A stretch of 64,000 bases of DNA from Candidatus Saccharimonadota bacterium. Its GTDB lineage: Bacteria > Patescibacteriota > Saccharimonadia > Saccharimonadales > JAQGHD01. The translations under genes were made by a program, and so were the position numbers. The notes beneath the pieces were generated by a model, which was not told the origin of the DNA, ran no database searches, and saw only the letters and a program-made list of their open reading frames with translations. The stretch covers positions 25,202 to 89,201 of the forward strand of contig JAQGHD010000019.1 of assembly GCA_028288965.1 (NCBI GenBank), given 5' to 3'. How positions within the stretch are numbered: position 1 is the first letter of the stretch; each line of letters opens with the position of its first letter. This document shows positions 1 through 64,000 of the stretch, in pieces.

Positions 1-298
1 ATGGCAATGTTGCTTCCGGCTCAGCAGTAGGATGATAGCCACCAGCAATCACTTTATCGCGCCCGACTTTCTGGGAAAATTCTTTAAACTGTTTCCAGCC
101 CCGAGTATAGATTGAGCAAAGGTATAGGTCTATGTCTTCCTGAGAAACATTTCTTTCAAGAAACTCAACTTCAATGCCTGGTAAATCTGGTGCCATATAT
201 AAGACAGATGGTTCAAGCCGTTGGCCATGGACAGACAGCTCATCAGTGTGAGTATCTACAAACTCTGGGAATACCATTAAGCCCACTTTTTCTGCCAT
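1..298 (-). CDS. B12-binding-domain radical SAM-like protein, N-terminal part (runs off window start)
   Basis: Manual minus-strand translation from ATG at 298: MAEKVGLMVFPEF...DLYLCSIYTRGW...KVIAGGYHPTAEPEATLP. The frame is open to base 1. VIAGGYHPT is the typical cobalamin-binding domain motif of class B radical SAM enzymes. Not in the ORF track. Confidence 0.7.
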   Translation of the reverse strand, partial: MAEKVGLMVFPEFVDTHTDELSVHGQRLEPSVLYMAPDLPGIEVEFLERNVSQEDIDLYLCSIYTRGWKQFKEFSQKVGRDKVIAGGYHPTAEPEATLP

Positions 299-353
299 AG
301 CAAAAACTCCTAAATCGTTATATAATTATACACCAATCAAGAGGTGTTATCAG

Positions 354-1265
354 TTGGAAAAAATACTTATTGGCCGGAATGGTTTTTTATCTCAAGCCAT
401 GCAACGCGCAGATGGCGACTTAATAGTCGTGGGCAGTGCTGACTTTGATCTACTGAATGATGAGCCAAAAGCACTTGAATCAATAGACGGTGCTGATATT
501 TTATTTGATACTGCCGACTTCTATCCCGGAGTGAAGGTAACCAGTGAAAATCCTGTGGAGGTTTACGAAAAGAATGTCCAAATGTACGAGACTCTCTTCG
601 CTTTAGCTAGAGCTAACAACATAGGCAAGGTAGTAACAATTGGCACGACAGGTTGTTATCCCATAACGGACGAATTATTAAGAGAAGATCTGTTCAATGG
701 CGATGCCAGCAAGCTTAATCAGAAGCTAGTCAGTTATGCTTTGTCACGATTTACGCTTCTAGATATTGCAGCACTATATCGTGGCAACTTTGGAATTGAG
801 CACTCTCACTTAGTTCTGCCTAACTTCTATGGTCCTGGTGATAGATATGAAATGGGCCGTTCTCACTTACTGGCTTCGTGGGTTAGAGATTTTCAGACCG
901 CCAAAGAGACCGGGCAGGATGAAATCGAGCTATGGGGACCGCCTACGCAGCGCAGAGAGTTTATTTATATTGATGATGCTGCGCGTTACACTTTGGCTTT
1001 GGGGCAGATGACCCTGGCAGAAGAAGTTATCAATGTTGGTACTGGAACTACACCCACCTATAAAGAAATGGCCGATACTATACTAAAAGTTCTCGGCTTT
1101 GACGGTAAGCTAAAGTGGGATTTAGATAAACCAGTTGCAAGGAATCAGGAAGTTATGGATACCTCAGTAATGCAAAGGTATGCCGTAGATCTCCCAGCTC
1201 CTACAGATTTTCAACAAGGTGTAAAATTAACCGTGGAGGACTATTTGAATGACAGAGCAAGCTAG
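354..1265 (+). CDS. NAD-dependent epimerase/dehydratase, GDP-L-fucose synthase (Fcl)-like
   Basis: GxxGFL N-terminus, GTTGCYP, LPNFYGPGD, SHLL, WG..QRREFIYIDD, INVGTG, all typical of Fcl-like extended SDRs. Catalytic YxxxK appears as YALSR. Confidence 0.8.
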   Translation: MEKILIGRNGFLSQAMQRADGDLIVVGSADFDLLNDEPKALESIDGADILFDTADFYPGVKVTSENPVEVYEKNVQMYETLFALARANNIGKVVTIGTTGCYPITDELLREDLFNGDASKLNQKLVSYALSRFTLLDIAALYRGNFGIEHSHLVLPNFYGPGDRYEMGRSHLLASWVRDFQTAKETGQDEIELWGPPTQRREFIYIDDAARYTLALGQMTLAEEVINVGTGTTPTYKEMADTILKVLGFDGKLKWDLDKPVARNQEVMDTSVMQRYAVDLPAPTDFQQGVKLTVEDYLNDRAS

Positions 1266-1791
1266 TAATCACGAAACACAAAGTAATACAGTTGGCCTAG
1301 TACTTGGACGCTTCCAGCCACTACACCCGGGCCACTTGGAGCTTATTCGGTCCGCTATGGATGAGTGTGATGAAGTAGTCGTATGCATTGGTTCAGCACA
1401 ACTAGCCGAACCGTTTACCATAGATGAGAGACACGATTACCTTAATCGTCAATTAGAAGTACTTCACCCCGATAAGAAATGGCGAGTAGTTGATTTAGTC
1501 GACCCTGAACCTATGGACATTTGGCCAGAGTACGTTAAAGAAAAGTGCGGTATTGAAGGCGAAGAACATAGGTTTTATCGTGCTGACAAATTATCTGAAG
1601 TTTATGAGGACAGACTTAAGAAACTTGGCTTTGCCCTAGCTTATATCACCCGTTCTCCATTTTATTTCTGGTTTTCAGATGGCCTGCATCGCCGAGTAAG
1701 CTCAGCAACAGAAATAAAAGCAATCTACGAAGAGCTGGGTCAACCCATACCTCGATCATTTGTTCAAGCTAAAGAATCTGAGAATAAATAG
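1249..1791 (+). CDS. Cytidylyltransferase-family (NMN adenylyltransferase-like) nucleotidyltransferase
   Basis: GRFQPLHPGH (HxGH), IGSAQ, PFT..ER, C-terminal SSATEI. Confidence 0.85.
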   Translation: MTEQASNHETQSNTVGLVLGRFQPLHPGHLELIRSAMDECDEVVVCIGSAQLAEPFTIDERHDYLNRQLEVLHPDKKWRVVDLVDPEPMDIWPEYVKEKCGIEGEEHRFYRADKLSEVYEDRLKKLGFALAYITRSPFYFWFSDGLHRRVSSATEIKAIYEELGQPIPRSFVQAKESENK

Positions 1792-1850
1792 TAACACTAT
1801 CTTAATCGTATATTATTGAGTGGAGTGGAGTTATACACTTAAGTTGGGCC

Positions 1851-1894
1851 AGTTGATACAACCAACACTATGGCCCTCCAATCCGGTTATGCTT
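1851..1894 (+). repeat. Inter-cassette repeat copy 1
   Basis: agttgatacaaccaacactatggccctccaatccggttatgctt. Confidence 0.85.
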
Positions 1895-1923
1895 AAATCG
1901 TTTTGCTATACTGAAGTTAACCT

Positions 1924-2391
1924 ATGAATTCCGTAGAAAAAGTTAAGTACCTCATTGAGAATAATGTCTTTATGGTAATTGCCACTGCAGATAGTACCGG
2001 CAAGCCATGGATCTCTCCTGTGGGCTTTACGTATGATGACAGCTACAACCTATATTGGGTTTCATATAAAGAAGCTCTTCATTCAAAGAATATTATCTCC
2101 AGGCCGGAAGTAGCCATTACCATATTTGGTCAGATGCCTGACAAGTCATATGACGGTGTTTATATTGACGCGACTGCCACTGAACTTGATAACGAAGCTG
2201 AAATTCAAATCGCAATAGATGAGTTTGCTAAGCGCTCCCAGGACTCAAAGTTTACAGTTGAATCAATTGCAGATGTTACCGACAATGCAGCCTGGAGAAT
2301 GTATAAAGCAGTGTCTGTGCACATCTCAAAACGGGCCGACGATACTATTAATGGTCAAGCAATAACAATACGCGAGCCAGTTGAATTCTGA
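1924..2391 (+). CDS. Pyridoxamine 5'-phosphate oxidase-family (FMN-binding split barrel) protein
   Basis: MVIATAD..GKPWISPV, HSKNI..RPEVAITI. Confidence 0.85.
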   Translation: MNSVEKVKYLIENNVFMVIATADSTGKPWISPVGFTYDDSYNLYWVSYKEALHSKNIISRPEVAITIFGQMPDKSYDGVYIDATATELDNEAEIQIAIDEFAKRSQDSKFTVESIADVTDNAAWRMYKAVSVHISKRADDTINGQAITIREPVEF

Positions 2392-2396
2392 ATCCC

Positions 2397-2441
2397 AGTA
2401 GCAACAGCGTCTACCGTGGCCCTCCAATACTGCTTATGCTT
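2397..2441 (+). repeat. Inter-cassette repeat copy 2
   Basis: agtagcaacagcgtctaccgtggccctccaatactgcttatgctt. Confidence 0.85.
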
Positions 2442-2498
2442 GCGTTGAGCAACATAACGCAGTACTTTATGTTCAACATCCACTAACGGGAGGCAGTT

Positions 2499-2915
2499 GT
2501 GATTGAGGCATTTAGAAAGTTACGTCCCGTCCTTGGCCTGACCTTAGCATTGGGTTTGGGAGCAACTGCTTGTGGTGATAGTCCACAAGACGTCACTAAA
2601 AGCGACAAAGCTATCATCACTTCCATCGCAGCAAGGAACGGATTGGCTGTTAACCCTGAAGGTTGGGACACAAGCGCCGTCAATCCAAATACCGTTGCTC
2701 TAGCAATTAACCTTGGCGCTTGCACCCTTCAAGGTTATGCTATTGCAGATATAGACAATAATAACAACGTGACAGATATTGAAAATTTTGGCTTTAACCG
2801 CACTGATGCTTTTGGGCATGAGGTTGCATTCAATTTCAATAGTTTGCAAGATTTGAAAGCTAATCTGCTAGGGCCTAACCCATGTCGTACACTGGCTGCC
2901 AATCGTAATGGTTAA
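2499..2915 (+). CDS. Hypothetical lipoprotein
   Basis: Signal peptide with lipobox-like ATAC, GGGAGG RBS before the GTG start. Confidence 0.7.
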   Translation: MIEAFRKLRPVLGLTLALGLGATACGDSPQDVTKSDKAIITSIAARNGLAVNPEGWDTSAVNPNTVALAINLGACTLQGYAIADIDNNNNVTDIENFGFNRTDAFGHEVAFNFNSLQDLKANLLGPNPCRTLAANRNG

Positions 2916-2925
2916 GCCGTTAGTC

Positions 2926-2967
2926 GTTGCGTTTGAGCATCACCGTGGCCTCTAATCCCACTTATAC
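2926..2967 (+). repeat. Inter-cassette repeat copy 3
   Basis: gttgcgtttgagcatcaccgtggcctctaatcccacttatac. Confidence 0.85.
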
Positions 2968-3005
2968 AAAAAACAACTTTCGGCCATTTTTGTTATGATA
3001 ATCCT

Positions 3006-3389
3006 ATGAACACTTTGCCACCCCCATTTGATAGCTTTCGTCTAGAAAAGAGACCCGGAGAATATAAAGATTTCCAAATTGAAGATGGCGATCCATATCC
3101 ACTGAAAGGTGTTACTTTTCCCACAAACTATGGTGATATTGCAGGATATACAGGCGAAGATAATCATCCTCTCGATCTGTTTATTGGTACAGGCGAATTG
3201 TTAGGCTACATTATAATGTATCGTCCAGACATCGAAGGTGACTTAGAGCATAAATTTTATTTGAATCTCACCGAGGACGAAGAAACTTCAGTACTAAAAG
3301 AATTTGAGCCAGTTCTACGAGGCCATGGGCGATTTAAGTCATTGGATGAACTTCAAAAAGCTATCGAACCATTCAAAGATAAAAGCTGA
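3006..3389 (+). CDS. Inorganic pyrophosphatase-like protein (family I, short)
   Basis: FPTNYGDI.GY.GED.HPLDLF motif. Confidence 0.7.
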   Translation: MNTLPPPFDSFRLEKRPGEYKDFQIEDGDPYPLKGVTFPTNYGDIAGYTGEDNHPLDLFIGTGELLGYIIMYRPDIEGDLEHKFYLNLTEDEETSVLKEFEPVLRGHGRFKSLDELQKAIEPFKDKS

Positions 3390-3393
3390 ATCG

Positions 3394-3440
3394 TAGTTGC
3401 GTTTTTAGCATCACGATGGCCCTCCAATCTGGTTATGCTT
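3394..3440 (+). repeat. Inter-cassette repeat copy 4 (closest to consensus)
   Basis: tagttgcgtttttagcatcacgatggccctccaatctggttatgctt. Confidence 0.9.
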
Positions 3441-3473
3441 GTAATATGGAGTCGTTAACACTATTGTAAAGCT

Positions 3474-3911
3474 ATGACTGAACAAACCAATCAAGCTGGG
3501 CAAGCGCCTATGGGTTTTGAAACCTTTTTGGCGAGTGCACTAACGCAAGGCTTTGAATCTAATGATAGAGCGATGAGACAGTGGGCCGACCATACGGCGC
3601 GCGAACTTGGCAAAGGCCTGTTATTTCTTTTTGCAAATCGCGAGGATTTAGCAGTTGATGTTCGTCAAACTCTTCCATCTGCCATGCATACATTTTTTGA
3701 AAGATTGCCACGCTGGGTCAAATTTGATGACCTGCCATATTTTGCAGAAGAACTTCAGGAACTTCCCGCAGAAACGCGCGATATTGTTGAAGCACACATA
3801 CATTACGTAGATTTAACTAATATAAATGCACTGCCACCAGGCACAACTCCTGGATATTCACCAGCAGAAGCTTGGCAGAGCGCATTAAGCGTATTAGAAA
3901 CAGACACCTAA
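3474..3911 (+). CDS. Hypothetical protein
   Basis: 145-aa ORF filling the space between two repeats. Confidence 0.7.
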   Translation: MTEQTNQAGQAPMGFETFLASALTQGFESNDRAMRQWADHTARELGKGLLFLFANREDLAVDVRQTLPSAMHTFFERLPRWVKFDDLPYFAEELQELPAETRDIVEAHIHYVDLTNINALPPGTTPGYSPAEAWQSALSVLETDT

Positions 3912-3920
3912 ACTATCTTA

Positions 3921-3967
3921 TAGTTGCGTTTTTAGCATCACGGTGGCCCTCCAATATCCTTGTGCTT
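3921..3967 (+). repeat. Inter-cassette repeat copy 5
   Basis: tagttgcgtttttagcatcacggtggccctccaatatccttgtgctt. Confidence 0.9.
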
Positions 3968-4009
3968 TTGTAATTTTAACCACTAAGTTCATCTGGTATA
4001 GTTTAGCCT

Positions 4010-4273
4010 ATGAAACGATTGAATAATGCCAGACTGCTAGTAGCATTATTAGGTGTCATCGTAGTACTGGGAGGACTCGGCGTTCGAGCACTAGTTAGGA
4101 GTAGGGCGAAACTCACTCTTACTAGTTATGAAACTACCAATGGTTTGATATATGAATGCTCCAGACCCATAAAAGCCAAACCTGGAACGGTAGCCCACGG
4201 GCATCGCCAAGGACCAATACCTTATAATCAATCTGATGCTGATAAATATTGTCACAACATTGGCATAGAGTAA
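4010..4273 (+). CDS. Small membrane-anchored hypothetical protein
   Basis: N-terminal TM helix, two Cys, TGGTATAGT extended -10 just before the ATG. Confidence 0.7.
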   Translation: MKRLNNARLLVALLGVIVVLGGLGVRALVRSRAKLTLTSYETTNGLIYECSRPIKAKPGTVAHGHRQGPIPYNQSDADKYCHNIGIE

Positions 4274-4320
4274 TTTAAGACAAATGTAATTGAGTCACTC
4301 TCGCTGTATTGAGCACATTG

Positions 4321-4365
4321 AGTTGCGATAACACTGACCATGGCCCCCCCATACTGCTCATGCTT
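4321..4365 (+). repeat. Inter-cassette repeat copy 6
   Basis: agttgcgataacactgaccatggcccccccatactgctcatgctt. Confidence 0.8.
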
Positions 4366-4419
4366 GCATCAAATGTAATAGGGGTACAATATATCTAGAG
4401 AAGATGATAGGAGGTATTT

Positions 4420-4902
4420 ATGTCAGAGAATCCAGCAAGCGCATTGCGAAAGACTACAAGTGAGTCTCGAGCTAGCAGCGTGACTCGTGCGGCAGAGGCA
4501 GAGGAATGGGACCGACGAGAAAAAGCGAACGAGAGAAAGCGCCAATCAAGGGCCGCCAATCGATTTGCCGATGAACAGCTTGAGGTCACGATCGAAAGTC
4601 TTACAGGGGAAATGCAAGCTATCGCTGAGTACGAAGGTGATTCTGTTACGAAAGAGTGGACAGCTTACAGCAAACGATATGGCATGGTTGATCAACAAGA
4701 ACGAGCTAACCACAGGACGCTCAGAAGAAAGGTGGCTGAACACTTCACAGGCCTGAACTTTGCTGTTGAGCTTTTTGAACACACCGCAAGAGAGCAGGAC
4801 CCGCGTATACCGCTAAGTGATGGATATAGTCCGGAGCACCCACCAATGCGTGATATTGGGCTGGTGACGGGGATCGCTATATCATGGGCTGATCAAGAGT
4901 AA
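4420..4902 (+). CDS. Hypothetical protein
   Basis: AGGAGG RBS, 160-aa charged ORF. Confidence 0.7.
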   Translation: MSENPASALRKTTSESRASSVTRAAEAEEWDRREKANERKRQSRAANRFADEQLEVTIESLTGEMQAIAEYEGDSVTKEWTAYSKRYGMVDQQERANHRTLRRKVAEHFTGLNFAVELFEHTAREQDPRIPLSDGYSPEHPPMRDIGLVTGIAISWADQE

Positions 4903-4980
4903 ACTCGGCGAGCTCGATAGTGTTTTGATCCCTTATCGAAATTTTGTAAACAAGTAGTTTTATCTTATACTCCAGACAAT

Positions 4981-5397
4981 ATGAAAAGGCCTATTACAGT
5001 TGTCATGGCTTCCTCTCTTGCTGTTTGCTATTCGGTCGTATTAGTAGGTGTCGCCATAGCTCTAATGTACGATTACTTAGGTTCACACGGTCATATTGGT
5101 AGTGAGCACCTAGTGGGCACAGCAGCGCAAGGGCTCAAATTTACAGTTGGCATGCTCCTCGTTGGCAGCGTTCTGTTGGCTGCCGGAAGCTACAGATTAC
5201 TGGTTAAGCGTAGGCAAGTACTCCTCATAGCACCGCTTAGTATTTTATTTGTGATTGGTTGCATTGGCGAGACTGCTGATGCTTTAGGGACAGCGTCTTT
5301 ATCCAGTAATCTTATTGGGGCTGGGATTCTCATCCTGATAGTGCTTCCTGTTGGTCTTCTACTCACAACCAGTGGCAGATTATGGACAAAACAATAA
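4981..5397 (+). CDS. Hypothetical 4-TM membrane protein
   Basis: Four hydrophobic segments, TATACT -10 upstream. Confidence 0.7.
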   Translation: MKRPITVVMASSLAVCYSVVLVGVAIALMYDYLGSHGHIGSEHLVGTAAQGLKFTVGMLLVGSVLLAAGSYRLLVKRRQVLLIAPLSILFVIGCIGETADALGTASLSSNLIGAGILILIVLPVGLLLTTSGRLWTKQ

Positions 5398-5561
5398 CTT
5401 AAAAGTAGTCCCAAAAAGCAAGAAAAACAGATTATACATCCATTTTTTATTGGCTGGCTAATGGTGTTGTGTTGGGGTTATTTATATCATGGGACTTTAC
5501 TTAGGCTTGATTCTTCTTGTAACAATCCGCGACATACACAACTTCTTTCTATAAAGCGTAC

Positions 5562-5604
5562 GTTGGGATAACCATCACCGTGTCTCTCCAATCCAGTTAT
5601 GCTT
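5562..5604 (+). repeat. Inter-cassette repeat copy 7
   Basis: gttgggataaccatcaccgtgtctctccaatccagttatgctt. Confidence 0.8.
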
Positions 5605-5653
5605 GCATGTCGAATAATATCGTCACATAATGCTTTCTAACTAAGGAGGGGTT

Positions 5654-6205
5654 ATGTCTAGCAGCGAAGAACTTTTCAGAACGGTGGGTGAGTTAGTGGG
5701 AATGCGAAAAGATATTGTTGAGCCTAGTTTGATTGAACTCCGAGAAGGTTATTTAGCCAATCCAAGGCAGAGAATTGAAAAAGTTACAGCCGCCCACCCG
5801 AATACTCCAAGCGTGACCAGCGTCAGCGGTAATTCGGCAATCTTCGTCAATGAGCGAGGCAGAATAAAACAAAAACAAGTGTTTGGCACCGGTACCGCAC
5901 ACTTCCTACGTCCGATCGATCATAGAAATCCATGGATTGCCATATATCCATATGGCATCGAAAATGTTACCTCTTCGGGATCACCTATTTTTCATGACCC
6001 GGACACTAACAGAATGAGAGCTATTGCCCTGGAATATCCGCAAAGGAATCGCTCACTACAGTGGCTACAGTACCCTGTTGAACCATTATTTAATGTTGAT
6101 GAGGATGGAACTGTTCTTGCACGGTTTTCTGACCAACCGACACCTGCTGAACTCCAATTATTTTACGATATTCTTGAGCAATTCGAAGCTGCCATTGTAA
6201 CCTAG
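5654..6205 (+). CDS. Hypothetical protein
   Basis: AAGGAGG RBS. The TAG stop is the first part of the next repeat. Confidence 0.75.
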   Translation: MSSSEELFRTVGELVGMRKDIVEPSLIELREGYLANPRQRIEKVTAAHPNTPSVTSVSGNSAIFVNERGRIKQKQVFGTGTAHFLRPIDHRNPWIAIYPYGIENVTSSGSPIFHDPDTNRMRAIALEYPQRNRSLQWLQYPVEPLFNVDEDGTVLARFSDQPTPAELQLFYDILEQFEAAIVT

Positions 6206-6237
6206 TTGCGTTTGAGCATCACTGGGGCTGTCCAAAG
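6203..6237 (+). repeat. Inter-cassette repeat copy 8 (right arm diverged)
   Basis: tagttgcgtttgagcatcactggggctgtccaaag. Confidence 0.8.
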
Positions 6238-6275
6238 CATAAGCACTTTCACATTTCTGGTATTATAGAATTGAT

Positions 6276-6653
6276 ATGCCAAACAAAAAACTTGTAGATA
6301 CCATACTTGGTCTACTCGTAGTGCAGTTTATCCTAGGCATGCTGGCTAATCTTTACGCGACCCTTCCGGAGCAAAAGGTTTATGAAGTTTTTCACCAACT
6401 TGGTTTTATTACTCTGCACGCCGTAAATGGCACGCTGCTGCTGGTACTAGGGATAATACTTCTGGTCAAATCACGTAAAACTCGTGCCTTTAAACCGGCT
6501 ACAGGTGGCCTTGGAAATATGGTTCTGGCATATATATTTGGCGAACTGTTTGTCTTTACCCAGCGCGACATTTATTCATTGTTGATGGCCCTAACGTTCA
6601 TTGGCGCCTTACTTTCATATGCTCGGCTTGCTTTTTCAAATCAAGCTAGATAA
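6276..6653 (+). CDS. Hypothetical 4-TM membrane protein
   Basis: Four TM segments, VQFILGM..NLY, LHA..G. Confidence 0.75.
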   Translation: MPNKKLVDTILGLLVVQFILGMLANLYATLPEQKVYEVFHQLGFITLHAVNGTLLLVLGIILLVKSRKTRAFKPATGGLGNMVLAYIFGELFVFTQRDIYSLLMALTFIGALLSYARLAFSNQAR

Positions 6654-6795
6654 AGAGTAGATCCCTTAGCAGCCACAGCCAATACAACGACCTTCAAGCC
6701 TGATTATGATTAAGGTTTTCCAATGAAAATGAGCTAGCAATAAGAAGCTCGCTGACTATGATTCTCTATCCTGGGGCATGTCTAAGAGATCCTAG

Positions 6796-7296
6796 TTACT
6801 CATCAATTTCAGAACTATAGTCAATTGGGTGCAGCCCTGTAGCTCCACGCTGCATTTCCTTATAGAGTAATTCTCTGTCGTCATCTGTGGGTTGAGATAA
6901 ACCAAGCTTATCGTCTACTCTACTGGGAAACACTATCCTTGCCATTTCCCGGAATGAGCCAGATATTACCATATTGCGATAAATGTCTATACAGCCAATA
7001 TCATCGATATCCATTTTGAATGTTACCACTTCGATGCCGGTCTCGCCTGGATGATGGAGTAGCCTTAAGATAGTGGGCTTAAGGGTCAGCGGGGAAGTGC
7101 CATTGCGCAACCCTTGGTCAATCAAATGTGCTGCGCCACCTTCTTCTGTCTGCCACTGCGCATAAGCCGTTCCAAAGGTAAAACGACCGAGTCGTTTTCG
7201 TCGTCCCATCCAATGTGACTCAACAAGAGCTGCATCCCGATAGACACGCAGATGCTCTAAGTATTGATTGCCATGCAAGCTGAAAGGTAAACTCAT
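6796..7296 (-). CDS. Hypothetical protein (start probably MSLPF at 7296)
   Basis: AGGAG RBS before the ATG at 7296. Confidence 0.6.
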   Translation of the reverse strand: MSLPFSLHGNQYLEHLRVYRDAALVESHWMGRRKRLGRFTFGTAYAQWQTEEGGAAHLIDQGLRNGTSPLTLKPTILRLLHHPGETGIEVVTFKMDIDDIGCIDIYRNMVISGSFREMARIVFPSRVDDKLGLSQPTDDDRELLYKEMQRGATGLHPIDYSSEIDE

Positions 7297-7410
7297 TACA
7301 CTCCTAATGCCTCCAATATTTTCATGTAGACATAAAAGAAGCAAGCACAGGCACTATATGAGAAACCTAAGAATCAAGTGTAGTAGGTTTATATGCATGA
7401 AATTGATTAG

Positions 7411-8376
7411 TTAGGCTGCGCTAGACTTTAAGATCACATTAGGTTCTCCAGCTTCGATAATAGTAACTGGATCGCCGACCCTTACGAGGTACCTAAGTCC
7501 TGGGATAAATTTATGATTTAGACTTTGGGCAAAGAATGGTTCTGCTTTGCTAGAAGTATCTTCCCCGAGTGCCCAACCCATTCTTGATCGCAAAATTTTA
7601 GTAGCTAACCTTTGGGAGTCATCGCCAGTAGTTTGATTAAAGTTAGGTACTGGACAGCGAGCCAGAGCTTTAATGACGAAGACTGGTATACTGCCGAGCT
7701 CAGCCGTGCGAATTGTATCTTCGCCAAATGCTCCTAGGGCCGAGCCTTTTATATCAACATTGGCCCGGAAGTTAATTAAAGGAACTGTTCCTCGTGGCAA
7801 TCCAGTTAGGTCATGAAGATAATTCAAAGAAGCTTGGCTTGCTAGGGAAACCGGTCGCCCATCTGCACCGGCTGCCCGATTTACAGCACCATCTCTTTGA
7901 TACTTTTGGGGCAACACTCTGGAGCGATTAGGGTCAGCTCGCCATAGCTTTACTGATCGACTAATTAAACTCGAAAAGAAATTGCTAGCTTCTGCTCCTT
8001 CAGCTAAGACTGGTAAATCAGGGCCAAAAATTCGAATGTTTGCTTGTTTAGTCTCTGGCTCTTCAAAGGCTATGTCAACAGCTCCATGACCAGGCGCACT
8101 TATAGCTAAGTGATCCGATTGAATGTCGATCGCAACTGTAGCCAACATACGATCTTCCCGGTACTTACGGGCTTGGCTTTCATCCCAACCGCGTTGTGAA
8201 ACAAATAAGTTGTCAGGATTGGCCACTACCCAGCCCCTATCCGCAATTTCACCGTACTTTAGGCCTGTGGAACCGGCTTCTAGTTCAACTATAGTTTTGC
8301 CATGTGCGGTTGCTTCTTGACATGACTTTATAGGATACAAATGCACCGCCTGAACATAATCTATACTTTCGTTCAT
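7411..8376 (-). CDS. MOSC-domain protein (YcbX-like)
   Basis: LYPIKSC, DRGW, FRANV, RCPVPN. Confidence 0.9.
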   Translation of the reverse strand: MNESIDYVQAVHLYPIKSCQEATAHGKTIVELEAGSTGLKYGEIADRGWVVANPDNLFVSQRGWDESQARKYREDRMLATVAIDIQSDHLAISAPGHGAVDIAFEEPETKQANIRIFGPDLPVLAEGAEASNFFSSLISRSVKLWRADPNRSRVLPQKYQRDGAVNRAAGADGRPVSLASQASLNYLHDLTGLPRGTVPLINFRANVDIKGSALGAFGEDTIRTAELGSIPVFVIKALARCPVPNFNQTTGDDSQRLATKILRSRMGWALGEDTSSKAEPFFAQSLNHKFIPGLRYLVRVGDPVTIIEAGEPNVILKSSAA

Positions 8377-8487
8377 GAGTAGAGATTACCCGTGTGGCGG
8401 CAAGTTTTGCAAGTTTAAGCACTTCACTTAAGTGCTTTTTATTTACGACCACTGTATGATGTTGGTAATTAAACGGAAAACAGGTAC

Positions 8488-8754
8488 ATGAAAGCACGGC
8501 AAAAACCTATCCCATCAAATGGCGGCAAGCTCCAACTTATTGGCTTTGTGCTTATGGCTCTGAGTCTTTTTGGAATTGTTCCCTTTGTGATTAACCTTGT
8601 GCTTAATGTACTTTTAAGCAATCCACCTGAGAACACAACTGGTTTAGCCATAGTAAACATAGGTACTCTTTTGAGTGTTTTGATCGGCTTAATAGCCGGT
8701 CTGTGTTTGGCGCTTATTGGAACCCGAAGAAAAGCAAACTATGCCAAACGGTGA
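8488..8754 (+). CDS. Small 2-TM membrane protein
   Basis: Two hydrophobic helices, basic C-terminus. Confidence 0.6.
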   Translation: MKARQKPIPSNGGKLQLIGFVLMALSLFGIVPFVINLVLNVLLSNPPENTTGLAIVNIGTLLSVLIGLIAGLCLALIGTRRKANYAKR

Positions 8755-8859
8755 AAATAACTGGTTTCTAAAAAGGAGCCCTTGTTACTATAGACAGATA
8801 ATTCACAGACTCAATATTACGAATCGTGTGAAATATCATTGTAATTAAAAGGATATGCA

Positions 8860-9174
8860 ATGGACTTACAACAAAACCCAGAAAGTAACCGAGCAATAGA
8901 TATGACCATAGAAAGTCTGGAAGAAAATTTGGCATTGCATCGAGCTGCTTTTCCGGAACACGTCACGGCTATAAGGCTGCTCATCAGCCACCGAATGCTA
9001 AAAAAGTTACCACCGCTCTCAATGGATGTTGATGAGTATCCAAAAACGGCAACCTTGTCTAGATTTCAAGTAGCCTATTTAGGCAAACGTCTGGTGGGCA
9101 ATGCCATAGACGCCAAAGGCAAAGATTCCCTCAGCGCTCAGTTATCGATGGAGATTGAACAGGCGGGCTATTAA
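8860..9174 (+). CDS. Hypothetical protein
   Basis: AAAGGA RBS, 104-aa ORF. Confidence 0.6.
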   Translation: MDLQQNPESNRAIDMTIESLEENLALHRAAFPEHVTAIRLLISHRMLKKLPPLSMDVDEYPKTATLSRFQVAYLGKRLVGNAIDAKGKDSLSAQLSMEIEQAGY

Positions 9175-9226
9175 CGGTTATGTTTGCACGCTAGACTTTT
9201 AAAACGCTACTGTTAAAATTGAAAGC

Positions 9227-9535
9227 ATGACACATGAAGGCTTTGAGCAACCTCCTGATGCCGAAATTGCCGAAGCATTTAGTGGTGCAGCTTTTCTGGC
9301 AGAGCACGGCCTGGTAGATATAGCCGATGATATGATTGAGGCGCATGGCGGCCGCTTTACAGTGGCTGAAGCTATTGAGGGCTGCCGGCCTTTAGCTGAC
9401 ATGGTTGTCAGCCTGTCTCGTGACCTTAAGGATGTGCCTGGACATATGGGGATTATTAAAAACGCTATTCAATCAGCTGGGGGATCAACAGCTGAACGGC
9501 CAGTGCCGGAAGCAGCTAAAAAAAAATTGAAGTAG
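9227..9535 (+). CDS. Hypothetical protein, possibly N-terminal part of a frameshift fusion with 9553..10671
   Basis: Ends in an A9 run (9518-9526) two codons before the stop. Confidence 0.7.
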   Translation: MTHEGFEQPPDAEIAEAFSGAAFLAEHGLVDIADDMIEAHGGRFTVAEAIEGCRPLADMVVSLSRDLKDVPGHMGIIKNAIQSAGGSTAERPVPEAAKKKLK

Positions 9536-9552
9536 CAGCCGAAAAGCAAAAA

Positions 9553-10671
9553 GTGCCGAATACGCTTACCCAAAAACTCGCCAAGAAACAATCAGAACCA
9601 GACAGTCATACATACGAAGAACCAATTTTTAAAACGGCGGCACAGCCTAAACTGTCGCAAGACGTACTGGTTGAGACCCGCCAAGCAGAACAGGACCGTG
9701 AGGTCATTGAATACGACAGTGTACAACTGGTTGAGCCAGGCGTAGATATCCTCATCGAACTCAACCAACAAGCACTTGGTAGGGAGGCTGCAGAAGTAGT
9801 TAGTCAGCCTGTTGATTTAGCGAATGAGTTATCGCTCGAGCTGTCCCAGCCAAAGATAATGCCCCAGGCGCTACTCTCTGAAAATGAGTCTGTCGCTACC
9901 TTTGCCGAAATCCAAGTTCCAGAACCGTTGGTAGCCGAACTCAGTGAGCAAATTGCAGCGCTCATCCATAATCCAGATAACTGGCTGGCTGCCGAGCTAC
10001 CGGTTAAGCCGCTAGTTGATCAAACAATTGAGGATGTCTTTACTCCTGGGAAAATTGAAGAACCTGCTACAGAGTTTGAGACTTTCGATTCTGAGGCATT
10101 TTTGCTGGATCTGCAGGAACTTTTTGCCACCAGTAATGTTGGGCTGGAAGACAATCAACAAGAAGAATTAAGGGTTGAACTTGGAGAGGTTGGCATTGAC
10201 CAAGGAAAAGACGCTACATTTATAGATGGTTTAACCGAATTTGTGAAAACCCTCGAACCTCAAAAGGCCGAGCCTGCCGAAGCCTTACTAAACTCAGCCA
10301 TAGCTAAAATAGATCAGCTTCTGGAAATGGCGGACCAAGCAGCAGAAGGCGTTGCCGACACGCTGGAAAGTCAGCCAGAGTACGCAGAAGAACTTATGGA
10401 AATTTGTTTACAGCTGCTGGAATACTTGAGAATTGAAGGTATCGAGTTAAACGCCAACAAGCTATTGGTGACCCTAGTAAACAGCCAATATGCTAAACAG
10501 CATCTGTTACAAGCAAATGTTTTTAAAATTTCCGAATGGCAAGAACTTGGCACGCACGAACAAAAACATGATTCTCACTACGCAAGGAATTTGGGTACTA
10601 TTTGGCAAAGTGGCCAATCGCGGCAGACTATACTAGGCCAATTAGCCATCACTTTTACGGCTGCAGCATAG
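9553..10671 (+). CDS. Acidic hypothetical protein, -1 frame continuation of 9227..9535
   Basis: Glu-rich 372-aa ORF, no RBS, frame open back through the A9 run. Confidence 0.7.
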   Translation: MPNTLTQKLAKKQSEPDSHTYEEPIFKTAAQPKLSQDVLVETRQAEQDREVIEYDSVQLVEPGVDILIELNQQALGREAAEVVSQPVDLANELSLELSQPKIMPQALLSENESVATFAEIQVPEPLVAELSEQIAALIHNPDNWLAAELPVKPLVDQTIEDVFTPGKIEEPATEFETFDSEAFLLDLQELFATSNVGLEDNQQEELRVELGEVGIDQGKDATFIDGLTEFVKTLEPQKAEPAEALLNSAIAKIDQLLEMADQAAEGVADTLESQPEYAEELMEICLQLLEYLRIEGIELNANKLLVTLVNSQYAKQHLLQANVFKISEWQELGTHEQKHDSHYARNLGTIWQSGQSRQTILGQLAITFTAAA

Positions 10672-10911
10672 TTAAGTCCCGGTGTAGCTCTTTTAGATTT
10701 TCATAAAGTGCAGGTAATAAACAAGTGTGCCAACAAAGCCCAAAAACCACACCCCGCCGGCTCCACCATGTTGACTGACATTTCGCTTATTGATTAGCAT
10801 TAGATGGCTAGGCGTGAAATGAGTGACTTTGAGTCATATTACAAAGCGCTATTGAGCTAGAGCTTTCCTATTCCCCCGGGAGTATAATTGTAAGAGGCGA
10901 AGGGATGGCTA

Positions 10912-11679
10912 GTGGAGCAGGCTCAATTGCAAATAAGTCGGTGGAGCTGGCTGCGTATTCTGTTGGGCGGCGCGGTGCTGTTTGTGCTACTGGAACGGGC
11001 CTTGCTGGCCACCAGCGACATACTGTATCTACCCTCAATCTTACTTATCGGTGCTTTCACCGTACCGGTAGCTTTTATCGCGCTCCTATATTCAAGGGCG
11101 AAGGTGCCGGACGTACCATGGAGTACTTTAGGCTGGTGCTTTTTGTGGGGAGGTGTAGTGGGCACGGTCTTGGCTGGCCGATTGGAATATGAAACCTTAA
11201 AACACCTGGGAACTTTGCCAACCATTGCTATAGGCGTCAGCGAGGAGCTGGCCAAGATTGTTGTCCCGCTGTATCTGTTATGGCGTTGGCGTTACAAAAG
11301 TGTTTTTGACGGGCTTATTATTGGGGCAGCGACGGGAGCTGGTTTTGCAGCGCTGGAAAGTATGGGGTACGGCCTGGTAGCTCTGATTGCCTCTGGAGGG
11401 AATATCAACGCTGCCGTTGAGACCTTATTGTTTCGCGGTCTGATGGCCCCGGCGGCCCACATTGCCTGGACCAGTTTGCTGTGCGGTGCTTTATGGTATG
11501 CCAAGAGCCATTATGGGTTCAAAGCTCGCCGGCAACTTACGAATACGCTGGTGGGCGTTATACTGCTGCATGCCATCTGGGATAGTGTCACTTCGACGGC
11601 AGTGCTTATTGCATTGGGCTCGGTAAGCCTATTGTGGCTGTTGCTTCGTGTCCGGCAGGCTGAACGCCAGGGTTTATAG
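10912..11679 (+). CDS. prsW: PrsW-family intramembrane metalloprotease
   Basis: EELAK, GAGFAALES, AHIAWT, LHAIWD motifs. Confidence 0.9.
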   Translation: MEQAQLQISRWSWLRILLGGAVLFVLLERALLATSDILYLPSILLIGAFTVPVAFIALLYSRAKVPDVPWSTLGWCFLWGGVVGTVLAGRLEYETLKHLGTLPTIAIGVSEELAKIVVPLYLLWRWRYKSVFDGLIIGAATGAGFAALESMGYGLVALIASGGNINAAVETLLFRGLMAPAAHIAWTSLLCGALWYAKSHYGFKARRQLTNTLVGVILLHAIWDSVTSTAVLIALGSVSLLWLLLRVRQAERQGL

Positions 11680-11756
11680 TTGTATAGGCAATAAACTAGG
11701 GGTACAGCTGCGATGACCTTCACGATGGCTGGCTAATCGCTTATACTAATAGGCAT

Positions 11757-12467
11757 ATGAAGCTCAAACTCTCGGCTCTTGTTGGCTTAATACTCACCGG
11801 CGTATTTGTATTGAGCAGTACCGCTCTGGCTCAAGGTATATACACGGCTGGATCGACCGGTGTTGATATATCATGGCCAAATTGTCGGGCCAAGGTGCCA
11901 ACCAGCGCCAAGTTTGGCATTGTGGGCGTAACCAACGGGCTGGGCTACTCCACTAGTCCTTGCCTAGTTAGTGAGGCAGCGCATTTTTCTAACCTAAGTT
12001 TTTATGTAAATACCGGCTGGAACAGCAGTTCTACGCACATTAACCCTACCAGCCCGCGGCTGTGTGCCGCCGCCGATAATAATTGTTTGGCCTACAATTA
12101 CGGCTATAACGCCGGACTTTATGCTTATAATGCGGCGTCTAGTGCCGGGCTGCACAGCACTACTTGGTGGCTCGACGTAGAATCGAATAATACCTGGTCC
12201 ACTGATGCCTTGCAGAATCAGAATAGCCTACTTGGTGAGCATGATGCATTGCTTGCCAGCGGCGTAGCAATCGTTGGGGCTTACAGCACCACGGCTATGT
12301 GGAACAGTATTACCGGCAGCTGGTTGAACAACTGGCCATCATGGGGTGCGACTACCTGGAAGACCGCTAACCAAGCCAAAACCTACTGCACCGGCCACCA
12401 GTTTACCGGCGGAACCACCTGGTTAATCCAATACCAGGGCCAGCTCGACCAAGACGTGGCTTGTTAA
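11757..12467 (+). CDS. Secreted glycoside hydrolase-like (GH25/DUF1906-type TIM barrel) protein
   Basis: Signal peptide, GVDISWPNC, WWLDVE, GAYS, QY..DQD. Confidence 0.7.
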   Translation: MKLKLSALVGLILTGVFVLSSTALAQGIYTAGSTGVDISWPNCRAKVPTSAKFGIVGVTNGLGYSTSPCLVSEAAHFSNLSFYVNTGWNSSSTHINPTSPRLCAAADNNCLAYNYGYNAGLYAYNAASSAGLHSTTWWLDVESNNTWSTDALQNQNSLLGEHDALLASGVAIVGAYSTTAMWNSITGSWLNNWPSWGATTWKTANQAKTYCTGHQFTGGTTWLIQYQGQLDQDVAC

Positions 12468-12477
12468 GAATTTGAGA

Positions 12478-15228
12478 TTACGAACGTGAGGTTTGTTTTC
12501 GGGCGCGGCTGGGCGCCGTTCGGCGCGAAGTTCGTGGCTTAGCCGGCGCTGCCGTTTTGAAGACAATGCCCTTACCAGCGTCATAGCTGACAGTCACGTG
12601 GCTACCCTCGCTGATGCTGCCGCGCAGTATCTCTTTGGCCAGTTTGTTTTCTATCTCGCTTTTAATTTGCCGGCGTAATTCGCGGGCGCCGAGTTCTGGC
12701 TGGTAGCCAACCGCTGCCAAATGTTCAATCACTGGCGTATCAAAATTAAGCTCAATAGCTTGCCCGCGCGCCATGCGCTTGACCCGCTCTAGTTGTAGCC
12801 CGACAATCTGCTTGATTTGCTCACGGCTTAAAGCTTCAAAAATAATGATTTCATCTATCCGGTTCAAAAACTCCGGGCGGAAAGAATTGCGCAGTTGCTC
12901 CAGCAGCGCTGCTTTGAGTTGGTCGTACGTCTTGCGCTCAGCTTTTTTGGCAGTGAGGTTTTCTTGGATAAGTGACGCGCCCATGTTTGACGTGGCAATA
13001 ATAATGGTGTTGGTAAAGTCTACTACTCGGCCTTTGCCGTCGGTTAAACGGCCGTCATCAAAAACTTGCAGCAAAATATTGTGGACATCGGGATGGGCTT
13101 TTTCGATTTCATCCAGCAGCAGCACGCTGTAAGGTTTGCGCCGGACGCGTTCGGTCAGCTGGCCGCCTTCTTCGTAACCAACATAGCCGGGCGGGGCACC
13201 GATCAGGCGGGCCACGCTGTGGCGCTCCATGTATTCGCTCATGTCTATCCGGATCATGGCGTCTTCGTCACCAAAAACGACCCAGGCCAGGGCTTTGGTG
13301 AGCTCGGTTTTGCCGACGCCGGTTGGCCCCAAAAACATGAAGGTGGCGATGGGGCGGTTGCCCTCGCTCAGGCCGGCCCGGCTCAAACGAATGGCATCGG
13401 CGACGGCTTCCACCGCTTCTGCTTGGCCAATGACTCGCTCGTGCAGGCGCTCTTCCAGCTTGAGTAATTTGTTTCTTTCTTCTTCGGTGAGTTCACTGAC
13501 TGGAATGCCGGTGATGCTAGAAACCACTTGGGCAATATGCTCTACCAGCACTTCCTGCGACGTGACGCCACGGTGGGCATGCCACTTGTTCTCCAGTCCG
13601 TCTCGCTGCTTGGTAAGTTTCTTGAGTTCCTTTTCTAGTTTGTTGGCTTCCTCCATACGTTTATGGTTGACAGCATACTCGCGCTCACGCTTGGCCTGCT
13701 GCAGTTTGTTGTTGAGGTCGGCAATATCTTGAGAGTACGTATCGGCACCGATCCGCACCCGCGAAGCGGCTTGGTCAATGAGGTCGATGGCTTTATCTGG
13801 CAAAAAGCGGTTGGCAATGTAGCGATCACTTAGTTCGGCGGCGGCCACGATGGCTGGCTCGGTTATTTTGACTTTGTGGTGGGCTTCGTACTTATCGCGC
13901 AGCCCGCGCAAGATTTCAATGGTTTGTTCCACCGTTGGTTCCGGGACAATCACCGGCTGAAAGCGCCGCTCCAGAGCCGCATCTTTTTCGATATATTTCT
14001 GATATTCGTTGAGCGTGGTAGCGCCGATAAGGTGCAGTTCACCGCGCGCTAGCGCCGGCTTCATGACGTTGGCCACGTCTATGCCGCCCTCGCCGCCGCC
14101 TTGGCCGGCTCCCACCACGGTGTGCAGCTCATCTATAAAAATGATCAATTCATCTTGGTGCGCGGTTATTTCATCCAGCACGGTTTTGATCCGCTCTTCA
14201 AACTCACCCCTATATTTGCTGCCGGCCACCATGGCTGTCAGGCTGAGTTCAACCACCCGTTTGTCTTGCAGGACTTGGGGCACGTGGCTGTGATAAATGC
14301 GCTGGGCTAAGCCCTCTACAATGGCTGTTTTACCAACACCTGGCTCACCAATCAGGACCGGATTGTTTTTGGTACGGCGGGCCAGGATTTCGATGGTGGT
14401 TTCAATTTCTTTGGCCCGGCCAATCACCGGATCCAGCTTGCCCTGTCTGGCTAGCTCCGACAAATCCCTAGAGTATTTGTCTAGTTGCGGCGTGGTGGAT
14501 TGACCCTCCACTCGGCCTTCTTCGGCCCCTTTGCCAACCACTTTGACAATCTTTTGACGCAGACTTTCCGTAGTGAGGCCATAGCGGCGCAACAACTCGC
14601 CGGCCATGCCCTCATCTTCTTGTAACAGTCCGAGCAGCAGGTGTTCTGGGCCGACGTAGCTGTGGCCAAGTTCGCGCGAGTCACGAAAAGCGTTTTCTAG
14701 GACCTGCTTGACGCGCGGCGCCACAGTAACCTCTACAGTGTCTTCACTTTTTGGAATCTGCTCCTGCTTGGGGGCATTGGTCTCGATATAGCCTTTGACG
14801 TCGCTACTCTTGAGCTTAAACTGCTTGAGTATTTCTTGGACAATTTCACTGTCGGCCAGGGCGTAGAGCAGGTGTTCGGTATCGACTTCGCGCCGGCCAA
14901 ACTTGACGGCGGTTTCGGCTGCTTGTTGAATAATTTCTTTGGTGTGCTCAGAGATGTACTCTTCTATATTGGTGGCTTCGCGATCCCTTGGCAGGGGTGA
15001 GCCAAGTCGTGACGCAAAACTGGGGAAATCCTCGCCAAAATTGTCACCAAGACTGTCGCCAACTCCAGAAAACAAATTCTCGAATGGTGAGTTTTGAGAT
15101 TGCCGGCGCAGCAGTTGCTGATAATGCTCATCGCACAACTCCAGGGTCATTTCCTTGCCATCTTGGCGCACCCGCACCGTGTGTGCGGCTGGTTTGCCGT
15201 CGTTCATGTCACAGACACCATCGGCCAT
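12478..15228 (-). CDS. clpG: ClpG/ClpK-type stand-alone AAA+ disaggregase (ClpB/C family)
   Basis: Two AAA+ modules ([16 protein letters not shown]), Clp_N repeats, extra N-terminal C..(x)[15 protein letters not shown] segment like the ClpG N1 domain. Confidence 0.8.
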
Positions 15229-15388
15229 TGTCTACATCCCTTCTTTACGCGATCCGTTAAGACTACTCTTTTGCATTCCATCTGTCTGCGAAGATTTAGA
15301 CAGTTAAGAAACAATGGCGTCGGTGGTCAGAAATACACTTTGATTATCTGTGTTACCATAACCGTAGGCTTCCAATAATAAAAATACT

Positions 15389-16489
15389 ATGAAACAAAAA
15401 GTCTCCGCACGTGCTCGGCAGGCCCATACCCGGCAAAAAAAGATTGTTCGGGCCAATCGTCCCTACCATAAAAGGCTGCTACTAAGTCCTATTAGCGTCT
15501 TTTTCTTGCTTTGCGTCGGCGTTTTACTGATTGGTGTGACCTATCAGGCTCTAGCCGCGGATGTTACGGTGGTGGCCCAAAAGCCGGCGCCATTGCCCAC
15601 GTCCCCTGCGGTTATCGAACTGTTAACGCCGCAAAATCAAGCTGGCGATAGCCAAGCACCGCAAGCTGTAGCCAGCTCCCCAAAAACCTATCAGGTAGAC
15701 CGACAGATCATTACGCTCAGTGGTAGCTGTCCCAAAGACAGTTACCTAAAGTTTTATAGAAACGATTTATTTGCCGGTGTGACTATGTGCATTGGTGACC
15801 CGGTATTTAGTATTGAAATTAGCCTGGTGGATGGTCTGAATAAGATCGAGGCACATGTCTTTAGCTTGACAGACGGCGAAGGTCCGCTTAGCTTACCGTT
15901 TTACATAAACTACACGCGCCCCAGCCTGGCGGCGCCTGCTGCTAAGGGACCCACCAAAAGCCCAACTATTGTAGTGCCGCTGGCCGGTTCATTTCTGCTG
16001 ACCAGTAACTATCGATTTAGAGGCGTTTTTGTGAACCAGGCATTCAACTGGGATGTCGACATTCATGGCGGGACGCCGCCCTATAAGTTCGACGTCGATT
16101 GGGGAGATAGGAGTAGTAGCAATTCCACCCACCCATCTGTCTCGAACCTAGTACTTGCGCATACCTATTCCAAACCAGGCGGTTATAATGGCAACTATGC
16201 CATTAAAGTCCACGCGACAGATAGCAAAGCGGTATTGGCCAGTATGCAATTGATGGCCGTGGTAAATAATAAACCAAAGCCAAATGTTTTACTCGACACA
16301 ACCTGTGCCTCACCGGCCATTGGTTTTGGCTGTGCCTCGTGGTTGCCGAGCGTCCGGCATTGGCTTTGGGCGGTTTGGCCAACGTACAGCGTCGTGCTGC
16401 TTATGGCACTCAGTTTTTGGCTTGGCGAGCGCCAAGAAATTCGTCAGCTGCTGCTGCCAAAGCGTCGGATCCAGCACCGTCGGCCATGA
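15389..16489 (+). CDS. Membrane-anchored Ig/PKD-domain surface protein
   Basis: N-terminal TM, GGTPPY..VDWGD..HTYSKPG.Y (PKD), C-terminal TM. Confidence 0.8.
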   Translation: MKQKVSARARQAHTRQKKIVRANRPYHKRLLLSPISVFFLLCVGVLLIGVTYQALAADVTVVAQKPAPLPTSPAVIELLTPQNQAGDSQAPQAVASSPKTYQVDRQIITLSGSCPKDSYLKFYRNDLFAGVTMCIGDPVFSIEISLVDGLNKIEAHVFSLTDGEGPLSLPFYINYTRPSLAAPAAKGPTKSPTIVVPLAGSFLLTSNYRFRGVFVNQAFNWDVDIHGGTPPYKFDVDWGDRSSSNSTHPSVSNLVLAHTYSKPGGYNGNYAIKVHATDSKAVLASMQLMAVVNNKPKPNVLLDTTCASPAIGFGCASWLPSVRHWLWAVWPTYSVVLLMALSFWLGERQEIRQLLLPKRRIQHRRP

Positions 16490-16522
16490 TAAATATCACT
16501 TCGATGCAGTATAATAACGTTT

Positions 16523-17596
16523 ATGCGTTGGCCAATTCTTGGAGGGTTGCTTTTGTTCGCGGCTCTGCCGGCGACGGCTAATTATCAGTTAAACTCATAT
16601 GGATTCGGCAATGGGGGAGTGGCCAATGCGTCGACTTCCAACTACGCGCTAGAGGGCATTAGCGGTGAGATTGGCGGCCAAACCGCCAGCACTGCCACCT
16701 ACCAAGTCAAACCGGGTTTTATTGAAACTCAGCAGTCCAATGTTCCTAAAATCGCGACGTTCGATAACGGCAGCGGCCGCTACTATAACAAGCTGCACTT
16801 TGTCCTAGACCAGCAGAGCAATCCATCTGACGCCACATATGCCTTGCAGATCAGCACTACCAGCGATTTTTCCAGCGGCAATAACTTTGTCAAAAGCGAC
16901 CTAACCATTGGCGCCACGCTCAATACCACCGATTACCAAACGTACGCGGCTTGGGGTGGAGCCAGCGGCTCAAACATTATTGGCCTGGTGCCCAGCACCA
17001 CCTACTACTTGCGGGCCAAAGTGACCCAGGTAAATTCCTTTAGCGGCGTTTCAACCGAAAGCGGCTACGGTCCGGCCAGCTCGGTGGCCACAGTGGGGCC
17101 GAGTCTGTCGTTTGATATTGATGTGTCGGCCATTGACACCTCCACCAGCCCGCCCTTTACCACCAATTTTGGCAACATACTGCCTAGTACCATCACCGAT
17201 AGCCCGCAGAAGATTTGGTTTAGCTTTGATACCAATGCCGTCAGCGGCGGCAGTATTTATATATCGGGGGCCAGCGGCGGGCTTAGGAGCACCCTTCGCT
17301 CCTACACCATCAGTTCGCTCAGCGGCGATTTGTCATCATCGGCCGAAGGTTTTGGGGCCCAAAACTCGTCTGCAACCCAAACTTCTGGCGGGCCAATCGC
17401 CGCCGCTAGTCCTTATAATGTGTCTTCCCAGAACGTCGGGATTATAGACAGCACCGTACGGCCCATGTATTCGGCGACGGCACCGCTGGTAGCCGGGCGG
17501 GTGTCTTTTTTGCTTAAGGCCAAATCCAAAGCCTTAACTCCACAGGCTACGGACTATGCCGAAACGCTTACTACCATTGCCGCCGGGAGTTTTTAG
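16523..17596 (+). CDS. Secreted FN3-like plus WxL-like C-terminal domain protein
   Basis: Signal peptide, GLVPSTTYYLRA, C-terminal TPQATDYAETLTTIAAGSF. Confidence 0.6.
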   Translation: MRWPILGGLLLFAALPATANYQLNSYGFGNGGVANASTSNYALEGISGEIGGQTASTATYQVKPGFIETQQSNVPKIATFDNGSGRYYNKLHFVLDQQSNPSDATYALQISTTSDFSSGNNFVKSDLTIGATLNTTDYQTYAAWGGASGSNIIGLVPSTTYYLRAKVTQVNSFSGVSTESGYGPASSVATVGPSLSFDIDVSAIDTSTSPPFTTNFGNILPSTITDSPQKIWFSFDTNAVSGGSIYISGASGGLRSTLRSYTISSLSGDLSSSAEGFGAQNSSATQTSGGPIAAASPYNVSSQNVGIIDSTVRPMYSATAPLVAGRVSFLLKAKSKALTPQATDYAETLTTIAAGSF

Positions 17597-17604
17597 CTGC
17601 CTTA

Positions 17605-18182
17605 TGCATCTGCCAAAACCAAAATTGTCCAGAGGCCGCGTGGTTTTTGGGCTGATCGGCTTCACGGTTATTATTTTTGCCGCAGTAATTGTTAAGCAAT
17701 TCAGCGGGCCGGCTATCGGCACCGTAAACAACAACATCAGTACGACAAACGATACCGCTCAGCACCTGCTGCACTTTGACGCTAAGCAAGCTAGTTTTGA
17801 TTATCAATCAGACTTAAAACAACAGGATAACGCCAAGGCCCAGCCCAATGTGTTGGAATATTACATATTCAACAAGGGGGCAGGTGATCATTCTGCCGCT
17901 GCCTACCTGGCGGTGAGCATTTATGCCCTGCCCAGTGGTAACCCGGACGATAACAGCGGCTTTCATTACCGCAAGCAGCACCCCGAACTGTACAGTTCGC
18001 GCGTGCTAGCCATAAACACCACTAATTTTGTGATTGTGACCAAAAAAGACAGCCATGAAATAGTAGCCTTTTCTACCCATGGCACCAAGTTGGCGGCTAT
18101 ATCACTGACCGCCGCCCTGGCGACCTCGAGCGAGTTGCAGAGTCGGTTCGATGGGGTGCTGAACTCTTGGGCCTGGAAATAA
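17605..18182 (+). CDS. Membrane-anchored hypothetical protein (PsbP-like fold suspected)
   Basis: N-terminal TM, C-terminal FDGVLNSWAWK. Start placed at ATG 17605. Confidence 0.6.
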
Positions 18183-18187
18183 ACCTA

Positions 18188-18216
18188 TTGACAAGATATC
18201 GGCCATTGTTCAGAAT
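18188..18216 (+). promoter_or_regulatory. Sigma70-type promoter
   Basis: TTGACA-17 nt-CAGAAT upstream of the 18266 gene. Confidence 0.5.
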
Positions 18217-18265
18217 AAGCATAAGCTACAAATAAAAAATACAAAGCTATAATAAATATCACGGT

Positions 18266-19360
18266 ATGTACATGACCATGGCACGCATTTCAAAATTATC
18301 TACCAAAGGCCTATTGTTGGTAGGGCTGTTGCTGTTTGGTATTGTCGGATCGGTAGCAGTGGCGCGCCATGCCGGTGCCACCAATTTAGGGGTAGCCTTT
18401 GTCCGGCTGGATCGCCTGAAAGCCAGCACTGCCACCGGTGGTCGCGTCTGCGCCAAGCCGTCGGTTACCAATCTTGCTTCTGTCGAAGCCAGCGTCCAAG
18501 TGACGTTCCCGACCGGCTTTACGGTCAATACAACCTTTGGCAACTGGACCGTGAACACTTCTAACCTGGACACCGGTCAAACAGCGTGGCCAGGTATCAA
18601 CACCGCCACGGCGGCGGCTGGCCAGGTGGTTACCTTCCCAAGTACCGACCTAAGCTCCAGCTCGCTTACCTATTGTTTTAACTTTGTGGCCACCACGACC
18701 CTGACTAATGGCACGGCAGCAGCTGATCAAACCGGCACCATTACTACCCGCACCAGCGGACTGGCAACCATTGATTCTTCTAACTATGCCCTGGCCACCA
18801 TTTCAGAAGATACTATTTCGGTTACCGGCACCGTACCGGCTTCTTTTAACTTTGCTATCACCAGCTGTACCTCTGGTAGCTGTAACGACAACTTTACCGG
18901 TAACCTGACACCCGGCACGATTGCCGTTACAGCCGGCAAAGCTGTCACTATTACGACTAATGCGACCAACGGCTGGATAGCCTGGGCCAAAGACTTGAAC
19001 CAAGGCTTAACCTCAGCCAACCGCGCGGCCACCATCGCCACGGCGGGGACAGTGGATGGATCTCCGAGTACCCTGGCAACCGGCACCGAAGGCTATGTGC
19101 TCGATACTGACCTCACGACCGATGCGGCCGGCGGCGGCGCCGTGGTGATAAATGGCGAATACAATTACACGGGTACCGTCAATGGCACCACGGGTGGCGG
19201 TGGAACCCTGTCTGGTAACTTCCAGCCGATTGCCTCAGCTAATGGTGCGGCGGCCGGTGATGTTATTACACTCATTGAACGAGCAGCGGTGGGCGGCTTA
19301 ACCAAAGACGCTACCGATTACACCGATCAAATAACCATTGTCGGTGCCGGCCAGTTTTAA
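18266..19360 (+). CDS. Secreted Thr-rich WxL-like surface protein
   Basis: Signal peptide, TNATNGW, C-terminal DATDYTDQITIVGAGQF paralogous to 16523..17596. Confidence 0.65.
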   Translation: MYMTMARISKLSTKGLLLVGLLLFGIVGSVAVARHAGATNLGVAFVRLDRLKASTATGGRVCAKPSVTNLASVEASVQVTFPTGFTVNTTFGNWTVNTSNLDTGQTAWPGINTATAAAGQVVTFPSTDLSSSSLTYCFNFVATTTLTNGTAAADQTGTITTRTSGLATIDSSNYALATISEDTISVTGTVPASFNFAITSCTSGSCNDNFTGNLTPGTIAVTAGKAVTITTNATNGWIAWAKDLNQGLTSANRAATIATAGTVDGSPSTLATGTEGYVLDTDLTTDAAGGGAVVINGEYNYTGTVNGTTGGGGTLSGNFQPIASANGAAAGDVITLIERAAVGGLTKDATDYTDQITIVGAGQF

Positions 19361-19410
19361 AGTAGCACTTTCTTCACTTTTCAGTGGTAAAAATCATTCA
19401 TCAGCTATAA

Positions 19411-20478
19411 TTGTGGGCAGTGAAGGCAATCTTGAGACAAGCGGGGGTATGGTGCGGACTTTTTGTGGTGCTGTGTTTGCTGTTGGCGACTACGCCGCAA
19501 GCGGCGGCTCAGTCCAGCGGCGAGCTGAACCTGACCACTTCACCGTTACCGATCAATCTGGAGGTCAAGCCCGGAAATACTATCAGCACCGATTTGAGAG
19601 TCCAAAACTCTGGCAACCAAACCGAAACGCTTAAAATAGACCTGCAAAAATTCAAAGCTTATGGCGAAGACGGCAAGCCGCAACTCATTGCTCGGGAGCC
19701 GGGTGATGATTATTTTGACTGGGCGCATTTTTCCCAGACTACGTTCACGGCGGAGCCAAATGTCTGGACGACGATTAAAATGACTATTGCGGTCCCAAAA
19801 ACGGCGGCGTTTGGCTACTACTATGCGGTGGTGTTTTCGCGCGCTCATAACACTGTGGCGTCGCAGCCGCGGGCTAACTCTATTGTTGGCGGCACGGCGA
19901 CCCTGGTGCTGCTCGATGCCCAGGTACCTGGTGCCAAGAAGCAAGTAGACGTTATGGCCTTTATCTCAGATAAAAAGCTGTATGAGTATCTGCCGGCGCA
20001 GTTCACGATTCGCTTGCGGAATGCCGGGGTCGTGCACGTGGCGCCCAGCGGCACTCTGTTCATCCTGCGCGGTAAAAAACAGGTGGATCTCATAAACATC
20101 AACCCCGAAAAAGGCAATATTTTGCCCGGTTCTAACAGAATTTTCCGCATTGGTTGGGATAACGGCTTTCCGCGCTACGTGGCTTCGTCCAGCAATGGCC
20201 AAGTCATAAAAGACAAAAACGGCCAAGACGTCCAAAATCTAAAATGGGATTTTTCCCAGGCCTCACACCTTAGGATCGGACGCTACACTGCCAAATTACT
20301 GCTGACGTACGATAACGGCAGCCGGGACGTACCCATCCAGGCCAGTGTTAGCTTTTGGGTGCTACCCTGGAAGCTGTTAGCTGGCTTCTTGGTTTTCCTG
20401 GGGCTGTGCGGAGCCGGTTTGTGGTTTATTGCCAGGTCTTTGCTGCGCAAACTTAAAGCACCAAAAAGTCCGCGATGA
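19411..20478 (+). CDS. DUF916/DUF3324-like (WxL-interacting) membrane-anchored protein
   Basis: VPKTAAFGYYYAVVF, NAGVVHVAPSG, NILPGSNR, IGRYTAKL, FWVLPWK plus C-terminal TM. Confidence 0.7.
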   Translation: MWAVKAILRQAGVWCGLFVVLCLLLATTPQAAAQSSGELNLTTSPLPINLEVKPGNTISTDLRVQNSGNQTETLKIDLQKFKAYGEDGKPQLIAREPGDDYFDWAHFSQTTFTAEPNVWTTIKMTIAVPKTAAFGYYYAVVFSRAHNTVASQPRANSIVGGTATLVLLDAQVPGAKKQVDVMAFISDKKLYEYLPAQFTIRLRNAGVVHVAPSGTLFILRGKKQVDLININPEKGNILPGSNRIFRIGWDNGFPRYVASSSNGQVIKDKNGQDVQNLKWDFSQASHLRIGRYTAKLLLTYDNGSRDVPIQASVSFWVLPWKLLAGFLVFLGLCGAGLWFIARSLLRKLKAPKSPR

Positions 20479-21434
20479 AACGGTTCGCCACCGCCCTAAC
20501 ACTTATATGCATGGGTCTGCTGTTGGGGCAGCCACAACCGACCCGGGCGGCCACCAAGCCTGGACTCACGCTCGAACCATACATCAAAGAATTAACGATT
20601 GGGGCAGACGATGCCAGCAGCGGTTTTGACCTGCATGTTACGAATAACTCCGGTCGAGATGGCAACTTTCAACTGACGGCGGTTGATTTTGGTAGCTTGA
20701 ACGACAGCGGCGGCCTGCTATTTGGCGGCGTGAACGAGAGTAAGTTGGTGAAAAAATATGGCTTGGCGAACTGGCTAACCTTGCCCAAACAGCCAGTAGC
20801 CATAAAACAAGGCGTAAGCACGGCGGTACGCGTAACGCTCACCAATGACCGTAACTTAACACCGGGCGGCCATTATGCGGGGGTGTTTATCACCCCAACG
20901 TTTGGCGCGGCTTCACCAAAGATCAACATTAACCAAACCGTTACGGCTCTGGTGCTGGCGGTCAAAAAAGGCGGCGATGTGCACGATTTGCGGCTGGTTC
21001 ATACCAGCGATGACCATAGTCTTTTTCGGGCTCCAGCGCGCGCGACGCTTAGTTTTCATAACCCAGGCAATGTTCACGTGGTTCCCAGAGGCATTGTCAT
21101 GCTTAAGCAGGGTGACACGGTAGTGGCCAAAGGTATTATCAATGAGCAGTCAGCTTTTGTGCTGCCCGAAGCACGTCGAAAATATGACGTCGCCCTTAAA
21201 CCCCAAAAGGGGGCCAAGCCCGGATGGCTAACCACAACCTATACCATGCAGGTTGATTACCGCTATGACGGCTATCAGTATTATGCCTCGTCCCACTATC
21301 AACTACGGGTATGGAATGCCGCGGCCTATGAAATCGGCGCAGTGGTGGTTCTGGGCTTTGGCGTGGTACTGTTACTGGCGTTCAGGCGAAAAAAATCTCG
21401 CCCCCGGCGGTTTAAACTTTTTCGGCACGAATGA
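20475..21434 (+). CDS. DUF916-like membrane-anchored protein (paralog)
   Basis: LTPGGHYAGV, HNPGNVHVVPRG, VLPEARR, C-terminal TM plus basic tail. Confidence 0.7.
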   Translation: MKRFATALTLICMGLLLGQPQPTRAATKPGLTLEPYIKELTIGADDASSGFDLHVTNNSGRDGNFQLTAVDFGSLNDSGGLLFGGVNESKLVKKYGLANWLTLPKQPVAIKQGVSTAVRVTLTNDRNLTPGGHYAGVFITPTFGAASPKININQTVTALVLAVKKGGDVHDLRLVHTSDDHSLFRAPARATLSFHNPGNVHVVPRGIVMLKQGDTVVAKGIINEQSAFVLPEARRKYDVALKPQKGAKPGWLTTTYTMQVDYRYDGYQYYASSHYQLRVWNAAAYEIGAVVVLGFGVVLLLAFRRKKSRPRRFKLFRHE

Positions 21435-22044
21435 GGTCAATCAAAGCTTTTTCGGATTCGATGATAACGGTTTGACGGCGCACTGAAATAATGCCTTTTT
21501 GCTCTAGCTCACGCATAAATCGGTTAACGGTCTCGCGGGTGGTGCTGATTGATTCGGCTATTTCGCCGTGCGTCATGGGTACATCAATAATAATGCGGCC
21601 GCCAGATTTGACACCAAGCCGCATACCAAAGTAATACAGCCGCTCCAGCAAGCGCTGCATGGTTTGGGTGCTCAGCAAGCTATCTATCTGATCACCCTGG
21701 ACGGACATCATATTGGTTAGGGTGTTGAACATTTCGGTACCATATTTGCCAGAGCGTATGGCTTGGTCAAACTTTTGGCGCGATATAGTAACAACGCTCA
21801 AGGTTTTGAGAACTTTGTAATGGAGTGTCCGGCCAGAGTATAAGCTGTTTTTCTGAGGTGTTCTTACCGGAAATATTTCACCACTGAGTCGAATAAGAAG
21901 CAATCTGTTAGTCTTTTTTTGACGGGGGAAGTGACTGTATACCGCCAGCACACCCGAGCGAATGAAGTGAACATCACTGCCGAGGGGTACAGCATCGCCT
22001 TTGGCATATACCGCAACCTTACCACCTTTAAACATCTCTTCCAT
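21412..22044 (-). CDS. CRP/FNR-family transcriptional regulator
   Basis: cNMP-like N-domain (FIRSG..GEIF), HTH MTHGEIAESISTTRETVNR. Confidence 0.9.
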   Translation of the reverse strand: MEEMFKGGKVAVYAKGDAVPLGSDVHFIRSGVLAVYSHFPRQKKTNRLLLIRLSGEIFPVRTPQKNSLYSGRTLHYKVLKTLSVVTISRQKFDQAIRSGKYGTEMFNTLTNMMSVQGDQIDSLLSTQTMQRLLERLYYFGMRLGVKSGGRIIIDVPMTHGEIAESISTTRETVNRFMRELEQKGIISVRRQTVIIESEKALIDLIRAEKV

Positions 22045-22120
22045 ATGCTAACCTAAGATACCTTATTTATTTGCAACTTTCCAATCTATGTTGCTGTTAA
22101 TTAGGTCTTTTATACTGTGT

Positions 22121-22136
22121 TGTGATATTTGTCATA
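22121..22136. promoter_or_regulatory. CRP-type binding site
   Basis: TGTGA-tatttg-TCATA (9/10 match to TGTGA-N6-TCACA) between the divergent crp-like and giant-protein genes. Confidence 0.6.
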
Positions 22137-22193
22137 TACGTGCGTATTTGTTATGCTTACTTTGATATCAAATAGGGATAATAAACACGAGCT

Positions 22194-25100
22194 ATGAGCT
22201 CAAATCGCAAAGTGTTTTTGGTCACATGGCGTGGGCTGCTGGTGATACTACTCGGTACAGTCGGCTGGTTCGTGGCGACCACCGCTCGCGCCCAGGCTGC
22301 CGGCCCGGCCCTCATTAATTTCCAGGGCAAGGTAGTGAACGCTGACGGCACCAATGTAGCCAACGGCAGTTATAACTTTGATTTTGTATTGTTTGATGAC
22401 TCAAGCCTAGGAACACCCAGTGACGGTGTGCATGATAAATGGCATGAACTAACCAAGAGCACCACCGTTACCAACGGTGTTTTTCAGACCAACTTAGGTT
22501 CTGCCACGGCTTTGCCGGACTTTAACGCCAATCCTACGCTGTACCTGGCGGTTAAATTTAACGGTGATGCCGCCGGCTATATGACGCCGCGGGTGCGCAT
22601 AACGTCATCACCGTATGCGCTGAATGCCGATAACCTGAATGGCTTGACCAGCGCGGCCTTTGGACAGCTATCTACCGCCAACGCCTGGACTAATACCACC
22701 TCCATAACTACTACCTCAACTACAGCCTTTCAGGTCAAAAACAGTTCAGGCCAGATCCTCACCGTAGATACCTCTGGCAACCAAGTCATCTTGGGCAAAG
22801 CTGGCGGCAGTGGCATCACCGGGCTGCTGGCCTGGCAAAACTCAACCAACGCCAACACAGTCGGGCTGACCAGTGGCACCACCAGTTCCTCGTATGTTTT
22901 GACGCTGCCCACAGCCCTGCCAGGAACCACTCAGTGTATTGCCAGTAGTAACACCGGCGCGCTGAGCTTCACTGGTTGTTCAGGCGGCAGCAGCACGTTT
23001 GCTACCACCTATAGCGGCGGGGCCAGCCAAACTGACAGCACAGTGACTCTGGATAGCACGCGGCTGGGACTAATCATCAAAGACAACGCTACTCCAGTAA
23101 CGGGCAGTGCCTTTCAGGTCCAAAACTCGGCCGGGCAGCAAGCCTTTGCCGTCAACACCTCCGGCACTAACAGCAACAACCTGATTGGCAACGCTAGTGT
23201 CGAATTGGCTATTGCCGTAGCCGCTGGGAACTGGAAACTAAAAGGTAGCGCGGCCGTCAGCCAAAGCAGCTTGCAAGCCTACCTGGGCACCAACTCACTC
23301 AAAGTTATCTCTACCGCCGCCACCAACGATGGCGCTCAGCAGCAACTGGCCTCGACGCTGAGCGTCAGTTCCCGCTACATTGCCTCGTTCTATGCCAAAC
23401 TCGATGCGGCCTCCAACTTCACGACCACCAATGGTATGAGTACCCTGACGGCTGGTTATTCATCCACCGGTGCTTCCGATGACACGCCGTGCACGCTCAA
23501 TACCTCAACCGTCAACAGCAGTGGCTGGACCAAGATCACTTGTAGCTTTACCACCCCGGCTTCAACCAGTAGCTCCAACTATTTTTATATCAAGCAAACT
23601 GATGCCAAAATCTACACCTACTACATTGATGCGGTGTTGCTGCAGACCGAAGCCAATGCCCAGAATAATTACCGTGAGGGCCAAGTATCGGTCCAAAGCG
23701 TGATAGTCAGCCCGCTGATTTTGCAAAACAGTTCTAATTCGTCGAACGGTTTGCTGGTACAAAACGCCTTGGGTACCAACATATTTGGGGTGGATACCAC
23801 TGACAGTAACCTGATCACCAATCCGGGGTTTGAACTAAACACCACCGGGTGGACTAGCGTCGCTGGTGGCGGCACCTCCACGATCACGAGGGATACCAGT
23901 CAGTCGTGGTTGGGCAATGCCTCCATGGGCATCACAACGGCCAGCGGCACCAATGCCGGCGCCAAATACGTGACCGGCAATGTCCAACCTACCCAATTGG
24001 CGGTGTCTTCTAGCTATACGTTGTCTTGGTATGCCAAGCTTTCGGCCAGTACCTTTACCGATATGCGGGCGGTGTATGCGCGCGATGGTTCCACGGAAAC
24101 GGCTTGCCTATCGAGCTTAACGGTGGTGACCGCTGGCTGGACGCGTTATAGCTGTACGGTCGCAACCGATGGTACGCTGCCGGCTTCTACGGCTTACCTA
24201 GCCATTGAGCAGGTAGGCAGTGCCAGCCGTACCTTTTGGCTGGACGGCGTGCAATTGGAGCCTGGTACCGTAGCCACCCCATATGGTGCCGGTGGCTTTA
24301 GCTTTAACGGCACAGTCAACTCGCCCCTATTTATTAAAAACGTGGCCAACTCTACCACGGCTTTTCAGGTGGCGAATGCTTCTGGCGTAGCCCTGATGAC
24401 CGTTGATACCTTAAACAGCAGCCTGAACCTGGGTTCGGGTTCTGGCCTAACCGGTAAATTGAGCCTCAGCAATGCTACCAATAACAATACCGCAAGCATT
24501 CAATCTGGTGTTACCTCTGGCTCATACACCTGGACGCTGCCCGCAGCTGATGCGGCTGGTTGTTTGCAGTCCAACGGCTCAGGAACCCTTTCTATTTCAG
24601 CTTGCGGCGACACTCACAAAGACGTCGTGAGCTCTACCAGTACCTGGACCAAACCCACCAACGCTTTAATGATCATGGTTGAAGCCTGGGGTAGCGGCGG
24701 GGGCGGGGGCGGTGGTGCTGGGAACTCGACGGCAGCCGCCCGAACTGGCGGCGGTGGTGCCGGTGGCGGGGCGTATAACTCCGTGACCATGGCGGCATCA
24801 GACGTGGGGGCCACCGTGCCTATTACTGTCGGTGTTGGCGGTACGGCCGGTACGGCTGGGGCCACGGCCGTCGGTGGTAATGGCGGTGCTGGTAACACCA
24901 GTTGTTTTAGTACAACCACGGCCTGTGCTGGCACAGTGTATCTCAGATCCTTTGGCGGCGGCGGTGGCTCTGGTGCCGGGGCGGCTGGTAATGGCGGTGG
25001 TGGCGGTGGTGGTTCTCAGCAGGTTGGCTTCAGCTCAGCTGGTTCAACCGGCGGTGGCGGCGGTGGCGGTCCAAGCGGTGGTGGTGTGGGTGCCAATGCC

Positions 25101-26768
25101 GCAGGTTGGGGCGGCGCCGGCGGCCAAACAGCCATAGCTAACCCTTCGGCAGCTGGCGGCGGCGTGGGTGTCTTTGGCGGTGGCGCCGGCGGTGCTTCAT
25201 CAATTGATGGTACGGCGGCCTCTGGCCAAGGCGGCGGCAGTATGAAAGGCGGCGCAGCCGGTGGCGCCGGCGGTAGTTGTGCCATTACCACCTGTACGAC
25301 CCGAGCCGGTGGCGCCGGGGGGAATACATCTTCTGTTACTTTTGGCGGTGCGGCTAACGGCGGCAGTGGTGCCGGCGTAGCTGGCACGGCCGGAACAGCT
25401 GGGGTAGGCTCAGGGGGTTACGGTGGCGGCGGCGGTGCCAGTAACAACGCTGGTGCGGGCGGCGCTGGCGCCGTAGGTGGCGTAGAAGGTGGCGGCGGTG
25501 GCGGCGGTGGCGCTGGTGAAACAACCACTGGTGGCATTGGCGGTATCGGTGGAGCTGGTGAAGTCCGCATTTGGACACTCCGCGGTACGGGTGCCGACTT
25601 AGCCGAAATCTACTGCAGTAACGATACCAGCCTGGCTCCCGGTAATACGGTGGCCATAGATCCGAGCCTGCAGGCCGGGGTCCGCAAAACCACCAAAGCG
25701 TATGATTCAACCGCCCTGGGCACTATCTCTACCAGCCCAGGTTTAGTGACCGGAGCTACCGAAGAAACCTGTGCCAAACCGGTGTTGGTGGCCTTGGCCG
25801 GACGGGTGCCGGTAAAAGTCAATGCCCAGAACGGTCCCATTAAAGCCGGTGATTTATTAACCGCTTCATCTACACCAGGCGAAGCCATGAAAGCCACTAA
25901 GGCCGGTACCATTATTGGCCAGGCTATTACTACCTATGACAGCAGTATGCCGGACGGCTATGTGGTAGCCTTTGTTAAAAGCAGTCAAACCGTTGGCAGC
26001 GGCTTGTTCGATGCCATTCCGGGCCTCACGCCGCCCAGCGATCAAGCCGCGCAAGTGCTTTCATTGCAGCAGCAAGCCCTCGATTACCTTGTCCATCACC
26101 AGCAAGATTTGTCCAAGCAAGCTAACCTATCGGAAATTGTCACCGACCGTGTCAGCGCCGGACTGGAAATCATTACGCCATCGATCCTGGCTGGAAATGT
26201 ATCGGCCAATAGCATTAGTTCGGCCATTGGCAGCGACATAAACCTCGTGCCCGGCAAAGACGGAAAAGTAGTATTAAAAGATCAATCCGGCCAAGTAAAA
26301 ATGAGTTTTGATAGTAGCGGCAGCGCCTCCTTTGCTCTGGACTTAAGTGTGGGTGGACTGCTCAAAGTTGGCGGCGGAATTCAGGTTAGTGGCTTAGCCA
26401 CTTTTGGAGGAACCGTTGAATTTCAGCAACTGGCCAAGTTCCTCGGGGGCGTCGAATTTAATAGCGACGTTAGTTTCCTGGGCCGGCCAATCTTTAATGA
26501 CGACAGCGGCGGCTTTGCGGTGGTTGGTACTGGTCAAACCACCCAAGTCGTGACGTTTGCTAAGCCGTACACGGACCTGCCGGTGGTGAATCTTAGCATC
26601 AGCGATGGCCAGTTTGCCCTGTATGCCTATAGTTACTTGAAGGATAGTGATCAAAAAATTACCGGCTTCACCATTACCCTCCAACAAGCGGCCGCCAGTG
26701 ATATTCGGTTTGCCTGGTCGGCTATAGCTGTTAAAAATGCAAAAACGGTGACTAGCGCTGGCCCGTAG
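22194..26768 (+). CDS. Giant secreted fibre/adhesin-like protein (CBM-like repeats, Gly-rich region, peptidase G2/IMC-like domain)
   Basis: Signal peptide, two NLI.N..(V/F)E...W carbohydrate-binding-like modules, long GGGG-rich tract, GADLAEIY...VALAGRVPVKV...IKAGDLLT. Confidence 0.75.
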   Translation: MSSNRKVFLVTWRGLLVILLGTVGWFVATTARAQAAGPALINFQGKVVNADGTNVANGSYNFDFVLFDDSSLGTPSDGVHDKWHELTKSTTVTNGVFQTNLGSATALPDFNANPTLYLAVKFNGDAAGYMTPRVRITSSPYALNADNLNGLTSAAFGQLSTANAWTNTTSITTTSTTAFQVKNSSGQILTVDTSGNQVILGKAGGSGITGLLAWQNSTNANTVGLTSGTTSSSYVLTLPTALPGTTQCIASSNTGALSFTGCSGGSSTFATTYSGGASQTDSTVTLDSTRLGLIIKDNATPVTGSAFQVQNSAGQQAFAVNTSGTNSNNLIGNASVELAIAVAAGNWKLKGSAAVSQSSLQAYLGTNSLKVISTAATNDGAQQQLASTLSVSSRYIASFYAKLDAASNFTTTNGMSTLTAGYSSTGASDDTPCTLNTSTVNSSGWTKITCSFTTPASTSSSNYFYIKQTDAKIYTYYIDAVLLQTEANAQNNYREGQVSVQSVIVSPLILQNSSNSSNGLLVQNALGTNIFGVDTTDSNLITNPGFELNTTGWTSVAGGGTSTITRDTSQSWLGNASMGITTASGTNAGAKYVTGNVQPTQLAVSSSYTLSWYAKLSASTFTDMRAVYARDGSTETACLSSLTVVTAGWTRYSCTVATDGTLPASTAYLAIEQVGSASRTFWLDGVQLEPGTVATPYGAGGFSFNGTVNSPLFIKNVANSTTAFQVANASGVALMTVDTLNSSLNLGSGSGLTGKLSLSNATNNNTASIQSGVTSGSYTWTLPAADAAGCLQSNGSGTLSISACGDTHKDVVSSTSTWTKPTNALMIMVEAWGSGGGGGGGAGNSTAAARTGGGGAGGGAYNSVTMAASDVGATVPITVGVGGTAGTAGATAVGGNGGAGNTSCFSTTTACAGTVYLRSFGGGGGSGAGAAGNGGGGGGGSQQVGFSSAGSTGGGGGGGPSGGGVGANAAGWGGAGGQTAIANPSAAGGGVGVFGGGAGGASSIDGTAASGQGGGSMKGGAAGGAGGSCAITTCTTRAGGAGGNTSSVTFGGAANGGSGAGVAGTAGTAGVGSGGYGGGGGASNNAGAGGAGAVGGVEGGGGGGGGAGETTTGGIGGIGGAGEVRIWTLRGTGADLAEIYCSNDTSLAPGNTVAIDPSLQAGVRKTTKAYDSTALGTISTSPGLVTGATEETCAKPVLVALAGRVPVKVNAQNGPIKAGDLLTASSTPGEAMKATKAGTIIGQAITTYDSSMPDGYVVAFVKSSQTVGSGLFDAIPGLTPPSDQAAQVLSLQQQALDYLVHHQQDLSKQANLSEIVTDRVSAGLEIITPSILAGNVSANSISSAIGSDINLVPGKDGKVVLKDQSGQVKMSFDSSGSASFALDLSVGGLLKVGGGIQVSGLATFGGTVEFQQLAKFLGGVEFNSDVSFLGRPIFNDDSGGFAVVGTGQTTQVVTFAKPYTDLPVVNLSISDGQFALYAYSYLKDSDQKITGFTITLQQAAASDIRFAWSAIAVKNAKTVTSAGP

Positions 26769-26824
26769 GGCGTTTGCACACACAGATGTGATTAAGCTAC
26801 ACTAATACTAGTCAGTGAGGGAAC

Positions 26825-27295
26825 ATGGACGAATCAGACGGTCACACAAAAACGGCCAAGCTCAAAAATCATAACCATTTAAGCACCAAAATTCTATCCG
26901 TGCTGGTAGCGTTATTGCTGGTGAGCACCGTTGTTTTAAGCTGGCGTTATAACCAGGCGCGTCATGAAGTCAAAAATCTTAAGAACCCCCAAAATTCGGT
27001 CAAACAAGAAGCCGATGCTTTGAAGGCCAAAGTTGGTCAACTAGTTGATCTGCCGGCCGAGGAACCAACTATTGCCGCCGTCAGTGATGTCACCAAATTG
27101 CAGGGCCAAGCCTTTTTTGCCAAAGCCCAAAACGGAGATAAAGTTTTGATTTTTCCCAATGCTGCCCGAGCCGTGTTGTACCGGCCGAGCACCAATAAAG
27201 TTATTGAATACGCCCCGGTCAACCTCGGGACCAGCGCCACTGCCGGCACCACCCCAAGCACGCCAATCCCCACTCCCACTGTCAAAAAGAAATAG
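26825..27295 (+). CDS. Single-TM hypothetical protein
   Basis: TM, coiled coil, EEPTIA.V.D..KL..Q.FF..AQNGDKVL. Confidence 0.75.
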   Translation: MDESDGHTKTAKLKNHNHLSTKILSVLVALLLVSTVVLSWRYNQARHEVKNLKNPQNSVKQEADALKAKVGQLVDLPAEEPTIAAVSDVTKLQGQAFFAKAQNGDKVLIFPNAARAVLYRPSTNKVIEYAPVNLGTSATAGTTPSTPIPTPTVKKK

Positions 27296-27383
27296 TAGCC
27301 ATAGCTTACAGTTTCTAAAACGCTAAAGCTATAAAGTAGTGGGCATGGTTTGCTATAATCGATTTGAGGAGTACCCAGCGCTC

Positions 27384-28499
27384 ATGAAAGCCAGTTTGCA
27401 AGACTCGTTACAGCGTTTACTAAACTCGGCAGATATCCGGCTGAATGGTAGCCGGCCGTGGGATGTGCAGGTGCATAACTCGGGGCTGTACAAGCGGGCC
27501 ATAGCCGGCGGCAGTTTGGGCGTAGGTGAAGCCTACATGGACGGCTGGTGGGATTGCCGCCGGCTGGACGACATGCTGACCCGAGTTTTTATGGCTCAGA
27601 TCGATCATAAACTGGTCGGCAATTTGCGCATCTTGCTCAAGATGGCCAGCACAAAAATCATTAATCCGCAGACGCTCAGGCGGGCCTTTGTGGTTGGTCA
27701 GCGACATTACGACCTGGGTAATGATCTGTACGAGGCCATGCTGGATTCGCGGCTGACCTACAGTTGCGGCTACTGGAAAACGGCCAAGGATCTGGACCAA
27801 GCTCAAACCGCCAAGCTTGATTTAATTTGCCGAAAGCTTGATTTAAAACCAGGCATGGCCTTACTGGACATTGGTTGTGGCTGGGGCAGTTTGATGGCTT
27901 ATGCGGCAGAAAAATATAAGGTTAAAGCCACCGGTGTAACGGTATCAAGCCAGCAAGCAGATTACATTAAAAAACGTTATAAACATTTGCCAATCTCTGT
28001 TCGCTTGGCCGATTACCGCACGCTGAGCGGCCAGTTTGATCGGATAGCCAGTGTGGGCATGTTTGAACACGTGGGAGCCAAAAACTATCAGACATTTATG
28101 AAGGTAGCCGAGCGTTGCCTAAAAGATGATGGATTATTTTTACTCCACACCATCGGCAGCAGTACTCCTCATTTTGGCACGGACCCTTGGATAGATAAGT
28201 ATATTTTCCCCAACAGTTTAATCCCAGCTGCTTCTATGATTACCAAAGCCTATGAAGGCAAGTTTGTTATGGAAGATTGGCAAAATTTTGGACCGGACTA
28301 TGATAAAACACTGCAAGCTTGGCACAAAAATTTTAATAAAGCTTGGCCGCAATTAAAAGGTATGTACGATGAACGCTTTCGGCGCATGTGGAATTTTTAT
28401 CTTATGGCGTCAATGGCGCAATTTCGAACTCGCAAGTTGCAGCTCTGGCAAATTGTGCTATCCAAAGATCAGCCGCAGCGCTACGACGCCCCGCGTTAG
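27384..28499 (+). CDS. cfa: Cyclopropane-fatty-acyl-phospholipid synthase
   Basis: HYDLGNDLY, YSCGYW, LDIGCGWG, SVGMFEHVG, WIDKYIFP. Confidence 0.95.
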   Translation: MKASLQDSLQRLLNSADIRLNGSRPWDVQVHNSGLYKRAIAGGSLGVGEAYMDGWWDCRRLDDMLTRVFMAQIDHKLVGNLRILLKMASTKIINPQTLRRAFVVGQRHYDLGNDLYEAMLDSRLTYSCGYWKTAKDLDQAQTAKLDLICRKLDLKPGMALLDIGCGWGSLMAYAAEKYKVKATGVTVSSQQADYIKKRYKHLPISVRLADYRTLSGQFDRIASVGMFEHVGAKNYQTFMKVAERCLKDDGLFLLHTIGSSTPHFGTDPWIDKYIFPNSLIPAASMITKAYEGKFVMEDWQNFGPDYDKTLQAWHKNFNKAWPQLKGMYDERFRRMWNFYLMASMAQFRTRKLQLWQIVLSKDQPQRYDAPR

Positions 28500-28581
28500 A
28501 TCTTTATTGCACTAGCACGAATGCTGGCAGGCTTTCAGGCATGAGCACTTTATTCGGAACACTTTTTGCTATTATGCAGGT

Positions 28582-29085
28582 ATGGCAGTTCTTGTAATAC
28601 GACACGGATTATCTGAAGCAAACAATCGAAATAATGTTGGTATGCTAGCTTTTGCTAGCAAAGATGCGCCACTCATGGAGCAGGGTAGGCAACAAGCTCG
28701 AGAACTGACTGCAATACTCCGAATCGAACATGACATTGACACGGCCAAAACCCCAGTGGCTACTTCAGAATTACTCCGAACCCAGCAGACCGCAGAGGAA
28801 GCTGGCTTTACAAATATTTCTATTTATCCGGTGCTTAATGAAGTGGCTCACGGGATTGCCTTGCCGGGTTTGCGAGAGATGCTTGATCAGAAAAAATTGC
28901 CTGATGTTGCTCTCCAGGCAGCCCATGCAATTTTAGAAAATCCGCCGGCAGAAGATATCTGGGTTACCCATGGCTTAGTCATAGCTAGCTTGTGCCAGGT
29001 ATTGGACGTTGCTAGAGAGGATCGTTTTATCCCCAGGTTTTGTGAGAGACGAGAGCTTCCAATTGACTTGCCGGCTGCAGCATAA
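28582..29085 (+). CDS. Histidine phosphatase family protein
   Basis: RHG motif, S.L.RTQQTA, VTHG. Confidence 0.85.
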   Translation: MAVLVIRHGLSEANNRNNVGMLAFASKDAPLMEQGRQQARELTAILRIEHDIDTAKTPVATSELLRTQQTAEEAGFTNISIYPVLNEVAHGIALPGLREMLDQKKLPDVALQAAHAILENPPAEDIWVTHGLVIASLCQVLDVAREDRFIPRFCERRELPIDLPAAA

Positions 29086-29149
29086 ATTGTGTCCCTAACA
29101 CTCCAAGCAAAAGACTCCTCAAGTATAAGGAGCCTTTTGGTTAGGGTGT

Positions 29150-30007
29150 TTAGTTGTTGATGTTGTTCATAAGGCCTCCTTTCTTCATTGCGTCGATCAG
29201 CCGCGTTAACCCAATCCCGCCGCCACTGCGAGGGAAGAAGTTAAGCTCCAAGAACTCCTGAAGTTCACTAATGACTCGTTGTTTGCCAAACAGATCGAAT
29301 AATTTCTGTGCATATTTGCCGCCGCTAATGGTGTGGAATTCGTGCTGCATGTCCGTAACGCTACTGCTACGTTCGGCGCTGCCGATGGTTTCGTTGCCAG
29401 CAAGAATAACATCTATTTTGTGGGCATGATCCCGGCCCTTTTTCTTCATGTTCCAGAAAGGCGATGTATAGGTAGGGAAATCCCGGCAAAACACCACCGC
29501 GCCAAAGTCTTGCTGCATTTCGTTTTCGTGAGCATGGGTGAGTTCGCGAGTTTTGTAGTGATGCTTCAGTTCGTCATATTTTTTGAAGTGGTAGTCGCTG
29601 GATTTGCCAAAGCCGAGGTATTCTAGGAGCTCGGTCTCGAATTTCATAAGTTGTTCTATGTTGCCCTTCAGTTCAAACTCGAACATTGGGAATAGTATTT
29701 TATGGCGCCCAGGCACAGGGTGCTGTTCGTTACGGTAGCTGGTGCTGACACAAAATACTCCTGGCACCTCCGGCCGGGTAAGTAGTTCGTACTCCAGCCA
29801 CATTTGCCCGGTTTGGGGCAAGGGCCAGACCTCGCCAGCATAGTGGTAAGTGGCTACTGTGTCAGGATCTTCGCAAGCCGCCAGAATGCTGAGCCTATCT
29901 TGGGTGCTAACTTCAATAAAGCCCTTTTTAAGGCAGAAGCTTCGCAGCTTGTTTACCACGGCACTAAACGCGGTGGTGTCTTCTACTCCTTTATAATTGT
30001 TGACCAT
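29150..30007 (-). CDS. Class II aaRS catalytic-domain-only protein (AsnRS-like / asparagine synthetase-like)
   Basis: LPQTGQMWLE, SYRNE (motif 2), ETIGSAER, RSGGGIGLTRL (motif 3), no anticodon-binding domain. Confidence 0.85.
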   Translation of the reverse strand: MVNNYKGVEDTTAFSAVVNKLRSFCLKKGFIEVSTQDRLSILAACEDPDTVATYHYAGEVWPLPQTGQMWLEYELLTRPEVPGVFCVSTSYRNEQHPVPGRHKILFPMFEFELKGNIEQLMKFETELLEYLGFGKSSDYHFKKYDELKHHYKTRELTHAHENEMQQDFGAVVFCRDFPTYTSPFWNMKKKGRDHAHKIDVILAGNETIGSAERSSSVTDMQHEFHTISGGKYAQKLFDLFGKQRVISELQEFLELNFFPRSGGGIGLTRLIDAMKKGGLMNNINN

Positions 30008-30043
30008 TGTTCCTCCTTTTTTGGGTTGATAATTTTAGTGCAT

Positions 30044-30067
30044 AAAAAAACAGCCCCGAAGGGCTGT
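30044..30067 (-). terminator. Intrinsic terminator inside the 5' leader of the AsnRS-like gene
   Basis: Minus strand ACAGCCC-TTCG-GGGCTGT followed by a U tract, between the promoter (TTGCAC-17-TAACGT, ~30136-30164) and the start codon. Confidence 0.7.
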
Positions 30068-30267
30068 CCTTTTTGGAAAAAATATCCCGTGTGCTTATGG
30101 CGCATCGGGGTACCTATTTTTATGCATTACGTTACACGTTAGCATAAACGGAATTGGCGTGCAACAATTTTTAAGACTTACACGCATAAAAGAATAACTT
30201 TGTTGGTGATAAATGAGCATTGTCCAGCTGACTGGAGTTGGCGAAGGAATGGTTATAGAATAAGTTT

Positions 30268-30702
30268 ATGGAAGGTTTCCCACATTCAGAAGAGCCAAAG
30301 GAGTTACCGGCCGAATTACCGGTAGCGGACCCGGTTATTCAGGAAAAACTTGAATCACTGCCGCTGCAAGTAGCTGGGGAGAGATATGCGGACTTTCCCA
30401 ATCGCCGACAGGCACTGAGGGGCAAAGATTCGGAAAATCTGACCGTATTCTTATCACATGCGATTGCCCAGAAACTATATCGCTGCCCATGCTGCTCTGG
30501 TGACATCCCAATTGGCAGCGAGCATGTCATAATGAGCCGCGTTCAAATGTCCAAAAAATATACGCATCACCACGTTGATTTTACCTGTACGCAAGCCGTA
30601 ATTTTACCGAGTCTGACCACTATTGAAAAAATAAATCCTCAAGATGCTTCCGCCAGTGCGGTCAACAAACGAGCACGACGTTTTAGGAATAAGCACCGCT
30701 AA
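30268..30702 (+). CDS. Hypothetical protein with Cys/His metal-binding motif
   Basis: YRCPCC..I..G.EH...HHH..C. Confidence 0.7.
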   Translation: MEGFPHSEEPKELPAELPVADPVIQEKLESLPLQVAGERYADFPNRRQALRGKDSENLTVFLSHAIAQKLYRCPCCSGDIPIGSEHVIMSRVQMSKKYTHHHVDFTCTQAVILPSLTTIEKINPQDASASAVNKRARRFRNKHR

Positions 30703-30752
30703 GTCGTAATTGCAGCAGTGTTAATGACGATTCTTTTTGCTATGATACTGCT

Positions 30753-31022
30753 ATGAAAATAAGGCCGGAGCAATTTATAAAAGATAAGCACGGGCGCATT
30801 GTCCTGTGGCAAACGCCCAACCTACTTTTATGGACTTGGATTGTTCTCAAAATAATTATATTTCTAATAAGCGCTGGCAAACTAAAAAGCAGTCTAGGGC
30901 AATTAAATACCGCGGTGCTTTTTGCCTGGGCGTATCTTGAGGCCACCAAAGGCGTTAGCTATTTTCGGCAAGCACTTGGCACAGTGGTGCTGGCCAGTAT
31001 AATTATTGGCTTCTTTAGATAG
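30753..31022 (+). CDS. Small membrane protein
   Basis: G.IVLWQ.PN, WAYLE..GV.YFR..LG. Confidence 0.75.
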   Translation: MKIRPEQFIKDKHGRIVLWQTPNLLLWTWIVLKIIIFLISAGKLKSSLGQLNTAVLFAWAYLEATKGVSYFRQALGTVVLASIIIGFFR

Positions 31023-31047
31023 CGCATCCGTTTGCTACAATAGCCGC

Positions 31048-31564
31048 ATGCCACACATACATACAGAACACGGCCAGTATGATTTCACCTCCAGTGCTTT
31101 TATAGTACGTATGGATACCCCAGAGCCACAAAGTGTTAGGCACCTATCTGCAATTTGGTGGTCATGTAGAGCTTGATGAAAATCCCTGGCAAACCGTCGC
31201 CCATGAAGTGTTGGAAGAAACCGGCTATGACTTAAATCAACTCAAAATAATGCAACCCAAAAGTCGGCTGCGGAAATTAACCGGCGTGACACTTCATCCA
31301 GAGCCTGTGATAATGCTGTCGCATGAATTCAGCCCCGGACATTTCCATACCGATATTGAATACTTGTTTGTTGCCACAGGTGAGCCAAGTCATGCTGTTG
31401 GCAACGATGAGTCTACCGACATCCGGGCTTTTAGCCAGGCGGAACTCATGGATGAGTCCATTCCAAACATTCCAGAGAACATTCGTGAGGTAGGCTCATT
31501 TATATTAAGCCATCGCTTAATTGAATGGGAACCAGTCGATGTCAGCGAGTTTTCGCTAGATTAG
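31048..31564 (+). pseudogene. NUDIX hydrolase, frameshifted
   Basis: ATG 31048 gives MPHIHTEHGQYDFTSSAFIVR.. in one frame. The Nudix box GGHVELDENPWQTVAHEVLEETG is in another frame (31133 ORF). Confidence 0.7.
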
Positions 31565-31944
31565 GTTTGTAGGACAGAGAGAATGTTGCCAGCCGGGTCT
31601 TTGAACCAGGCAATATCGGGACCCTGGTTAGCAGCCTTGCCGCGCATAATACCTTTTTGGTCAGGACTAGCGGGCATGTTGTCATAGTGCTCAAAGCTGA
31701 CGCCGTTTTTAGCTAGATCGTCTACGGTGGCGTCTATGTCATCGACAACAAAGTTTAATATGGTAAAAGTGGCTGGTTGATGATCTGATTTTTCATAGAC
31801 AAATATTTCTCCACCGCCGGGCAACTTAAGTTGTAAGCCCATTTCTTCGTTAGCTATCTCCAGCCCGAGCGTTTGGGTGTAAAACTCCTTGGCCTTAGCT
31901 AAATCGTTTACTGAAAATCCACTAAATGCTGCAGTTGCTTTCAT
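31561..31944 (-). CDS. VOC/glyoxalase family protein
   Basis: V.DL.KAKEFY..LGL, LNFVVDDID, AWFKDPAGNILS. Confidence 0.9.
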   Translation of the reverse strand: MKATAAFSGFSVNDLAKAKEFYTQTLGLEIANEEMGLQLKLPGGGEIFVYEKSDHQPATFTILNFVVDDIDATVDDLAKNGVSFEHYDNMPASPDQKGIMRGKAANQGPDIAWFKDPAGNILSVLQT

Positions 31945-32091
31945 ATTTATCTCCTTATGTTGCTCTTTTCATAGTAGCCCAGCGGGGTAGATCACGCAAA
32001 AAATAATTAAGCTTAGCGAAGTGTAGGTCACAAAAAAAGCGCCACATCACCGGAGGGTACGAAGCGCTTTTAAAAATGGTGGTGGGGCTAT

Positions 32092-32538
32092 TTAGTTATT
32101 GGGGTCTTCTGTGCCTCCTTGTTCTGCGCCGGATCCGTTCGGTCCGTTTTCCACGCTAGTTACTTTAAAGTTGGCATCTAATTTAACGGTGACTCGGCTG
32201 CCATCCGATTTCGTGAGGTGGGCTTCATAGGTAGCACCTTCGGCATCGTTCTCTACCCTTTGAACGGTTGCGCCGGGCACCGCGGCTTCGGCTGCTGCCT
32301 TAGCTTTGGAAGCGGTATCGCCAGTTAGCACTGCTTCCTTCGTTCCATTGTCTCCCACATGGCCACCTTGGGTTTGGTCTTGTTGAGAAGTTCCCGTGGC
32401 CGCTGTAGTAGTTGTTGGTGTGGTGGTGGCCGATGCGGCATTGGCGGTCAGTGAGGTTACTGCCGATCCGCCGGCAATGCCAACAAATGCTGCCGCTCCT
32501 AAAACCGCCGGATATAACAATTTTTTTGTAATTTGCAT
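32092..32538 (-). CDS. Secreted PepSY-domain protein
   Basis: Signal peptide, AKAAAEAAVPGATV.RVE, YEAH...DG. Confidence 0.75.
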   Translation of the reverse strand: MQITKKLLYPAVLGAAAFVGIAGGSAVTSLTANAASATTTPTTTTAATGTSQQDQTQGGHVGDNGTKEAVLTGDTASKAKAAAEAAVPGATVQRVENDAEGATYEAHLTKSDGSRVTVKLDANFKVTSVENGPNGSGAEQGGTEDPNN

Positions 32539-32624
32539 AGTTCCTCCTTATTACTTAAGGCCCTTACTGCGCGCTTATGTGGGCACGCTCAATAATCGCA
32601 CACTAAACTTGGAACGGACTGAAT

Positions 32625-32648
32625 AAAAAAGCCCCAGGCTCTGGGGCT
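32625..32648 (-). terminator. Intrinsic terminator
   Basis: AGCCCCAG-AGC-CTGGGGCT followed by Ts on the minus strand. Confidence 0.65.
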
Positions 32649-32672
32649 CCTTAAGGTGAGTGTCGAAAGAAG

Positions 32673-32783
32673 TTATTCGCTATCGCTGTCTGCCATAGAC
32701 TTCTGAAAGTCTTCTAAATCTTTATCACTTATATCCCTCATGAGGTCGATTTTATCCTTATCAATATTCTTGTCATCGGACAT
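32673..32783 (-). CDS. Small acidic peptide (36 aa)
   Basis: MSDDKNIDKDKIDLMRDISDKDLEDFQKSMADSDSE, GGGGGA RBS, followed by a terminator. Confidence 0.45.
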   Translation of the reverse strand: MSDDKNIDKDKIDLMRDISDKDLEDFQKSMADSDSE

Positions 32784-32840
32784 ATATTCCCCCGTACTTA
32801 TGTTGCCCATCTAGTGTAGCTACTTAACCTGGTGCTGTAA

Positions 32841-33899
32841 GTGAGATATCTGGTAGTGCTGGTCGGTGCCACTGGTTGCTTATCGTCTCATTTTATATTA
32901 TTGTTTGTACTTATGACGGATTTAGAAGGTGTAATCAAAGGCCCGGAACAACAAGCCGGCGAATACTGGCAAAAAGCTTCAGGAATAATTAAAGATCATC
33001 CAGAATTATTAGAGCACAGAACTTCTATTGATGGTGAGACACATTTATTAATAACCCCCTCATTTAGCCCAGCTCAAAGAACTATTTACAAAAGTCATAA
33101 AGGTGGAGGAAGCCTAAGCCCTTTACTGGTGGTAAAAGAGATTAAGGGCAAAACCCGGTCCGAAACTGAAATTTATTCACAAAGCTATGCTATTGCTGCT
33201 CAAGTCAACAAGGATTGGTGTTATAAGCCCGGCATGCCATTGCTACTTGTTATTAACGACAATACCGCCAATGCTCAAATAAAATTTAACTTTTTTGGGG
33301 ACGGGTTAGTCCGTTTGGACAATAGCTTTGCTGGTATCGATGATAATAATGCAGTTGGCAAGATACTCGACTACATCGATGAGTGCATGGATGCTAAGCA
33401 GGAACGCGAAGAAAATAAGCGGCACAATAGACACGTACGGCGTTGGCTAGCTGGCGGTATGGTGGCTACTTTGCTAGGCACTGGTGGATTAGCTGGTAAT
33501 ATTCTCGTCAATAAACGTGATGCTACACTCAGGCGTGCCGAAGCAGCCCGCGCTTTCGATGCCAGTAATGTGCAAGTTCCCGGTAACGGACCGGCGGCCG
33601 ATACGGCTATCTTTGTAAAATCAGACGGCAGCTTTTTTAGCCAGGCTATTCCTGATGTACAAAACGGGGAGACATTTGTTCATCCTCGGGTTATACATGT
33701 AGATGAAGGTATATGCTACGGTGCCCTGGCAGTTAATCCATTAACAGAAGCAGTTAGATTAGTGACCGATGCTCCTGCCGAATCTATTGTAGCCACACGC
33801 GGCAGTAATGGTGATATACAACTTTGCGCCGAAAATGATAGTGACCCAAGCACATTAACTTCATATAAAGTAGCTGCACAAGTAGTAAATAACGGCTAG
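32841..33899 (+). CDS. Single-pass membrane hypothetical protein (true start probably ATG 32913)
   Basis: Long ORF with central TM helix. Confidence 0.7.
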   Translation: MRYLVVLVGATGCLSSHFILLFVLMTDLEGVIKGPEQQAGEYWQKASGIIKDHPELLEHRTSIDGETHLLITPSFSPAQRTIYKSHKGGGSLSPLLVVKEIKGKTRSETEIYSQSYAIAAQVNKDWCYKPGMPLLLVINDNTANAQIKFNFFGDGLVRLDNSFAGIDDNNAVGKILDYIDECMDAKQEREENKRHNRHVRRWLAGGMVATLLGTGGLAGNILVNKRDATLRRAEAARAFDASNVQVPGNGPAADTAIFVKSDGSFFSQAIPDVQNGETFVHPRVIHVDEGICYGALAVNPLTEAVRLVTDAPAESIVATRGSNGDIQLCAENDSDPSTLTSYKVAAQVVNNG

Positions 33900-33920
33900 G
33901 CTATTTATCTGTAAGTAAGT

Positions 33921-35339
33921 TTATTCGTAGTGCAGAGCTTCAACAGGATCGAGCTTGGCAGCCCGATGCGCAGGATAGAGCCCGGCTAACATACCAATCA
34001 TGGTGGTAACTGCGATTACAGTTAAAATGAGCCAAATGGGCAGTGTAATAATATCGTGAGCTTGAACACTCTGGCTAGCCAGTTGTTTGTTGATAAATAC
34101 GTTGGCAATCCTGGTTAGGCCGTACCCTACGCCTACGCCGAACACGCCGCCCCAAAAACCAAGTAGGGAAGCCTCAAAGGTAAATAGTCTGCTAACCGTT
34201 GAGCGACGAGCCCCCACGGCACGCATCACACCAATTTCTCGGGTTCGTTCCAGGATGGCCATGACCATGGTGTTAACCACGCCAATGGCCGCGACAGCCA
34301 GGGCGATACCGCCAATGCCGCCGAGTACCAAGCCCACGACGTTAAAGATAGCTAGCTGGGAGTTGATCATACTTTCGGCATCGGCCGCCCCAACATTGAA
34401 TTTCTTGATGTCGGCAGCTACTTGCTTGGCGTTTTTAGCATTATCAGCTTTCACTACCAGCTGGTCATAGCCGTTGGTGTCCACAAAGTTAGTGGTAATA
34501 AGCGACATGTGCTGGGTCGAATTACAGGCGCCGCGTGCATTTTTACAGGCTGCTTCTTGGGCTATTTGGTCGGCTTTAGTGAACTCATAATGACGCTCTT
34601 GGTTCATGCCAATCGCCCAATCCACGGGTACCCGTACAGCTGTAGAAGTGGTGCTGGTGTCCATAATGCCGACGATGGTGGCAGTTAACACTGTAGGCGG
34701 CTGCTGCAGTTTGTTGTCACAGGGGCCATTACACGGCACAGGTTGCTTTACAACCGCCCCAACGCCGCTATAGAAACTGCGGCTTTGCAAACTTATTTGC
34801 TTGCCGATTAATCCGTTATAATTGCCTTTAAAGCCAAACTTGTCCGCGTAATCAGAGGTGAAGACGGCTACGCCTTCTTTGTCACTTGGCTGGAGGTCAT
34901 GGCCGGCGAGAATATTGTTATGGATCACGCCATTGGCATCAGTGGCATAAACCTGTTCCAGGGTATATTTTTTGCCGCTAAAACTCACGGCTTCAAACGC
35001 CCCAACCCGCATCTGTCGCGCCACTTCCACTACGTGCGGCACCGTTTTAATTTTGGTGATTATAGCATCGGTTAATTTGGTACAGCTGTCACAATTACCG
35101 CCACTGTGGCTGGCATCATTAAAGTCTTTGATATCTGATTTTTGCGAGACGGCTACTTGCTGAAGCATACCATTGGCTTCTACTTGGCTGCGGAAAAACG
35201 TTTTAGCGCCAGTGACGAGCGCGAGCATAATGGTCACGGACGTGGCACCAATGACCACGGCAAAAATGGTTAAAAGCGAGCGCAATTTTTGGCGCCAGAT
35301 GTTGCGCAGAGCGGTAACTATGTAATCAATAAATCTCAT
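33921..35339 (-). CDS. MacB/FtsX-family ABC transporter permease
   Basis: RSLLTIFAVVIG, NTMVMAILERTREIGVMRAVGA, PAHRAAKLDPVEAL. Confidence 0.95.
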   Translation of the reverse strand: MRFIDYIVTALRNIWRQKLRSLLTIFAVVIGATSVTIMLALVTGAKTFFRSQVEANGMLQQVAVSQKSDIKDFNDASHSGGNCDSCTKLTDAIITKIKTVPHVVEVARQMRVGAFEAVSFSGKKYTLEQVYATDANGVIHNNILAGHDLQPSDKEGVAVFTSDYADKFGFKGNYNGLIGKQISLQSRSFYSGVGAVVKQPVPCNGPCDNKLQQPPTVLTATIVGIMDTSTTSTAVRVPVDWAIGMNQERHYEFTKADQIAQEAACKNARGACNSTQHMSLITTNFVDTNGYDQLVVKADNAKNAKQVAADIKKFNVGAADAESMINSQLAIFNVVGLVLGGIGGIALAVAAIGVVNTMVMAILERTREIGVMRAVGARRSTVSRLFTFEASLLGFWGGVFGVGVGYGLTRIANVFINKQLASQSVQAHDIITLPIWLILTVIAVTTMIGMLAGLYPAHRAAKLDPVEALHYE

Positions 35340-36025
35340 CCTCGGTGCTCCACTAATTTTCCGTCATGGATACTGACCATGCGATGTGCCAGGCGGGCAA
35401 TGGTTTGGTCGTGGGTAATAATCAGTAAGGTAATGCCTTGGTGATTGAGGTCTTGCAGTAATTTCATAATTTCGGCGCCACGGGCACTGTCTAAGTTACC
35501 GGTTGGCTCATCGGCAATAATAATACTTGGCTTTACAGCCAGTGCCCGAGCTATGGCCACCCGTTGACGTTGTCCACCAGACAGCTGCGACGGCTTGTGG
35601 TTAACGCGGTCACCCAGACCGACTGCTTGGAGGCACTCTAGTGCCCGGGCTTTACGCTGCTTGCCACGCATCTTAGCGAACACCAGTGGCATAATGACAT
35701 TTTCGAGTGCTGTGTTACTGCCCTGCAAATTAAAACTTTGGAACACAAAGCCAATGTGGTGATTGCGGTAATCGGACAGCGCTCGGTCACGTACATGCGA
35801 TAAATCCTGGCCGTCGACAATCACGTCGCCACTGGTTGGTTTATCCAGGCCGCCAATAATGTTCGCTAAAGTGGATTTACCCGATCCAGACGGGCCGGTA
35901 ATGGCAATAAATTCACCAGCCTGGGCTACTAAGCTGACGTTATCCAGGGCATTGAGTGTTTCGCCACCAAGTTTGTATGTTTTGGTAACGTGTTTTAGTT
36001 CTATGGCGGGAGTTTTTGTTTCCAT
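35336..36025 (-). CDS. ABC transporter ATP-binding protein (LolD/MacB type)
   Basis: GPSGSGKST, LSGGQRQRVAIAR, ADEPTGNLD. Confidence 0.95.
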   Translation of the reverse strand: METKTPAIELKHVTKTYKLGGETLNALDNVSLVAQAGEFIAITGPSGSGKSTLANIIGGLDKPTSGDVIVDGQDLSHVRDRALSDYRNHHIGFVFQSFNLQGSNTALENVIMPLVFAKMRGKQRKARALECLQAVGLGDRVNHKPSQLSGGQRQRVAIARALAVKPSIIIADEPTGNLDSARGAEIMKLLQDLNHQGITLLIITHDQTIARLAHRMVSIHDGKLVEHRG

Positions 36026-36081
36026 CTTAAGTTAGCTTAAGCATAAGCTTTATTGCTACTGAGTTCAAGTACTCCTTACAA

Positions 36082-38322
36082 TTACTGTCCAGTTAACGTG
36101 GCCTGGGGCTGCATGGCTTTTTCAAGATTGACGGCTATCAGGGCCAGATCAGCAATGTCACCATCGTAGGCTAAATATTGCGGTTGCCAGGCCGGCTCAA
36201 ACTTATTCTTAAACTGCTCGAGTCCGCTCGCAGAAAAGCGTTGGCCGCCCAGTGTTCTGGCCAGCCGCGCCACTGCGCCCTTCATGCTGGCTAGCGGTAC
36301 AAAGCCCAGGTCAAAATACTTAAACCGTTGCTGCTGTTCCAACTGCTGAATAAGACTCATGAATAAGTACGGCATGACGCCATCGGCATCGGGCACGAAG
36401 CGCATCAGGTCCACGGTGGCTTGCTTAAGACTATGGAAAATGGGTAGCTCGTTGGCAAAAGCCAGCAGCTGGCCATCTTGGTCACGAACGGTATGTAGGG
36501 TGCAGGCCTGCAGGTAGGTTTCATCAAAGTAGCCCAGCGCAAAGCCGCGCTCTTGGCGGTTATCATGCTGTAGCCAGGCGTCGGAAACACTTTTAAGTTC
36601 CTGCATGACTGTGGCTGTATGCGGCGGCGTTAACTGGGCATAGCTATAGCCGAGTTTTTTGCCACGGTTACGCTGCCAGCGCCACCATTTGTTGTTGAGC
36701 GTTTGAGTGACAAAGTGCTGGACGTCTACCACAGCGCTGGCGCCAACTTTTATGGTGTCTAGTTCGGCAGTTTTATATAGTGACAGTGAGCTTTCTGGTA
36801 TGGGCAAAAAGCAGGCCCGCAGGCCTTTAGAGCGGCAAAACGTAATAAAATTGGTTAACAATTTTTGCTGAATAACTGTGGGTGCAATCGGATCAGCCAA
36901 GGCGTAAGCAATCGAGCCAGCTACGCGGTAAGCAATAAAGCCGGTTTGGTCACTAGCCCAAAAATACTGTTTGTCCGGCGGCCAGAGTTTAAAGAAATCC
37001 TCACTACTATTGGCATGGTTTTGCAAAAGCTGGCGTATACGCTGCGTATTAAAATCATCACCAGTTGTTTCTATGTGCGTTGGTCTAAACAAGCTCCATA
37101 AGATAAACCAAAGCGTAGCTATAATCAGCGCCAATAGTGTATGAGCCAGCAGCGCACTTTGCAACGGCTCCGCAGTCTCGGTATGTACTTTAAAGATAAA
37201 GTCAGTAAAATGATGCAACAGCATTTCGACAATGCGTGAGTGCGATCTGGTGCGGGTCAGTACAAATGCACTGCCGGTAATGGCCAGTGCCACCCCCACA
37301 AGCACCACGTAAATGTCACGCCAGCGATCTTGCCAACTAAAGTAACTAGCGCCTCTATCAAACAGCGGCTTAAGCACAAACAGGCCACTAAACGTCAAAA
37401 TATAGAGCGCCAACAGCCAGGCGTGTGGAAAAATTATGGCAAACTTTAGGGCTTCCATGGCGCTAATAAATAAGAATAATTGCCGGGCGCGCTTTTCGCC
37501 GCGCCACAAATGCCGACTCACGTACAGTAGGGTAACGCCGACTATAACTCCGTGCTGTGCCAGCCAGGCGGTGTCCCCAGCAAAATACAAACTGTGTACG
37601 AATTTATAAGGACGAATAGGTTCCAAGTTATTAATGATGGCCAGTAGTCCGTTGGCTCCAGCCCAGACAGCCACCAGACGCCGAATAATTTGTCCGCTAC
37701 GTGGGCGGGTGGTTAGGGGTTGGCCATCGGCCGCCAGTTGGCCTATGTACCAGGTTAGCCAGACGATGATGCTGGCTTGATACAAGTACTGCATAAGGGT
37801 ATTGATATGGTTGGTACTGGCCAGTTGGGTGACAAACAAGAAACCATACAGCACCTGAAAGCTGACGTAAAACGTAGAGGTTAGCCGCCTTTCTTTGAGT
37901 GCATCGTAGGTAGACACTACAAATACCAGGAGAGAAGTTACCACGGTTTCAATGGCGTGCAAAACAAAGGCTACCGACACATACTCCACGCAATTATTAC
38001 CACTGATGCGGCAGGTAGTGGTAAACAAAGGATCGCCTAAAATGCCCAACCCAATGATGATGAGCCCGTAGGTTACAAGGGCTGGGAGCTTTCGACGCTT
38101 TTGTATGTGATACACGGCAGCAATAATTAAACAGCCGGCCAATATATCGCCAATCCTAAATAACCAAGCATAGGGCTGACCGGGCACTTCGTATTGGCTG
38201 ATCAGGGCTGTTCGGTCGGATAGTAAAGGATTAAGTAGTGGCGCCCAAAACCAAGTGGTTCCCAGCACCAGCAGCAACCATTGCCATATGTACAGGCGTT
38301 TAAGCCGGAGAGTATGAATCAT
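36082..38322 (-). CDS. MprF-like aminoacyl-phosphatidylglycerol synthase (DUF998-like N-terminus, DUF2156 C-terminus)
   Basis: Many TMs, DKQYF, ERGFALG, VDLMR, LGFVPL, GLEQFKNKFEP.WQP.YL. Confidence 0.85.
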   Translation of the reverse strand: MIHTLRLKRLYIWQWLLLVLGTTWFWAPLLNPLLSDRTALISQYEVPGQPYAWLFRIGDILAGCLIIAAVYHIQKRRKLPALVTYGLIIIGLGILGDPLFTTTCRISGNNCVEYVSVAFVLHAIETVVTSLLVFVVSTYDALKERRLTSTFYVSFQVLYGFLFVTQLASTNHINTLMQYLYQASIIVWLTWYIGQLAADGQPLTTRPRSGQIIRRLVAVWAGANGLLAIINNLEPIRPYKFVHSLYFAGDTAWLAQHGVIVGVTLLYVSRHLWRGEKRARQLFLFISAMEALKFAIIFPHAWLLALYILTFSGLFVLKPLFDRGASYFSWQDRWRDIYVVLVGVALAITGSAFVLTRTRSHSRIVEMLLHHFTDFIFKVHTETAEPLQSALLAHTLLALIIATLWFILWSLFRPTHIETTGDDFNTQRIRQLLQNHANSSEDFFKLWPPDKQYFWASDQTGFIAYRVAGSIAYALADPIAPTVIQQKLLTNFITFCRSKGLRACFLPIPESSLSLYKTAELDTIKVGASAVVDVQHFVTQTLNNKWWRWQRNRGKKLGYSYAQLTPPHTATVMQELKSVSDAWLQHDNRQERGFALGYFDETYLQACTLHTVRDQDGQLLAFANELPIFHSLKQATVDLMRFVPDADGVMPYLFMSLIQQLEQQQRFKYFDLGFVPLASMKGAVARLARTLGGQRFSASGLEQFKNKFEPAWQPQYLAYDGDIADLALIAVNLEKAMQPQATLTGQ

Positions 38323-38453
38323 TATCTATATTGTACTGACTGCCGCACTGACTGCCAAAGCGTCTATTCCAGTTGGCTGTTAAATATATTACAGAGCTTT
38401 TGCTATATGGTGCTTACAATTATGATGCCAACTAAGAAAGCACGGGAGGAAAT

Positions 38454-38564
38454 ATGGCAGAGATGAAAAAGAAGTCGAATCGAGGATTAGCCAGCGCTGA
38501 TGCTGCAACTCGGCAGCGTGTTGCTCGTATGGGCGGCAAGGCCAGCCACGGCCGCCGCAAATAA
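38454..38564 (+). CDS. KGG-motif general stress peptide (YciG/GsiB-like), 36 aa
   Basis: MAEMKKKSNRGLASADAATRQRVARMGGKASHGRRK, GGGAGG RBS, terminator at ~38603-38640. Confidence 0.75.
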   Translation: MAEMKKKSNRGLASADAATRQRVARMGGKASHGRRK

Positions 38565-38602
38565 GCAGCTGATCACCCAACTATACCATTAAGAATTAAC
38601 AT

Positions 38603-38640
38603 AGAAGGGGCGTTCATTGTGAGGGCGCCTCTTTTTATTT
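38603..38640 (+). terminator. Intrinsic terminator
   Basis: GGGGCGTTC..GGGCGCCTC hairpin plus T tract. Confidence 0.6.
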
Positions 38641-38694
38641 ACCCCTGTCCAGCAGCTTGCTATATTTAGGGGTGGATGGTACGGTTATATCCGT

Positions 38695-39510
38695 ATGAAA
38701 ATACTCAATGGCCGCGAATTAGCGGACTATATCAAAGAGCGCCAAGCTCGCCAAGTTCGCAGTTTGCGCCAAGCAAACCAGGTTGTGCCTCGCCTGGCAA
38801 TTATTCAAACCAAGGACGACCCGGTTATTAATACCTATGTGCGACTAAAAAAGCGCTATGGCGCCGACCTTTTAATTGATGTAGATGTGCATTTTGTGCC
38901 GCAACCGGAAGTACCAGCCCTGCTAAATAAGCTCAATTCTGACGTAGCCGTGCACGGCATTATTGTTCAACTGCCGCTAACCGACCCAACTCAGACCGAA
39001 AAAATTGTTAACTTAGTGGCGCCAGACAAAGATGTGGATGCCCTAGGGACTAAGGCACAATTCGATCCGGCTACACCCATGGCCATTATGTGGCTGTTAA
39101 GCGGCTACAATATTGACCTCACGGGTAAAAAAGTGCTGCTCATTGGCCGTGGCAAATTAGTCGGCGCGCCACTAGAGCGGATGCTCAAAGATTCTGGCAT
39201 TGATGTGCAAGTGGTGGAACGCGGTGTCGATAACCTGGCCAAACTTACCCTGGCCGCCGACGTTATTATCACTGCCACGGGCAGTCCGAGCATTTTGTAT
39301 GCAGACATGCTTAAAACCGGCGCTGTGGTGGTGGATGCTGGCGTAGCTAGCGAGGAAGGCAAAACCGTGGGCGATCTGGCTCCAAATGTCTACGAGCGCC
39401 AAGACTTGATAGTTACACCTCAAAAAGGTGGCGTTGGGCCGCTTACGGTCTGCGCTTTATTTGATAACGTGATTCGAGCTGCACGGCGAACGGTAACTAA
39501 AGATTCATAA
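38695..39510 (+). CDS. folD: Bifunctional methylenetetrahydrofolate dehydrogenase/cyclohydrolase
   Basis: HGIIVQLPL, KDVD, GRGKLVG.P, TPQKGGVGPLTV. Confidence 0.95.
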   Translation: MKILNGRELADYIKERQARQVRSLRQANQVVPRLAIIQTKDDPVINTYVRLKKRYGADLLIDVDVHFVPQPEVPALLNKLNSDVAVHGIIVQLPLTDPTQTEKIVNLVAPDKDVDALGTKAQFDPATPMAIMWLLSGYNIDLTGKKVLLIGRGKLVGAPLERMLKDSGIDVQVVERGVDNLAKLTLAADVIITATGSPSILYADMLKTGAVVVDAGVASEEGKTVGDLAPNVYERQDLIVTPQKGGVGPLTVCALFDNVIRAARRTVTKDS

Positions 39511-39593
39511 ATAGAAGGCCCAAGTGAGAGAGAAAGCGGAAACGCGGATGCGTCCCAAACTTTCCCTCCCACCTGGAAGCCCCTGTTGCTGCC

Positions 39594-39914
39594 TTACGCC
39601 GCCGTTCTGGATGCCTGCGATCTCGCAGCATGCCACAAGAAATAGGCAAGCGCGGCGAAGATCACACCCAGGATGTTGCGCCAGGTGATTGACCGGAAGA
39701 ATGCCCAAAGCAGGAGCATGGCCGAAGCGAAGTAGAGCACGCAGGTAGCCAGCGCATTCTTCGTCAGTTCGTACGTCTCGTACCCAGCGATCGCGACGAC
39801 CACGGCAAAGAGCACGACGAAAAGTGTGCCGGCGTTGTGGCCAGAAACCAGTTGGTGCACGCTGATGAGGCCGGCGACCAAGGCGGCGATGTAGGTAATG
39901 AACTTGGGACTCAT
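39594..39914 (-). CDS. Small 4-TM membrane protein
   Basis: AAGGAG RBS, hydrophobic, C-ending codon bias. Confidence 0.7.
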   Translation of the reverse strand: MSPKFITYIAALVAGLISVHQLVSGHNAGTLFVVLFAVVVAIAGYETYELTKNALATCVLYFASAMLLLWAFFRSITWRNILGVIFAALAYFLWHAARSQASRTAA

Positions 39915-39939
39915 AACATGTCTCCTTGGTAGGGAACGA

Positions 39940-40245
39940 TCAGCGGCCGGAAGGCCGGACAGGTTGGCGAAGCAGACGACGCTGGTCGCGCACGCGGTTG
40001 CGGTGATCGAGATCGAGTGCCAGCCACATGATGACTGCCATGCCTAGGGCAATGGCTGCGATCGAGGCAGGCCTGAGCACGATGCTGTGAGGTTGGTGAT
40101 CGGCCAGGGCCGAAGCAATCTCGCAGAAGGCCGCGGGCAACAGCAAGCTGAGGCCGGTACGCCGCTTGTTCAGTTTGACGATGCAGACCCATGCCAGAGC
40201 AGCAAATGGGATGGCCAAAACAGCAAAGGCGGTACTGTCACTCAT
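39940..40245 (-). CDS. Small 3-TM membrane protein (start MSDST at 40245)
   Basis: AAAGGAAG RBS. The longer ORF-track start would overlap the promoter. Confidence 0.65.
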   Translation of the reverse strand: MSDSTAFAVLAIPFAALAWVCIVKLNKRRTGLSLLLPAAFCEIASALADHQPHSIVLRPASIAAIALGMAVIMWLALDLDHRNRVRDQRRLLRQPVRPSGR

Positions 40246-40273
40246 GAATGAGCACTTCCTTTCCGGTTGGTGT

Positions 40274-40354
40274 AACAGGGAACTTGTGAAGGTTCTTTGG
40301 AGCAACTGCTCGACAAAGTATAGATATAATGGCATAAAATACTAAAAATATCAA
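40274..40354 (-). promoter_or_regulatory. Promoter, 5' hairpin, boxA-like motif and leader strand
   Basis: TTGATA(40349-54)-17-CATTAT, hairpin CTTTG-TC-GAGC-AGTT-GCTC-CAAAG, AACCTTCACAA, then AAGTTCCCTGTT complementary to 39577-39587. Confidence 0.55.
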
Positions 40355-40551
40355 TGTTTGGGTGAGGCGACTATACCATGGCAGCAAGTAGACTACGGGC
40401 TTACTATGCCCACATTTTTTATAAGTTGTGCCGAAAATCACAAAGCTTATGCCAATTAGTTCACAGCTATTTTGCTTATGCTGTGGAAAGATTAAGACGG
40501 CTTATGCTTGCTATTCGGAGAAAAGAGGATAAAGATGTGGGGGAGAAAAGC

Positions 40552-40986
40552 ATGAATTCAATCAGTGCGTATGACGTCGCTAACGTCTTTGCTAAGCTGA
40601 CAGATATTGATTCTGGAGAGGTTTTAACGAACCTAAAAATCCAGAAGCTTGTTTACTACGCCCAAGGTTTTCACCTTGCAATGTTTGATAAGCCTCTTTT
40701 TAACGACCCTATTGTTGCGTGGGAGCATGGCCCTGTTGTTGAAGATTTGTACCACAAGCTAAAGGAGCATAAGTCATCACCAGTAATGATAGCTGGCGCA
40801 ATCAACAAAGACATCTCCACTGAACAAATTGAACTCCTTGTAGAGGTCTACGATGTTTACGGTCAGTTTTCAGCATGGAAACTCAGAGACATGACCCATA
40901 ACGAAACTCCTTGGGCAACAACACCAAAAGGTTACGTGATTACTCACGCTAAACTCAAAACATACTTCAAGAATCAGCTCCAGTAA
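40552..40986 (+). CDS. Panacea (DUF4065/SocA-like) antitoxin
   Basis: LTNLKIQKLVYYAQ, AWEHGPVV, SAWKLRDMTH.E.PW. Confidence 0.9.
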   Translation: MNSISAYDVANVFAKLTDIDSGEVLTNLKIQKLVYYAQGFHLAMFDKPLFNDPIVAWEHGPVVEDLYHKLKEHKSSPVMIAGAINKDISTEQIELLVEVYDVYGQFSAWKLRDMTHNETPWATTPKGYVITHAKLKTYFKNQLQ

Positions 40987-41420
40987 TGGATAGACGGCAT
41001 CCGCCTAAGCCGAAGAAAATGAAGGGCGTTTCGTTCAATCAGTCTCAAGTTAGAGTAGCTGAGTCCGCTAGTGCGCATAAGTCTGACCACCCAATATTTT
41101 GTTTGAGATATTTAGTAAATGGATACGACCTAGAGAAATGTGATAAAGAGCAAGCACACTTCTTCGTGAAGAAACTAGCAAATATGGCTCAATTATCATG
41201 GACAGCATTATTGCTTGGTGACCATAAAAGTGGGCTTGGTTTTGAGCCATTACCCAAGGACCAAATAAAAGCCCCATTGCCTGCAATTGTGACCAAGGAT
41301 ATAACTAGTATGCAAGTTATAAGATTTAAGCGTGACTACAGAATTATAGGTTTCAGGAGTGACGATACCTATAGAATTACACATATAGAGTTAGACAGGA
41401 GTGCTTATGACCACGGTTGA
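40986..41420 (+). CDS. Putative RelE-like toxin paired with the Panacea antitoxin
   Basis: Overlapping stop/start (TAATG), basic protein, RF...YRIIGFR....Y.H. Confidence 0.6.
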   Translation: MDRRHPPKPKKMKGVSFNQSQVRVAESASAHKSDHPIFCLRYLVNGYDLEKCDKEQAHFFVKKLANMAQLSWTALLLGDHKSGLGFEPLPKDQIKAPLPAIVTKDITSMQVIRFKRDYRIIGFRSDDTYRITHIELDRSAYDHG

Positions 41421-41462
41421 TAAGTATATAATATAGGTATGAGCAAGAAACTATTCAAACGA

Positions 41463-41711
41463 CTAATCAAACGTGCTTCCCAGCCCGTCCCAAAAGAACA
41501 AGGTAAATCGGTACAGTCCTGAAGTTATAATAAAAACAAAACTGGTTAAGGTAAGACTCTGTAGGTACTTCGGGCTAACGGCGTGATGAGTGCCATCTAT
41601 TGACCGCTTTAGTTGGCTCCAAAAGCCCTCGATGGTGTTGGTGTGGACGTTGCCACGTATATATTCAAGCGTTGAATGATTAACCGTTGTGTGGTTGCAG
41701 CCCGCTTGCAT
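41463..41711 (-). pseudogene. IS1595-family transposase C-terminal remnant
   Basis: HTTVNHS..EY.RGNVHTNTIEGFWSQLKRSIDGTHHAVSPKYLQS, truncated and frameshifted. Confidence 0.85.
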
Positions 41712-41723
41712 TCAGAAAAATGA

Positions 41724-41776
41724 TTCGCTTTCGCTCTTTTGAGCTCATCAGTATGAATACACATTCATAAAACGAA
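41724..41776 (-). ncRNA. Type III hammerhead ribozyme (copy A)
   Basis: Minus strand: UUCGU-U-U^ UAUGAAU-GUGU-AUUCAUA CUGAUGA GCUC-AAAA-GAGC GAAA GCGAA. Predicted cut between 41770 and 41769. Confidence 0.85.
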
Positions 41777-41900
41777 AACGACAAATAGACAGAGATAAAG
41801 ATACACAAAGCAGCCAGGGAGGTGGCAAGGCTTTGATATATCAATATCACTGCCTATTTGCCATTCTCGCTTTACCGAGAACTTTTCTCGACCGTCAGTG

Positions 41901-42566
41901 TCAGTTGGCGTCCTGCACAATAAACCCAAACGTCAGGTCATCTTGGTCGCGGAGGTAAGGGAACAGACCCACGTAGGAGGTGCTCAAGCGCCCGGCCGCG
42001 ATCTTGCTGATGACGCTTTCCAGGTGCTGTTTTGCCCGATCTACGTCTGTAACGCGCGTGTCGATGTCCAAGGCTGCTGCCCGGAGTTCGAGCACGTAGC
42101 CCTTGACACCGTCTAGGTCTGTCAATTCGATGGCTACTTGCCTGGTTGCGTCAGCGAAAGCCTGCTGGTCCATGATCTGTTTGGTGATGTGGCTCATTGG
42201 CGTGAACCTTGCAAGGTTGCTGTTGAAGGTGATGATCACCCGGCGGAATGGCCATTCTGTCTGCGGTGTTGCGAGAACACGCTTGTCTCCACGCAAGGGG
42301 AACAAGTCCAACAGATTCTGGGTCGCCCAATCGATGGTAACCTGAACCCACTCTGCAACGGCAGCTGAATTCGTGACGTTGTCACGATACTCAACCGACA
42401 TGTCAAAACGGTTGATGTTGCAGCCAAAGACGCCGTCATGTTGCATAATGCGACCCCTAAGGGGCAGCACTGCATCGCGGTGATCCTCTGAGTTAAAGGT
42501 GCCTGTCTCTTCGTTGATTCCGGTTATAGCCGTATTGAATTCGAACGTGAGAGTCTGATTGGTCAT
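41901..42566 (-). CDS. Hypothetical protein with two similar ~100-aa alpha/beta repeats
   Basis: AGGAG RBS, internal repeat (FEFNT../ITFNS.., HDGV/LDGV, LFPLRG/LFPYLR). Confidence 0.75.
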   Translation of the reverse strand: MTNQTLTFEFNTAITGINEETGTFNSEDHRDAVLPLRGRIMQHDGVFGCNINRFDMSVEYRDNVTNSAAVAEWVQVTIDWATQNLLDLFPLRGDKRVLATPQTEWPFRRVIITFNSNLARFTPMSHITKQIMDQQAFADATRQVAIELTDLDGVKGYVLELRAAALDIDTRVTDVDRAKQHLESVISKIAAGRLSTSYVGLFPYLRDQDDLTFGFIVQDAN

Positions 42567-42686
42567 GTTGGCTCCTGCTTCAACTCACCTGACTGTTTGT
42601 CCCAACTGACGTTGGCGCGTATCCATAATGAACACACAAAGTGAGATACCAAGACGCATGGGTGTCCTAGTAACTCACTTTGTGTT

Positions 42687-42773
42687 TCTGTCTATTTGTC
42701 AAATAACACCTTTGGAACCCATTGGCTCAACAAAAGCAAACATTATATTACCATATAATCATAAAAAAGTCCA
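42687..42773 (-). promoter_or_regulatory. Promoter, conserved 5' hairpin, boxA-like motif and leader strand (unit A)
   Basis: TGGACT(42768-73)-17-TAATAT, 44-nt block 42696-42739 repeated at 43497-43540, TGTTATTTGACAA, 42687-42700 is a perfect inverted repeat of 41780-41793. Confidence 0.75.
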
Positions 42774-42792
42774 CAATCTGTTTGGACGGTTA

Positions 42793-42843
42793 CCGCTTTC
42801 GCTCTTTTGAGCTCATCAGTATGAATACACATTCATAAAGCAG
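42793..42843 (-). ncRNA. Type III hammerhead ribozyme (copy B)
   Basis: Minus strand: CUGC-U-U^ UAUGAAU-GUGU-AUUCAUA CUGAUGA GCUC-AAAA-GAGC GAAA GCGG. Predicted cut between 42838 and 42837. Stem III differs from copy A but still pairs. Confidence 0.85.
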
Positions 42844-42946
42844 AAATGACGACCAGACAGGAGTTTAGGGTAGAGGGATGACCACAAGGGTCAAACGTCT
42901 AGTTTCCTAAACTGCTCCCTGATGGTCATTTTTGCGCGCGATAACG

Positions 42947-43378
42947 CTATCCGTTATCGCACAAGCGTGGGGTCTGTTGAGACGCCGGCAGCTTGTTGAA
43001 ACTGAGGATGTTCTTGAACGACGAGAAGAGCGGCACACGCCAACCCTTGATTTGCACGCTGTACGTCGTCTCGGGCTGGATCTTGCCGTAGGCGTCGGCA
43101 GTGTTAAACCGTGTCTTGCCGAACAGCGAGTCCTTCATGACAAACGTGCCACCACTGGTGTAGATGCGGTATTCGCCGCCGTTTTGGGTAGCTACGCGCT
43201 CCTTGCTGCACACCGTCAGCACGCGAGTGCTGATGTGGTTGTAGTTGTGGAAGATGGCAGAGATGCCGACTACGAGGGCCAAAACGACCGCCGCAATGGC
43301 AACTGCACAACCCGCGCCCTGGAAATTCTCTCGACGACGAGCCCGATACTGGTTCGCATCACTAGTTCTCATGGACAT
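42947..43378 (-). CDS. Membrane-anchored DUF1523-like protein (phage-associated type)
   Basis: TM helix then TV.SKER..YRIYT..GTF..KDS..RFN.AD.YG......Y.....GWRVP.FS.F.NI, AAAGGAAG RBS. Confidence 0.65.
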   Translation of the reverse strand: MSMRTSDANQYRARRRENFQGAGCAVAIAAVVLALVVGISAIFHNYNHISTRVLTVCSKERVATQNGGEYRIYTSGGTFVMKDSLFGKTRFNTADAYGKIQPETTYSVQIKGWRVPLFSSFKNILSFNKLPASQQTPRLCDNG

Positions 43379-43489
43379 AGGGTCTTCCTTTCTCCTCTCC
43401 TCGGCATACAGCCTAAGGTGTTTATCCTAAACACACAAGGTGAGGAACAAAAGTACAATAATTATACGTTTGGTGCTCACCTTGTGCTT

Positions 43490-43574
43490 TGTCTGGTTGT
43501 CAAATAACACCTTTGGAACCGATTGGCTCAACAAAAGCAATGTAGATAATAACATAAAAATGCGCAAAAGTCCA
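43490..43574 (-). promoter_or_regulatory. Promoter, conserved 5' hairpin, boxA-like motif and leader strand (unit B)
   Basis: TGGACT(43569-74)-17-TATTAT, same 44-nt block, 43490-43501 pairs 11/12 with 42848-42859. Confidence 0.75.
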
Positions 43575-43607
43575 CATCTCTACAGATGTGCATGCTACAC
43601 TAGGCTC

Positions 43608-44252
43608 ATGAAAATTGGCGTCTTTGACTCGGGGGTAGGGGGCAAATCGGTAGCTAATGCCATCTCTCGGGCGCTGCCGCAGCATCAGGTTATTTTTATG
43701 ATGGATAGCGCCCATTTTCCGTACGCCACAAAAACTCCACAAGAAATTCATGGCTATGTGGTGCCGATACTGACAGACCTGGTGGGGCAGGGGTGTGAGG
43801 TAATAGTGATTGCCTGTAACACCGTGTCTACTAACCTTATTGATGAACTTCGCGAGACTTTGCCAGTGCCGCTAATTGCCATGGAGCCCATGGTCAAGCC
43901 AGCTGCCGAACAGACCAAAAGCAAGGTTATTGTCGTGTGTGCCACACCGACCACCCTGGCTAGCCCACGTTACCAATGGCTCAAAGACACCTACGCGTCA
44001 GGTATAAAAGTGCTGGAACCGGATTGTAGCAACTGGAGCTACATGATTGAGACCAACCAAATAGATAGGCAAAAAATCCACGACCAAATAGACCAAGCCT
44101 GCCAGGCTGGGGCGGATATGATTGTGCTGGGCTGTACCCATTACCACTGGATTGAGGACATTATTACAGAGGTGGTGCAGGGCAGGGCACAGGTGATCCA
44201 GCCGGAGCAGCCGGTGATCGAGCAACTAAAAAAGGTAATGGCTAGTTTATAA
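43608..44252 (+). CDS. murI: Glutamate racemase
   Basis: MKIGVFDSGVGG, IACNT, VLGCTHY. Confidence 0.95.
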   Translation: MKIGVFDSGVGGKSVANAISRALPQHQVIFMMDSAHFPYATKTPQEIHGYVVPILTDLVGQGCEVIVIACNTVSTNLIDELRETLPVPLIAMEPMVKPAAEQTKSKVIVVCATPTTLASPRYQWLKDTYASGIKVLEPDCSNWSYMIETNQIDRQKIHDQIDQACQAGADMIVLGCTHYHWIEDIITEVVQGRAQVIQPEQPVIEQLKKVMASL

Positions 44253-45579
44253 CTTTTACGGCCGCTTGGAACTGTTCGGCGCGGTCTTTGTAATTCTTGA
44301 ACATACCAAAGCTGGCGCAGCCCGTAGACAGTAGCACCACGTCGCCAGGGTGGGCGGCGCCTTTGGCCTGAGCCACAATATCGGCCATGGTGTCGCCACC
44401 TTCTATGATGTTGGTATAACCGGCAGTTTTAAGCGCCTCGGCAATCTTTGGTCCTTGATCACCAATGGCAATCACGGCACGAACATTGCTGGTGGCTACC
44501 ACATGCGCCAGTTCGTCATAATTAGAACCTTTGTCGGATCCACCCAAGATACAAATCTTTGGTTGGACAAAAGCCTGAATAGCCACCATGGCTGTCTCCG
44601 GTGTGGTGCCAAACGAATCGTCGTAATACGCTACGCCATCTATCTCTCGGACCAACTGCAAACGGTGCTCTAGCCCCGCAAAGCTGGTGATCACTTTTTT
44701 GGGGGCTATGACATCATGGCTGGTCAATTCCCAGGTGGCAGCAATGGCCGCGCAGATGTTTTCTAGATTGTGATGGCCCAGCAGGGCAACTTCATCGGTG
44801 TTACAGATGGCAGTAGTGGCCATATAAATAGTGTCGCCATAGACGTAAGCACCAGATTTATCGCTTGGCGCCTCTGTTGGCGGCGGAACGTCATAGACGA
44901 TTTTGCGGGCAGGGGAGGCACCGGCAATTTCGGCCGAATGCGCACTGTGGTGATTGTACACCGCCAAATCTTCTGGCTTCTGCCAGCGAAAGAGCTGTTG
45001 CTTGGCAGTCACGTATTCTTCCATGTTGGCGTGCCAGTTTAGGTGTTCTGGCACCACCATCAGGCAAACAGCAATGCCTGGTGAATACTTGAGATCAATT
45101 AGTTGAAAATTAGCCAGTTCTAGCACGATGTAATCATTTGGCTGGATGCCAGCCTCGAGCATGGACAGTGGGGGAGTGCCAATATTACCACCTAGGTGTA
45201 CCCGCTTCCCCACCGCTTCTAAGATTTTGGCAATCAGCGTGGAGGTAGTACCTTTGCCCTTGGTACCCGTTACGCCAATTATATTTTTACTGGGGCAAAT
45301 CTTAAAAAATTCGTTAGTCACAGTAGTGACTTTACTAAGTATAGTCGCATCGTTGTCGTTGGCAGCCAGAATGTCAGCAGGGTGGACCGACGGCCCGCGC
45401 ACCAACAAATCAAACTCCCCTAGTCCGCCCAGGTAATCTTTGCCCAACTGCCCGACTGCACCAACTGGTACCCGTACCTGCTCGTCGGCGTCGCAAATAG
45501 TCAGCTGGTTGTCTGGCTGACTCCAGTACTTAAAGGCCGCTTCTCCCTGCGCCCCATACCCCAAAATGGCTACCCTCAT
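44242..45579 (-). CDS. murD: UDP-N-acetylmuramoyl-L-alanine--D-glutamate ligase
   Basis: GVTGTKGKGTT, GGNIG, ELANFQL, GLEHRL, DDSFGT, CASFGMFKNYKDR. Confidence 0.95.
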   Translation of the reverse strand: MRVAILGYGAQGEAAFKYWSQPDNQLTICDADEQVRVPVGAVGQLGKDYLGGLGEFDLLVRGPSVHPADILAANDNDATILSKVTTVTNEFFKICPSKNIIGVTGTKGKGTTSTLIAKILEAVGKRVHLGGNIGTPPLSMLEAGIQPNDYIVLELANFQLIDLKYSPGIAVCLMVVPEHLNWHANMEEYVTAKQQLFRWQKPEDLAVYNHHSAHSAEIAGASPARKIVYDVPPPTEAPSDKSGAYVYGDTIYMATTAICNTDEVALLGHHNLENICAAIAATWELTSHDVIAPKKVITSFAGLEHRLQLVREIDGVAYYDDSFGTTPETAMVAIQAFVQPKICILGGSDKGSNYDELAHVVATSNVRAVIAIGDQGPKIAEALKTAGYTNIIEGGDTMADIVAQAKGAAHPGDVVLLSTGCASFGMFKNYKDRAEQFQAAVKVIN

Positions 45580-45660
45580 GCCGCTATTATCACTGAAAGT
45601 TTCACCAGTGGCAATCATAAGTTTTTAGGGCATATAAACCCCATGCTACTATTAACACTC

Positions 45661-46221
45661 ATGAAGGAATTAATATTCTCTACTGGCAATGCGGATAAAT
45701 TTGCCTCAGCGCAGAGTGCATGTACGGAGTACGGGCTGACGTTTACTCAGTCCAAACTAGACATTGATGAGATCCAAGGTGAGAATTCTGAGCGTATAGC
45801 CCGCGATAAGGCCAATAAAGCGTTTGTACTAGTCCAGAAACCGCTAGTTGTCACCGATGATTCTTGGGCATTCTTGGGCCTAAATGGTTTCCCCGGAGCA
45901 TATATGCGTTCTATGAATCATTGGTTTACACCGGAAGATTTTCTGCGATTAACGTTGCCACTCCAAGATAGGCAGGTGTTACTTAAGATGTATGTTGTTT
46001 ATCAAGATGCGCAGCGGCAAAAACTATTTACAGGTGAGGTTAGCGGAAAGCTTTTAAAAGAAGTACGCGGGCATTCAGACAATCCAAGTCATTCTATCGT
46101 TTCACTAGATGGAGATAACGGACTAAGCATCGCAGAGGTGTATGAACAAGGCACAAATCTTTCCCAGCGTCAAAGTGCCATTATCTGGCATCAGTTTGCA
46201 AAATGGTACACAGCAATCTAA
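45661..46221 (+). CDS. Ham1/ITPase-family non-canonical NTP pyrophosphatase (divergent)
   Basis: STGNADK, DEIQ, DDS..LNGFPGAY. Confidence 0.85.
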   Translation: MKELIFSTGNADKFASAQSACTEYGLTFTQSKLDIDEIQGENSERIARDKANKAFVLVQKPLVVTDDSWAFLGLNGFPGAYMRSMNHWFTPEDFLRLTLPLQDRQVLLKMYVVYQDAQRQKLFTGEVSGKLLKEVRGHSDNPSHSIVSLDGDNGLSIAEVYEQGTNLSQRQSAIIWHQFAKWYTAI

Positions 46222-46318
46222 ATTAGCTCTACGACTTCACTGTTTACTGCTCGCCGCCATGCTTGACCAAAAGCCCTATGGCCCCACAAGGAGTACAGTG
46301 TCCTTTTTACCTAAGAGA

Positions 46319-46681
46319 TTATAAATGCTGTTTAACGAGTTCGGCTACCTGCCGGGGGGTCATATCGGCCTTTAAGATCACGGCCTCTACGCCAAGTTTT
46401 TTTACATCATCTGGAATTTCTTGCTCGCCCACATTGGTCAGGATCACTACCTTAATCTTTTTGCCCCAATCGGTTTTGCGCATAGCGGCCAGCATTTGGT
46501 CACCGGTCATCTCTGGCATCATCAGATCCAGCAGAATCATGTCTGGGTTCATTTTCTCGGCCAGCTCCAAACCCAGCTTACCGTTTTCAGCGGTTTCTAC
46601 CGTAAAGCCCTCGGCCTCGAACTTAATCCGATACATTTGGCTTATGGCTTGGTCGTCTTCTACAATTGCAATTTTTGCCAT
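46319..46681 (-). CDS. Single-domain response regulator (receiver only)
   Basis: IVEDD, LLDLMMPEM.G, ILTN, K. Confidence 0.9.
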   Translation of the reverse strand: MAKIAIVEDDQAISQMYRIKFEAEGFTVETAENGKLGLELAEKMNPDMILLDLMMPEMTGDQMLAAMRKTDWGKKIKVVILTNVGEQEIPDDVKKLGVEAVILKADMTPRQVAELVKQHL

Positions 46682-46720
46682 ATTTCTAATCGTACGGGAA
46701 GTTGAGACTTAACTCAATCG

Positions 46721-47107
46721 TTAGTTAGCTGGTTGCGGCTTGGCGATGGTTTGCTGGACAATCTCCAATACCTGGTGGGGCGTGTAATAGGCTTTGACAA
46801 TATACTTCTCGACGTTTAGTTGGCGGACCCTTGGTGGGACCTCATCTTCGCTAATATTGGTCAGAATAATCACTTTAATGTCCTTACCCCAATCTGTTTG
46901 GCGCAGTTCCTCGAGCATCTCGTCACCGCGCATTTCGGGCATCATAACGTCGAGCATTATCAGATCGGGCTTGAATGTTTTGATCAGTTCCAGGCCTATC
47001 TTGCCATTCTCGGCTATTTTGACTTGGTAGCCCTCGGCATCCAGCTTAATGCGATACATATCGCTGATTGCTTGGTCGTCTTCTATAATTGCTATTTTTT
47101 GTGCCAT
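46721..47107 (-). CDS. Single-domain response regulator (receiver only)
   Basis: IIEDD, MLDVMMPEM.G, ILTN, K. Confidence 0.9.
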   Translation of the reverse strand: MAQKIAIIEDDQAISDMYRIKLDAEGYQVKIAENGKIGLELIKTFKPDLIMLDVMMPEMRGDEMLEELRQTDWGKDIKVIILTNISEDEVPPRVRQLNVEKYIVKAYYTPHQVLEIVQQTIAKPQPAN

Positions 47108-47224
47108 GTTTTTTCCTATTCAAAAAGCGAGAGCAACTAGGGCCGCTACACGAAAGGCCGTAATTGTTCTCGCTTTGGTCTGATAAAAGAACTACATCTG
47201 ATTCTAGCGCTTATGGTTGGCTTG

Positions 47225-47644
47225 TCAAGCGGAGGCCACGGCATCAGCGTTACTGGAAGCATTGGTGCCCAGAATTTCTTTGATGATTTCTAGCACCTGC
47301 CCTGGCGTATGGTGAGCTTTGACTATGTAGCGGTCTACGCTCAAAAACCGTAGGATATGAGGCGCCTCGTCTTTGCTGATATTGGTCAGCACAATCACCC
47401 GAATATTACTTCCCCAATTGGTGGCGCGTAGGCGCTGGAGCATTTCATCCCCGCTCATTACCGGCATCCGCAAATCAAGCAAGATAAGATCGGGAACGAA
47501 CTCCTTGCACAGCTGCAAGCCCTCTTTCCCGTCATGAGCTGTCTTAACCTCATAGCCAGAACTCTTGAGCTTAAACTCATACATACTACAGATGGGGATA
47601 TCGTCTTCTATGACGGCAATTTTGGTTAGTTGTGTGTCAAACAT
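47225..47644 (-). CDS. Single-domain response regulator (receiver only)
   Basis: VIEDD, LLDLRMPVM.G, VLTN, K. Confidence 0.9.
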   Translation of the reverse strand: MFDTQLTKIAVIEDDIPICSMYEFKLKSSGYEVKTAHDGKEGLQLCKEFVPDLILLDLRMPVMSGDEMLQRLRATNWGSNIRVIVLTNISKDEAPHILRFLSVDRYIVKAHHTPGQVLEIIKEILGTNASSNADAVASA

Positions 47645-47798
47645 GATATTTTCGATAAACTAAGTGCTTATTCTTGACATATTACACGTCTTATGTTAAA
47701 CTCACAAGCAGTTCTTTAGTAAATTAATGGCGACACAAATTCCTATTCAACTTTAGGAGTCATTGTGGCGTCATTTTTTAATTTACATAGGCAAGGTA

Positions 47799-48767
47799 AT
47801 GACAGACTTCCAGAATCCCATCGAACAGTTTCATCCGGCAGTAGCTGCCGAAGGCTTAACTTGGCCTGCAGCAATACCCAAACAGGTTAATGATAGTAAT
47901 GTTGAGCTCTTCCCACGTGAAGATAGTTTAGCCATTCATACAGCTCATATAGCACGACACACCCCCGATGCGCTAGATGAACTACCTGCAGAAGAAGTTG
48001 GAGTAATTGATTTTGACGCTGAGAGTCCCACTTTTCTTGGCAAGTTGCGTACTGTTATTGCAGCTATCCGAAGCGACTGGAAAAGAGAGTCAAACGCTGG
48101 CAAAGTATGGCTAGTATCAGCAATGGTTGGCCAAGCTGGCGAGCGTACACACTTATTAACTGAGGCAACCATTGCCCCTATTGCTGCACATGTTTTGCGG
48201 AGTACTCATAGTCCGTGGATGACCGGAGTTGCTTTGTTCAGTATGGTTGGAGCCGCCCAAGAGGGTATTGCTGCAACTTGGGTTGAAGGTATGCATCGCG
48301 CGCCAGAGACAACAGAAGCCGTTTATACTCAATTTCCGAAAACTATTGAACTGGCCGAGGATTTAGGCGCTGCCACAGATCGTAATTTGTTATCAAATGT
48401 TCGTGAAGGTATTTCAAGTTTTGCTACCTATGGCGTTACGCCGTACGTTGTTGCTGAAAAGCTGGCAAATCCAGAAACTACCAAGAAACAGAGCCATATT
48501 ACCGCAGCTGTTATGAGTGGTAAATGTGCTGTTACTGGTTTTGTACTTGGTGTTGGGGTAGGTGAGTTTGCTGTTCACAATCCAGCGGTTGGAAATCATG
48601 TTGTGAATTGGTTGGAGAAACCTTGGATATGGTGGGGTATCACTGCAGTTCTTGAAGGTCCGCGACTAATTAATAAACGCCTACAACGTAGAAAAATGCG
48701 TATGGCCGAGGCCGAAAATGCTTCCACAGAGGCTGTAATAGACAATGAACAATTGGAGGAAAGTTAA
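47799..48767 (+). CDS. Membrane hypothetical protein
   Basis: Several moderately hydrophobic segments, coupled to the next gene. Confidence 0.7.
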   Translation: MTDFQNPIEQFHPAVAAEGLTWPAAIPKQVNDSNVELFPREDSLAIHTAHIARHTPDALDELPAEEVGVIDFDAESPTFLGKLRTVIAAIRSDWKRESNAGKVWLVSAMVGQAGERTHLLTEATIAPIAAHVLRSTHSPWMTGVALFSMVGAAQEGIAATWVEGMHRAPETTEAVYTQFPKTIELAEDLGAATDRNLLSNVREGISSFATYGVTPYVVAEKLANPETTKKQSHITAAVMSGKCAVTGFVLGVGVGEFAVHNPAVGNHVVNWLEKPWIWWGITAVLEGPRLINKRLQRRKMRMAEAENASTEAVIDNEQLEES

Positions 48768-48769
48768 TC

Positions 48770-49582
48770 ATGCTTGATGTACAACCCAGAGACGGCTTAA
48801 TGCCAGGTTATGATAATTCGTTCGACAATGAGTCGCGATACGATTTGAGTCAAGAAGAACTTAATCTCCTAGAGACGGAGCTAGTTGAAAAAGCAAGAGC
48901 TATGACGGACCAAGAGTTCTGTGTCGCGTGGGTTACCCCAACTAGTCGGTTTGCTAACTTTATTCGCACCAAAGAAGTAAAAGAATTCCCTGAAGCAGCT
49001 GAAGTTGATGACTACTACGATAACCATCAACTATACTTGGCCTTGATAGACCTGCGGGGCGAAGGTAAGTTAGTTCATGCAGCTTCAATAATGGATTTTG
49101 ACGATCATGCTTCTGATCCCATGGAAGCAACAGAATATGATGAAAGAACAGGCTTTTATACCATTGATAGTTTGATTGCTCGCGGTAATTTTACAAAAGA
49201 TGAGTTTGTAGCTTATTACCAGGCACAAGGGGCAGATCTTGGCTCATCCATCTCAGTAGAAGTCAATTTTAAGATTCGTAAATTAGTAGAGCCTTTCTTG
49301 GGGTTGGGGACTGCTGATCTTGCCTACTTAAGCATATTTAACGCACTTATTGATAAAGGAGCTTCCAGAGAAAACACAGTAGTGTTTGCGTCTATCAATG
49401 AGCAACAAGCAAAATCATTAACGCGCAACGGCTTTAGGTATGCCCCATTAATGGATCGAACAGATTTTGATACAGAAGAGGGCGAGCTGGGTAAAGATTC
49501 GCTACCCGTAGCTATTGATTTTTCCAGCGCATACGATGTACTCGCTCCCTTACAAGTCAAATTAGCAGAAATCCACGTCTAG
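48770..49582 (+). CDS. Hypothetical protein, possible GNAT-fold (LuxI/FeeM-like) acyltransferase
   Basis: GGAGG RBS. Pattern DDYYD..LYLALID...HAASIM, LAYLSI, VFASINE..KSL.RNGF resembles acyl-synthase GNATs (by eye). Confidence 0.45.
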   Translation: MLDVQPRDGLMPGYDNSFDNESRYDLSQEELNLLETELVEKARAMTDQEFCVAWVTPTSRFANFIRTKEVKEFPEAAEVDDYYDNHQLYLALIDLRGEGKLVHAASIMDFDDHASDPMEATEYDERTGFYTIDSLIARGNFTKDEFVAYYQAQGADLGSSISVEVNFKIRKLVEPFLGLGTADLAYLSIFNALIDKGASRENTVVFASINEQQAKSLTRNGFRYAPLMDRTDFDTEEGELGKDSLPVAIDFSSAYDVLAPLQVKLAEIHV

Positions 49583-49584
49583 TT

Positions 49585-50481
49585 TTAGGCGCCGCGACTT
49601 ATCCAATATTTCTTAAAGTATTTTGTGGGCACATAAGATTGCTTAGCCTTTTTTAAGCCCGATAAGCCCAAATCTTGTTCCCAGTTGACAATCTTCGACT
49701 TTTTTACCAGCGATTGTGCAGCTTCATTGATTAAGACTACACCAGCGCCTAAATAAACATCGTTGAGTGATTTTTCAAAATGACAGAGGGTATATGTCTT
49801 GTTGATGACTTCATGAATCGAAAATCCATTCAACTTGCCATCTATGCGGCACAAAGTAAGGTGTAAATTGAAGTGGTCAGAATTACTAAGCAATCTATTT
49901 ATGGCAATGTATTCAAGGCGAACCTTTTGTATGGGTTGTGTTGAGTGTTTTTCCCAAGCTCTGAAAATCGCTAACATCTCTTGTTGCAAGCTTGGCGTTA
50001 TTGTATTGGTTGTTGTTGTTTCTAATCTTGATCCTAGGATTTCTTTGGTGCTGTTAAAGAGATTCCTTTTGTTTTTATATTTTTTTCCAGACATATCCGC
50101 TAATTTCTTCAAAAAGTACACATAGTCAAAGCTGCCTCTATCTTCGGCAAGGGCTAATCCACCATGGTGTTTTATGGATCCAATAACTATCTCGGGCACG
50201 AGGTCGAGTTGTGGAACATCATCGAGCAGTATCCTAAGAGAATCATCCATTTTATTTGTTCCGAGTATGGAATATATAAACTGGCCAGCTTTTAAATAAT
50301 CGGGCAGTTTAATGACGAGGTTGTTATTTAGCCAAGCAATCCCTGCTCGACCGTTTGTATTCCAAGAGAACAAGTTAATGAAGCTGAAGTCTGAGTACGG
50401 CTCATACTTATGAGTGAAGTTGGTTATTTCGTCCTGAACCTTTAGATCAATAGGCGAAAAGTTTGGGTATTTTGATATCAC
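49585..50481 (-). CDS. Soluble DUF2156 (tRNA-dependent aminoacyltransferase-like) protein
   Basis: SDFSF.NLFSW, DYVY..L..GKKY..KRN, HFEK, NWEQDLGL.GL.KAK.SY.P. Confidence 0.85.
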   Translation of the reverse strand: MISKYPNFSPIDLKVQDEITNFTHKYEPYSDFSFINLFSWNTNGRAGIAWLNNNLVIKLPDYLKAGQFIYSILGTNKMDDSLRILLDDVPQLDLVPEIVIGSIKHHGGLALAEDRGSFDYVYFLKKLADMSGKKYKNKRNLFNSTKEILGSRLETTTTNTITPSLQQEMLAIFRAWEKHSTQPIQKVRLEYIAINRLLSNSDHFNLHLTLCRIDGKLNGFSIHEVINKTYTLCHFEKSLNDVYLGAGVVLINEAAQSLVKKSKIVNWEQDLGLSGLKKAKQSYVPTKYFKKYWISRGA

Positions 50482-50571
50482 TAGCGAATTATTATATATG
50501 AATATGAGCCTACATTGCTTTCAAATGTGATATGGCTTGTTCGATTTCTCTGTTATTCTTAGATGTAGCTT

Positions 50572-52767
50572 ATGCTTACCGATTTAGTAATTGCTATAGT
50601 CTGTACCATTATCATGTCCATTCTCGGACTAGTGATAGTGCTTAGAAATCCAAAAAATACGACCAATTTACAGTTTGGCTTTTTGTCATTTTCTATATCT
50701 GCCTGGTCTGTTTTTAACTACTTCTCTGGTGGGAGTTCGACTAATCGTTTAGTATTACAACTTGTTTTCTTCTTTGGGGTACTCACGGCCTATTCCCTGA
50801 TAGTATTTATGCTTAACTTCCCGATTAGTATTTCCGCGAGTCGTTTTATTAGTCGAGTTTTAACATATGCAACGGCCATTATGCTGGTTGTGGTTTTTCT
50901 CCCTGGGTTTATAAAAAACATTACAAAAGATAACATCGAAACAGGCAGTCTATATATTGTTTTTATTGTCTATGCCTTGATCGCTCTCGGTTTACTGGCA
51001 TTCTTAGCATCTGTGCAAATTAGAGCCTCAAAGACTAAAACATCAAAGCAACAAGCAAAGCTCATAGCTCTGGGAGTTATGCTCTATGCTGTGTTTGCGC
51101 TTCTGTCCAATGTCATCATCCCTTTATTTGTTGATAATTGGACAAGCTCAAGGTTTGGTCCCGTTTTTTCACTGTTGCTTGTAGCCATGGTTGCGTACAG
51201 CATTGTGAAGCATAGGCTGTTTGATATTCGATTGATCGTGGCCAGGTTTTTGGCATACGTTCTACTGCTCGCTAGTTTGACTACCACCTACGCGATCATT
51301 GTTTACGCATTTACGCAGAAAATTACTTTCAGGGGCGATCTAAGCTTTATTAAGAATGCGATACCTTTCGTGGCAGCTATATTAATTGCACTCAGTTTCC
51401 AGACTGTAAAAAAATTCTTTGATCGAGTGTCAAACAAATATTTTTATCAAGACGCTTATGACCCGCAGCTGTTTCTTGATGAACTAAATAAAATACTTGT
51501 TTCAACAATTGAAATTAAGACTTTGCTGGAGAAAGTAGCTGACCAAATAAACCTCAATCTTAAATCTCAGTTTGCAATATTTAGTATCAAAAGTACTCCT
51601 CACACTGATAGCCGTAGTGCTGGTAGTCCAGGCACGTTACGGGTAGATAGCGATGGTGTTCATGAAGTAATTACTGCCATGAGTAGCCTCAGACAAAAAA
51701 TTATAGTTGCCGATGATATTGAGGATGAAGCAAACTTAAAGAAATTATTAACTAAACATAATATTGCCATGCTTCTCCGATTAACAAGTTCTGGAAAAGA
51801 TTCAAAAGAAAGTGTTGGCTACTTGTTGCTGGGCGCCAAAAAAAGTGGCAGTCCTTATAGCAACAATGACACAAAAATTATGGGCATTATCACCAATGAG
51901 TTAGTCATCGCCATTCAAAATGCGCTACGTTTTGAGGAGATCCAGCAATTCAACCTGACCTTGCAGCAGAAAGTGGACGATGCCACACACAAACTTCGGC
52001 AGACCAACGAAAAACTGAGGCAACTGGATGAGACCAAGGACGAGTTCATTAGCATGGCTTCGCACCAACTGCGAACGCCGTTAACTAGTGTGAAGGGCTA
52101 TGTCAGCATGGTGCTGGAAGGTGACGCCGGTAAGGTGAGCAAATCGCAAAAAGATCTGCTGAATCAAGCGTTTACGAGTAGTCAGCGCATGGTTTACTTG
52201 ATTGCAGATCTGCTCAACGTCTCACGTTTGCGCACCGGAAAATTTGTGATTGACGCCAAACCTACAAACTTGGCTGATGTAGTACAAGGTGAAATCGGTC
52301 AGCTGATAGAAACTGCTAAAGGCCGTAACTTGGAGCTAACCTACCACAAGCCAGACCACTTCCCTGTGCTAAATCTGGACGATACTAAAACCCGCCAGGT
52401 AATTATGAACTTTATAGATAACGCCATTTATTACACCCCTGCCAAAGGGCATATTAAGGTGAATTTGGCCGAGAGCGATGATGCCGTCGAGTTCACGGTG
52501 GTTGATAATGGCTTGGGTGTGCCTAAAGCTGAACAGCACCATTTATTTACCAAGTTTTATCGGGCTGGTAATGCCAAAAAAGCCCGGCCAGATGGCACGG
52601 GACTGGGACTATTTATGGCCAGAAAAGTTATTGTCGCCGAAGGGGGCGCCGTGATCTTTAAGAGTGAAGAAGGCAAGGGCAGTACCTTTGGCTTTAGCTT
52701 CCCCAAGTCCAAGTTGCTGGTACATGACAGCCCCGCCAAAAATTCTCCAGCCGTTGCTACCAAGTAA
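50572..52767 (+). CDS. Membrane sensor histidine kinase (7TM-type sensor, GAF-like, HisKA, HATPase)
   Basis: About 9 TMs, FISMASHQLRTPLT, NFIDNAIYY, DNGLG, GTGLGL. Confidence 0.95.
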   Translation: MLTDLVIAIVCTIIMSILGLVIVLRNPKNTTNLQFGFLSFSISAWSVFNYFSGGSSTNRLVLQLVFFFGVLTAYSLIVFMLNFPISISASRFISRVLTYATAIMLVVVFLPGFIKNITKDNIETGSLYIVFIVYALIALGLLAFLASVQIRASKTKTSKQQAKLIALGVMLYAVFALLSNVIIPLFVDNWTSSRFGPVFSLLLVAMVAYSIVKHRLFDIRLIVARFLAYVLLLASLTTTYAIIVYAFTQKITFRGDLSFIKNAIPFVAAILIALSFQTVKKFFDRVSNKYFYQDAYDPQLFLDELNKILVSTIEIKTLLEKVADQINLNLKSQFAIFSIKSTPHTDSRSAGSPGTLRVDSDGVHEVITAMSSLRQKIIVADDIEDEANLKKLLTKHNIAMLLRLTSSGKDSKESVGYLLLGAKKSGSPYSNNDTKIMGIITNELVIAIQNALRFEEIQQFNLTLQQKVDDATHKLRQTNEKLRQLDETKDEFISMASHQLRTPLTSVKGYVSMVLEGDAGKVSKSQKDLLNQAFTSSQRMVYLIADLLNVSRLRTGKFVIDAKPTNLADVVQGEIGQLIETAKGRNLELTYHKPDHFPVLNLDDTKTRQVIMNFIDNAIYYTPAKGHIKVNLAESDDAVEFTVVDNGLGVPKAEQHHLFTKFYRAGNAKKARPDGTGLGLFMARKVIVAEGGAVIFKSEEGKGSTFGFSFPKSKLLVHDSPAKNSPAVATK

Positions 52768-52848
52768 AAGCTTTTATCTATGAGTTAATTCTCACAGATT
52801 TTCACGGTTTATTGCTAGTATTATAGGTAAAGTATTACGGAGGTTACT

Positions 52849-53994
52849 ATGCGACGGATCTTGATGCGTTGGCGAAAAACAGGGGTCGGGCTAGTGGTGG
52901 CGTCTGTGCTACTAGCGGCTGGGGCTGGAAACTTTTCACGGCCCGCTATAGCCCAAACTGGCAATCAACGCGACTGTGACAGCAACGCAGTTATTACCTG
53001 TGGGGCCTTGACCGTCGATGAGCTCAAGAGCAAATACCAAGCCAACAGTAGTGTTCAGGCCATTTATAAAGAGTTTGGCATAACTAGCCTGCAGTCCTTG
53101 GATGGATTGGTGGCTGGCTCCGTGACGCGTGATGGCCAGGTGTTGGTTAATAATAAAGTGGTAGCAACGAATGCCGTGACGGCTGGTCGGCAAAACATGC
53201 CGGGTAGTACCCCTATAGCCAACGGCGCTGCTTTTAAGCGAGCACCAAGCGTATCGTTTGCCAGTGGCGTGACCTCACTTCCGGCCCTGGTGAGTATAGG
53301 CCGAGACAATACTTTTGCTTTTGCCGTACTTACCTCTTGCGGTAATCCGGTTATGGCTACACCAGTGGCTAAGCCGCCTCAACCAAAACCTCAGCCGCAG
53401 CCCAAACCAGCACCCAACTTTACCATTACCAAACAGGTGCGGGTAAAAGGCACCACTAACTGGCAAGGTGATGTTAAGGCCAATACCAATGATCACGTGG
53501 AGTTTAAGGTAGTTATTCATAATACCGGCAACGTAAGTCTCATTAACACCCAGCTGCAAGATACACTGCCAGACGGTTTGTTTCTGGAAAGCAATAGCGT
53601 GGTCATCAATGGTCAGCATGACTCCAGCACTTTCTTCCATACACTAATGAGCTTGGGTGAGCTGAAAAAGGATGGTACCGACACCATTGTGTTCGAAACG
53701 TTTCTGAGCAATAGCGCGGTAGGCTGCGGCAAAGACCGGCTTAAAAACGTAGCCATGGCTAAGACTAGTCAGCTGCCAGCCAAGCAAGCCACGGCCACAG
53801 TTCAGGTTTGCCAGCCGCAAGTATTGGCTACTACAACACCGATTGCTACGCCGCAATCTCCGCAGTCTCCAGCTCCTCCTACAACCATAGCTGCTACGGG
53901 CGCCAGCAATCTTGTGCCTTTATTTGTCGCCACCAGTCTAGGTGCTGGCCTGGCCTACAACGTCTTTATCCGTGTTCGCCGTCTACCGGTATAA
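52849..53994 (+). CDS. DUF11-domain surface protein with sortase-like anchor
   Basis: Signal peptide, CGNP, F.ITKQV...NTGNV.L....DTLP.GL, IAATG plus TM plus basic tail. Confidence 0.8.
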   Translation: MRRILMRWRKTGVGLVVASVLLAAGAGNFSRPAIAQTGNQRDCDSNAVITCGALTVDELKSKYQANSSVQAIYKEFGITSLQSLDGLVAGSVTRDGQVLVNNKVVATNAVTAGRQNMPGSTPIANGAAFKRAPSVSFASGVTSLPALVSIGRDNTFAFAVLTSCGNPVMATPVAKPPQPKPQPQPKPAPNFTITKQVRVKGTTNWQGDVKANTNDHVEFKVVIHNTGNVSLINTQLQDTLPDGLFLESNSVVINGQHDSSTFFHTLMSLGELKKDGTDTIVFETFLSNSAVGCGKDRLKNVAMAKTSQLPAKQATATVQVCQPQVLATTTPIATPQSPQSPAPPTTIAATGASNLVPLFVATSLGAGLAYNVFIRVRRLPV

Positions 53995-54043
53995 CGTTTG
54001 GCATAAGCGATTTGCACTCAGCTTAAGATTGTTATGCTAAATA

Positions 54044-54072
54044 TTGACATTTACTCTGTTATGTGATATATT
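54044..54072 (+). promoter_or_regulatory. Sigma70 promoter
   Basis: TTGACA-17-TATATT with extended TG. Confidence 0.8.
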
Positions 54073-54077
54073 TGGAA

Positions 54078-54590
54078 CATCCTAACCTTAGGTGTGGAAG
54101 AAGTTCCGTTACTAGAGAAATCAGCGTTAGACAAGCAGAACTCCGTGTAAACGAAAATCTGCTGCTTTTACGTCTGGTTTCACCAGGAATCTAAGGATAT
54201 AGGGGTGCCTTAACAAGTTGAATCATTACAGAACAGTTATTATCTGTTAACGGATATAACCTTGGACAGACCATCTAATACTAGTACTCCTGTGATAACA
54301 GGGGTAGTTTATGCGTGCTAGGCACGCATGGCTAGTGTTAAGGCGGTCTGTCCACGGTTGAGGCATTAATTGCCTCCCGAAAGGCAGATAAGCAACTACA
54401 AAACCTATGCAAATCAAAAGATATTTCCGAACCATGTGAAATGAAAGACATCTTTGCCGATAAATTTTGTCGGCTTAGATGTCTTTCATTTCACAATGGA
54501 AATCCTGTGCTTGCCTGTATGTGGAGCAAAGGAGAAAGGCAATCTGCAATATCCCTCAACGCATACCAGCGCAATAGGAAGGAATCGGAA
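54078..54590 (+). ncRNA. ~510-nt highly structured 5' leader with boxA-like motif and leader strand
   Basis: Stems 54263-72/54345-54 and 54435-53/54477-95 (19 bp perfect), ATGCGTGC-TAG-GCACGCAT, GTGCCTTAACAA at 54205-16, 54215-35 complementary to 57085-105. Confidence 0.65.
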
Positions 54591-55217
54591 ATGCCCATCA
54601 ATGTCACTGACATTGTCACCGCCGCAGCCGACGTCGAGAAGGACGAGGACAAGGCCGCCCAGAAGCGCATCGCCGCCATCATCAATAGGATGGTTCGCGT
54701 GTACAACTCGGGTGGCAATACCACGGTCTTCGATTCGGTCGAGCTGCTCCTCGGCATCAAGCCGGGCGGCGTCAAGGAGCTCCTCACCCAATTGGGCATT
54801 ACCCTGCCCAACGAGGACGAACCCGACAACACACCGCGTGCGTTAAACGCACCCGGAGCCTCACGCAGGAACATCCACAACTGGGTGGACGTGTACGAGA
54901 ACCGAGAGGGCACTGTCAAGTCGACCGATGTCGACAAGGTCCTGGCCGGCGACATGGTGAAGATCAACGAGTACAACCTCGCACCGATCTTCGCTAATGA
55001 CGACCCGAGCCAGATCGTCGGCTACTACAAGCGACCCGTGCCCGCTCCGGCGCCTGCCCCGACCAACGACACCGTCGTGGTTGCCGGCAAGCGTGGGAAG
55101 CCCGACACGGTCATCAACAGAGTTGACTACCAAGCGAACTCGGCTGCATACCGCGTGCTCGAGCACCACCCCGATGGCACGCCGAAGCGAGTCGCCAAGT
55201 TGCCCCGAGTTCTCTAG
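54591..55217 (+). CDS. Hypothetical protein (start MPINV)
   Basis: GGAAGGAA RBS. Strong C-ending codon bias begins at this ATG. Confidence 0.75.
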   Translation: MPINVTDIVTAAADVEKDEDKAAQKRIAAIINRMVRVYNSGGNTTVFDSVELLLGIKPGGVKELLTQLGITLPNEDEPDNTPRALNAPGASRRNIHNWVDVYENREGTVKSTDVDKVLAGDMVKINEYNLAPIFANDDPSQIVGYYKRPVPAPAPAPTNDTVVVAGKRGKPDTVINRVDYQANSAAYRVLEHHPDGTPKRVAKLPRVL

Positions 55218-55357
55218 GAACCAAGACGAAAGCCCGGAAAGCTAACTAAATTTCCGAGGGGGCGTTCCGAACGAGCGGACATGCTTTGGCATGAGAGAAT
55301 GTCATGTTCTCTACGTCCACGAAGTCGTACAGTTCACCTAAGACAGGAGGTGACCAG

Positions 55358-56731
55358 TTGGTCATCAAGTTACTACTGCTGATCATGGCCGCCGCATCCC
55401 TCGCGCTTGTGGTGGTTAGCTGGAAAAGAAAGGTGGCCATTGGTCGCCGCTACCACTACTTCAGGGCACTGCCGATGACTGCGGCCGCCGCTGTGGTGTT
55501 GGTAATCGCTGCCACACTTGCGTGGTCAAACACGCACGCGGACGGCCAGACGGTTACTACCACGACCACTACGTCGTCGACCACGGTTGGTCTCCCGACC
55601 AACGGCTCCATCCCCAAGGGCGGAGTCACCATCAAGGTCAGCGACGAGGTGATCAAGAAGATCACAGTCCGTACGGCATCGTTCGACTGCCCGACGCTGG
55701 TTACCAGCCACGGCGGAAGCACGATGGCCTCACTCAACGAGACGGTTGTTGTCCCCAGCGTGAACGTGTACAAGGATGTTTCGACCAGCCGCAAGGCCTC
55801 GGACAACCTCGACACGCCACTGCCGGGCAAGACGCCGACTCAGCAACGGGACTACCTGCGAGCCCGCATCTGCGAGAACGCCCTTTTGGGTGGCTCGTGG
55901 GCGAACATGCTCGCTGGGTTGAACTTCGACGGCATTTCGGTGCTGAAGCAAAACCCATGGTTGCGCCAGTTCGCTGACGTGTCCAAGGTGAACGATCGAG
56001 CGGAGTACTACTTTCCGTTCATCAACATCAAGTCCCCCGAAAAGACGCTGACCGATGCCCAGAAGGTCCTCGCCGTCCGGCGCAACATTGCCTGGCAGCA
56101 AGAGGCCGAGCTCATCGGGACGCTCATCGGGCAGTTCCAGATCGTTGGTGACCAAGCGCCTACAAGCGTGCGGAACTGGCATCTGGCAATGCACGGAAGT
56201 GAGGTCAAGGCCCACGCGTTCCCCGAAGTCGGGCTCAACCCCCTCCAGGAGAACCGTCCGGCGTTGGTAATTCGGTTGATTGACAAGGGCGCTTGCGCTC
56301 CTTGGCTCGCAATCGGTGCCAACCTGGAAGACAAGCGACCGGAAGTCTTCATGGAAGCTCCGAAGCTCGTCTGCCAACGGCCTAAGCCCAAGCCGCGTCC
56401 TGGTACGCCTGGTTCGACGAGCCCTCACCGGCCGCCGACACACGGAACGACCACGACCACCCGGCCGGGGACGACCACGACCACTCAGCCGACAACGTCG
56501 ACCACAGTGGTTTGTTCCTCCGGCAAATGCCAGCCACCAAACACAGTTGCACCACCCCCAATAACGGCAGCGCCGTCTACCACGACAACCACGTCACACG
56601 GCGCTGGACAAGGTGGTTCCGGTACTGGTGAGTCGACAAACACGACGACTCCGTCGCCGACGTCTGTACCTTCGGGCACGACGCCGACTTCTACCGCTAC
56701 CGGCGGGGATACTGGGGCTCCGCCTCCGTAA
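55358..56731 (+). CDS. Membrane-anchored extracellular protein with Pro/Thr-rich tail
   Basis: AGGAGG RBS before TTG 55358, two N-terminal TMs, low-complexity P/T C-terminus. Confidence 0.75.
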   Translation: MVIKLLLLIMAAASLALVVVSWKRKVAIGRRYHYFRALPMTAAAAVVLVIAATLAWSNTHADGQTVTTTTTTSSTTVGLPTNGSIPKGGVTIKVSDEVIKKITVRTASFDCPTLVTSHGGSTMASLNETVVVPSVNVYKDVSTSRKASDNLDTPLPGKTPTQQRDYLRARICENALLGGSWANMLAGLNFDGISVLKQNPWLRQFADVSKVNDRAEYYFPFINIKSPEKTLTDAQKVLAVRRNIAWQQEAELIGTLIGQFQIVGDQAPTSVRNWHLAMHGSEVKAHAFPEVGLNPLQENRPALVIRLIDKGACAPWLAIGANLEDKRPEVFMEAPKLVCQRPKPKPRPGTPGSTSPHRPPTHGTTTTTRPGTTTTTQPTTSTTVVCSSGKCQPPNTVAPPPITAAPSTTTTTSHGAGQGGSGTGESTNTTTPSPTSVPSGTTPTSTATGGDTGAPPP

Positions 56732-57105
56732 GCCGCTGTAGCGACGAGTTTGCGCCTATTGCGCAAAATAGACTGGTCTCTCGCCCATCCCTCTAAGTAC
56801 GTATGCCGCTCACCCGGTGTACTTAGCTGTCTAGTAAGGGAGAAACAAAATTTCGAGCATCCGCTCGAAATGCGAGTGAGGTTCCTGGGACGTCATGTTG
56901 ACGTGCATCCTTTGGATTCGTGAGAATTCATAAAAACCAGGTCGATTTGCATTGGTCATGATCGCACCCTCACGGGTTGCTTGAACATGGAGCTGTAGTT
57001 GCGCTCAAGCTGGGGCTGTTTGGTTCGAAATTTGATCTCCTTTTGGAGACCACCTTTCGATATCAAATAGCCCCGCTTTACCCATGTTTTGTAATGATTT
57101 AACTT
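56732..57105 (+). ncRNA. ~370-nt highly structured 3' trailer
   Basis: Hairpins TTTGCGC/GCGCAAA, CTAAGTAC/GTACTTAG, TTTCGAGC/GCTCGAAA, ACGTCA/TGACGT, GGGGCTGTTTG/CAAATAGCCCC, ending in the trailer strand 57085-105. Confidence 0.6.
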
Positions 57106-57179
57106 TACCTCCGCCAAAAGCAATTGACGAAGGAGAAGCTAGGTTCATTAACAATTGAAAACAATTAAACGTAAGCATA

Positions 57180-57278
57180 TTGACATTACGTACAAGTTGT
57201 GATAAAGTAAGCTTAAACTGTGTGGTGGGTCGTTTATGGTAAGCAAACGACGCCCGGGCGGTTCATGGTCTTTAACAA
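57180..57278 (+). promoter_or_regulatory. Sigma70 promoter, hairpin and boxA-like motif
   Basis: TTGACA-17-TAAAGT (extended TG), GTCGTTT/AAACGAC hairpin, GGTCTTTAACAA at 57267-78. Confidence 0.7.
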
Positions 57279-57330
57279 CTCGGTAAGCAATAAAAGTGTG
57301 GTGGGATACATTAATTATTTAGGAGGTGTT

Positions 57331-58599
57331 ATGAATATATTCAAACACTTGCCAAAACAAGCTGTTGCCGTGCTATCTGCCATTGTCATAATGGTTGGAT
57401 TAAGCTCACCAGCAATGGCTGCTTTTGGCCCAGACCGTCCTACCAAGGCATGGAGTCCTACGGTAAGCGGTTTTGACCACGTAACTTTCAACTCATTTAC
57501 TGGCGTCGGCAACGGCGTTGGAGACGAGCGTGATTTTATGCGTGGCATACAAGTTGGTCGCGACAGTACTTGGACTGATCCAGTCAAAAACGTGTCGCAG
57601 GACGCAGAAGTAGAAGCAAAAATCTACATACATAACAACGCCGACGCTACTTTAAATGATGCCCCTGGCAACCCTGGTGTTGCCAAGAACGTAACCGTTC
57701 GTGTGGCATTACCTAGTGGTGCTAAGCAAACTCAAGAAGCTACTGCTTTCATTAAGGCAGATAACGCTCAGCCTGGTACGGTAACAGATACCTTAACTAT
57801 GACTGGCGCTAACAATGGTTTCTTTCAGTTAGCTTACGAAAACGGTACAGCTCAAGTTCACGACCAAAGTGGCCATGTCACTGCCTTAACAGCTGCTCAA
57901 GAGCAAGCCTTGACAGGTACCGGTTGGAACATGGGTGACCAAAAAGGTTGTTTCGCATTCGTAAAGGAAATTACCTTTAAAATGCGAGTTCAAATGCCAG
58001 AGCACTCAATCTCTAAGCAAGTTGCCCTTCCTGGTCAAACTGCTAAAGATTGGACCGAGAAAGTAAATGTTAAGCAAGGCGACACCGTCTCTTGGTTAGT
58101 TACTTTCCGAAACGCTGGTAAGACTGAGCTTGATCACATCAAGATCGTTGACGATATTCCGGTTGGTTTAACAGTTGTTCCTGGTACGGTAAAACTTACC
58201 AACGGCAACTACCCAAACGGCTATGTCTACGCCGATAAAGACGTTGTTCAAGCCAATGGTCGCCAACTCAATATAGATATTGGTAACTATCTGCCAGGTG
58301 GCGCAGCTTACATTTCTTATCGAACAACTATCGATAAGACGGCTGAGCCGGTATGTAAGCCTATGGCTTTGGTTAACAAAGCCTTTGCTACACCTGCAGG
58401 TTACGGTGCTGTTTGGGATGTCGCTGAAGCTGATGTTGCCGCACAAAGTTGCGCAACCACTCCTCCAGCCACTCCTGTCACTACCACGAGCTTGCCAAAC
58501 ACTGGTGCTGGAAACGTAGTTGCAATTTTTGCCGCTACAACCGCCGCTGGTGCTGTTGCTTACCGATGGTTTGTCGGTCGACGTCTGTCTCGTCGATAA
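57331..58599 (+). CDS. DUF11-domain LPXTG cell-surface protein
   Basis: AGGAGG RBS, signal peptide, TFNS.T...GDER.F, YIHNNA, DUF11, LPNTG plus TM plus RR. Confidence 0.85.
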   Translation: MNIFKHLPKQAVAVLSAIVIMVGLSSPAMAAFGPDRPTKAWSPTVSGFDHVTFNSFTGVGNGVGDERDFMRGIQVGRDSTWTDPVKNVSQDAEVEAKIYIHNNADATLNDAPGNPGVAKNVTVRVALPSGAKQTQEATAFIKADNAQPGTVTDTLTMTGANNGFFQLAYENGTAQVHDQSGHVTALTAAQEQALTGTGWNMGDQKGCFAFVKEITFKMRVQMPEHSISKQVALPGQTAKDWTEKVNVKQGDTVSWLVTFRNAGKTELDHIKIVDDIPVGLTVVPGTVKLTNGNYPNGYVYADKDVVQANGRQLNIDIGNYLPGGAAYISYRTTIDKTAEPVCKPMALVNKAFATPAGYGAVWDVAEADVAAQSCATTPPATPVTTTSLPNTGAGNVVAIFAATTAAGAVAYRWFVGRRLSRR

Positions 58600-58697
58600 A
58601 CATGTCAACAGTGGTTGACCTGTGAAAACCACTAGCATTTTTGCAAAAAATATGCTAAGGTTTTAAATAACGAGCAAGACTGACCGCTCTAACTTCT

Positions 58698-58734
58698 GAG
58701 ATCCCCTTCTAGTAATAGGAGGGGATTTCTTTTT
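58698..58734 (+). terminator. Intrinsic terminator
   Basis: ATCCCCTTCT-AGTAAT-AGGAGGGGAT plus T-rich tail. Confidence 0.7.
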
Positions 58735-58779
58735 GGCCTCTGTTATGGTATGATCTTGCGGACTAGCGCCGAGTAACCC

Positions 58780-58854
58780 GGCCCCTTCGTCTAACGGTTA
58801 GGACACCAGGTTTTCATCCTGGCAACAGGGGTTCGATTCCCCTAGGGGTCACCA
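58780..58854 (+). tRNA. tRNA-Glu (TTC)
   Basis: Acceptor GGCCCCT/AGGGGTC, anticodon arm CCAGG-TTTTCAT-CCTGG, T-loop GTTCGATTC, encoded CCA. Confidence 0.95.
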
Positions 58855-60406
58855 CAAGAGACTCATCATTTGATGGGTCTTTTTTGTTGGCTTCGTACTG
58901 ACGTTCTATATCTGATGTTTCCTGTAAAATAGGGCTGAGAATTGCGGTTCCAAAAGACTTATCTGGATTTACGACAATTCCAGCCTCACAAATGGCGTTT
59001 TGGAACCGCTGCTGGTCATTTAGTTCCGCAGTACGCCACGCAACAGGGAGGTTTACTAGAAATGACACTGCCTGATCTACTATTTGCTCATTGCGAGCCT
59101 CTGTGTCTTTTAACTCGTTTCTAGCGACCTCTAACTCTACTCGCTGGATTGCGAGCCGGCTCTCCTGCTCCTGATAGGTCTCAGCCGGTATTATGTCCTT
59201 GAGGAACTTATCCATTAGGCTATTCTTCATGTCCTCGGCATTTTTGAGCTGTTGGTCGATCTTGCGTCTTTCTAGTTGGGCATCTACAAAGTCGTTGTTC
59301 CAACGCCGCAGCACCACTTGCTTGAATATTTCAGGCACCCAAGACGCTGGTTCTGCTTTGGCGAGTAATGCCTCGAATTGTTCATGAGCTTTTAACTTGG
59401 GTATTCGGACAGTGTTGCCGGTAGCCTTGCGAGTACAGGTGGTGCAGTGATACGCAGCAAAATGTCCTGTCCTGCCTTTTGAGGCACTTGCAGTCAGTGG
59501 CTTATTGCAAATGCCACAGATTAAAAAACCACGAAGCGGATAGGCTGGTTTATTTCGTGGCAGGCTAGATTTTGGTCGTCCTTTACCGTCTAATATGCTT
59601 TGATTGAGCAAATAGTGGTCGAGCGTAATGACCGGCGTATGAATCCCTTTAATGCGTACACCATCTGAAAGATCATTCTGAATGTAGCCAGCATATACAG
59701 GGTTCCGAAGAAGTTTGATTGTTCCATTTCTCGAAATGGGATCGTTGCCTTTACCACAAATACCATGCTTATGAGCAAGCTCTACGGCTTGAGTCTGAGT
59801 GTAATTTCCAGTGGCAAACTCAGAAAAAAAGCCGAACAATTTCTCGGCACTTTCAGTAGTGATCGCTAGCGTTGGTCTCTTTGCTACATCCTTGATGTTA
59901 ATATAGCCAGCCGGTGCTTTACTGACCCAACAGCCCTCTTTCACTCTTGCTACCATACCTCCACGAGACCTTTCGGATCGCACGTCATTATCGAACTGTG
60001 CAAAGCTGGCAAGTACGTTTTCTAGCAACATGCCAGTGGTGGTCGAATCAATCGGTTCGGATGCTGACCAAAGAATGATGTCCAACTTCTTGAGTAACGC
60101 CCTGAGAGCTGAATGGTCAGCTACCTTTCTGGAAAATCTATCGACCTTGTAAACGACTAGATGTCCGATTGTTTTGCGGTTGGCGAGACAAAACTTTAAC
60201 AACTCTTGCAGCTCAGTACGATCTGCGGTTTTGGCACTTTCGCCTTCCTCGGTGAACTCCTTAATTACCGTCAATTCTTTTAGCTTACAGAAGTCTTTGC
60301 AGATACGCAGTTGTTCACCGAGACTCATATTATCAACCTGTCGGTCACTTGATACTCGTGTGTATATCACGGCACCAGTTTTGACGTTAGGTAGTTTCTT
60401 CTTCAT
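58814..60406 (-). CDS. Large serine recombinase (resolvase, recombinase and Zn-ribbon domains)
   Basis: YTRVSS..Q, ESAKT.DR, DRFSR, LRNPVYAG, CGIC..YHC..C, coiled coil. The 3' end overlaps tRNA-Glu. Confidence 0.95.
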   Translation of the reverse strand: MKKKLPNVKTGAVIYTRVSSDRQVDNMSLGEQLRICKDFCKLKELTVIKEFTEEGESAKTADRTELQELLKFCLANRKTIGHLVVYKVDRFSRKVADHSALRALLKKLDIILWSASEPIDSTTTGMLLENVLASFAQFDNDVRSERSRGGMVARVKEGCWVSKAPAGYINIKDVAKRPTLAITTESAEKLFGFFSEFATGNYTQTQAVELAHKHGICGKGNDPISRNGTIKLLRNPVYAGYIQNDLSDGVRIKGIHTPVITLDHYLLNQSILDGKGRPKSSLPRNKPAYPLRGFLICGICNKPLTASASKGRTGHFAAYHCTTCTRKATGNTVRIPKLKAHEQFEALLAKAEPASWVPEIFKQVVLRRWNNDFVDAQLERRKIDQQLKNAEDMKNSLMDKFLKDIIPAETYQEQESRLAIQRVELEVARNELKDTEARNEQIVDQAVSFLVNLPVAWRTAELNDQQRFQNAICEAGIVVNPDKSFGTAILSPILQETSDIERQYEANKKDPSNDESLVVTPRGIEPLLPG

Positions 60407-60476
60407 AGTTCACCTCTAATTCTGACCCGATGGGTCGGTTAATTCAATAACCTATCGTGGGATTTGGAACCGGCAT

Positions 60477-60641
60477 TTATTCCTTAACTTGCAGATCCTT
60501 TTTAGCTTGTTTTATATAGATTTGAGCCATGATGTCGAGCTGGCGAATCACCTCTACGACTTGTTCATCGGAGATTTGTGCGGAGGCGAATCCAGTTAGG
60601 CTCCTGAACTCCTCGATTGTGATGATTGCCTGCTCGTTCAT
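60477..60641 (-). CDS. Small 54-aa protein upstream of the recombinase
   Basis: MNEQAIITIEEFRSLTGFASAQISDEQVVEVIRQLDIMAQIYIKQAKKDLQVKE, below the ORF-track cutoff. Confidence 0.6.
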   Translation of the reverse strand: MNEQAIITIEEFRSLTGFASAQISDEQVVEVIRQLDIMAQIYIKQAKKDLQVKE

Positions 60642-60701
60642 GACACTGGAAGTCTAAGGCAGACGAAGAATTAGCTGTGATTGTCGATAATTGTCGGGGG
60701 G

Positions 60702-61490
60702 CTAGGCGGTGATCCCTAGATGTGCGGCTATCTTTCCTCGATAATGTTCGTTAATCTTCGATACAAGTTCAATTATTTGCCTGCGGTTCAATACGCTAGG
60801 ATTCTGTAAGGCAATATGCTTCTTATTTAATACCGGCAGCATAGGTGCCAGCCATAAGTAATGATTCTTAGTCAGTAGTTGCTTGAAGTCGAGGTCGTCA
60901 TCAAGCGGTGCAAAATCGATAGCGTTAAGCGGCTGACCTGATGGCATCTTTTGCAGCTGTGTCAAAAGTTGCGGTACCATTCCCTCTATCGGTCGTGCCA
61001 CCTGAAAATCTTCGTTATTGATGCTTAGCATTAACTTATTGTCTCTTTGCCATAGCTTGCAAACGTATTCTGTCGGTGCCGGTGCGACATGTCCTGTTTC
61101 CATGATAAGTTTGTCGAACAGCCGTTGGAACGTATATGGCGTGATATCCAGCATCACTTCATCTGATAGCTCACGATAGTCGATATGGAATCCCATCGGT
61201 ATCTTCGCTGGGTTCAGTAGCGTACCGTCACGATAGATTGCTGAAACATCAATACATAATTCTCGGTATAGCTTGAAAATCAGCATCCATTGCATCTCTG
61301 ACGACTGCGGTGCCAGCCCAAGTGCTGTAAAAAGAGGTGCAGTCTGGTCGAGGTGTAGCCACACCTGGTTGGTCTTTACACCAATCTCCTCGCTTTCATG
61401 GAGTGAGTGCTGGGCAAGAAGCACTCGCATAAAATCGAGCAATAGGGTATCAATGTCAGCTGGGCTGACTTTGGATTCGCCTCCGGTCAT
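60702..61490 (-). CDS. Hypothetical protein
   Basis: 262-aa ORF co-oriented within the island. Confidence 0.65.
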   Translation of the reverse strand: MTGGESKVSPADIDTLLLDFMRVLLAQHSLHESEEIGVKTNQVWLHLDQTAPLFTALGLAPQSSEMQWMLIFKLYRELCIDVSAIYRDGTLLNPAKIPMGFHIDYRELSDEVMLDITPYTFQRLFDKLIMETGHVAPAPTEYVCKLWQRDNKLMLSINNEDFQVARPIEGMVPQLLTQLQKMPSGQPLNAIDFAPLDDDLDFKQLLTKNHYLWLAPMLPVLNKKHIALQNPSVLNRRQIIELVSKINEHYRGKIAAHLGITA

Positions 61491-61547
61491 AAGCTAATTA
61501 TACAATAATTTTACTTCTCGTAATTATGATTATGAGAAGTAACAAGC

Positions 61548-62378
61548 TTATTTGCTTGAGAAATCGAGTCCAAGATGACCATTTTTGCGTGAGATAAGCT
61601 CATCCTTTGAGATCTCGGTATGGCTTACTAACTTGTAATGCCGCTCGTCAACCACACTAAGGCGTAATATTTCATCCTCTTCAACGACAGCCAACTCAAT
61701 AGCGGCAACCTCGTTTGTACTGACAAACATGAACGCCAGCGGTCTGCATATTGCTTCTGGGTATTTCAGATTACAGAAGGTAAGATCTTGGATTACTTGA
61801 ACGATGCCGAAGCGGTCACCTGGTGACTTAGCTTGAATTGGTAAGACGTAATTCACACCGGTGCGGTCTATGCCGACATAAAATTCGTCAATCTCAATCT
61901 GTCCGATGCTTTCAACCGTAGTTCGTAAATGATTCTGTACCGAGTAGCAGGTTAAGCCGGTGAAAGTATCGATAAGGCGGTTGTATCTGACTCTTGCAAG
62001 CAGTGCTTGCTCATCACGACCAGCCGCATAGTGCTTGAGTATCTCTGGTGTAGAGTCAGGTATGCTCAGATTTATAAGATTAGGATTCGGAGACACTTTG
62101 CCAGGAGCAGCCAGTCGAAACTCGTAATTTGCTATACCACTGCCCACAATAATCCATTCCGCTCCTGCCGGTGCGGTCTTCTGGATCGATTCTGGCAGTT
62201 CTTTTCTGAACCGGAAACTGTATGTTATATCGCCGAGATTTCGGATTCGAGGGATTTCTAATTCATCACATGCAGCAACAAGGTCTTCTCTATGGAAGGC
62301 TAAACGCTTCAATCCCACTTGGTACTTCTTGTGGAATATCAATGCTATTATCTGGCTGTATTTGCTGCTTTTTTCCAT
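61548..62378 (-). CDS. Putative type II restriction endonuclease (PD-(D/E)XK-like)
   Basis: QIEIDE...PIQAK, directly downstream of and overlapping a C5 methyltransferase. Confidence 0.7.
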   Translation of the reverse strand: MEKSSKYSQIIALIFHKKYQVGLKRLAFHREDLVAACDELEIPRIRNLGDITYSFRFRKELPESIQKTAPAGAEWIIVGSGIANYEFRLAAPGKVSPNPNLINLSIPDSTPEILKHYAAGRDEQALLARVRYNRLIDTFTGLTCYSVQNHLRTTVESIGQIEIDEFYVGIDRTGVNYVLPIQAKSPGDRFGIVQVIQDLTFCNLKYPEAICRPLAFMFVSTNEVAAIELAVVEEDEILRLSVVDERHYKLVSHTEISKDELISRKNGHLGLDFSSK

Positions 62379-63657
62379 CTAGGGCTATAAGTCTTTTCCG
62401 AATTGGGATGATTCCTCTGTCAACGCTGAAAAACGCTGCTGCGTCTGTCATATTGAATTGTAGAAGCTTTGCATCCTGTTTGTCCAGCTCATAGACCGGT
62501 AGATCACTTGGATTGATGCCCAATTTACGAATAACCTCGTCACCGAGTGCTTTCCCGAACATCGGAGCCACGGCATTGCCTATCTGGCGGAAACCATGCC
62601 AAACAGTTCGATGAAACTGAAACCAATCAGGGAATGAGTGCAGTCTAGCCGCTTCTCTAATGGAGATACAGCGAGGGAGTTTATAGTGGATTGGTCGGGG
62701 TGCAGTATGAGCGCCCTTATCGCTTGTCGTGCCAGCCCTCAGTGTGTTGCAGGGTCGGTCAGGGTGTAAGCGAAAGAATCGGCTGGTAGTTTCCGTAGTG
62801 CCTGGCTCGGTGTCGATAAAGCGGTCGATAGATATTTGACCATGCACGGAGCCAACATGCCCCCATAAAAGTCCATCAGTCTGTCGAATATGACAAAGAT
62901 TGAACAGTGAGCCTTCGTGCCGGTTATAGTTCTTACGGTACTCGTGATCATAAGTTAGGTTGTTCGGTAAGCCCTTATCATTCTTGATATTGACTGGGAT
63001 ATCTTCAAGATCTCCGATTGCACTCTTTGCCCCTACAAATGCAGTCGAATCGAATAAGCTTACGACTTTATCACTCTTCTCTATATGCGTAGGATCAGGA
63101 TACTTCAATTCAGGCATATCACCCCGACTTCCCAGAATAATAAGCCTTCGTCGCTTCTGCGGTACACCATAGCTGGCTGCACTTAACACCTTGATTTGTT
63201 TATGTATCTTGTAGCCGAGCTTCTCACACTCTTCAACCAGCTCCTCAACAAACTTAATCTGCTTGCCGGCAATCATGCCTGGCACGTTTTCAAGCAAGAA
63301 GTACTTCGGTCGTAAATCTTTCACGACACGCAGATACTCGAATACAAGCTTGTTGCGAGGATCATCGAGTTGACGCTTGCCAATGGTAGAGAACCCCTGG
63401 CAGGGCGGTCCACCTACAAGCATATCCAGCTCGTCATAACCCTTCTCTTGCAGGGCTTTTTTGAGTTCGATAGTCTCAAGCTTGTTCATGTCGGTACAGA
63501 AGGTTTTCGAGTAAGGAAAATTAAACTCATGAGCAGCTGCATGAACAGGATCAAACTCAACGGCGGCAACAACATCAAAGCCTGCTGCCTCAAAGCCTAG
63601 CGACAATCCGCCGACACCGGCAAACAAGTCAATAACAGATGGTCGTTTTCCCCTCAT
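62290..63657 (-). CDS. DNA (cytosine-5)-methyltransferase
   Basis: DLFAGVGG, GGPPCQGFS, ENVPG, PQKRRR, REAARLHSFPD, QIGNAV. Confidence 0.95.
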   Translation of the reverse strand: MRGKRPSVIDLFAGVGGLSLGFEAAGFDVVAAVEFDPVHAAAHEFNFPYSKTFCTDMNKLETIELKKALQEKGYDELDMLVGGPPCQGFSTIGKRQLDDPRNKLVFEYLRVVKDLRPKYFLLENVPGMIAGKQIKFVEELVEECEKLGYKIHKQIKVLSAASYGVPQKRRRLIILGSRGDMPELKYPDPTHIEKSDKVVSLFDSTAFVGAKSAIGDLEDIPVNIKNDKGLPNNLTYDHEYRKNYNRHEGSLFNLCHIRQTDGLLWGHVGSVHGQISIDRFIDTEPGTTETTSRFFRLHPDRPCNTLRAGTTSDKGAHTAPRPIHYKLPRCISIREAARLHSFPDWFQFHRTVWHGFRQIGNAVAPMFGKALGDEVIRKLGINPSDLPVYELDKQDAKLLQFNMTDAAAFFSVDRGIIPIRKRLIALDGKKQQIQPDNSIDIPQEVPSGIEAFSLP

Positions 63658-64000
63658 AGTACTTCTATTCTATCAGTTTTCATGGCTACCAACGATAAGC
63701 GTATTCACATTTGATGGGCAAACCGGAAGTAAAGAGGGGAAGATTTTGCTAAACGTGCTGGAACGGAGCCATGTTTTCCAGAGGTGGCGAAATCTGGCAG
63801 TCAGCTTTATGCTGTTTTTTCCTGTTATTTCCTGTTCAATATAAAGGCTGATGCTGTTGTTTCCTTTACACGTCATACTAGAACTTTCTCAAATATATGA
63901 TCATGCTTAGGAAAGTTCTTAGCTTGCATGACGGTATCGTTGTAGGTTTGTAACTGTTCGAGGCTCCGGTGTCGTGTGAAGCTCATTATCATAAACAAAT

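Follow-up and report, generated by a model that had tools for sequence, protein, structure and literature searches.

A 29-unit array of small genes behind tRNA-Lys in a Saccharibacteria genome, probably assembled by a large serine recombinase

Patescibacteria combine very small genomes with numerous genes whose function is unknown, and little is known of how they acquire genes. In a study of gene exchange across 125 Patescibacteria genomes, the terms integrase, recombinase, cassette, integron and tRNA are absent from the main text (PMC12455944). The locus described here, at one end of a 64,000-nucleotide stretch of a Saccharibacteria genome (hereafter the window), raises the question of how small, unrelated genes came to be lined up between copies of a single repeat. 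A preliminary description took them for an array of captured genes, assembled through recurrent site-specific insertion at a non-attC site, with the recombinase encoded elsewhere, and the distribution of the motif and of the units, described below, supports that proposal. From sequence comparison we put at roughly 0.6 the probability that a large serine recombinase (LSR) stacked the genes unit by unit behind a tRNA-Lys gene, the repeat being its attachment (att) site.

The repeat is composed of a conserved left arm, a ten-base core and a right arm. Its core, TGGCCCTCCA, is identical to the final 10 nt of tRNA-Lys(CTT), located at C15:12,323-12,399 on the same contig, and the tRNA gene thus terminates in the core. 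The first unit begins at this 3' end, outside the window, and the nine genes described earlier are the distal end of the array. A 19-nt copy of the 5' end of the tRNA lies about 100 bp upstream. All eight repeat copies claimed in the preliminary description were recovered where it had placed them. A profile built from these eight and searched against the contigs of the genome returned 15 more (E<0.01), all on the + strand of C15 upstream of the window, and no copy on other contigs (top match E 0.26). The iterated profile gave 27 copies at E<0.01, spanning C15:12,779-31,458, with a top match on other contigs of only E 1.9; a 28th copy is weaker (E 0.036) and clear on visual inspection. Exact copies of the core number 17 downstream of the tRNA. 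The array comprises 29 units over 19.5 kb, three times the extent first proposed (1851-6711), and is the largest seen in this analysis; the median unit length is 527 bp, and most units are single-gene (26 of 29 hold one listed ORF). Nor are the genes all co-oriented, as had been stated, since four of the 29 units have a reverse-strand gene. Upstream, 16 of 20 array genes lack a Pfam match.

At the start of the window lies unit 21, which has three genes: the 5' part of a B12/radical-SAM gene (PF04055; 422 aa, 2-298, reverse strand, extending upstream of the window), a NAD-dependent epimerase (PF01370; 354-1265) and a cytidylyltransferase-like gene (PF01467; 1249-1791), the last two on the forward strand, as are all features that follow. 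The first repeat in the window (1851-1897; core 1871-1880) has a class A right arm and precedes a PNPOx-like cargo gene (1924-2391), a homologue of which lies downstream of tRNA-Lys(TTT) in genome G127. The next repeats are followed each by a single gene: 2397-2442 (core 2417-2426) by a lipoprotein-like gene, so labelled from its sequence and without Pfam match (2499-2915); 2926-2968, with a core degenerate through a one-base deletion (about 2945), by a PPase-like gene (3006-3389; PF18823 below cut-off); 3395-3442 (core 3417-3426) by a gene of 145 aa (3474-3911); and 3922-3967 (core 3944-3953) by one of 87 aa with a hydrophobic N-terminal stretch (4010-4273), the last two again without Pfam match. 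Behind the repeat at 4321-4366 (core 4341-4350, two mismatches) comes a two-gene unit (160 aa and a 138-aa membrane protein; 4420-5397) with no site between its genes, and the 4903-4980 gap, previously noted as lacking a copy, indeed holds none. The repeat at 5562-5606 (core 5581-5590, two mismatches) precedes a gene of 183 aa (5654-6205) whose stop codon overlaps the left arm of the following copy (6204-6245; core 6225-6234, three mismatches, class B right arm); a 125-aa membrane protein gene (6276-6653) is last. The trace copy suggested near 6686 (6667-6711) is possibly a decayed final site and is not significant (profile E 0.62), and an isolated degenerate copy (11699-11758; E 4.8e-6) lies 5 kb beyond the array.

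Several details of this geometry had been anticipated. The repeat was said to start often no farther than about 12 bp from the preceding stop, which holds (12 bp) at five of the eight window sites, and its distance to the next start, first put at about 30-60 bp, measures 27-57 bp. Many genes were credited with a -10 box of their own, and a -10-like hexamer does occur within 80 nt past 20 of 30 sites, compared with 24% of random array windows, a soft control as these are mostly coding. An Rfam scan of positions 1500-7500 yielded nothing over a family cut-off and a single chance match (E 3.6). In this array, sites farther from the tRNA have more core mismatches (rho 0.41, p 0.026, 29 sites), while the gradient of profile scores (p 0.11) and a polarity test pooled over arrays (rho 0.16, p 0.065, 136 sites) are not significant.

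Integron and CALIN arrays are long rows of mostly one-gene units with stops abutting the site; the newest cassette lies beside a fixed entry site, and the cargo is mostly of unknown function. The present array shares the long row of mostly one-gene units, the abutting stops, the largely uncharacterised cargo and the exchange of units between genomes, and on the route favoured below its newest unit would likewise lie beside a fixed entry site. It differs in that its entry site is a tRNA and that most units seem to have their own -10 box. An integron or CALIN was rejected, as neither IntI nor attC is present. In this genome (94% complete), which has only two tyrosine recombinases, the IntI model TIGR02249 scored 137.8 and 26.7 bits against a cut-off of 265; none of the eight window copies has either attC box (RYYYAAC or GTTRRRY), and neither strand forms a stable hairpin. 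The inverted arms AGCATCAC-N17-GTTATGCT pointed out earlier do exist, but the copies fold no better than shuffled sequences (z -1.7 to +0.7), and the attC-like hairpin reading is unsupported. A regulator site was likewise rejected, no copy of the motif occurring on any other contig.

An LSR tied to the site is found in relatives. In G392, a protein of 561 aa has Resolvase, Recombinase and Zn-ribbon domains, all above cut-off, and its ten best matches (45-100% identical) all terminate at the tRNA-Lys core, nine within tRNA-Lys and one in the arm of a later slot; lower-ranked matches terminate in other tRNAs. The reading frames of these LSR genes cross the core in antisense and run on into tRNA-Lys or, in that one case, into the later arm. 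The same left arm and core close six of seven islands examined at tRNA-Lys(CTT) and one at tRNA-Lys(TTT) (G197), and the LSR-carrying islands so closed measure 5.6-16 kb. In G392 and G019 the island occupies slot 1, ahead of the small units. An attR was not located in the 11.6 kb of flank searched at L135, nor for four TTT islands (G019b, G244, G296 and G292). Altogether, these comparisons make it very probable that the repeat is the attachment site of a tRNA-Lys-specific LSR. The link between site and recombinase, a check proposed in the preliminary description, is thus seen in relatives and does not extend to this genome: the only LSR it encodes terminates in tRNA-Glu and shows about 24% identity, no Lys-specific LSR is present, and recombinase domains were not found inside the array. 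A scan of metagenomes with the LSR alignment matched three distant loci.

The left arms appear to bear the mark of this gene. Read antisense, they contain in-frame stops at one of 180 sites, whereas the other two frames are interrupted at 113 and 85. Stops occur in one of 167 distinct alleles; column shuffles average 8.1, and none of 1000 gave so few. As arm alleles share descent, the p-values are overstated. Of the changes between nearest neighbours, 54 of 99 are synonymous (28% expected). Left arms thus evolve like protein code, which would be expected of arms that still provide an LSR with its tail.

These observations lead us to favour, by a small degree, a route of excision and delivery in which a visiting island carries adjacent units. 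The island would integrate at tRNA-Lys and would sometimes excise via a site further along the array, taking the adjacent unit or units with it on the circle. The attP left arm of that circle would come from the last unit carried and would encode the C-terminal tail of the LSR, W-R-A-[IT]-V-x-x-I-A-T. In a new cell, integration would be followed by excision of the island alone, and the unit would stay beside the tRNA, each newcomer displacing older units outward. The predicted crossover is the CCC of the core. Because the Lys-specific LSR is absent from this genome, its units would stay in place for as long as no island comes back. Block-wise acquisition of units was tried as an explanation and is unsupported: the arms of neighbours are no more alike (identity 0.676) than those of non-neighbours (0.687), so that block transfer is not visible.

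That units do move is indicated by their distribution. Of 401 genomes sampled from the order, 124 carry the motif (control 0), and the Lys motif was found in none of 284 genomes outside the class. At 36 of 42 motif-picked loci of relatives, a tRNA-Lys lies upstream on the same strand. Gene order is not fixed, and a unit with homologues elsewhere is flanked there by unrelated genes: in a blastn comparison, 12 whole-unit homologous pairs were found between loci, with flank identity (0.50-0.52) equal to that of random pairs. Unit 5 (C15:14,297-15,049) recurs from core to core at 76% identity in G143 and G066, which belong to two other families. In G143 it is slot 1 at tRNA-Lys; in G066 it sits at tRNA-Val(CAC) with a Lys-type arm, and its far core is compatible with a crossover in CCC. 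As the tRNA in G066 retains its Val end, our best explanation requires a later correction there. A homologue of the PPase-like gene in G096 lies at tRNA-Tyr, with Tyr-type arm and core, and genes at L022 and L055 are 93% identical while their left arms are just 60% identical; such arm swaps and the Tyr-type shell call for something beyond recombination at the core alone. Among viral contigs there was one exact motif match, whose flanks matched neither a tRNA nor a recombinase.

The right arms open a second route, in which the same LSR acts in trans and each unit excises as its own circle of 0.3-1 kb and re-inserts at the tRNA, as in an integron. Class A right arms are non-coding (stops in 81 of 113), and a conserved non-coding right arm occurs at 115 of 203 sites, a conservation that speaks for this route. 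So does dyad symmetry, since the left arm is mirrored by class A right arms and by the right arms of the islands themselves in one and the same register (offset -1 in both, with weak scores). Half-sites of attB have their distal motif 5 bp nearer the crossover than those of attP (PMC3783163). No such shift of the right arm was seen here, in weak fits of the left-arm matrix, and internal sites of attR type with a shifted right arm are therefore unsupported; the missing shift favours symmetric attP-like sites and, with them, free circles. Between two such sites, canonical LSRs are active only if directionality is relaxed. For TndX, integration and excision that need no directionality factor have been reported (PMC5704250), and the copies of unit 5 in G143 and G066 are lone whole units at tRNA ends with no island in 1.5-kb flanks. 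Action in trans would not by itself explain the coding constraint on left arms of units that have no LSR, and a transfer signal was not identified in the units; we regard this route as rather unlikely.

Still less probable is that each unit is the immobile remnant of a separate LSR island, decayed until its last gene and attR were left. Such decay is the standard origin of CIMEs according to that review (PMC5704250); the arms appear to stem from islands, and those of one array resemble each other more than those of different arrays (0.676 vs 0.611, this genome excluded), and eight of 203 right arms resemble an LSR tail. Most, however, carry the common non-coding motif instead, and a core with a class A or B arm ahead of the last gene is missing in six of six islands. 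Moreover, whole units recur across families, even at another tRNA, and 29 independent near-total deletions all ending at a core are unlikely. Uptake of transforming DNA followed by host homologous recombination, with the tRNA as anchor, the core as microhomology and the LSR incidental, would account for arm swapping near the TAGTT edge and could draw on the repeated 5' end of the tRNA; Saccharibacteria may be naturally competent. We consider it very improbable, given that the anchor is short (76 bp) and that the Lys-type unit at tRNA-Val and the coding signature of the arms point to the LSR. Finally, a tyrosine recombinase, be it a host XerA-like enzyme or an integron integrase, has scarcely any claim to the repeat, even though one chromosomal XerA-like gene exceeds the NF040815 cut-off (229 vs 220) and the right arm, which reads TTATG(C/T)TTAAA, resembles a XerD arm, because IntI, attC boxes and hairpin are lacking and no tyrosine recombinase match occurred among 43 array-centred sequences. 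A terminus dif or Xer site is unsupported too: in four genomes the arrays are 26, 32, 140 and 361 kb away from dnaA and hold no constant position at the terminus, and counts of a palindromic dif-like pattern do not clearly exceed those of the control (19 vs 15, five single-contig genomes). At most, Xer may have a part in creating or re-shelling units.

The proposed stacking by an LSR has its closest known counterparts in the ssrA islands of Dehalococcoides, in SCC elements and in CIMEs; a stack of cassettes built at a tRNA end by a serine recombinase was not found in the literature searched. In Dehalococcoides (PMC3146451), the gene of the LSR DsiB lies on the reverse strand beside attL, and its 3' end reaches into the target RNA gene, with the stop codon outside the island; tandem islands are parted by repeats of the target's end, and 15 islands without integration module are interpreted as cis-mobilisable. 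Overlap of the LSR gene with attL (here seen in relatives) and tandem repetition of the target's 3' end are common to both systems. There, however, integration is into tmRNA, the repeat has 20 bp, and islands are multi-gene with sizes overlapping those of SCC, whereas here the targets are the 3' ends of tRNAs, the core has 10 bp, and the mostly one-gene units, up to 29 in a row, share a non-coding right arm. SCC and ECC elements (CcrAB, rlmH; PMC6222049) resemble the array in att repeats of about 50 bp with dyad symmetry at a conserved gene 3' end, several attR per locus and variable cargo. They differ in having two recombinase genes and a protein-coding target, where here the target is a tRNA and the LSR is known in relatives, and their genomes show fewer than five att matches, with an example element of 32 kb. 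CIMEs (PMC5704250) also lack an integrase, keep attL and attR, travel with a neighbour and accrete at tRNA 3' ends, and this array likewise retains att sites and has no integration gene. CIMEs are described as decayed ICEs or IMEs, unlike the uniform small units that recur here across families, and the review assigns tRNA-end targeting to tyrosine recombinases, in contrast to the serine recombinase at the tRNA end here (PMC5704250).

A wider reading, which we advance tentatively, is that Saccharimonadales possess a second, independently evolved integron. In it, tRNA 3' ends would be the entry sites and tRNA-specific serine recombinases the integrase; sub-kilobase, promoter-bearing cassettes with standard right arms would circulate between families and tRNA loci, each left arm being an interchangeable C-terminal tail of the LSR. 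The enzyme would be completed by the site with which it has just excised and may in this way switch between excision and integration. Canonical serine integrases are one-shot enzymes; the LSRs considered here, by contrast, seem to integrate many times over at a conserved tRNA end and to leave it intact. With the site in at least 31% of the sampled genomes of the order, and with an enzyme, a target and a predicted crossover at hand, the question becomes testable. The array itself is a delimited set of mobile small genes for screening and, if the wider reading is true, an integron-like cassette system would have evolved out of serine chemistry.

Starting at the CCA end of tRNA-Lys(CTT), the array spans positions 12,399 to about 31,900 of contig C15 in this 916-kb genome (G000) and comprises 29 units (median 527 bp) with 28 clear sites and one trace. 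The eight repeat copies and nine genes that the preliminary description placed in the window (C15:25,202-89,201) are present as stated, and a profile of its repeat, built from those copies and run on the G000 contigs, retrieved 15 more at E<0.01, every one of them on C15, on the same strand and further upstream. The core, TGGCCCTCCA, is the last ten bases of the tRNA-Lys(CTT) gene and recurs in 17 exact copies downstream. Each site consists of a left arm (AGTTG-N2-A-N8-AC-NR), the core and a right arm, the latter falling, among 203 sites, into class A (..GCTTATGCTT; 115), class B (AGCATAAGC; 16), an LSR-tail-like group (8; LSR, large serine recombinase) and others (64). Across all arrays, class B resembles a class A arm in which the inner 11-12 bases have been inverted on the spot. 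Core decay grows with distance from the tRNA in the G000 Lys array (rho 0.41, p 0.026); over the pooled sites the trend is borderline (p 0.065). The 5' end of tRNA-Lys recurs as a 19-nt copy some 100 bp before the gene (C15 ~12,221-12,240, in locus L001, outside the window).

Cargo of the array is mostly unknown. One ORF is listed in 26 units, two in one and three in one, one unit lacks any ORF of at least 60 aa, and four contain a reverse-strand gene. The array is poorer in GC (42%) than the genome (48%), and Pfam matches were obtained for 4 of the 20 array genes upstream of the window (EamA, NUDIX, radical SAM and a weak PsbP-like match). Elsewhere, at 41,726-43,576 of the window, two direct-repeat pairs (67 nt, 90%; 87 nt, 80%) spaced about 0.8-1.1 kb apart occur among predicted surface-protein genes.

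With one mismatch allowed, the left-arm-plus-core pattern matched 124 of 401 genomes of the order, a tally that takes in the unpublished G340, G342 and G352, and the reversed control matched none; G000 has 18 matches and the next best genome 10. In the phylum sample, the pattern occurs in one of two genomes within the class but outside the order and in none of 284 outside the class. A same-strand tRNA-Lys lies upstream in 36 of the first 42 array loci examined, which came from listed matches and are biased towards multi-copy matches and long contigs; of the other six, one reaches a tRNA once more flank is included and one begins in a tRNA end at a contig edge. The sole exact motif match in viral contigs (L020:10,001-10,029) has no tRNA or recombinase match nearby.

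Arrays of like design stand in G000 behind tRNA-Asn (C25, tRNA at 23,776-23,850, minus strand) and tRNA-Arg(TCT) (C9, tRNA at 6,073-6,149), with other cores and the same class A/B right arms, and arm-plus-core sites also follow tRNA-Arg(GCG) (C22), tRNA-Met (C6) and tRNA-Gln(TTG) (C10). These non-Lys arrays are shorter, and their cores and left arms (W..V.EVRT type) are specific to the tRNA concerned. In seven relatives' loci (L015, L036, L044, L048, L051, L055 and L057), units of about 170-250 bp immediately behind the tRNA close with a longer stretch of the tRNA T-arm in place of a left arm; in L015 and L057 they are duplicated. Such units may be a second type of small element, one that restores an entry site. 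In L031, a Lys-type array follows two tRNA-Gln genes, and downstream of it an LSR (11,449-14,703) has its tail across a tRNA-Gln-type core. Between the two copies of a duplicated two-unit block in L022 lies a 204-aa cargo gene (2,765-3,379, oriented coordinates) that presumably resembles a REP-associated Y1 transposase.

The single LSR of G000 (530 aa) ends in tRNA-Glu(TTC), reading into the tRNA from an island at window 58,780-64,000 and beyond (C15:83,981-94,460), which also holds a DNA methylase-like gene (labelled from sequence) and a second tyrosine recombinase; some 10.4 kb away stands an arm plus core. In a relative, G392, an 8.5-kb element occupies slot 1 of a tRNA-Lys array, next to the tRNA. 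In antisense direction its 561-aa LSR continues across the core into the tRNA, and the element closes at the far end with an ordinary left arm plus core. This LSR matched 99 of 401 genomes at E<=1e-40; G000 is not among them, nor did an alignment search place it there. Among the best 30 loci, the top ten all end at a tRNA-Lys core and most of the lower ones in Asn, Trp, Gly, Tyr or Arg tRNAs. A left arm plus core closes six of the seven islands at tRNA-Lys(CTT) with enough flank (G019, G161, G390, G392, L132 and L133), a count leaving out G030, which is cut by its contig; the seventh, L135, has none in 11.6 kb. At tRNA-Lys(TTT) it closes one of five (G197), G096 being cut short.

The left arm is protein-like: in the frame of the LSR tryptophan it gives W-R-A-[IT]-V-[DLEM]-[ALVS]-[IV]-[AS]-T. 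Of 180 sites, one has a stop in this frame, whereas 113 and 85 have one in the other two frames. Of 167 distinct alleles, again one has such a stop, where column shuffles give 8.1 and none of 1000 goes so low. Synonymous changes make up 54 of the 99 between nearest neighbours (expected 28%); these sites were picked by likeness to the consensus and the alleles are related. DNA recognition might produce some of the same features. Of 113 class A right-arm alleles, 81 are interrupted by in-frame stops, so no reading frame enters the left arm from a cassette; the constraint has to act when the arm adjoins an LSR gene, that is, on an excised circle.

Units also recur as wholes. Among 192 units (median 630 bp), blastn found 20 pairs covering more than half a unit; in the 12 pairs that link different loci and agree in length, some of which are not independent and which count one unit twice, identity is 0.77 at the inside 3' end and 0.50 and 0.52 beyond the two sites, as in random pairs. 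DNA of the G000 Lys array matches 48 of 400 other genomes, including the unpublished G307 and some matches to the repeat alone, and many matches lie outside any visible array. Complete copies of unit 5 (C15:14,297-15,049), at 76%, occupy slot 1 of tRNA-Lys in G143 and stand at tRNA-Val(CAC) in G066, where the tRNA kept its Val end and the far core combines the Lys G at position 3 with the Val A at position 7, which in this one case places the crossover in CCC. The window's PPase-like gene has a homologue with a Tyr arm at tRNA-Tyr in G096, and its PNPOx-like gene one behind tRNA-Lys(TTT) in G127. Close gene pairs can bear different arms, which suggests a second process that re-shells genes and counts against a simple model.

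The observed part of the mechanism comprises the anchor, the shared arm, the LSR overlap, the coding signature and whole-unit recurrence; we infer, with a probability of about 0.85, that an LSR acts on the array sites. It is slightly better than an even bet that units travel together with a visiting island that would then depart and leave them at the tRNA. This route would use known accretion logic and would explain the coding constraint on the left arm. Its simplest form was not supported by the register test: class A right arms mirror the left arm as the islands' own right arms do, without the 5-bp shift described for attB half-sites in PMC3783163. Movement of units as free single-unit circles is therefore a real rival.

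The Lys array works like an integron array; integron identity was rejected, neither of the two tyrosine recombinases that G000 encodes being an IntI and the attC test failing, in line with the first account of the repeat as non-attC. No description of such arrays in Saccharibacteria emerged from the openly accessible literature, and a supplementary island table could mention them. The Lys array is real and groups with the LSR islands found where a conserved gene has its 3' end; the kin systems are Dehalococcoides ssrA islands (PMC3146451), SCC/ECC (PMC6222049) and CIMEs (PMC5704250), from which it is set apart by its target, the size and number of its units and the standard right arms.

Follow-up and report, generated by a model that had tools for sequence, protein, structure and literature searches.

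Putative hammerhead-ended gene cassettes with exchangeable cargo in Saccharibacteria-type Patescibacteria

Two head-to-tail units, A and B, and a third, C, which has no hammerhead, lie on the minus strand of the window, the 64,000-nt stretch of Candidatus Saccharimonadota DNA analyzed here (Table 1). Units A and B had been described in an earlier note as tandem units with shared ends and unrelated open reading frames (ORFs), and all of its coordinates held. The TGGACT-17-TA(A/T)TAT promoters were where it had placed them (43574-43546 in B, 42773-42745 in A), the 44-nt blocks near the 5' ends (43540-43497 and 42739-42696) had one difference, a loop base, and the near-identical 3' blocks shared 90% identity over 67 nt. 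The two sequences part company exactly between boxA and the ribozyme. Unit C matched our leader model weakly (E 0.097).

Table 1. Features of the three units, in window positions
Feature	Position	Strand	Description
Unit B promoter	43546..43574	-	Sigma70-type, TGGACT-17-TATTAT, extended -10 (TG before -10)
Unit B predicted 5' end and 5'-terminal hairpin H0 (boxB position)	43509..43540	-	Start inferred from -10 spacing; fold; conserved in family
Unit B boxA-like motif	43497..43510	-	3' half opens leader arm
Unit B leader arm of P1	43490..43501	-	Pairing probability 0.87
Unit B leader hairpin P2	43434..43486	-	3' arm can alternatively pair with SD region (RAGATH-10-like fold, 43387-43449)
Unit B cargo	42947..43378	-	143 aa, phrog_301 'secreted protein' / DUF1523-like; GC3 74%; SD 43391-43384
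Unit B 3' hairpin	42848..42931	-	Local arm 42931-42912; trailer 42859-42848 pairs locally or with leader
Unit B type III hammerhead	42794..42842	-	Predicted cut after 42838 (CUU)
Weak hairpin and T-run	42763..42787	-	Overlaps unit A -35; seen in sequence, missed by terminator scan
Unit A promoter	42745..42773	-	TGGACT-17-TAATAT, extended -10 (TG before -10)
Unit A 44-nt block	42696..42739	-	Predicted 5' end, H0, boxA-like motif (42709-42696)
Unit A leader arm of P1	42687..42700	-	At equilibrium beaten by local hairpin, +4.7 kcal/mol
Unit A leader hairpin P2	42634..42685	-	Hairpin within leader
Unit A cargo	41901..42566	-	221 aa, two ferredoxin-like (HMA/ACT-type) domains; GC3 67%; SD 42578-42572
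Unit A 3' hairpin	41780..41868	-	Local arm 41868-41850; trailer arm 41793-41780
Unit A type III hammerhead	41726..41774	-	Predicted cut after 41770 (UUU)
Unit C, without hammerhead	39519..40354	-	Promoter, H0 (40318-40295), boxA-like motif, two GC3-rich ORFs (40245-39940, 39914-39594), 3' hairpin (39570-39519)

A promoter consensus scan passed the unit B promoter and left that of unit A under threshold, and promoter-like sites were not in excess in the region (5, versus 5.3 in shuffles). Relatives carried TTGACA/TATAAT-like promoters at the equivalent position. No terminator was called by the terminator scan at the end of unit A or B; the weak hairpin between the units may be the end of the 3' ribozyme fragment of unit B. 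The 5' block was considered as a second ribozyme (twister, pistol or hairpin), a candidate that found no Rfam support, and there was no Rfam ribozyme match at the 5' end. The boxA-like motif was conserved in the family, its identity as boxA resting on resemblance, and the leader model did not match three rRNA leaders. The earlier note had proposed looking for nusB, rnc, rtcB and a reverse transcriptase; nusB and rnc were both present in the genome; NusB binding and RNase III cleavage are putative steps.

Both ribozymes have the hallmarks of type III hammerheads, namely, a CUGAnGA/GAAA core and three stems with stem III open. Their scores against Rfam Hammerhead_3 (RF00008) were 29.8 and 23.7 bits, under the gathering score of 48.5, and relatives reached at most 39.3. 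The stems covaried, with two-sided changes in 12 of 16 pairs and 97% of cells paired (0/500 shuffles; slid controls, 30 to 46%). U is the slowest residue at H17. The cleavage triplets of both units end in U and are thus weak NUU sites, as in only 16/83 and 3/44 relatives, whereas H17 was C or A in 67/83 and 41/44. The same hammerhead core was found behind genes in 41 viral loci. Exact 22- and 29-nt patterns gave no matches in viral contigs. The phage copies mostly had neither a GC3 shift (seen in 6/21) nor P1 (seen in 1/41), and none of 80 titled loci with this hammerhead was from Actinobacteria.

Each leader had also been said to be complementary to its own trailer, and this pairing (P1) was borne out: the unit A arms (42687-42700 and 41780-41793) were complementary at 14/14 positions and those of unit B were paired at 11 of 12. 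A sequence-only model located 13 leaders, all approximately 400 to 1300 nt upstream of a hammerhead. In these 13 independently located units the helix, which starts inside the boxA-like motif, covaried, with 10.3 of 12 positions paired between cognate arms versus 8.6 between noncognate arms (0/100,000 permutations). We place the weight on this test; the units of a 24-unit test had been picked partly by complementarity. The first global duplex test gave no discrimination (39/96 versus 52/96 in controls), its control being the best of four, often homologous, tails. An exact P1 match of at least 10 nt was present in 14 of 44 hammerhead loci, and many loci had no P1.

Each trailer has a second possible partner, a purine-rich local arm (41868-41850 in A, 42931-42912 in B). 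In equilibrium folding, leader-trailer pairing was approximately 0 in A and 0.87 in B, and in 12 of 24 units the local and P1 folds differed by no more than 5.5 kcal/mol. The idea of an end-closed RNA therefore survives in part: the leader-trailer helix covaries but is one of two competing folds, and the local partner wins in A. The 3' hairpin favored the plus strand in 19/24 units. The SD was paired to the 3' end in about 5 of the 22 units with a called start, but not in A or B. The cargo ORFs folded no better than synonymous shuffles (z, −1.1 and +0.6).

As judged by sequence comparison, units A and B belong to a family of gene cassettes that is widespread in tiny parasitic bacteria of a Saccharibacteria-type (Patescibacteria) order. 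The search of related genomes that the earlier note had suggested yielded further copies of the hammerhead, which was present in 46 of 121 sampled genomes, with up to 12 copies per genome and 9 in the present one. The relatives sampled were each of a different genus, with no close strains among them. The family order, 5' to 3', was promoter, 5' hairpin, boxA-like motif running into the leader arm, P2, strong SD, unrelated cargo ORF(s), long 3' hairpin, trailer arm, ~10-nt tail and type III hammerhead. Tandem arrays of units occurred, while many other units were solitary. Because the layout recurs with covariation in other genomes, it is not, on this comparative evidence, a product of chance. 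The proposal of a modular cassette with exchangeable cargo agreed with these data: the RNA frame was conserved across genomes, the cargo differed, and one unit, L007, was cargo-less, keeping the entire frame in 279 nt. The comparison shows each unit to be a putative self-contained transcription cassette in which the RNA frame is conserved and the cargo swapped.

The unit A ORF had 87 relatives, at most 45% identical, in a search of ~15 billion proteins, with no close donor, and no relatives in 400 other genomes of the phylum. The closest relative of the unit B ORF was at most 64% identical, with phage proteins at 33 to 41% among the matches listed, and this ORF is a member of a phage family often met in actinophages. 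One homolog of it, 27% identical and found by protein only, had a GC3 of 82 and its own hammerhead; two codon-shifted homologs found by protein alone ended in hammerheads. The hammerhead was absent at 3 of 4 E1 homolog loci, and some related operons are thus without the ribozyme. Cargo of the family includes a secreted phospholipase with a putative immunity gene. An SD preceded 158 of 523 genome ORFs versus most cargo, an enrichment that is uncontrolled because cargo starts were picked by hand.

The cargo is written in a foreign, host-like codon style. At 41 hammerhead loci selected by the ribozyme alone, cargo GC3 was 61 versus 43 and higher in 35 of them (P = 4e-7), with a range of 37 to 91; it was under that of the flank in 6/41 loci and modest in some genomes. 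An effect of genome on cargo GC3 (P = 8e-9) is only a hint, the values having been hand-picked after apparent wrong-frame ORFs were dropped. Compared with 10 housekeeping genes, the cargo here had a GC3 of 0.69 versus 0.52 and codon fractions of 0.78 versus 0.28 for TTC, 0.69 versus 0.28 for ATC and 0.02 versus 0.11 for TTA. Its codon profile correlated at 0.90 with one Gordonia phage stretch and at 0.53 with its own genome, although its GC3 of 69% was below the 83% of that phage comparator. E1 homologs with 43 to 65% identity had only 23 to 40% of four-fold sites in common and yet a GC3 of 71 to 85; to judge from these alignments, foreign codons persist even where the synonymous sites of the homologs are saturated.

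The earlier note knew of no description of such a system for bacterial mRNAs. In the literature searched, we likewise found no published description of the cassette family as a whole, but the claim needs softening, as the leader part matches RAGATH-10 and hammerheads beside single prophage genes have been described (PMC3088659). In the available part of that work, prophage type III hammerheads (RF00008) also directly follow a nonconserved gene, with a proposed role in trimming to single-gene mRNAs. The cassettes differ in being chromosomal and dispersed and in having their own promoter, boxA-like leader, leader-trailer helix, long 3' hairpin and codon-shifted cargo, which the viral copies do not have. 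RAGATH-10 (RF03147) resembles the leader segment that begins with the 3' arm of P2 and runs up to the SD, at 32 to 33 bits in family members and, in 1 of 101 genomes (G063), over the cut-off at 50.9 bits upstream of a hammerhead. In the window, unit B scored 18.8 against a cut-off of 41.2 and unit A gave no match. The stem that closes RAGATH-10, formed by a CCUCAUCU-like strand with the SD region, is possible in B but weaker than P2 (−14.6 versus −18.3 kcal/mol), and the model spans only ~80 nt, without promoter, boxA, P1, trailer or ribozyme.

Like the Escherichia coli rrn leader boxB-boxA-boxC (PMC10250234), the cassettes have the order hairpin, boxA-like motif, helix arm, with 5' and 3' flanks that pair around a payload, in a genome with nusB and rnc. 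The analogy with rRNA operons drawn in the earlier note was strengthened by the 16S processing stem of three relatives, which likewise begins within or beside such a boxA-like motif. In the cassettes, however, P1 encloses ORFs, not rRNA, the helix is 10 to 14 bp versus over 17 to 30, the 3' end would be ribozyme made, and a local hairpin competes. Rho, found in 0 of 61 genomes, is also missing, which rules out boxA as antitermination against Rho; boxA would then chaperone folding instead. Finally, PeSL cassettes of T4-like phages (PMC4122927) also bracket unrelated, swappable ORFs with short conserved regulatory blocks. These are composite promoter-terminators of phage variable regions, and the available part of their description includes neither a ribozyme, end pairing nor a codon shift; the cassettes lie on a bacterial chromosome.

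That the RNAs might be circularized, as the earlier note had suggested, was not supported by the genomes: RtcB was absent from this one and over the cut-off in 0/121, and the 5' terminus is where transcription is predicted to begin, which would leave no 5'-OH. The genome also had no reverse transcriptase, which occurred in 7 of 46 hammerhead genomes versus ~9 expected and so was not enriched. Engineered Tornado circular RNA, retrozymes and retron noncoding RNAs likewise place a ribozyme-made end beside a closing stem or terminal arms around cargo, but no 5' ribozyme, RtcB or linked reverse transcriptase was found for the cassettes. It is thus very improbable that the units are selfish circular or retro-mobile RNAs, retrozyme- or retron-like, whose hammerhead end is ligated or reverse transcribed and which spread through RNA, even though the terminal complementary arms and inner hairpin recall the a1/a2 arms that retrons have and tandem arrays exist, so that a transcript continuing from B through A could yield a hammerhead-to-hammerhead monomer of 1068 nt. 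The units retain a promoter and a downstream ribozyme half, both of which an RNA copy would lose, and many are solitary; Perreault et al. (2011; PMC3088659, as available in part) detected no circles for prophage hammerheads. We also consider it improbable, if slightly less so, that the shared blocks are mainly recombination handles with a phage-derived ribozyme as terminator, end pairing and codon bias being by-products. The hammerhead core after genes in viral loci, the terminator-like hairpin over the unit A −35 and the gene swapping attributed to PeSL promoter-terminator motifs in the available part of PMC4122927 are consistent with such handles, but the long-range covariation of P1 in independently located units and the strand bias of the 3' hairpin call for selection acting on the RNA.

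A close rival to the reading that we prefer, and a real possibility, is expression at home: the frame would make stable, end-defined monocistronic mRNAs translated by the parasite itself. Natural competence, together with recombination into the conserved ends, would repeatedly bring in cargo from hosts of high GC content or from the phages of those hosts. The native promoter, the strong SD, the intact anti-SD of relatives, the actinophage affinity of the unit B ORF, the exact breakpoints between A and B and the modest cargo GC3 of some genomes fit this. Saccharibacteria are naturally competent (PMC11665869), and PNPase-based RNA catabolism has been proposed for the phylum (bioRxiv 2026.06.21.733656), each according to the available part of the source; since PNPase in the cell breaks down imported host RNA, a message with protected ends may have an advantage. 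Against home expression stand the foreign codons that outlast saturated synonymous sites in cassette-resident homologs, the lack of a close donor for unit A among the proteins searched, the absence of Actinobacteria from the titled hammerhead loci and the retention of an empty frame. The cargo may also have been captured repeatedly from a high-GC gene pool that has gone unsampled.

Our best explanation, held tentatively, is that the cassettes produce end-protected mRNAs meant for translation in the host cell. The hammerhead would stand in for a terminator and define the 3' end, leaving a 2',3'-cyclic phosphate on it. Nus factors on boxA would keep the leader arm close to the polymerase, a mechanism proposed for rRNA operons; the trailer would thereby leave its local hairpin and the RNA close into a P1-P2-P3 junction that shields both ends and, in some units, covers the SD. 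The finished, protected RNA would be addressed to the ribosome of the high-GC host that carries the attached parasite, the closed ends being the handling signal, and cargo would move as DNA from one resident frame to another. This would explain why host-like codons are retained. The covariation of hammerhead and P1, the spread of the hammerhead over the sampled genomes, the empty unit, the small energy difference between the two folds in half of the units, the foreign codons and their persistence, the lack of a close donor and the phage copies without GC3 shift or P1 speak for host translation. Against it are the GC3 spread, a GC3 below the phage comparator, the rarely paired SD, the preference of A for its local hairpin, weak NUU sites, the many loci without P1, operons without a hammerhead and a boxA named by resemblance. 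In addition, relatives carry a normal anti-SD, so that the parasite could translate cassette RNAs, and the secreted phospholipase and putative immunity gene fit parasite secretion equally well.

Extended to the phylum, host translation becomes a proposal that is conceivable but more doubtful: Patescibacteria would deliver mRNA effectors to bacterial hosts, Nus-assisted end pairing and the hammerhead 3' end marking and protecting transcripts whose cargo comprises host-codon-adapted genes for membrane remodeling, transcription, ubiquitin-like defense and secreted antagonists, with a relaxase-less type IV secretion system (T4SS) as candidate route. Also in favor of host translation, in the available parts of the literature, Patescibacteria T4SSs mostly lack a relaxase (PMC12102498) and have no known role (PMC11665869), and one member of the group exchanges RNA with its host, its own codon use being complementary to the host's (bioRxiv 2026.06.21.733656). 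The RNA traffic described in that part of the preprint goes from host to parasite, not the reverse, which counts against host translation.

On the conservative reading, bacterial hammerheads acquire a definite task in more than one-third of the genomes sampled from one order, boxA and paired ends of the rRNA type have been taken over for mRNA in Rho-less cells, and the frame flags which genes of minimal genomes are special. Saccharibacteria are now genetically tractable. If the host translates these messages, one bacterium would be manipulating another through mRNA; the essential T4SS of Patescibacteria would gain a candidate substrate, and a frame for delivering RNA into Actinobacteria would already exist.

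Both of the head-to-tail minus-strand cassettes proposed in the earlier note, units A and B, were confirmed at the coordinates it gave them. A repeat finder returned the 5′ block that the two units share, a shared 3′ block (67 nt, 90%, spacing 1068) and the leader and trailer arms of unit A, which are complementary at 14 of 14 positions. In both units the predicted start site is the first base of the 44-nt 5′ block. At its own cut-offs, Rfam matched only a tRNA in the whole window; at the level of E-values, Hammerhead_3 was found at both 3′ ends, scoring 29.8 and 23.7 bits (cut-off, 48.5). Predicted folds of the window units allow the first 16 nt of the transcript to pair with hammerhead stem II before the ribozyme is cut, and this pairing could delay cleavage.

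Coordinates of the cassettes and of neighboring or related features (G000 is the organism's own genome)
Feature	Sequence	Position	Strand	Remarks
Unit A	Window	41724-42773	−	Predicted cut after 41770 (UUU)
Unit B	Window	42793-43574	−	Predicted cut after 42838 (CUU)
Unit C	Window	~40354-39519		Third, weaker unit; no hammerhead
IS1595/ISXO2 transposase remnant	Window	41463-41711	−	Directly past unit A hammerhead
Panacea/SocA-type antitoxin, then 144-aa partner	Window	40378-41420	+	Between A and C; no Pfam match for partner
GC3-rich island	Window (G000:C15:79642-81932)	~54400-56900	+	No hammerhead
GC3-rich island	G000:C1	27473		No hammerhead
Operon: membrane protein, JAB-like protein, ThiF/E1, ubiquitin-like protein	L023 (stretch of G000:C1)	6380-9500	−	Hammerhead-ended; homologs in genome G076 and, as three copies, in G122
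T4SS coupling-protein-like gene	L023	9520-12369		Amid five hammerhead cassettes; single locus
Three tandem units	L023	12520-17030	+	End is a hammerhead variant whose stem I is enlarged; secreted-looking cargo; putative immunity gene in two
Family unit; its trailer leads into a structured stretch, not a hammerhead	L164 (stretch of G000:C4)	~250-1100		Stretch loosely twister-like by eye
Cargo with RNA polymerase alpha C-terminal domain	L028	6716-7108		Candidate transcription modulator

A degenerate hammerhead pattern matched at least 123 stretches of genome contigs. We fetched 80 of these: 51 were from Saccharibacteria or Saccharimonadia, 14 from other Patescibacteria, 8 from other phyla and 7 from bacteria without a finer name; none of the 80 was from Actinobacteria. 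These titles point to a Saccharibacteria-type epibiont as the organism. When 41 genomes were searched at the DNA level, 7 had matches in addition to the organism's own (916 kb, 48% GC, 94% complete), which has nine copies according to a model built from 17 hammerheads. The hammerhead indeed recurs in related genomes, being present in 46 of the 121 tested from the order (the unpublished G032 counted), with up to 12 copies per genome, often in tandem. None of the conclusions rests on a further unpublished genome, G352. In the alignment both sides change in 12 of 16 pairs and 97% of cells pair, a level reached by none of 500 shuffles and compared with 30 to 46% in slid controls. The cleavage position is C or A in 67 of the 83 copies of one set and 41 of the 44 of another, and both window hammerheads fall in the U minority. 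A U at this position is slow, and by that general rule the A and B hammerheads may cut slowly. The same core occurs in viral contigs (L175-L215), mostly with GUC and about 30 nt behind phage ORFs; two of these contigs (L201 and L212) have repeated leader hairpins. Several cassettes (in stretches L006, L013, L051 and L074) have tRNA genes within about 2 kb.

In the fullest members, a promoter, a 5′ hairpin (H0), a boxA-like motif, arm P1, a leader hairpin (P2), arm P3 and an SD precede the cargo, which is followed by a long 3′ hairpin, arms P3′ and P1′, a tail of 8 to 12 nt and the hammerhead. One unit (L007) has the entire frame and no ORF of at least 45 codons. Two further units with the family leader lie on contigs C30 and C4 of the own genome, the latter without a hammerhead; the structured stretch in L164, for which Rfam gave no match, is possibly another ribozyme or a decayed one. 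GC3-rich islands lacking a hammerhead, in the window and on contigs C1, C14, C22 and C23, have a promoter of their own, a structured leader and a purine/pyrimidine 3′ hairpin, and one encodes TPM and PspA.

Pairing of leader with trailer (P1) is maintained in part of the family. Cognate arms paired at 11.25 of 12 positions, versus 8.74 for mismatched partners, in 24 units whose selection drew partly on complementarity. To avoid this bias, a sequence-only leader model was run on 45 other stretches; each of its 13 matches preceded a same-strand hammerhead, and the model matched none of three rRNA leaders. These 13 independently found leaders showed the covariation anticipated in the earlier note (10.3 cognate versus 8.6 noncognate, with several pair types per column). 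No permutation in 100,000 was as high as cognate pairing, a count that is not a probability because related units are not independent. Not all members have P1: of 44 hammerhead loci, 14 showed an exact match of at least 10 nt, with at least one stretch repeating earlier units.

The trailer has a rival partner, a G-U-rich arm just past the stop codon. In full-length folding of 24 units, P1 reached at least 0.78 in 16 (0.87 in unit B) and a local hairpin formed in 7, unit A among them. The two folds were no more than 5.5 kcal/mol apart in 12 of the 24, the differences being +4.7 for A, −5.5 for B and −1.2 for the empty unit. The transcribed strand gave the stronger 3′ hairpin in 19 of the 24 units. 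Two minimal units have the SD itself as their P1 arm, and pairing then covers it (0.89 and 0.61). Close to the SD lies another, weaker partner for the 3′ arm of P2, and this is the pairing drawn for RAGATH-10 in Rfam, which was above cut-off in 1 of 101 genomes, there upstream of a hammerhead.

Cargo genes stand at the top of the genome's GC3 ranking and differ codon by codon from 10 housekeeping genes. At loci picked by the ribozyme alone, GC3 of the ORF upstream of the hammerhead was 61 versus 43, and higher in 35 of 41, a gap inflated by flanks some of which are AT-rich islands. The 41 viral copies of the core showed no GC3 shift (6/21) and almost no P1. The pooled codon profile of 14 cargo ORFs had a correlation of 0.90 with that of 19 genes from one Gordonia phage, as against 0.53 with the own genome. 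Most cargo is orphan; Pfam matches, found for 13 of 60, include SPFH, GT2, NUDIX, RNA polymerase alpha-CTD, PspA and TPM, and cargo on contig C1 includes ThiF, JAB, phospholipase A2 and ParB-like proteins. Unit A encodes a tandem ferredoxin-like fold with 87 relatives, at 45% identity or less. The unit B cargo is a phrog_301 secreted protein, 33 to 41% identical to the 15 actinophage matches listed and 64% at best elsewhere. Protein searches of 151 genomes found two homologs of it, one complete in a hammerhead cassette (GC3, 82) and one cut by a contig end, and four of the E1 gene of L023. Of these E1 homologs, a single one has a hammerhead and the others only long 3′ hairpins. All four have a GC3 of 79 to 85 with four-fold sites saturated; therefore, either foreign codons have been long retained or genes have been repeatedly captured from an unsampled pool.

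Of the genes that the earlier note proposed looking for, nusB and rnc were found in the genome, as adjacent genes; Rho was not found there or in 60 others. The 16S rRNA leader of three relatives likewise has a hairpin, a boxA-like motif and a processing stem starting in or beside the motif. This layout fits a model outlined in PMC10250234, in which boxA-bound NusB keeps hold of the leader until the trailer emerges and for which Rho would be unnecessary; the cassette motif is called boxA by resemblance.

The comparisons show a conserved frame with swapped cargo, a ribozyme and an end pairing that are both under selection, a pair of competing folds, and foreign codons that persist. We take the system to be real; each of its parts is known by itself, and we found no description of the combination in a full-text literature search that covered few subscription papers and did not include the original RAGATH-10 text. 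The hammerhead would give the RNA a fixed, protected 3′ end, and Nus factors would assist closure of the ends. That the units give circular RNA, as the earlier note had raised, or retro-mobile RNA is unlikely. Hammerheads flanking single prophage genes are described by Perreault et al., whose account reports no circles found (PMC3088659). RtcB was not found in the own genome and was above cut-off in none of 121 genomes; reverse transcriptase, also not found in the own genome, was present in 24 of the 121 and in 7 of the 46 hammerhead genomes, where about 9 were expected. Cargo would instead be swapped at the DNA level, because units retain parts that an RNA copy would lose.

As to purpose, the cassette RNAs could be translated at home, in the parasite, a possibility that we place a close second. 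Patescibacteria have type IV secretion systems reported as mostly without a relaxase (PMC12102498) and as essential with an unknown role (PMC11665869), and we counted both reports toward translation in the host. One member is reported to take up host RNA via tubular contacts and to have codon use complementary to its host's (bioRxiv 2026.06.21.733656). Because this traffic runs toward the parasite, it shows a conduit and not delivery to the host. Our tentative first choice is that the cassette RNAs are translated in the host.

Follow-up and report, generated by a model that had tools for sequence, protein, structure and literature searches.

Two tandem gene units on the minus strand of a 64,000-nucleotide stretch of Candidatus Saccharimonadota DNA (hereafter the window, meaning that entire stretch) each end in a type III hammerhead ribozyme, and both ribozymes belong to a covarying family of the order Saccharimonadales in which part of the cassettes carry a leader strand complementary to an arm located just ahead of the predicted cleavage site. 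When compared across cassettes, this leader-arm complementarity covaries as well and is kept in a fixed register.

Based upon these features, a mechanism can be proposed. Each unit is a one-gene cassette in which a promoter-like site and a structured leader precede a GC3-rich ORF, with a type III hammerhead behind it. Once transcribed, the hammerhead would cut the mRNA tail behind the ORF and RNase J would degrade the 5'-OH run-through RNA; in this lineage, in which no Rho was detected, the ribozyme would thereby take the place of a terminator. The leader helix would favor the active fold, of which it would itself form part, and would subsequently clasp the two termini of the cleaved mRNA together, with 9 nt bearing a cyclic phosphate left over as a tail. 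Such a terminus may block PNPase. We consider this combined reading to have slightly better than even chances of being correct.

Hammerheads and cassette anatomy in the window

The initial annotation had proposed two minus-strand hammerheads, and both were borne out, with the core, stems, and cleavage triplets located where it had described them (Table 1). It had likewise placed the differences between the copies in stem III with pairing preserved, which holds true; the core, stem I, and stem II are identical in the two copies. The conserved core of C3 U4 G5 A6 N7 G8 A9, G12 A13 A14, A15.1-U16.1, and H17 is found in both window copies. Both window copies carry U17, which is rare in the family (11/95). 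Stem I is present, but it is better drawn as 6 bp closed by a UGUGUA loop than as the 7 bp with a GUGU loop given originally, because all such hexaloops of stem I in the family (72/72) begin with U.

The Rfam search suggested at the outset gave a mixed outcome. RF00008 matches both copies, but at 29.8 bits (E 0.00093) and 23.7 bits (E 0.05) compared to a gathering score of 48.5 bits, and because neither score reaches this cut-off, a gathering-level scan of the window misses both. The copies resemble RF00008 (clan CL00010) in having the full core, three stems of which stem III is open, an NUH triplet, a loop 1 5' U, and a loop 2 3' A, whereas they differ in their sub-gathering scores, their U17, and their location within competing long-range helices. 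The window motifs are therefore best described as hammerheads by anatomy, as opposed to Rfam-curated RF00008 matches, and it is the comparison across copies and genomes that confirms them at the sequence level. A loose core pattern was discarded as evidence due to too many chance matches (5 in the window vs. 2.96 expected, which is not above chance).

Table 1. Features of the two cassettes in the window
Feature	Positions	Strand	Remarks
Unit A promoter-like site	43546..43574	minus	TGGACT-17-TATTAT, TG extension; consensus match only
Unit A 5'-terminal hairpin H0	43509..43538	minus	
Unit A leader strand	43489..43502	minus	
Unit A 5' UTR hairpin H1	43434..43486	minus	
Unit A cargo ORF A	42947..43378	minus	143 aa; phrog_301 'secreted protein' / DUF1523-like; GC3 0.74; SD-like purine run
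Unit A local masking hairpin	42840..42935	minus	arms 42906-42935 and 42840-42869
Unit A 3' arm	42847..42860	minus	complementary to leader 43489-43502 at 12/14
Hammerhead copy A, type III	42793..42843	minus	CUU triplet; predicted cut between 42838 and 42837
Unit B promoter-like site	42742..42773	minus	TGGACT then TAATATAAT; homolog of the unit A site; absent from consensus scan
Unit B 5'-terminal hairpin H0	42708..42737	minus	
Unit B leader strand	42688..42701	minus	pairs with 3' arm
Unit B 5' UTR hairpin H1	42634..42685	minus	
Unit B cargo ORF B	41901..42566	minus	221 aa; no family; GC3 0.67; SD-like AGGAG
Unit B local masking hairpin	41768..41874	minus	arms 41839-41874 and 41768-41803; covers 3' arm, stem III, cut site
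Unit B 3' arm	41779..41792	minus	complementary to leader 42688-42701 at 14/14; starts 10 nt before cut
Hammerhead copy B, type III	41724..41776	minus	UUU triplet; predicted cut between 41770 and 41769

Both units are organized in the same order. They begin with the promoter-like site, followed by the 5' hairpin H0, the leader strand, and hairpin H1; the SD-led ORF comes next, and a small hairpin, a long 3' hairpin, and the hammerhead close the unit. Their 87-nt upstream blocks are 80% identical and their 67-nt ends 90% identical, while the ORFs are unrelated. The placement of the hammerheads at the 3' ends of the units, as originally claimed, is supported, and each unit has its own promoter-like site; the consensus scan for promoters found 4 sites vs. 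4.6 expected in shuffles. Pairing of H0 with the ribozyme core appears in the minimum free energy folds of both window units, but it is not claimed here, as the C30 copy has a different stem II.

The units sit in a 4.1-kb insert between a murI gene and a gene that, judging from its sequence, we take to be folD-like. Among 25 relatives, the folD-like gene lies <1.5 kb from murI in 23 and a hammerhead is found there in none. The same insert holds a SocA/Panacea antitoxin with its phrog_8366 partner (40552-41420) and an IS1595 transposase fragment (41463-41711), in addition to orphans, whereas no recognizable phage genes and no prophage or integrase context were found in it. A third GC3-rich unit is located on the minus strand at 39530-40340, with ORFs at 39940-40245 (GC3 0.69) and 39594-39914 (GC3 0.77); its leader carries an H0-type hairpin and its trailer a GC hairpin, but a hammerhead is lacking. 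Another hammerhead-less unit, on contig C4 of the source genome (864-1020), has a 3' hairpin arm of the same sequence as that of the C30 cassette.

The hammerhead family and its leader-arm complementarity

The source genome (0.92 Mb, 94% complete) encodes 8 canonical hammerhead copies. Across the order, a strict hammerhead pattern is present in 115/401 genomes, with up to 22 matches in a single genome and 1 match for the reversed-pattern control, and outside the class it is present in 23/375; both tallies count kin, and the former takes in two unpublished genomes. From the listed matches, 80 stretches were hand-picked, favoring window-like stem II types, which together with three contigs of the source genome yielded 102 hammerhead matches, 95 of which parse as type III. 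Nearly all of the latter (90/95) lie behind an ORF, at a median stop-to-cut distance of 112 nt.

Several features of this sample bear upon selection. Firstly, N17 is C in 76, U in 11, and A in 8 of the type III copies, and G in none; G17 is described as impairing minimal hammerheads (PMC3884650). Secondly, among 24 aligned hand-picked copies, 97.5% of the cells are paired and two-sided changes occur in 12/15 pairs, which was equaled in 0/500 shuffles. Covariation extends to all three stems across relatives, with stems I and II closed and stem III open, although stem II is partly fixed by the search pattern. Thirdly, the signature of a loop 1-loop 2 contact (5' U, 3' A) is present, the loop 2 A being fixed by the search pattern, and the motif with its loop 1 5' U matches one described in PMC2632901. 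Because N17 is never G, the stems covary, and the loop 1 U is constant, the family looks to be selected for cleavage.

Some variation in arrangement was also encountered. A ninth, variant hammerhead of the source genome (contig C25, ~10780-10825, plus strand), located behind a GC3-rich ORF of 682 aa, has U15.1-A16.1 and a GAC triplet; such variants are reported to cleave weakly (PMC3088659). In another genome of the sample (G231, contig C1, 156560-156653), two hammerheads on opposite strands, ~50 nt apart, face each other and end convergent units. Contig C1 of the source genome holds five hammerhead-ended units around a VirD4/TraD-like gene (L001, 2345-17023), adjoined by a sigma-70-like gene. 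Among their cargo are a ubiquitin-like/ThiF/JAB operon, a ParB/GmrSD-like gene, and a phospholipase A2 that carries a ricin-type lectin domain, and one of these cargo operons recurs ahead of hammerheads at two further loci (L219 and L226).

The initial annotation had placed the cleavage site about 10 nt past a long-range helix, and this offset turns out to be a family-wide feature. The best distant complement of the trailer falls in register just behind the -10 box in 28/94 cassettes vs. 10/549 controls, but the swapped control of this test is circular and it was replaced by one in which the promoter-like site is defined from sequence alone, as could be done in 67/95 cassettes. In this non-circular test, 24/67 cassettes pair with their own arm at no fewer than 10/11 Watson-Crick positions, compared to 2.4% for swapped arms and a permutation mean of 1.9 (maximum 7 in 10000). 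The number of such cassettes peaks at 10 nt before the cut (24); 17 are found with the register set to 13 nt and 6 with it set to 7 nt, whereas none are found for 4, 25, or 30 nt (n=67). By taxon, the pairing is found in 23/56 cassettes of the order (17/33 genomes), in the 1 cassette from elsewhere in the class, and in 0/10 from other classes; viral-contig hammerheads have it in 0/39 testable copies. An in-register leader is absent by the Watson-Crick test from the other 43/67 cassettes. A max-of-25 control, which is blurred by shared leader sequences, placed the own arm above control in 13/94. Searches with the leader itself were uninformative: a 17-nt pattern, swamped by chance, had a hammerhead downstream in 0/176 matches from genome and viral contigs, and a 29-nt pattern found nothing in metagenomes.

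Transcript ends and predicted masking of the ribozyme

No terminator-like site was found 3' of ORF A or ORF B on the minus strand, and an intrinsic terminator (GC hairpin plus U-tract) is lacking in both window units, in agreement with the initial annotation. However, this absence is not special. Terminator-like sites are found in 0 cassettes of the source genome and overall in 7/90 before the cut and 9/90 after it, and because the convergent gene ends of the source genome have such sites no more often than random stretches do (12/182 vs. 12/150, using crude ORF calls), a missing terminator is not diagnostic. Rho was detected in 0/71 genomes of the order, whereas RNase J was detected in 71/71. 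The source genome encodes PNPase and RNase III, while RNase R, RtcB, RNA ligase, and reverse transcriptase (RT) were not found in its 94%-complete assembly. Two full-length RNase J genes are present in this 0.92-Mb genome (C14 17230 and C24 20587).

It had also been proposed that self-cleavage defines the mRNA 3' end and insulates the downstream unit. Selected-looking ribozymes at unit 3' ends are consistent with the first part, but insulation would need an added step, presumably supplied by RNase J, because self-cleavage alone does not stop RNA polymerase. A precedent exists in the glmS ribozyme, whose 5'-OH product is degraded by RNase J1 (PMC3997798), much like the 5'-OH fragment predicted here would be an RNase J substrate. 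RNase J1 is also described as dislodging stalled polymerase, whereas its action on elongating complexes is stated to be unknown (PMC10810187). The glmS ribozyme, as described in these two reports, cleaves within the 5' UTR in response to a metabolite, and the ORF is thereby destroyed, whereas a cut behind the ORF would remove run-through.

In both window units, a local hairpin of 30-36 bp competes for the 3' arm and covers stem III, as well as the cut site in copy B. The predicted duplex energies favor the local over the leader pairing (-44.6 vs. -31.7 in unit B; -33.8 vs. -27.5 in unit A). For unit A, forcing the ribozyme fold is predicted to cost 12.3 kcal/mol in the isolated trailer, 5.9 kcal/mol in the full transcript, and 5.3 kcal/mol when the ORF is kept open; the corresponding values for unit B are 10.0, 16.3, and 13.2 kcal/mol. 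Tertiary contacts, Mg2+, and co-transcriptional folding do not enter into these energies. Thus, the naked window RNAs are predicted to disfavor the ribozyme fold by 5-16 kcal/mol, and because the local hairpin competes for the same 3' arm, cleavage of the window copies is predicted to be slow or conditional upon leader pairing. When the ribozyme fold is forced, both units are predicted to use the leader helix. After cleavage, unit A is predicted to keep it (p 0.9 or more), while unit B would adopt the local hairpin (p 1.0) and not the clasp. According to the same models, masking is a minority trait of the family. It amounts to at least 9 kcal/mol in 12/95 trailers, both window copies included, to at least 5 kcal/mol in 27/95, and to at most 1 kcal/mol in 33/95. 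Several features count against the proposed mechanism: both window copies carry U17 and are predicted to be masked, the clasp is not predicted for unit B after the cut, the leader lowers the fold cost in only 13/23 cassettes, most cassettes of the promoter-based test lack an in-register leader, and U-tract terminators are missing from ordinary genes as well.

Among the alternatives, a conformational switch is the most probable, although we judge it unlikely. The local hairpin would represent the off state and leader pairing, brought about via translation or a factor, the on state, such that cleavage would regulate mRNA fate rather than just trim the message, and the long hairpin may feed RNase III, which the source genome encodes. 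The coverage of stem III in both window copies, the stronger local duplex, and the 27/95 copies masked by at least 5 kcal/mol all agree with a switch, as does the report that a 14-bp pairing of the 5' UTR with the 3' UTR modulates cleavage of the Bacillus subtilis hbs mRNA (PMC5737220). As a general explanation it is opposed by the 33/95 copies with little or no masking, by several leader-paired cassettes that have no competing hairpin, and by the effect of the leader itself, which lowers the fold cost in only 13 of the 23 cassettes and raises it for unit B.

It is more doubtful still that the window copies are attenuated or dead relics, with the local hairpin alone now ending the mRNA. U17 in both copies and the predicted masking could be taken as decay, the same insert contains the IS1595 fragment, and units that share the leader or the 3' hairpin but lack a hammerhead occur in the source genome. 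However, both cores are intact and identical, and stem III, the leader, and the arm differ between the units with pairing kept. Furthermore, the strong masking recurs in the family and 8 of the 12 trailers concerned have C17 or A17.

Cargo genes and relation to known systems

The cargo of the cassettes is highly diverse. The 90 cargo ORFs fall into 84 clusters, and the last ORF ahead of the ribozyme has a Pfam match in 7/83 cases and a PHROG match in 7/83. Searches of metagenome and viral contigs with the cargo proteins found no related loci. The best phage matches of ORF A are to actinophages in 27/50 records, and 1/6 of its homologs in the order has a hammerhead directly 3'. Two homologs of ORF B were found (39-41%), while ORF B yielded no Atlas match at 0.9 or TM 0.5, no PADLOC match, and no family. 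Median cargo GC3 is 0.67 vs. 0.46 for neighbors and 0.50 genome-wide (0.44-0.52 for ribosomal-protein genes), and a 5-mer SD precedes 27/75 cargo genes vs. 9/138 comparison genes. Since 18/30 GC3-rich genes of the source genome lie outside any unit ended by a canonical hammerhead, the ribozyme is dispensable, which also counts against the proposed mechanism. The neighbors of the 80 loci include a VirD4/TraD-like ATPase (6/80), a DprA-like protein (6/80), and a TopA-like protein (5/80).

These cargo traits, together with the detection of the clasp only in this class and the VirD4/TraD-like neighbors, could suggest that cut, clasped mRNAs are made for export and translated in the host bacterium, which we regard as very improbable. 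In its fullest form, equally improbable in our estimate, the cyclic-phosphate end and leader clasp of host-tuned mRNAs would act as a nuclease-resistant export tag, and an mRNA effector with phage-like takeover genes would be delivered to the host. However, foreign origin accounts for the elevated GC3, which hammerhead-less cassettes share, the DprA-like and TopA-like neighbors are as frequent as the VirD4-like ones, and we know of no RNA export route. SD usage failed as a pointer to host ribosomes, as the ribosomal-protein genes of the source genome themselves use strong SD sequences and the order keeps the anti-SD (2 matches in genome G039). Loss of the anti-SD is reported for part of the Parcubacteria (PMC9297842).

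The least probable reading, that the units are RNA-mobilized elements (retrozyme-like or circular) capturing genes, would fit the tandem units with homologous flanks and unrelated, rarely repeated cargo, the site empty in relatives, and the high copy numbers, but several observations oppose it. RT, RtcB, and RNA ligase were not found in the source genome, and RtcB and RT were found in 0/5 and 2/5 of the copy-rich genomes (neither of them in G189, with 22 copies, or G231). Each unit keeps a single ribozyme, and it retains its promoter as well as the half of the ribozyme that would be lost upon cleavage. A terminal direct repeat is absent among the 20 repeat families shown. Retrozymes and viroid-like circles resemble the cassettes in that the hammerhead lies within a rod-like RNA with paired ends. 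The cassettes differ from these in that each unit has a single ribozyme, the opposite strand has none, and a DNA promoter is included. Ribozymes at both ends or in both polarities, accompanied by RT or ligase, were not found in the genomes searched, which are incomplete.

Returning to the proposed mechanism, its parts have partial counterparts elsewhere. The hbs mRNA resembles the cassettes in that a 14-bp helix between its UTRs affects RNA cleavage, but as described it involves RNase Y and one conserved gene (PMC5737220), whereas in the cassettes a ribozyme is involved, the register is fixed at 10 nt, and the cargo is interchangeable. Prophage hammerheads are described as flanking variable small single genes or short blocks, in tandem, and some show activity in vitro as well as in E. 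coli; it was proposed that they divide long RNAs into mRNAs of gene length (Perreault et al. 2011, PMC3088659). The window ribozymes likewise adjoin variable single genes, but their units have their own promoter-like sites and lie between housekeeping genes, and the covarying leader-arm helix of the cassettes was not seen in the phage copies. Thus, hammerheads after phage genes are already published, whereas the clasped form was not found in the open-access literature. No paper on clasped cassettes came up there for hammerheads or ribozymes in Patescibacteria, Saccharibacteria, or CPR bacteria, although the supplementary alignments of PMC3088659, PMC5737381, and PMC10085705 may already list some of the sequences concerned, and the available text of a TM7x transcriptome preprint (10.1101/2022.03.25.485537) contains no mention of ribozymes.

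The function of genomic bacterial hammerheads has been described as unclear (PMC3088659). With considerably more than 100 natural copies from a single lineage, a covarying architecture, and exact predicted cut sites, the present family turns this question into a simple assay. It also bears upon how transcripts end in an order where Rho was not detected and U-tract terminators are scarce, and a natural hammerhead coupled to the 5' end of its own mRNA would, if true, represent a new kind of regulatory layout. In viral sequences, the stricter family patterns matched 0 contigs. A compact hammerhead pattern in IMG/VR matched 50 distinct copies, 48 of them type III, and 26/50 lie 14-64 nt behind a stop codon, in most cases with a short GC hairpin ahead of them. 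This module, a type III hammerhead preceded by a stop codon and a short GC hairpin, can be found there behind small genes in many unrelated viral contigs.

Follow-up and report, generated by a model that had tools for sequence, protein, structure and literature searches.

In the 64,000-nucleotide (nt) stretch of DNA analysed here (the window), which comes from a 94% complete Saccharimonadales genome, two open reading frames (ORFs) are enclosed by elements that appear to be arranged as in a 16S rRNA precursor: a promoter, a boxA-like motif, nested helices that would loop out the ORFs, a second boxA-like motif and a surface-protein gene. The unit is most likely an antiterminated, closed and excisable mRNA cassette, and homologues of its second ORF appear to change their codon usage with the presence of this wrapper. 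To our whole explanation, which includes translation in the host as the purpose of the cassette, we assign a probability of about 0.42. For host manipulation by Patescibacteria and for the cargo of their relaxase-less T4SS, the locus offers a concrete candidate, a recognizable RNA wrapper whose presence may switch the codon usage of one gene family.

Architecture of the wrapper

The promoter described in the initial annotation is present, with TTGACA at 54044, a 17-nt spacer and TATATT ending at 54072 (11/12 matches plus an extended TG), and a promoter-like site lies 76–199 nt 5′ of the helix in 56/58 homologous units. The boxA-like motif, GTGCCTTAACAA (54205–54216), is likewise confirmed; it does not lie wholly before the helix, however, since its final two bases already belong to the leader strand. 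A second boxA-like motif, previously missed, lies 3′ of the helix, and a TTRAYAA core occurs within 80 nt 3′ of the helix in 60 of 69 units, overlapping the helix end in three of the 60. The boxA logo of the 69 units matches the rrn boxes of five relatives, one of which has the same TTTAACAA core; relatives stand in for this genome, whose own 16S and 23S are missing from the assembly. A comparable box directly precedes the helix strand in the rrn leaders of five Saccharimonadales, and the rRNA-operon-like order of promoter, boxA, long helix and second boxA is that of rrn operons in this order. The genome encodes nusB and rnc. The enclosed RNA is not rRNA: it carries two ORFs and has no Rfam rRNA match.

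The arms of the outer helix form the 19 Watson–Crick and 2 G–U pairs originally reported, and the duplex energy of −24.5 kcal/mol lies beyond all 300 shuffles (best −19.4, mean −12.6, s.d. 1.7). The helix is conserved in 62/78 related loci, with a length of 17–25 bp and cassette sizes from 452 to 3724 nt. Among 65 distinct helices, the 1105 cells comprise 976 Watson–Crick, 109 G–U, 10 A–C and 10 other combinations, and three relatives (L214, L220 and L230) retain the pairing with unrelated arm sequences. Because sense-strand G–U far exceeds A–C (109 versus 10) across these distinct helices, the outer helix is, judging from the alignments, a conserved structure selected as RNA rather than as DNA ends, in agreement with the initial annotation. 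Its helix score of 20 is the highest among 68 intergenic boxA-like sites genome-wide, and no score above 16.5 was seen in 533 random intergenic controls; at a loose threshold (a score of at least 12), the genome-wide scan proposed earlier found no general enrichment of the boxA-plus-helix combination (13/68 sites versus 79/533 controls).

Two inner leader–trailer helices, also missed previously, nest inside the outer one, and cognate leaders and trailers score at least 10 in 41/58 cases versus 68/174 for non-cognate combinations. The structured leader, first put at about 125 nt, extends over about 515 nt (54075–54600, z −10.65), and structure is evident in the trailer too (z −5.65). Within the leader, the helix 54264–72/54345–53 is paired in 10–11 of 11 rows at each of its 9 positions, several of which have changed on both sides. 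In Rfam, only a tRNA matches at the gathering score and the UTRs yield nothing relevant up to E 10, in a search that a divergent or split ribozyme or intron core would escape. Weak miRNA-like Rfam matches to the 30-bp hairpin (54435–54495) were judged to be chance, and a group I intron reading of a GACUAC motif was dropped, as the motif pairs with a trailer strand and its sequence differs between subgroups.

Table 1 Features of the cassette and its flanks (window coordinates)
Feature	Position	Strand	Remarks
Sensor histidine kinase, often found upstream of the slot	50572..52767	+	
Sigma-70-type promoter, extended −10	54044..54072	+	Start site inferred near 54078
Structured 5′ domain	54078..54204	+	CAUCCU hairpin at start, also in relatives; variable length
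boxA-like motif 1, TTAACAA core	54205..54216	+	Supported by a 69-unit logo and by rrn boxA motifs in relatives
Outer 21-bp helix LT1, leader strand	54215..54235	+	
Conserved internal leader domain	54258..54359	+	Covarying helix 54264-72/54345-53
Two inner long-range helices (9 bp each), leader strands	54392..54415	+	LT2 54392-54400; other 54407-54415
30-bp hairpin	54435..54495	+	No counterpart seen in the sequences of relatives
ORF1, 208 aa, no family	54591..55217	+	GC3s 0.81
ORF2, 457 aa, TTG start, unnamed family	55358..56731	+	9-nt SD; GC3s 0.72
Structured trailer	56732..57084	+	Partner strands 56944-56952, 56994-57002; hairpin before LT1′
Outer helix LT1′, trailer strand	57085..57105	+	
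boxA-like motif 2, 3′ of helix	57143..57154	+	
Second promoter and third boxA-like motif (57267-57278)	57180..57278	+	
DUF11-repeat surface-protein gene, conserved downstream neighbour	57331..58599	+	GC3s 0.36

Codon usage and the enclosed proteins

Retrieval by protein yielded 20 ORF2 homologues, of which 9 are wrapped, 10 are naked and 1 is cut by a contig end. In the same chromosomal slot, GC3s is 0.66–0.86 in the wrapped and 0.24–0.56 in the naked homologues, and the difference between ORF2 and its DUF11 neighbour ranges from +0.22 to +0.54 and from −0.14 to +0.03, respectively, without overlap. As far as these sequences indicate, the codon bias goes with the wrapper and not with the protein family. 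The ORF2 tree requires four wrapped/naked state changes (bootstrap 2–4), but its well-supported branches force only one, so that few events may underlie the contrast. GC3s is only 0.30–0.48 in 8/46 cassettes, several of them near the value of their neighbour, and the GC3s values of cargo and neighbour are correlated (r 0.57).

The bias, initially described as C-ending and unlike that of neighbouring genes, is real but not confined to C, since it is GC3-wide (AAG, GAG, CCG and TCG too). TTC makes up 91% of its set in the cassette, 19% in 23 translation-gene ORFs and 23% genome-wide; the corresponding values for AAG are 94%, 48% and 41%. A high-expression codon bias of the parasite was rejected, as its ribosomal-protein and translation genes do not share the bias of the cassette. 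Within the GC-ending sets, GGC is chosen over GGG and CCG over CCC, and TTA, CTA and ATA are nearly absent, selective choices that we take to resemble high-GC bacterial usage. The parasite has tRNAs for AAG, GAG, CAG, CCG, TCG and CTG, and could therefore read the cargo itself.

A strong SD site, claimed for both ORFs, was found for ORF2 (a 9-nt match) but not for ORF1 (5 nt). Pfam and NCBIfam searches returned nothing for either protein, and ORF1 has one weak relative (28% identity), in another cassette. The ORF2 protein has N-terminal membrane segments, a Cys-containing outer domain and a Pro/Thr tail. A PDB sequence search gave a single row at E 0.53; Foldseek with the full-length predicted model (pLDDT 66, pTM 0.55) found no match in the PDB or viral libraries, VIA rows covering residues 1–67 only, and the ESM Atlas gave no usable match. 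A lipobox is present in 9/48 cargo proteins versus 0/171 and 0/68 controls, and absent from the ORF2 of this window. Among the 20 homologues, some naked ORF2s whose codons resemble those of the parasite have a lipobox-like Cys (5/10 by a loose and 2/10 by a strict rule), as against 0/10 wrapped or contig-cut ones; the lipobox was rejected as a wrapper-specific marker, as the Cys does not track the wrapper. Lgt and LspA were each found in 0/30 genomes, and Lgt in 0/5 of the genomes checked for naked lipobox-bearing ORF2s.

Proposed fate of the cassette RNA

The cassette RNA would almost certainly be closed by the pairing of its ends, as the conserved helices indicate. By analogy with rrn biology, boxA probably recruits NusB/S10 antitermination, through which the structured transcript would be completed and its ends would meet. 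On balance, RNase III would then cut within the outer 17–25-bp helix, freeing a cassette RNA that the inner helices still hold shut, and this closure would block exonucleases. The least secure step, which we put forward tentatively, is transfer of the closed RNA to the host, whose ribosomes would translate it, so that ORF2, a surface protein with a membrane or lipid anchor, would end up in the host envelope. In its favour are the codons of most wrapped genes, GC-rich and different from those of the parasite, and the lipoboxes of some cargo proteins although Lgt and LspA were not found; against it are the cassettes with low GC3s and the tRNAs by which the parasite could read the cargo. The host is taken to be a high-GC actinobacterium, as for most cultivated Saccharibacteria, which may not be the host of this genome. 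We count as possible export routes a VirB4-like gene that we found and the T4SS, which is essential (PMC10633639) and mostly lacks a relaxase (10.1101/2025.01.22.634366). Another Patescibacterium penetrates its host with RNA uptake (10.64898/2026.06.21.733656); the published flow of RNA is from host to parasite and not the reverse, which counts against host translation.

More generally, and at somewhat less than even odds, Saccharibacteria may deliver mRNAs to their bacterial hosts in host-like codons, end-protected as rRNA-style closed cassettes or as helix-plus-hammerhead units, which would be exported through contact machinery and translated by the host into parasite surface or membrane proteins. 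If true, this would be a new mode of bacterial parasitism, with mRNA effectors passing between cellular bacteria, and the GC3 of wrapped genes would predict the host type of uncultured Patescibacteria. Even if there is no translation in the host, rRNA-type antitermination and end-pairing would have found a second use, on the chromosomal mRNAs of a whole order.

Alternatively, the wrapper may provide antitermination and protection for a long-lived message inside the parasite, which would make the protein itself; the GC-rich codons would then be favoured because they make the RNA compact and resistant to nucleases, perhaps for host-free periods or against the parasite's own RNA-degrading metabolism. 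We regard this as credible, if rather doubtful. The conserved architecture (boxA and nested helices) fits it equally well, as do the parasite tRNAs for the preferred codons and the naked homologues, which are co-transcribed with the parasite surface-protein gene and also carry lipoboxes. Compared with synonymous shuffles, the two ORFs are more strongly folded (z −3.5 and −4.0), but the downstream low-GC gene is equally over-folded (z −4.4). Moreover, lipoproteins require enzymes not found in these genomes, and the selective choices within GC-ending sets, presumably akin to high-GC bacterial usage, also argue against it.

It is improbable that the wrapper identifies a slot in which recently captured genes land, with a codon bias that is the unameliorated signature of a high-GC donor, such as a host or one of its phages. 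ORF1 is almost wholly different between loci, some short cassettes carry phage-tail-lysozyme genes, and the wide range of cassette sizes would suit such capture; however, unwrapped ORF2 homologues with low GC3s occupy the same slot, and ORF2 relatives were not found in viral contigs. The few ORF2 homologues with a taxon name are all from Saccharibacteria or Patescibacteria, most of the 20 sampled having none (cluster look-ups gave a taxon for 1/20). Six motif matches in viral contigs were taken as chance, with only 13–14 of 17 positions paired.

Less probable still is a cassette that becomes a circular mRNA by cutting and ligation, in the style of archaeal pre-rRNA, or is spliced out to join the leader to the surface-protein message. 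The three nested helices would bring the ends together, and the surface-protein gene starts about 90–120 nt past the helix in many relatives, but RtcB was not found in the 94% complete genome, the Rfam search matched the unit to no intron or ribozyme family, and the helix is an uninterrupted duplex. Finally, the arms are very unlikely to be terminal inverted repeats of a transposon, an invertible segment or a recombinase cassette: their core is highly conserved across many genomes, some of which have up to three copies, but G–U pairs predominate over A–C on the sense strand, slot and orientation are fixed, the arms are replaced wholesale in some relatives, the tested ends have no target-site duplication and the 107 cargo proteins include no transposase, so that an IS or MITE, with its strand-neutral repeats, duplication, transposase and varied sites, is largely refuted.

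Comparison with known systems

We found no description of such wrapped mRNA cassettes in the literature searched; the wrapper alone is a variation on a known design, whereas its linked codon switch fits no kind that we found. Type III hammerhead ribozyme elements are retrozyme-like, and hammerhead cores end eight units in this genome, namely units A and B of the initial annotation, which lie in the window, and six others, 7/8 of which have GC3s of 0.65–0.73; these many unannotated hammerheads are a by-product of the analysis. The proposed kinship of the cassette with units A and B is therefore only partial: all three have GC-rich codons and begin with boxA plus a helix, but A and B finish with a type III hammerhead core, whereas the present cassette, in which none of the eight cores falls, finishes with a second boxA followed by the surface-protein gene. 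In 23S rRNA, intervening sequences can carry ORFs and are excised by RNase III. Like them, the cassette holds ORFs within a stem of flanking complementary strands; unlike them, it lies outside an rRNA gene, between protein genes, has its own promoter and boxA, and encodes different proteins.

Lambdoid nut sites and other boxA-controlled non-rRNA operons (nut sites in PMC10250234) similarly place boxA on a protein-coding transcript; the cassette differs in that a boxB/N pair was not seen in it and an end-to-end helix defines it. For Saccharibacteria, delivery of protein effectors by the T4SS has been proposed (PMC10633639). The cassette would likewise direct a parasite product at the host envelope, but its putative cargo is the mRNA itself, a case not found in the literature searched. 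The closest parallel is the bacterial rrn operon, in which boxA mediates antitermination and RNase III cuts the 16S leader–trailer helix (PMC10250234; PMC11404451). Both have a promoter, a boxA, a kilobase loop closed by a long helix and a second boxA downstream; the cassette differs in enclosing protein genes and in the sequence of its helix, and its inner nested helices and wrapper-tied codon shift are without an rrn counterpart.

Architecture and conservation of the outer helix

The genome containing the window spans 916 kb and is 94.4% complete. The promoter, boxA-like motif and two arms of the ORF1–ORF2 unit lie where the initial annotation had placed them, and the arms form the 19 Watson–Crick and two G–U pairs that it had claimed. 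The energy of this outer helix is −24.5 kcal/mol, compared with only −19.4 for the best of 300 shuffles, and a one-piece fold of 54078–57165 recovered it together with two 9-bp leader–trailer helices nested inside. Both the leader (z −10.65) and the trailer (z −5.65) are strongly structured. Two short motifs, CCATCTAATACTAG and TAACAGRGGT, are repeated in the leader and in relatives (L048, L030 and L033), either way round depending on the relative; hairpin flips or tertiary contacts are possible readings of these repeats. The leader of the downstream DUF11 surface-protein gene contains a separate promoter, a near-perfect boxA and two copies of a GTGTGGTGGG repeat, which suggests that ordinary surface-protein mRNAs may also use boxA.

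Among 400 other genomes of the order, leader DNA matched 18, in some cases by chance, and a 22-nt pattern searched against a species-genome collection yielded 87 loci, 80 with flanks. After removal of two duplicates, 62 of 78 retained the distal complement, and the conservation at related loci on which the initial annotation had staked its reading was thus found. The 16 loci without a partner comprise 11 that end less than 2.2 kb downstream and five with full DNA; the titles of four of these five name other phyla, the fifth is an uncultured bacterium, and two (L050 and L053) were excluded by hand because the best match left the core unpaired. With five loci from the leader search, the final set holds 69 units (span 452–3,724 nt) and 65 distinct helices, whose 17 core positions contain 976 Watson–Crick, 109 G–U, 10 A–C and 10 other pairs, with two-sided changes at several positions. 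The search pattern fixed the 5′ strand and allows more A–C than G–U chances; since G–U pairs nevertheless far outnumber A–C pairs, this imbalance indicates that it is the sense RNA that pairs, in line with the RNA-level selection proposed initially. Inner leader–trailer helices scored at least 10 in 41 of 58 cognate and 68 of 174 non-cognate pairs, and in an internal leader helix nine positions are each paired in 10–11 of 11 rows. With two mismatches allowed, 59 of 401 genomes contain the motif (a tally counting G352, flagged unpublished), compared with about 18 for the reversed control. The ORF2 homologs and related loci carry the names Saccharimonadales or Saccharibacteria. In some genomes, small low-GC or phage-tail-lysozyme genes are enclosed by the same helix in two or three cassettes, and in two such cases one region is common to two leader strands and their trailers.

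The paired arms could also be transposon ends, a reading we reject: the tested ends of the unit, which the initial annotation had singled out for this check, show no target-site duplication, transposase is absent among 107 cargo proteins, and in most loci the unit occupies a fixed slot ahead of the DUF11 gene.

Coordinates of features in the window and in related genomes
Feature	Location	Strand	Remarks
Promoter	window 54044–54072
boxA-like motif	window 54205–54216
Arms	window 54215–54235, 57085–57105		enclose ORF1 (54591–55217) and ORF2 (55358–56731)
Leader repeats	window 54273–54345
Second boxA-like motif	window 57143	+	3′ of outer helix; promoter, then DUF11 gene beyond
DUF11-gene leader	window 57220–57305
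Apparent integrated island	window 58780–63657		tRNA-Glu, then large serine recombinase and cytosine methyltransferase-like gene
Units A/B	window 41726–42775, 42794–43576	−	GTTATTTGACAA box, 14-bp helix, hammerhead core
Six other hammerhead cores	G000 (window's genome) C1:2367, 6226, 14854, 16228, 17001; C30:1835		intergenic, end GC3-rich units
GC3-rich genes, structured flanks, no standard hammerhead	G000 C14:19259–22410, C25:8536–10581, C1:27473–28444, C4:394–864, C22:26273–26692; window 39594–40335
131-codon GC3-rich ORF	G000 C23:21138–21533		repeated CxxC motifs, structured leader
Multi-cassette loci	L046, L071, L079, L089, L044, L104, L110, L039, L107

Wrapped and naked homologs

An ORF2 profile matched 27 of 300 other genomes, 20 of which were compared, the omitted seven having short contigs or being already included. 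Nine homologs are wrapped in a leader–trailer helix, ten are naked and one is cut by a contig end. The wrapped helices (score 17.5–22.5) lie directly 3′ of a TTAA core; the RNA pattern had missed five of the nine, two of these five having unrelated arm sequences. The best helices of the naked homologs score 12–14.5, and nine of the ten adjoin a DUF11 gene. GC3s exceeds that of the neighbour by 0.22 to 0.54 in the nine wrapped homologs and the window unit, whereas the difference is −0.14 to +0.03 in the naked ones (rank test, p = 1.8e-4, overstated because related homologs are not independent). The ORF2 tree requires four wrapper state changes (bootstrap 2–4; 0 of 200 bootstrap trees give one), of which the well-supported branches force only one. 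Among five further genomes entered through the DUF11 gene, three are wrapped (GC3s 0.66–0.85), one is naked (0.24) and one is without a match.

ORF1 is almost unique to each locus. By sequence, large cargo ORFs form about four groups, with some singletons; all have an N-terminal anchor and most a Pro/Thr tail. The group of the window's ORF2, which comprises 452 clusters up to an E-value of 1e-10, had no match in Pfam, NCBIfam or fold searches. The GC3s of the large cargo ORF is higher than that of the DUF11 neighbour in all 46 measurable units (mean 0.66 versus 0.41), is just 0.30–0.48 in eight of these cassettes, and correlates with the neighbour's (r 0.57). The bias of highly expressed parasite genes is rejected as its source, because 23 ribosomal-protein and translation ORFs remain near genome-wide values for TTC (22/114, and 23% genome-wide) and AAG (48%, and 41%), far below the unit (10/11 and 33/35).

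Under the lipobox rule used for scoring, 9 of 48 large cargo proteins carry a lipobox, versus none of 171 comparable ORFs of the window's genome and none of 68 flanking ORFs. Neither Lgt nor LspA was detected in 30 genomes, lipobox-cargo genomes included, by a search that detected 10 of 14 controls. A lipobox-like Cys is present in five of ten naked homologs (two by the strict rule) and in none of the ten wrapped or contig-cut homologs, counts that argue against a link to the wrapper. As Lgt was also undetected in the five genomes checked that have naked lipobox-like homologs, the ORF2 family seems to depend, in both states, on host processing or on an unknown enzyme.

Units ending in hammerhead cores

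The initial annotation had assigned the ORF1–ORF2 unit to one system with units A and B. The boxA-type box and helix are indeed common to them, but the ORF1–ORF2 unit lacks a hammerhead core. Units A and B share a leader, in which the box overlaps the helix, and have a type III core 3′ of the trailer strand. These cores score 29.8 and 23.7 bits, short of the gathering score (48.5), and the cleavage triplet predicted for them has, unusually, U as its last base. All eight cores in the genome are intergenic, and seven come after ORFs with GC3s of 0.65–0.73 (genome 95th percentile, 0.60). The six extra units encode, judged by eye, ThiF-like and membrane proteins. Of 151 genomes of the order, 43 contain the core pattern (control, 1). 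At 20 of 22 usable loci, GC3 is higher in the ORF upstream of the core than in the ORF downstream of it; the usable set includes one locus from G032, flagged unpublished, and 7 of 29 were excluded from it owing to an ORF call over the site. Some GC3-rich genes without a standard hammerhead presumably resemble, by eye, PspA, SPFH and TPM-domain proteins.

Proposed release and relation to known systems

Sequence comparison shows that the predicted RNA architecture is closed and conserved, and that a shift in codon usage goes with the wrapper. In the explanation that we favour as a whole, at a probability of about 0.42, boxA would allow readthrough of the cassette transcript, RNase III would free the cassette RNA, with the inner helices keeping its ends closed, and the RNA would pass into the host and be translated by it. 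Not far behind in probability is the main rival, in which the message is long-lived and the parasite itself translates it. Actinobacterial hosts have high GC3, and the window's genome has a VirB4-like gene. Cultivated Saccharibacteria have Actinobacteria as hosts and an essential T4SS (PMC10633639), and most Patescibacteria T4SS clusters are described without a relaxase (10.1101/2025.01.22.634366).

The wrapped cassette is real and conserved, and within the reach of the full-text literature searches it is undescribed; in PMC11404451, neither Patescibacteria nor boxA nor mRNA cassettes came up in a term search. The genome-wide boxA–helix scan suggested initially ranked the unit's site first of 68, and general enrichment was absent from the loose scan at score 12 (13/68 sites versus 79/533 controls).

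The unit resembles rRNA operons. In E. coli, boxA brings in the antitermination complex, another set of boxes lies ahead of 23S, and the helix is cleaved by RNase III (PMC10250234). The window's genome encodes nusB and rnc close to each other; the CxxC ORF lies three genes downstream. The rRNA of this genome is not assembled, and the proposed rrn comparison, made on five relatives, found a similar box in the 16S leader, 2–5 nt before the helix strand, with a TTTAACAA core identical to the cassette's in one relative; their 16S helix sequence is unlike that of the cassette. Another Patescibacterium is described as penetrating its host, taking up host RNA and having codon usage complementary to the host's (10.64898/2026.06.21.733656); RNA there flows from host to parasite, whereas the flow proposed for the cassette would be the reverse.
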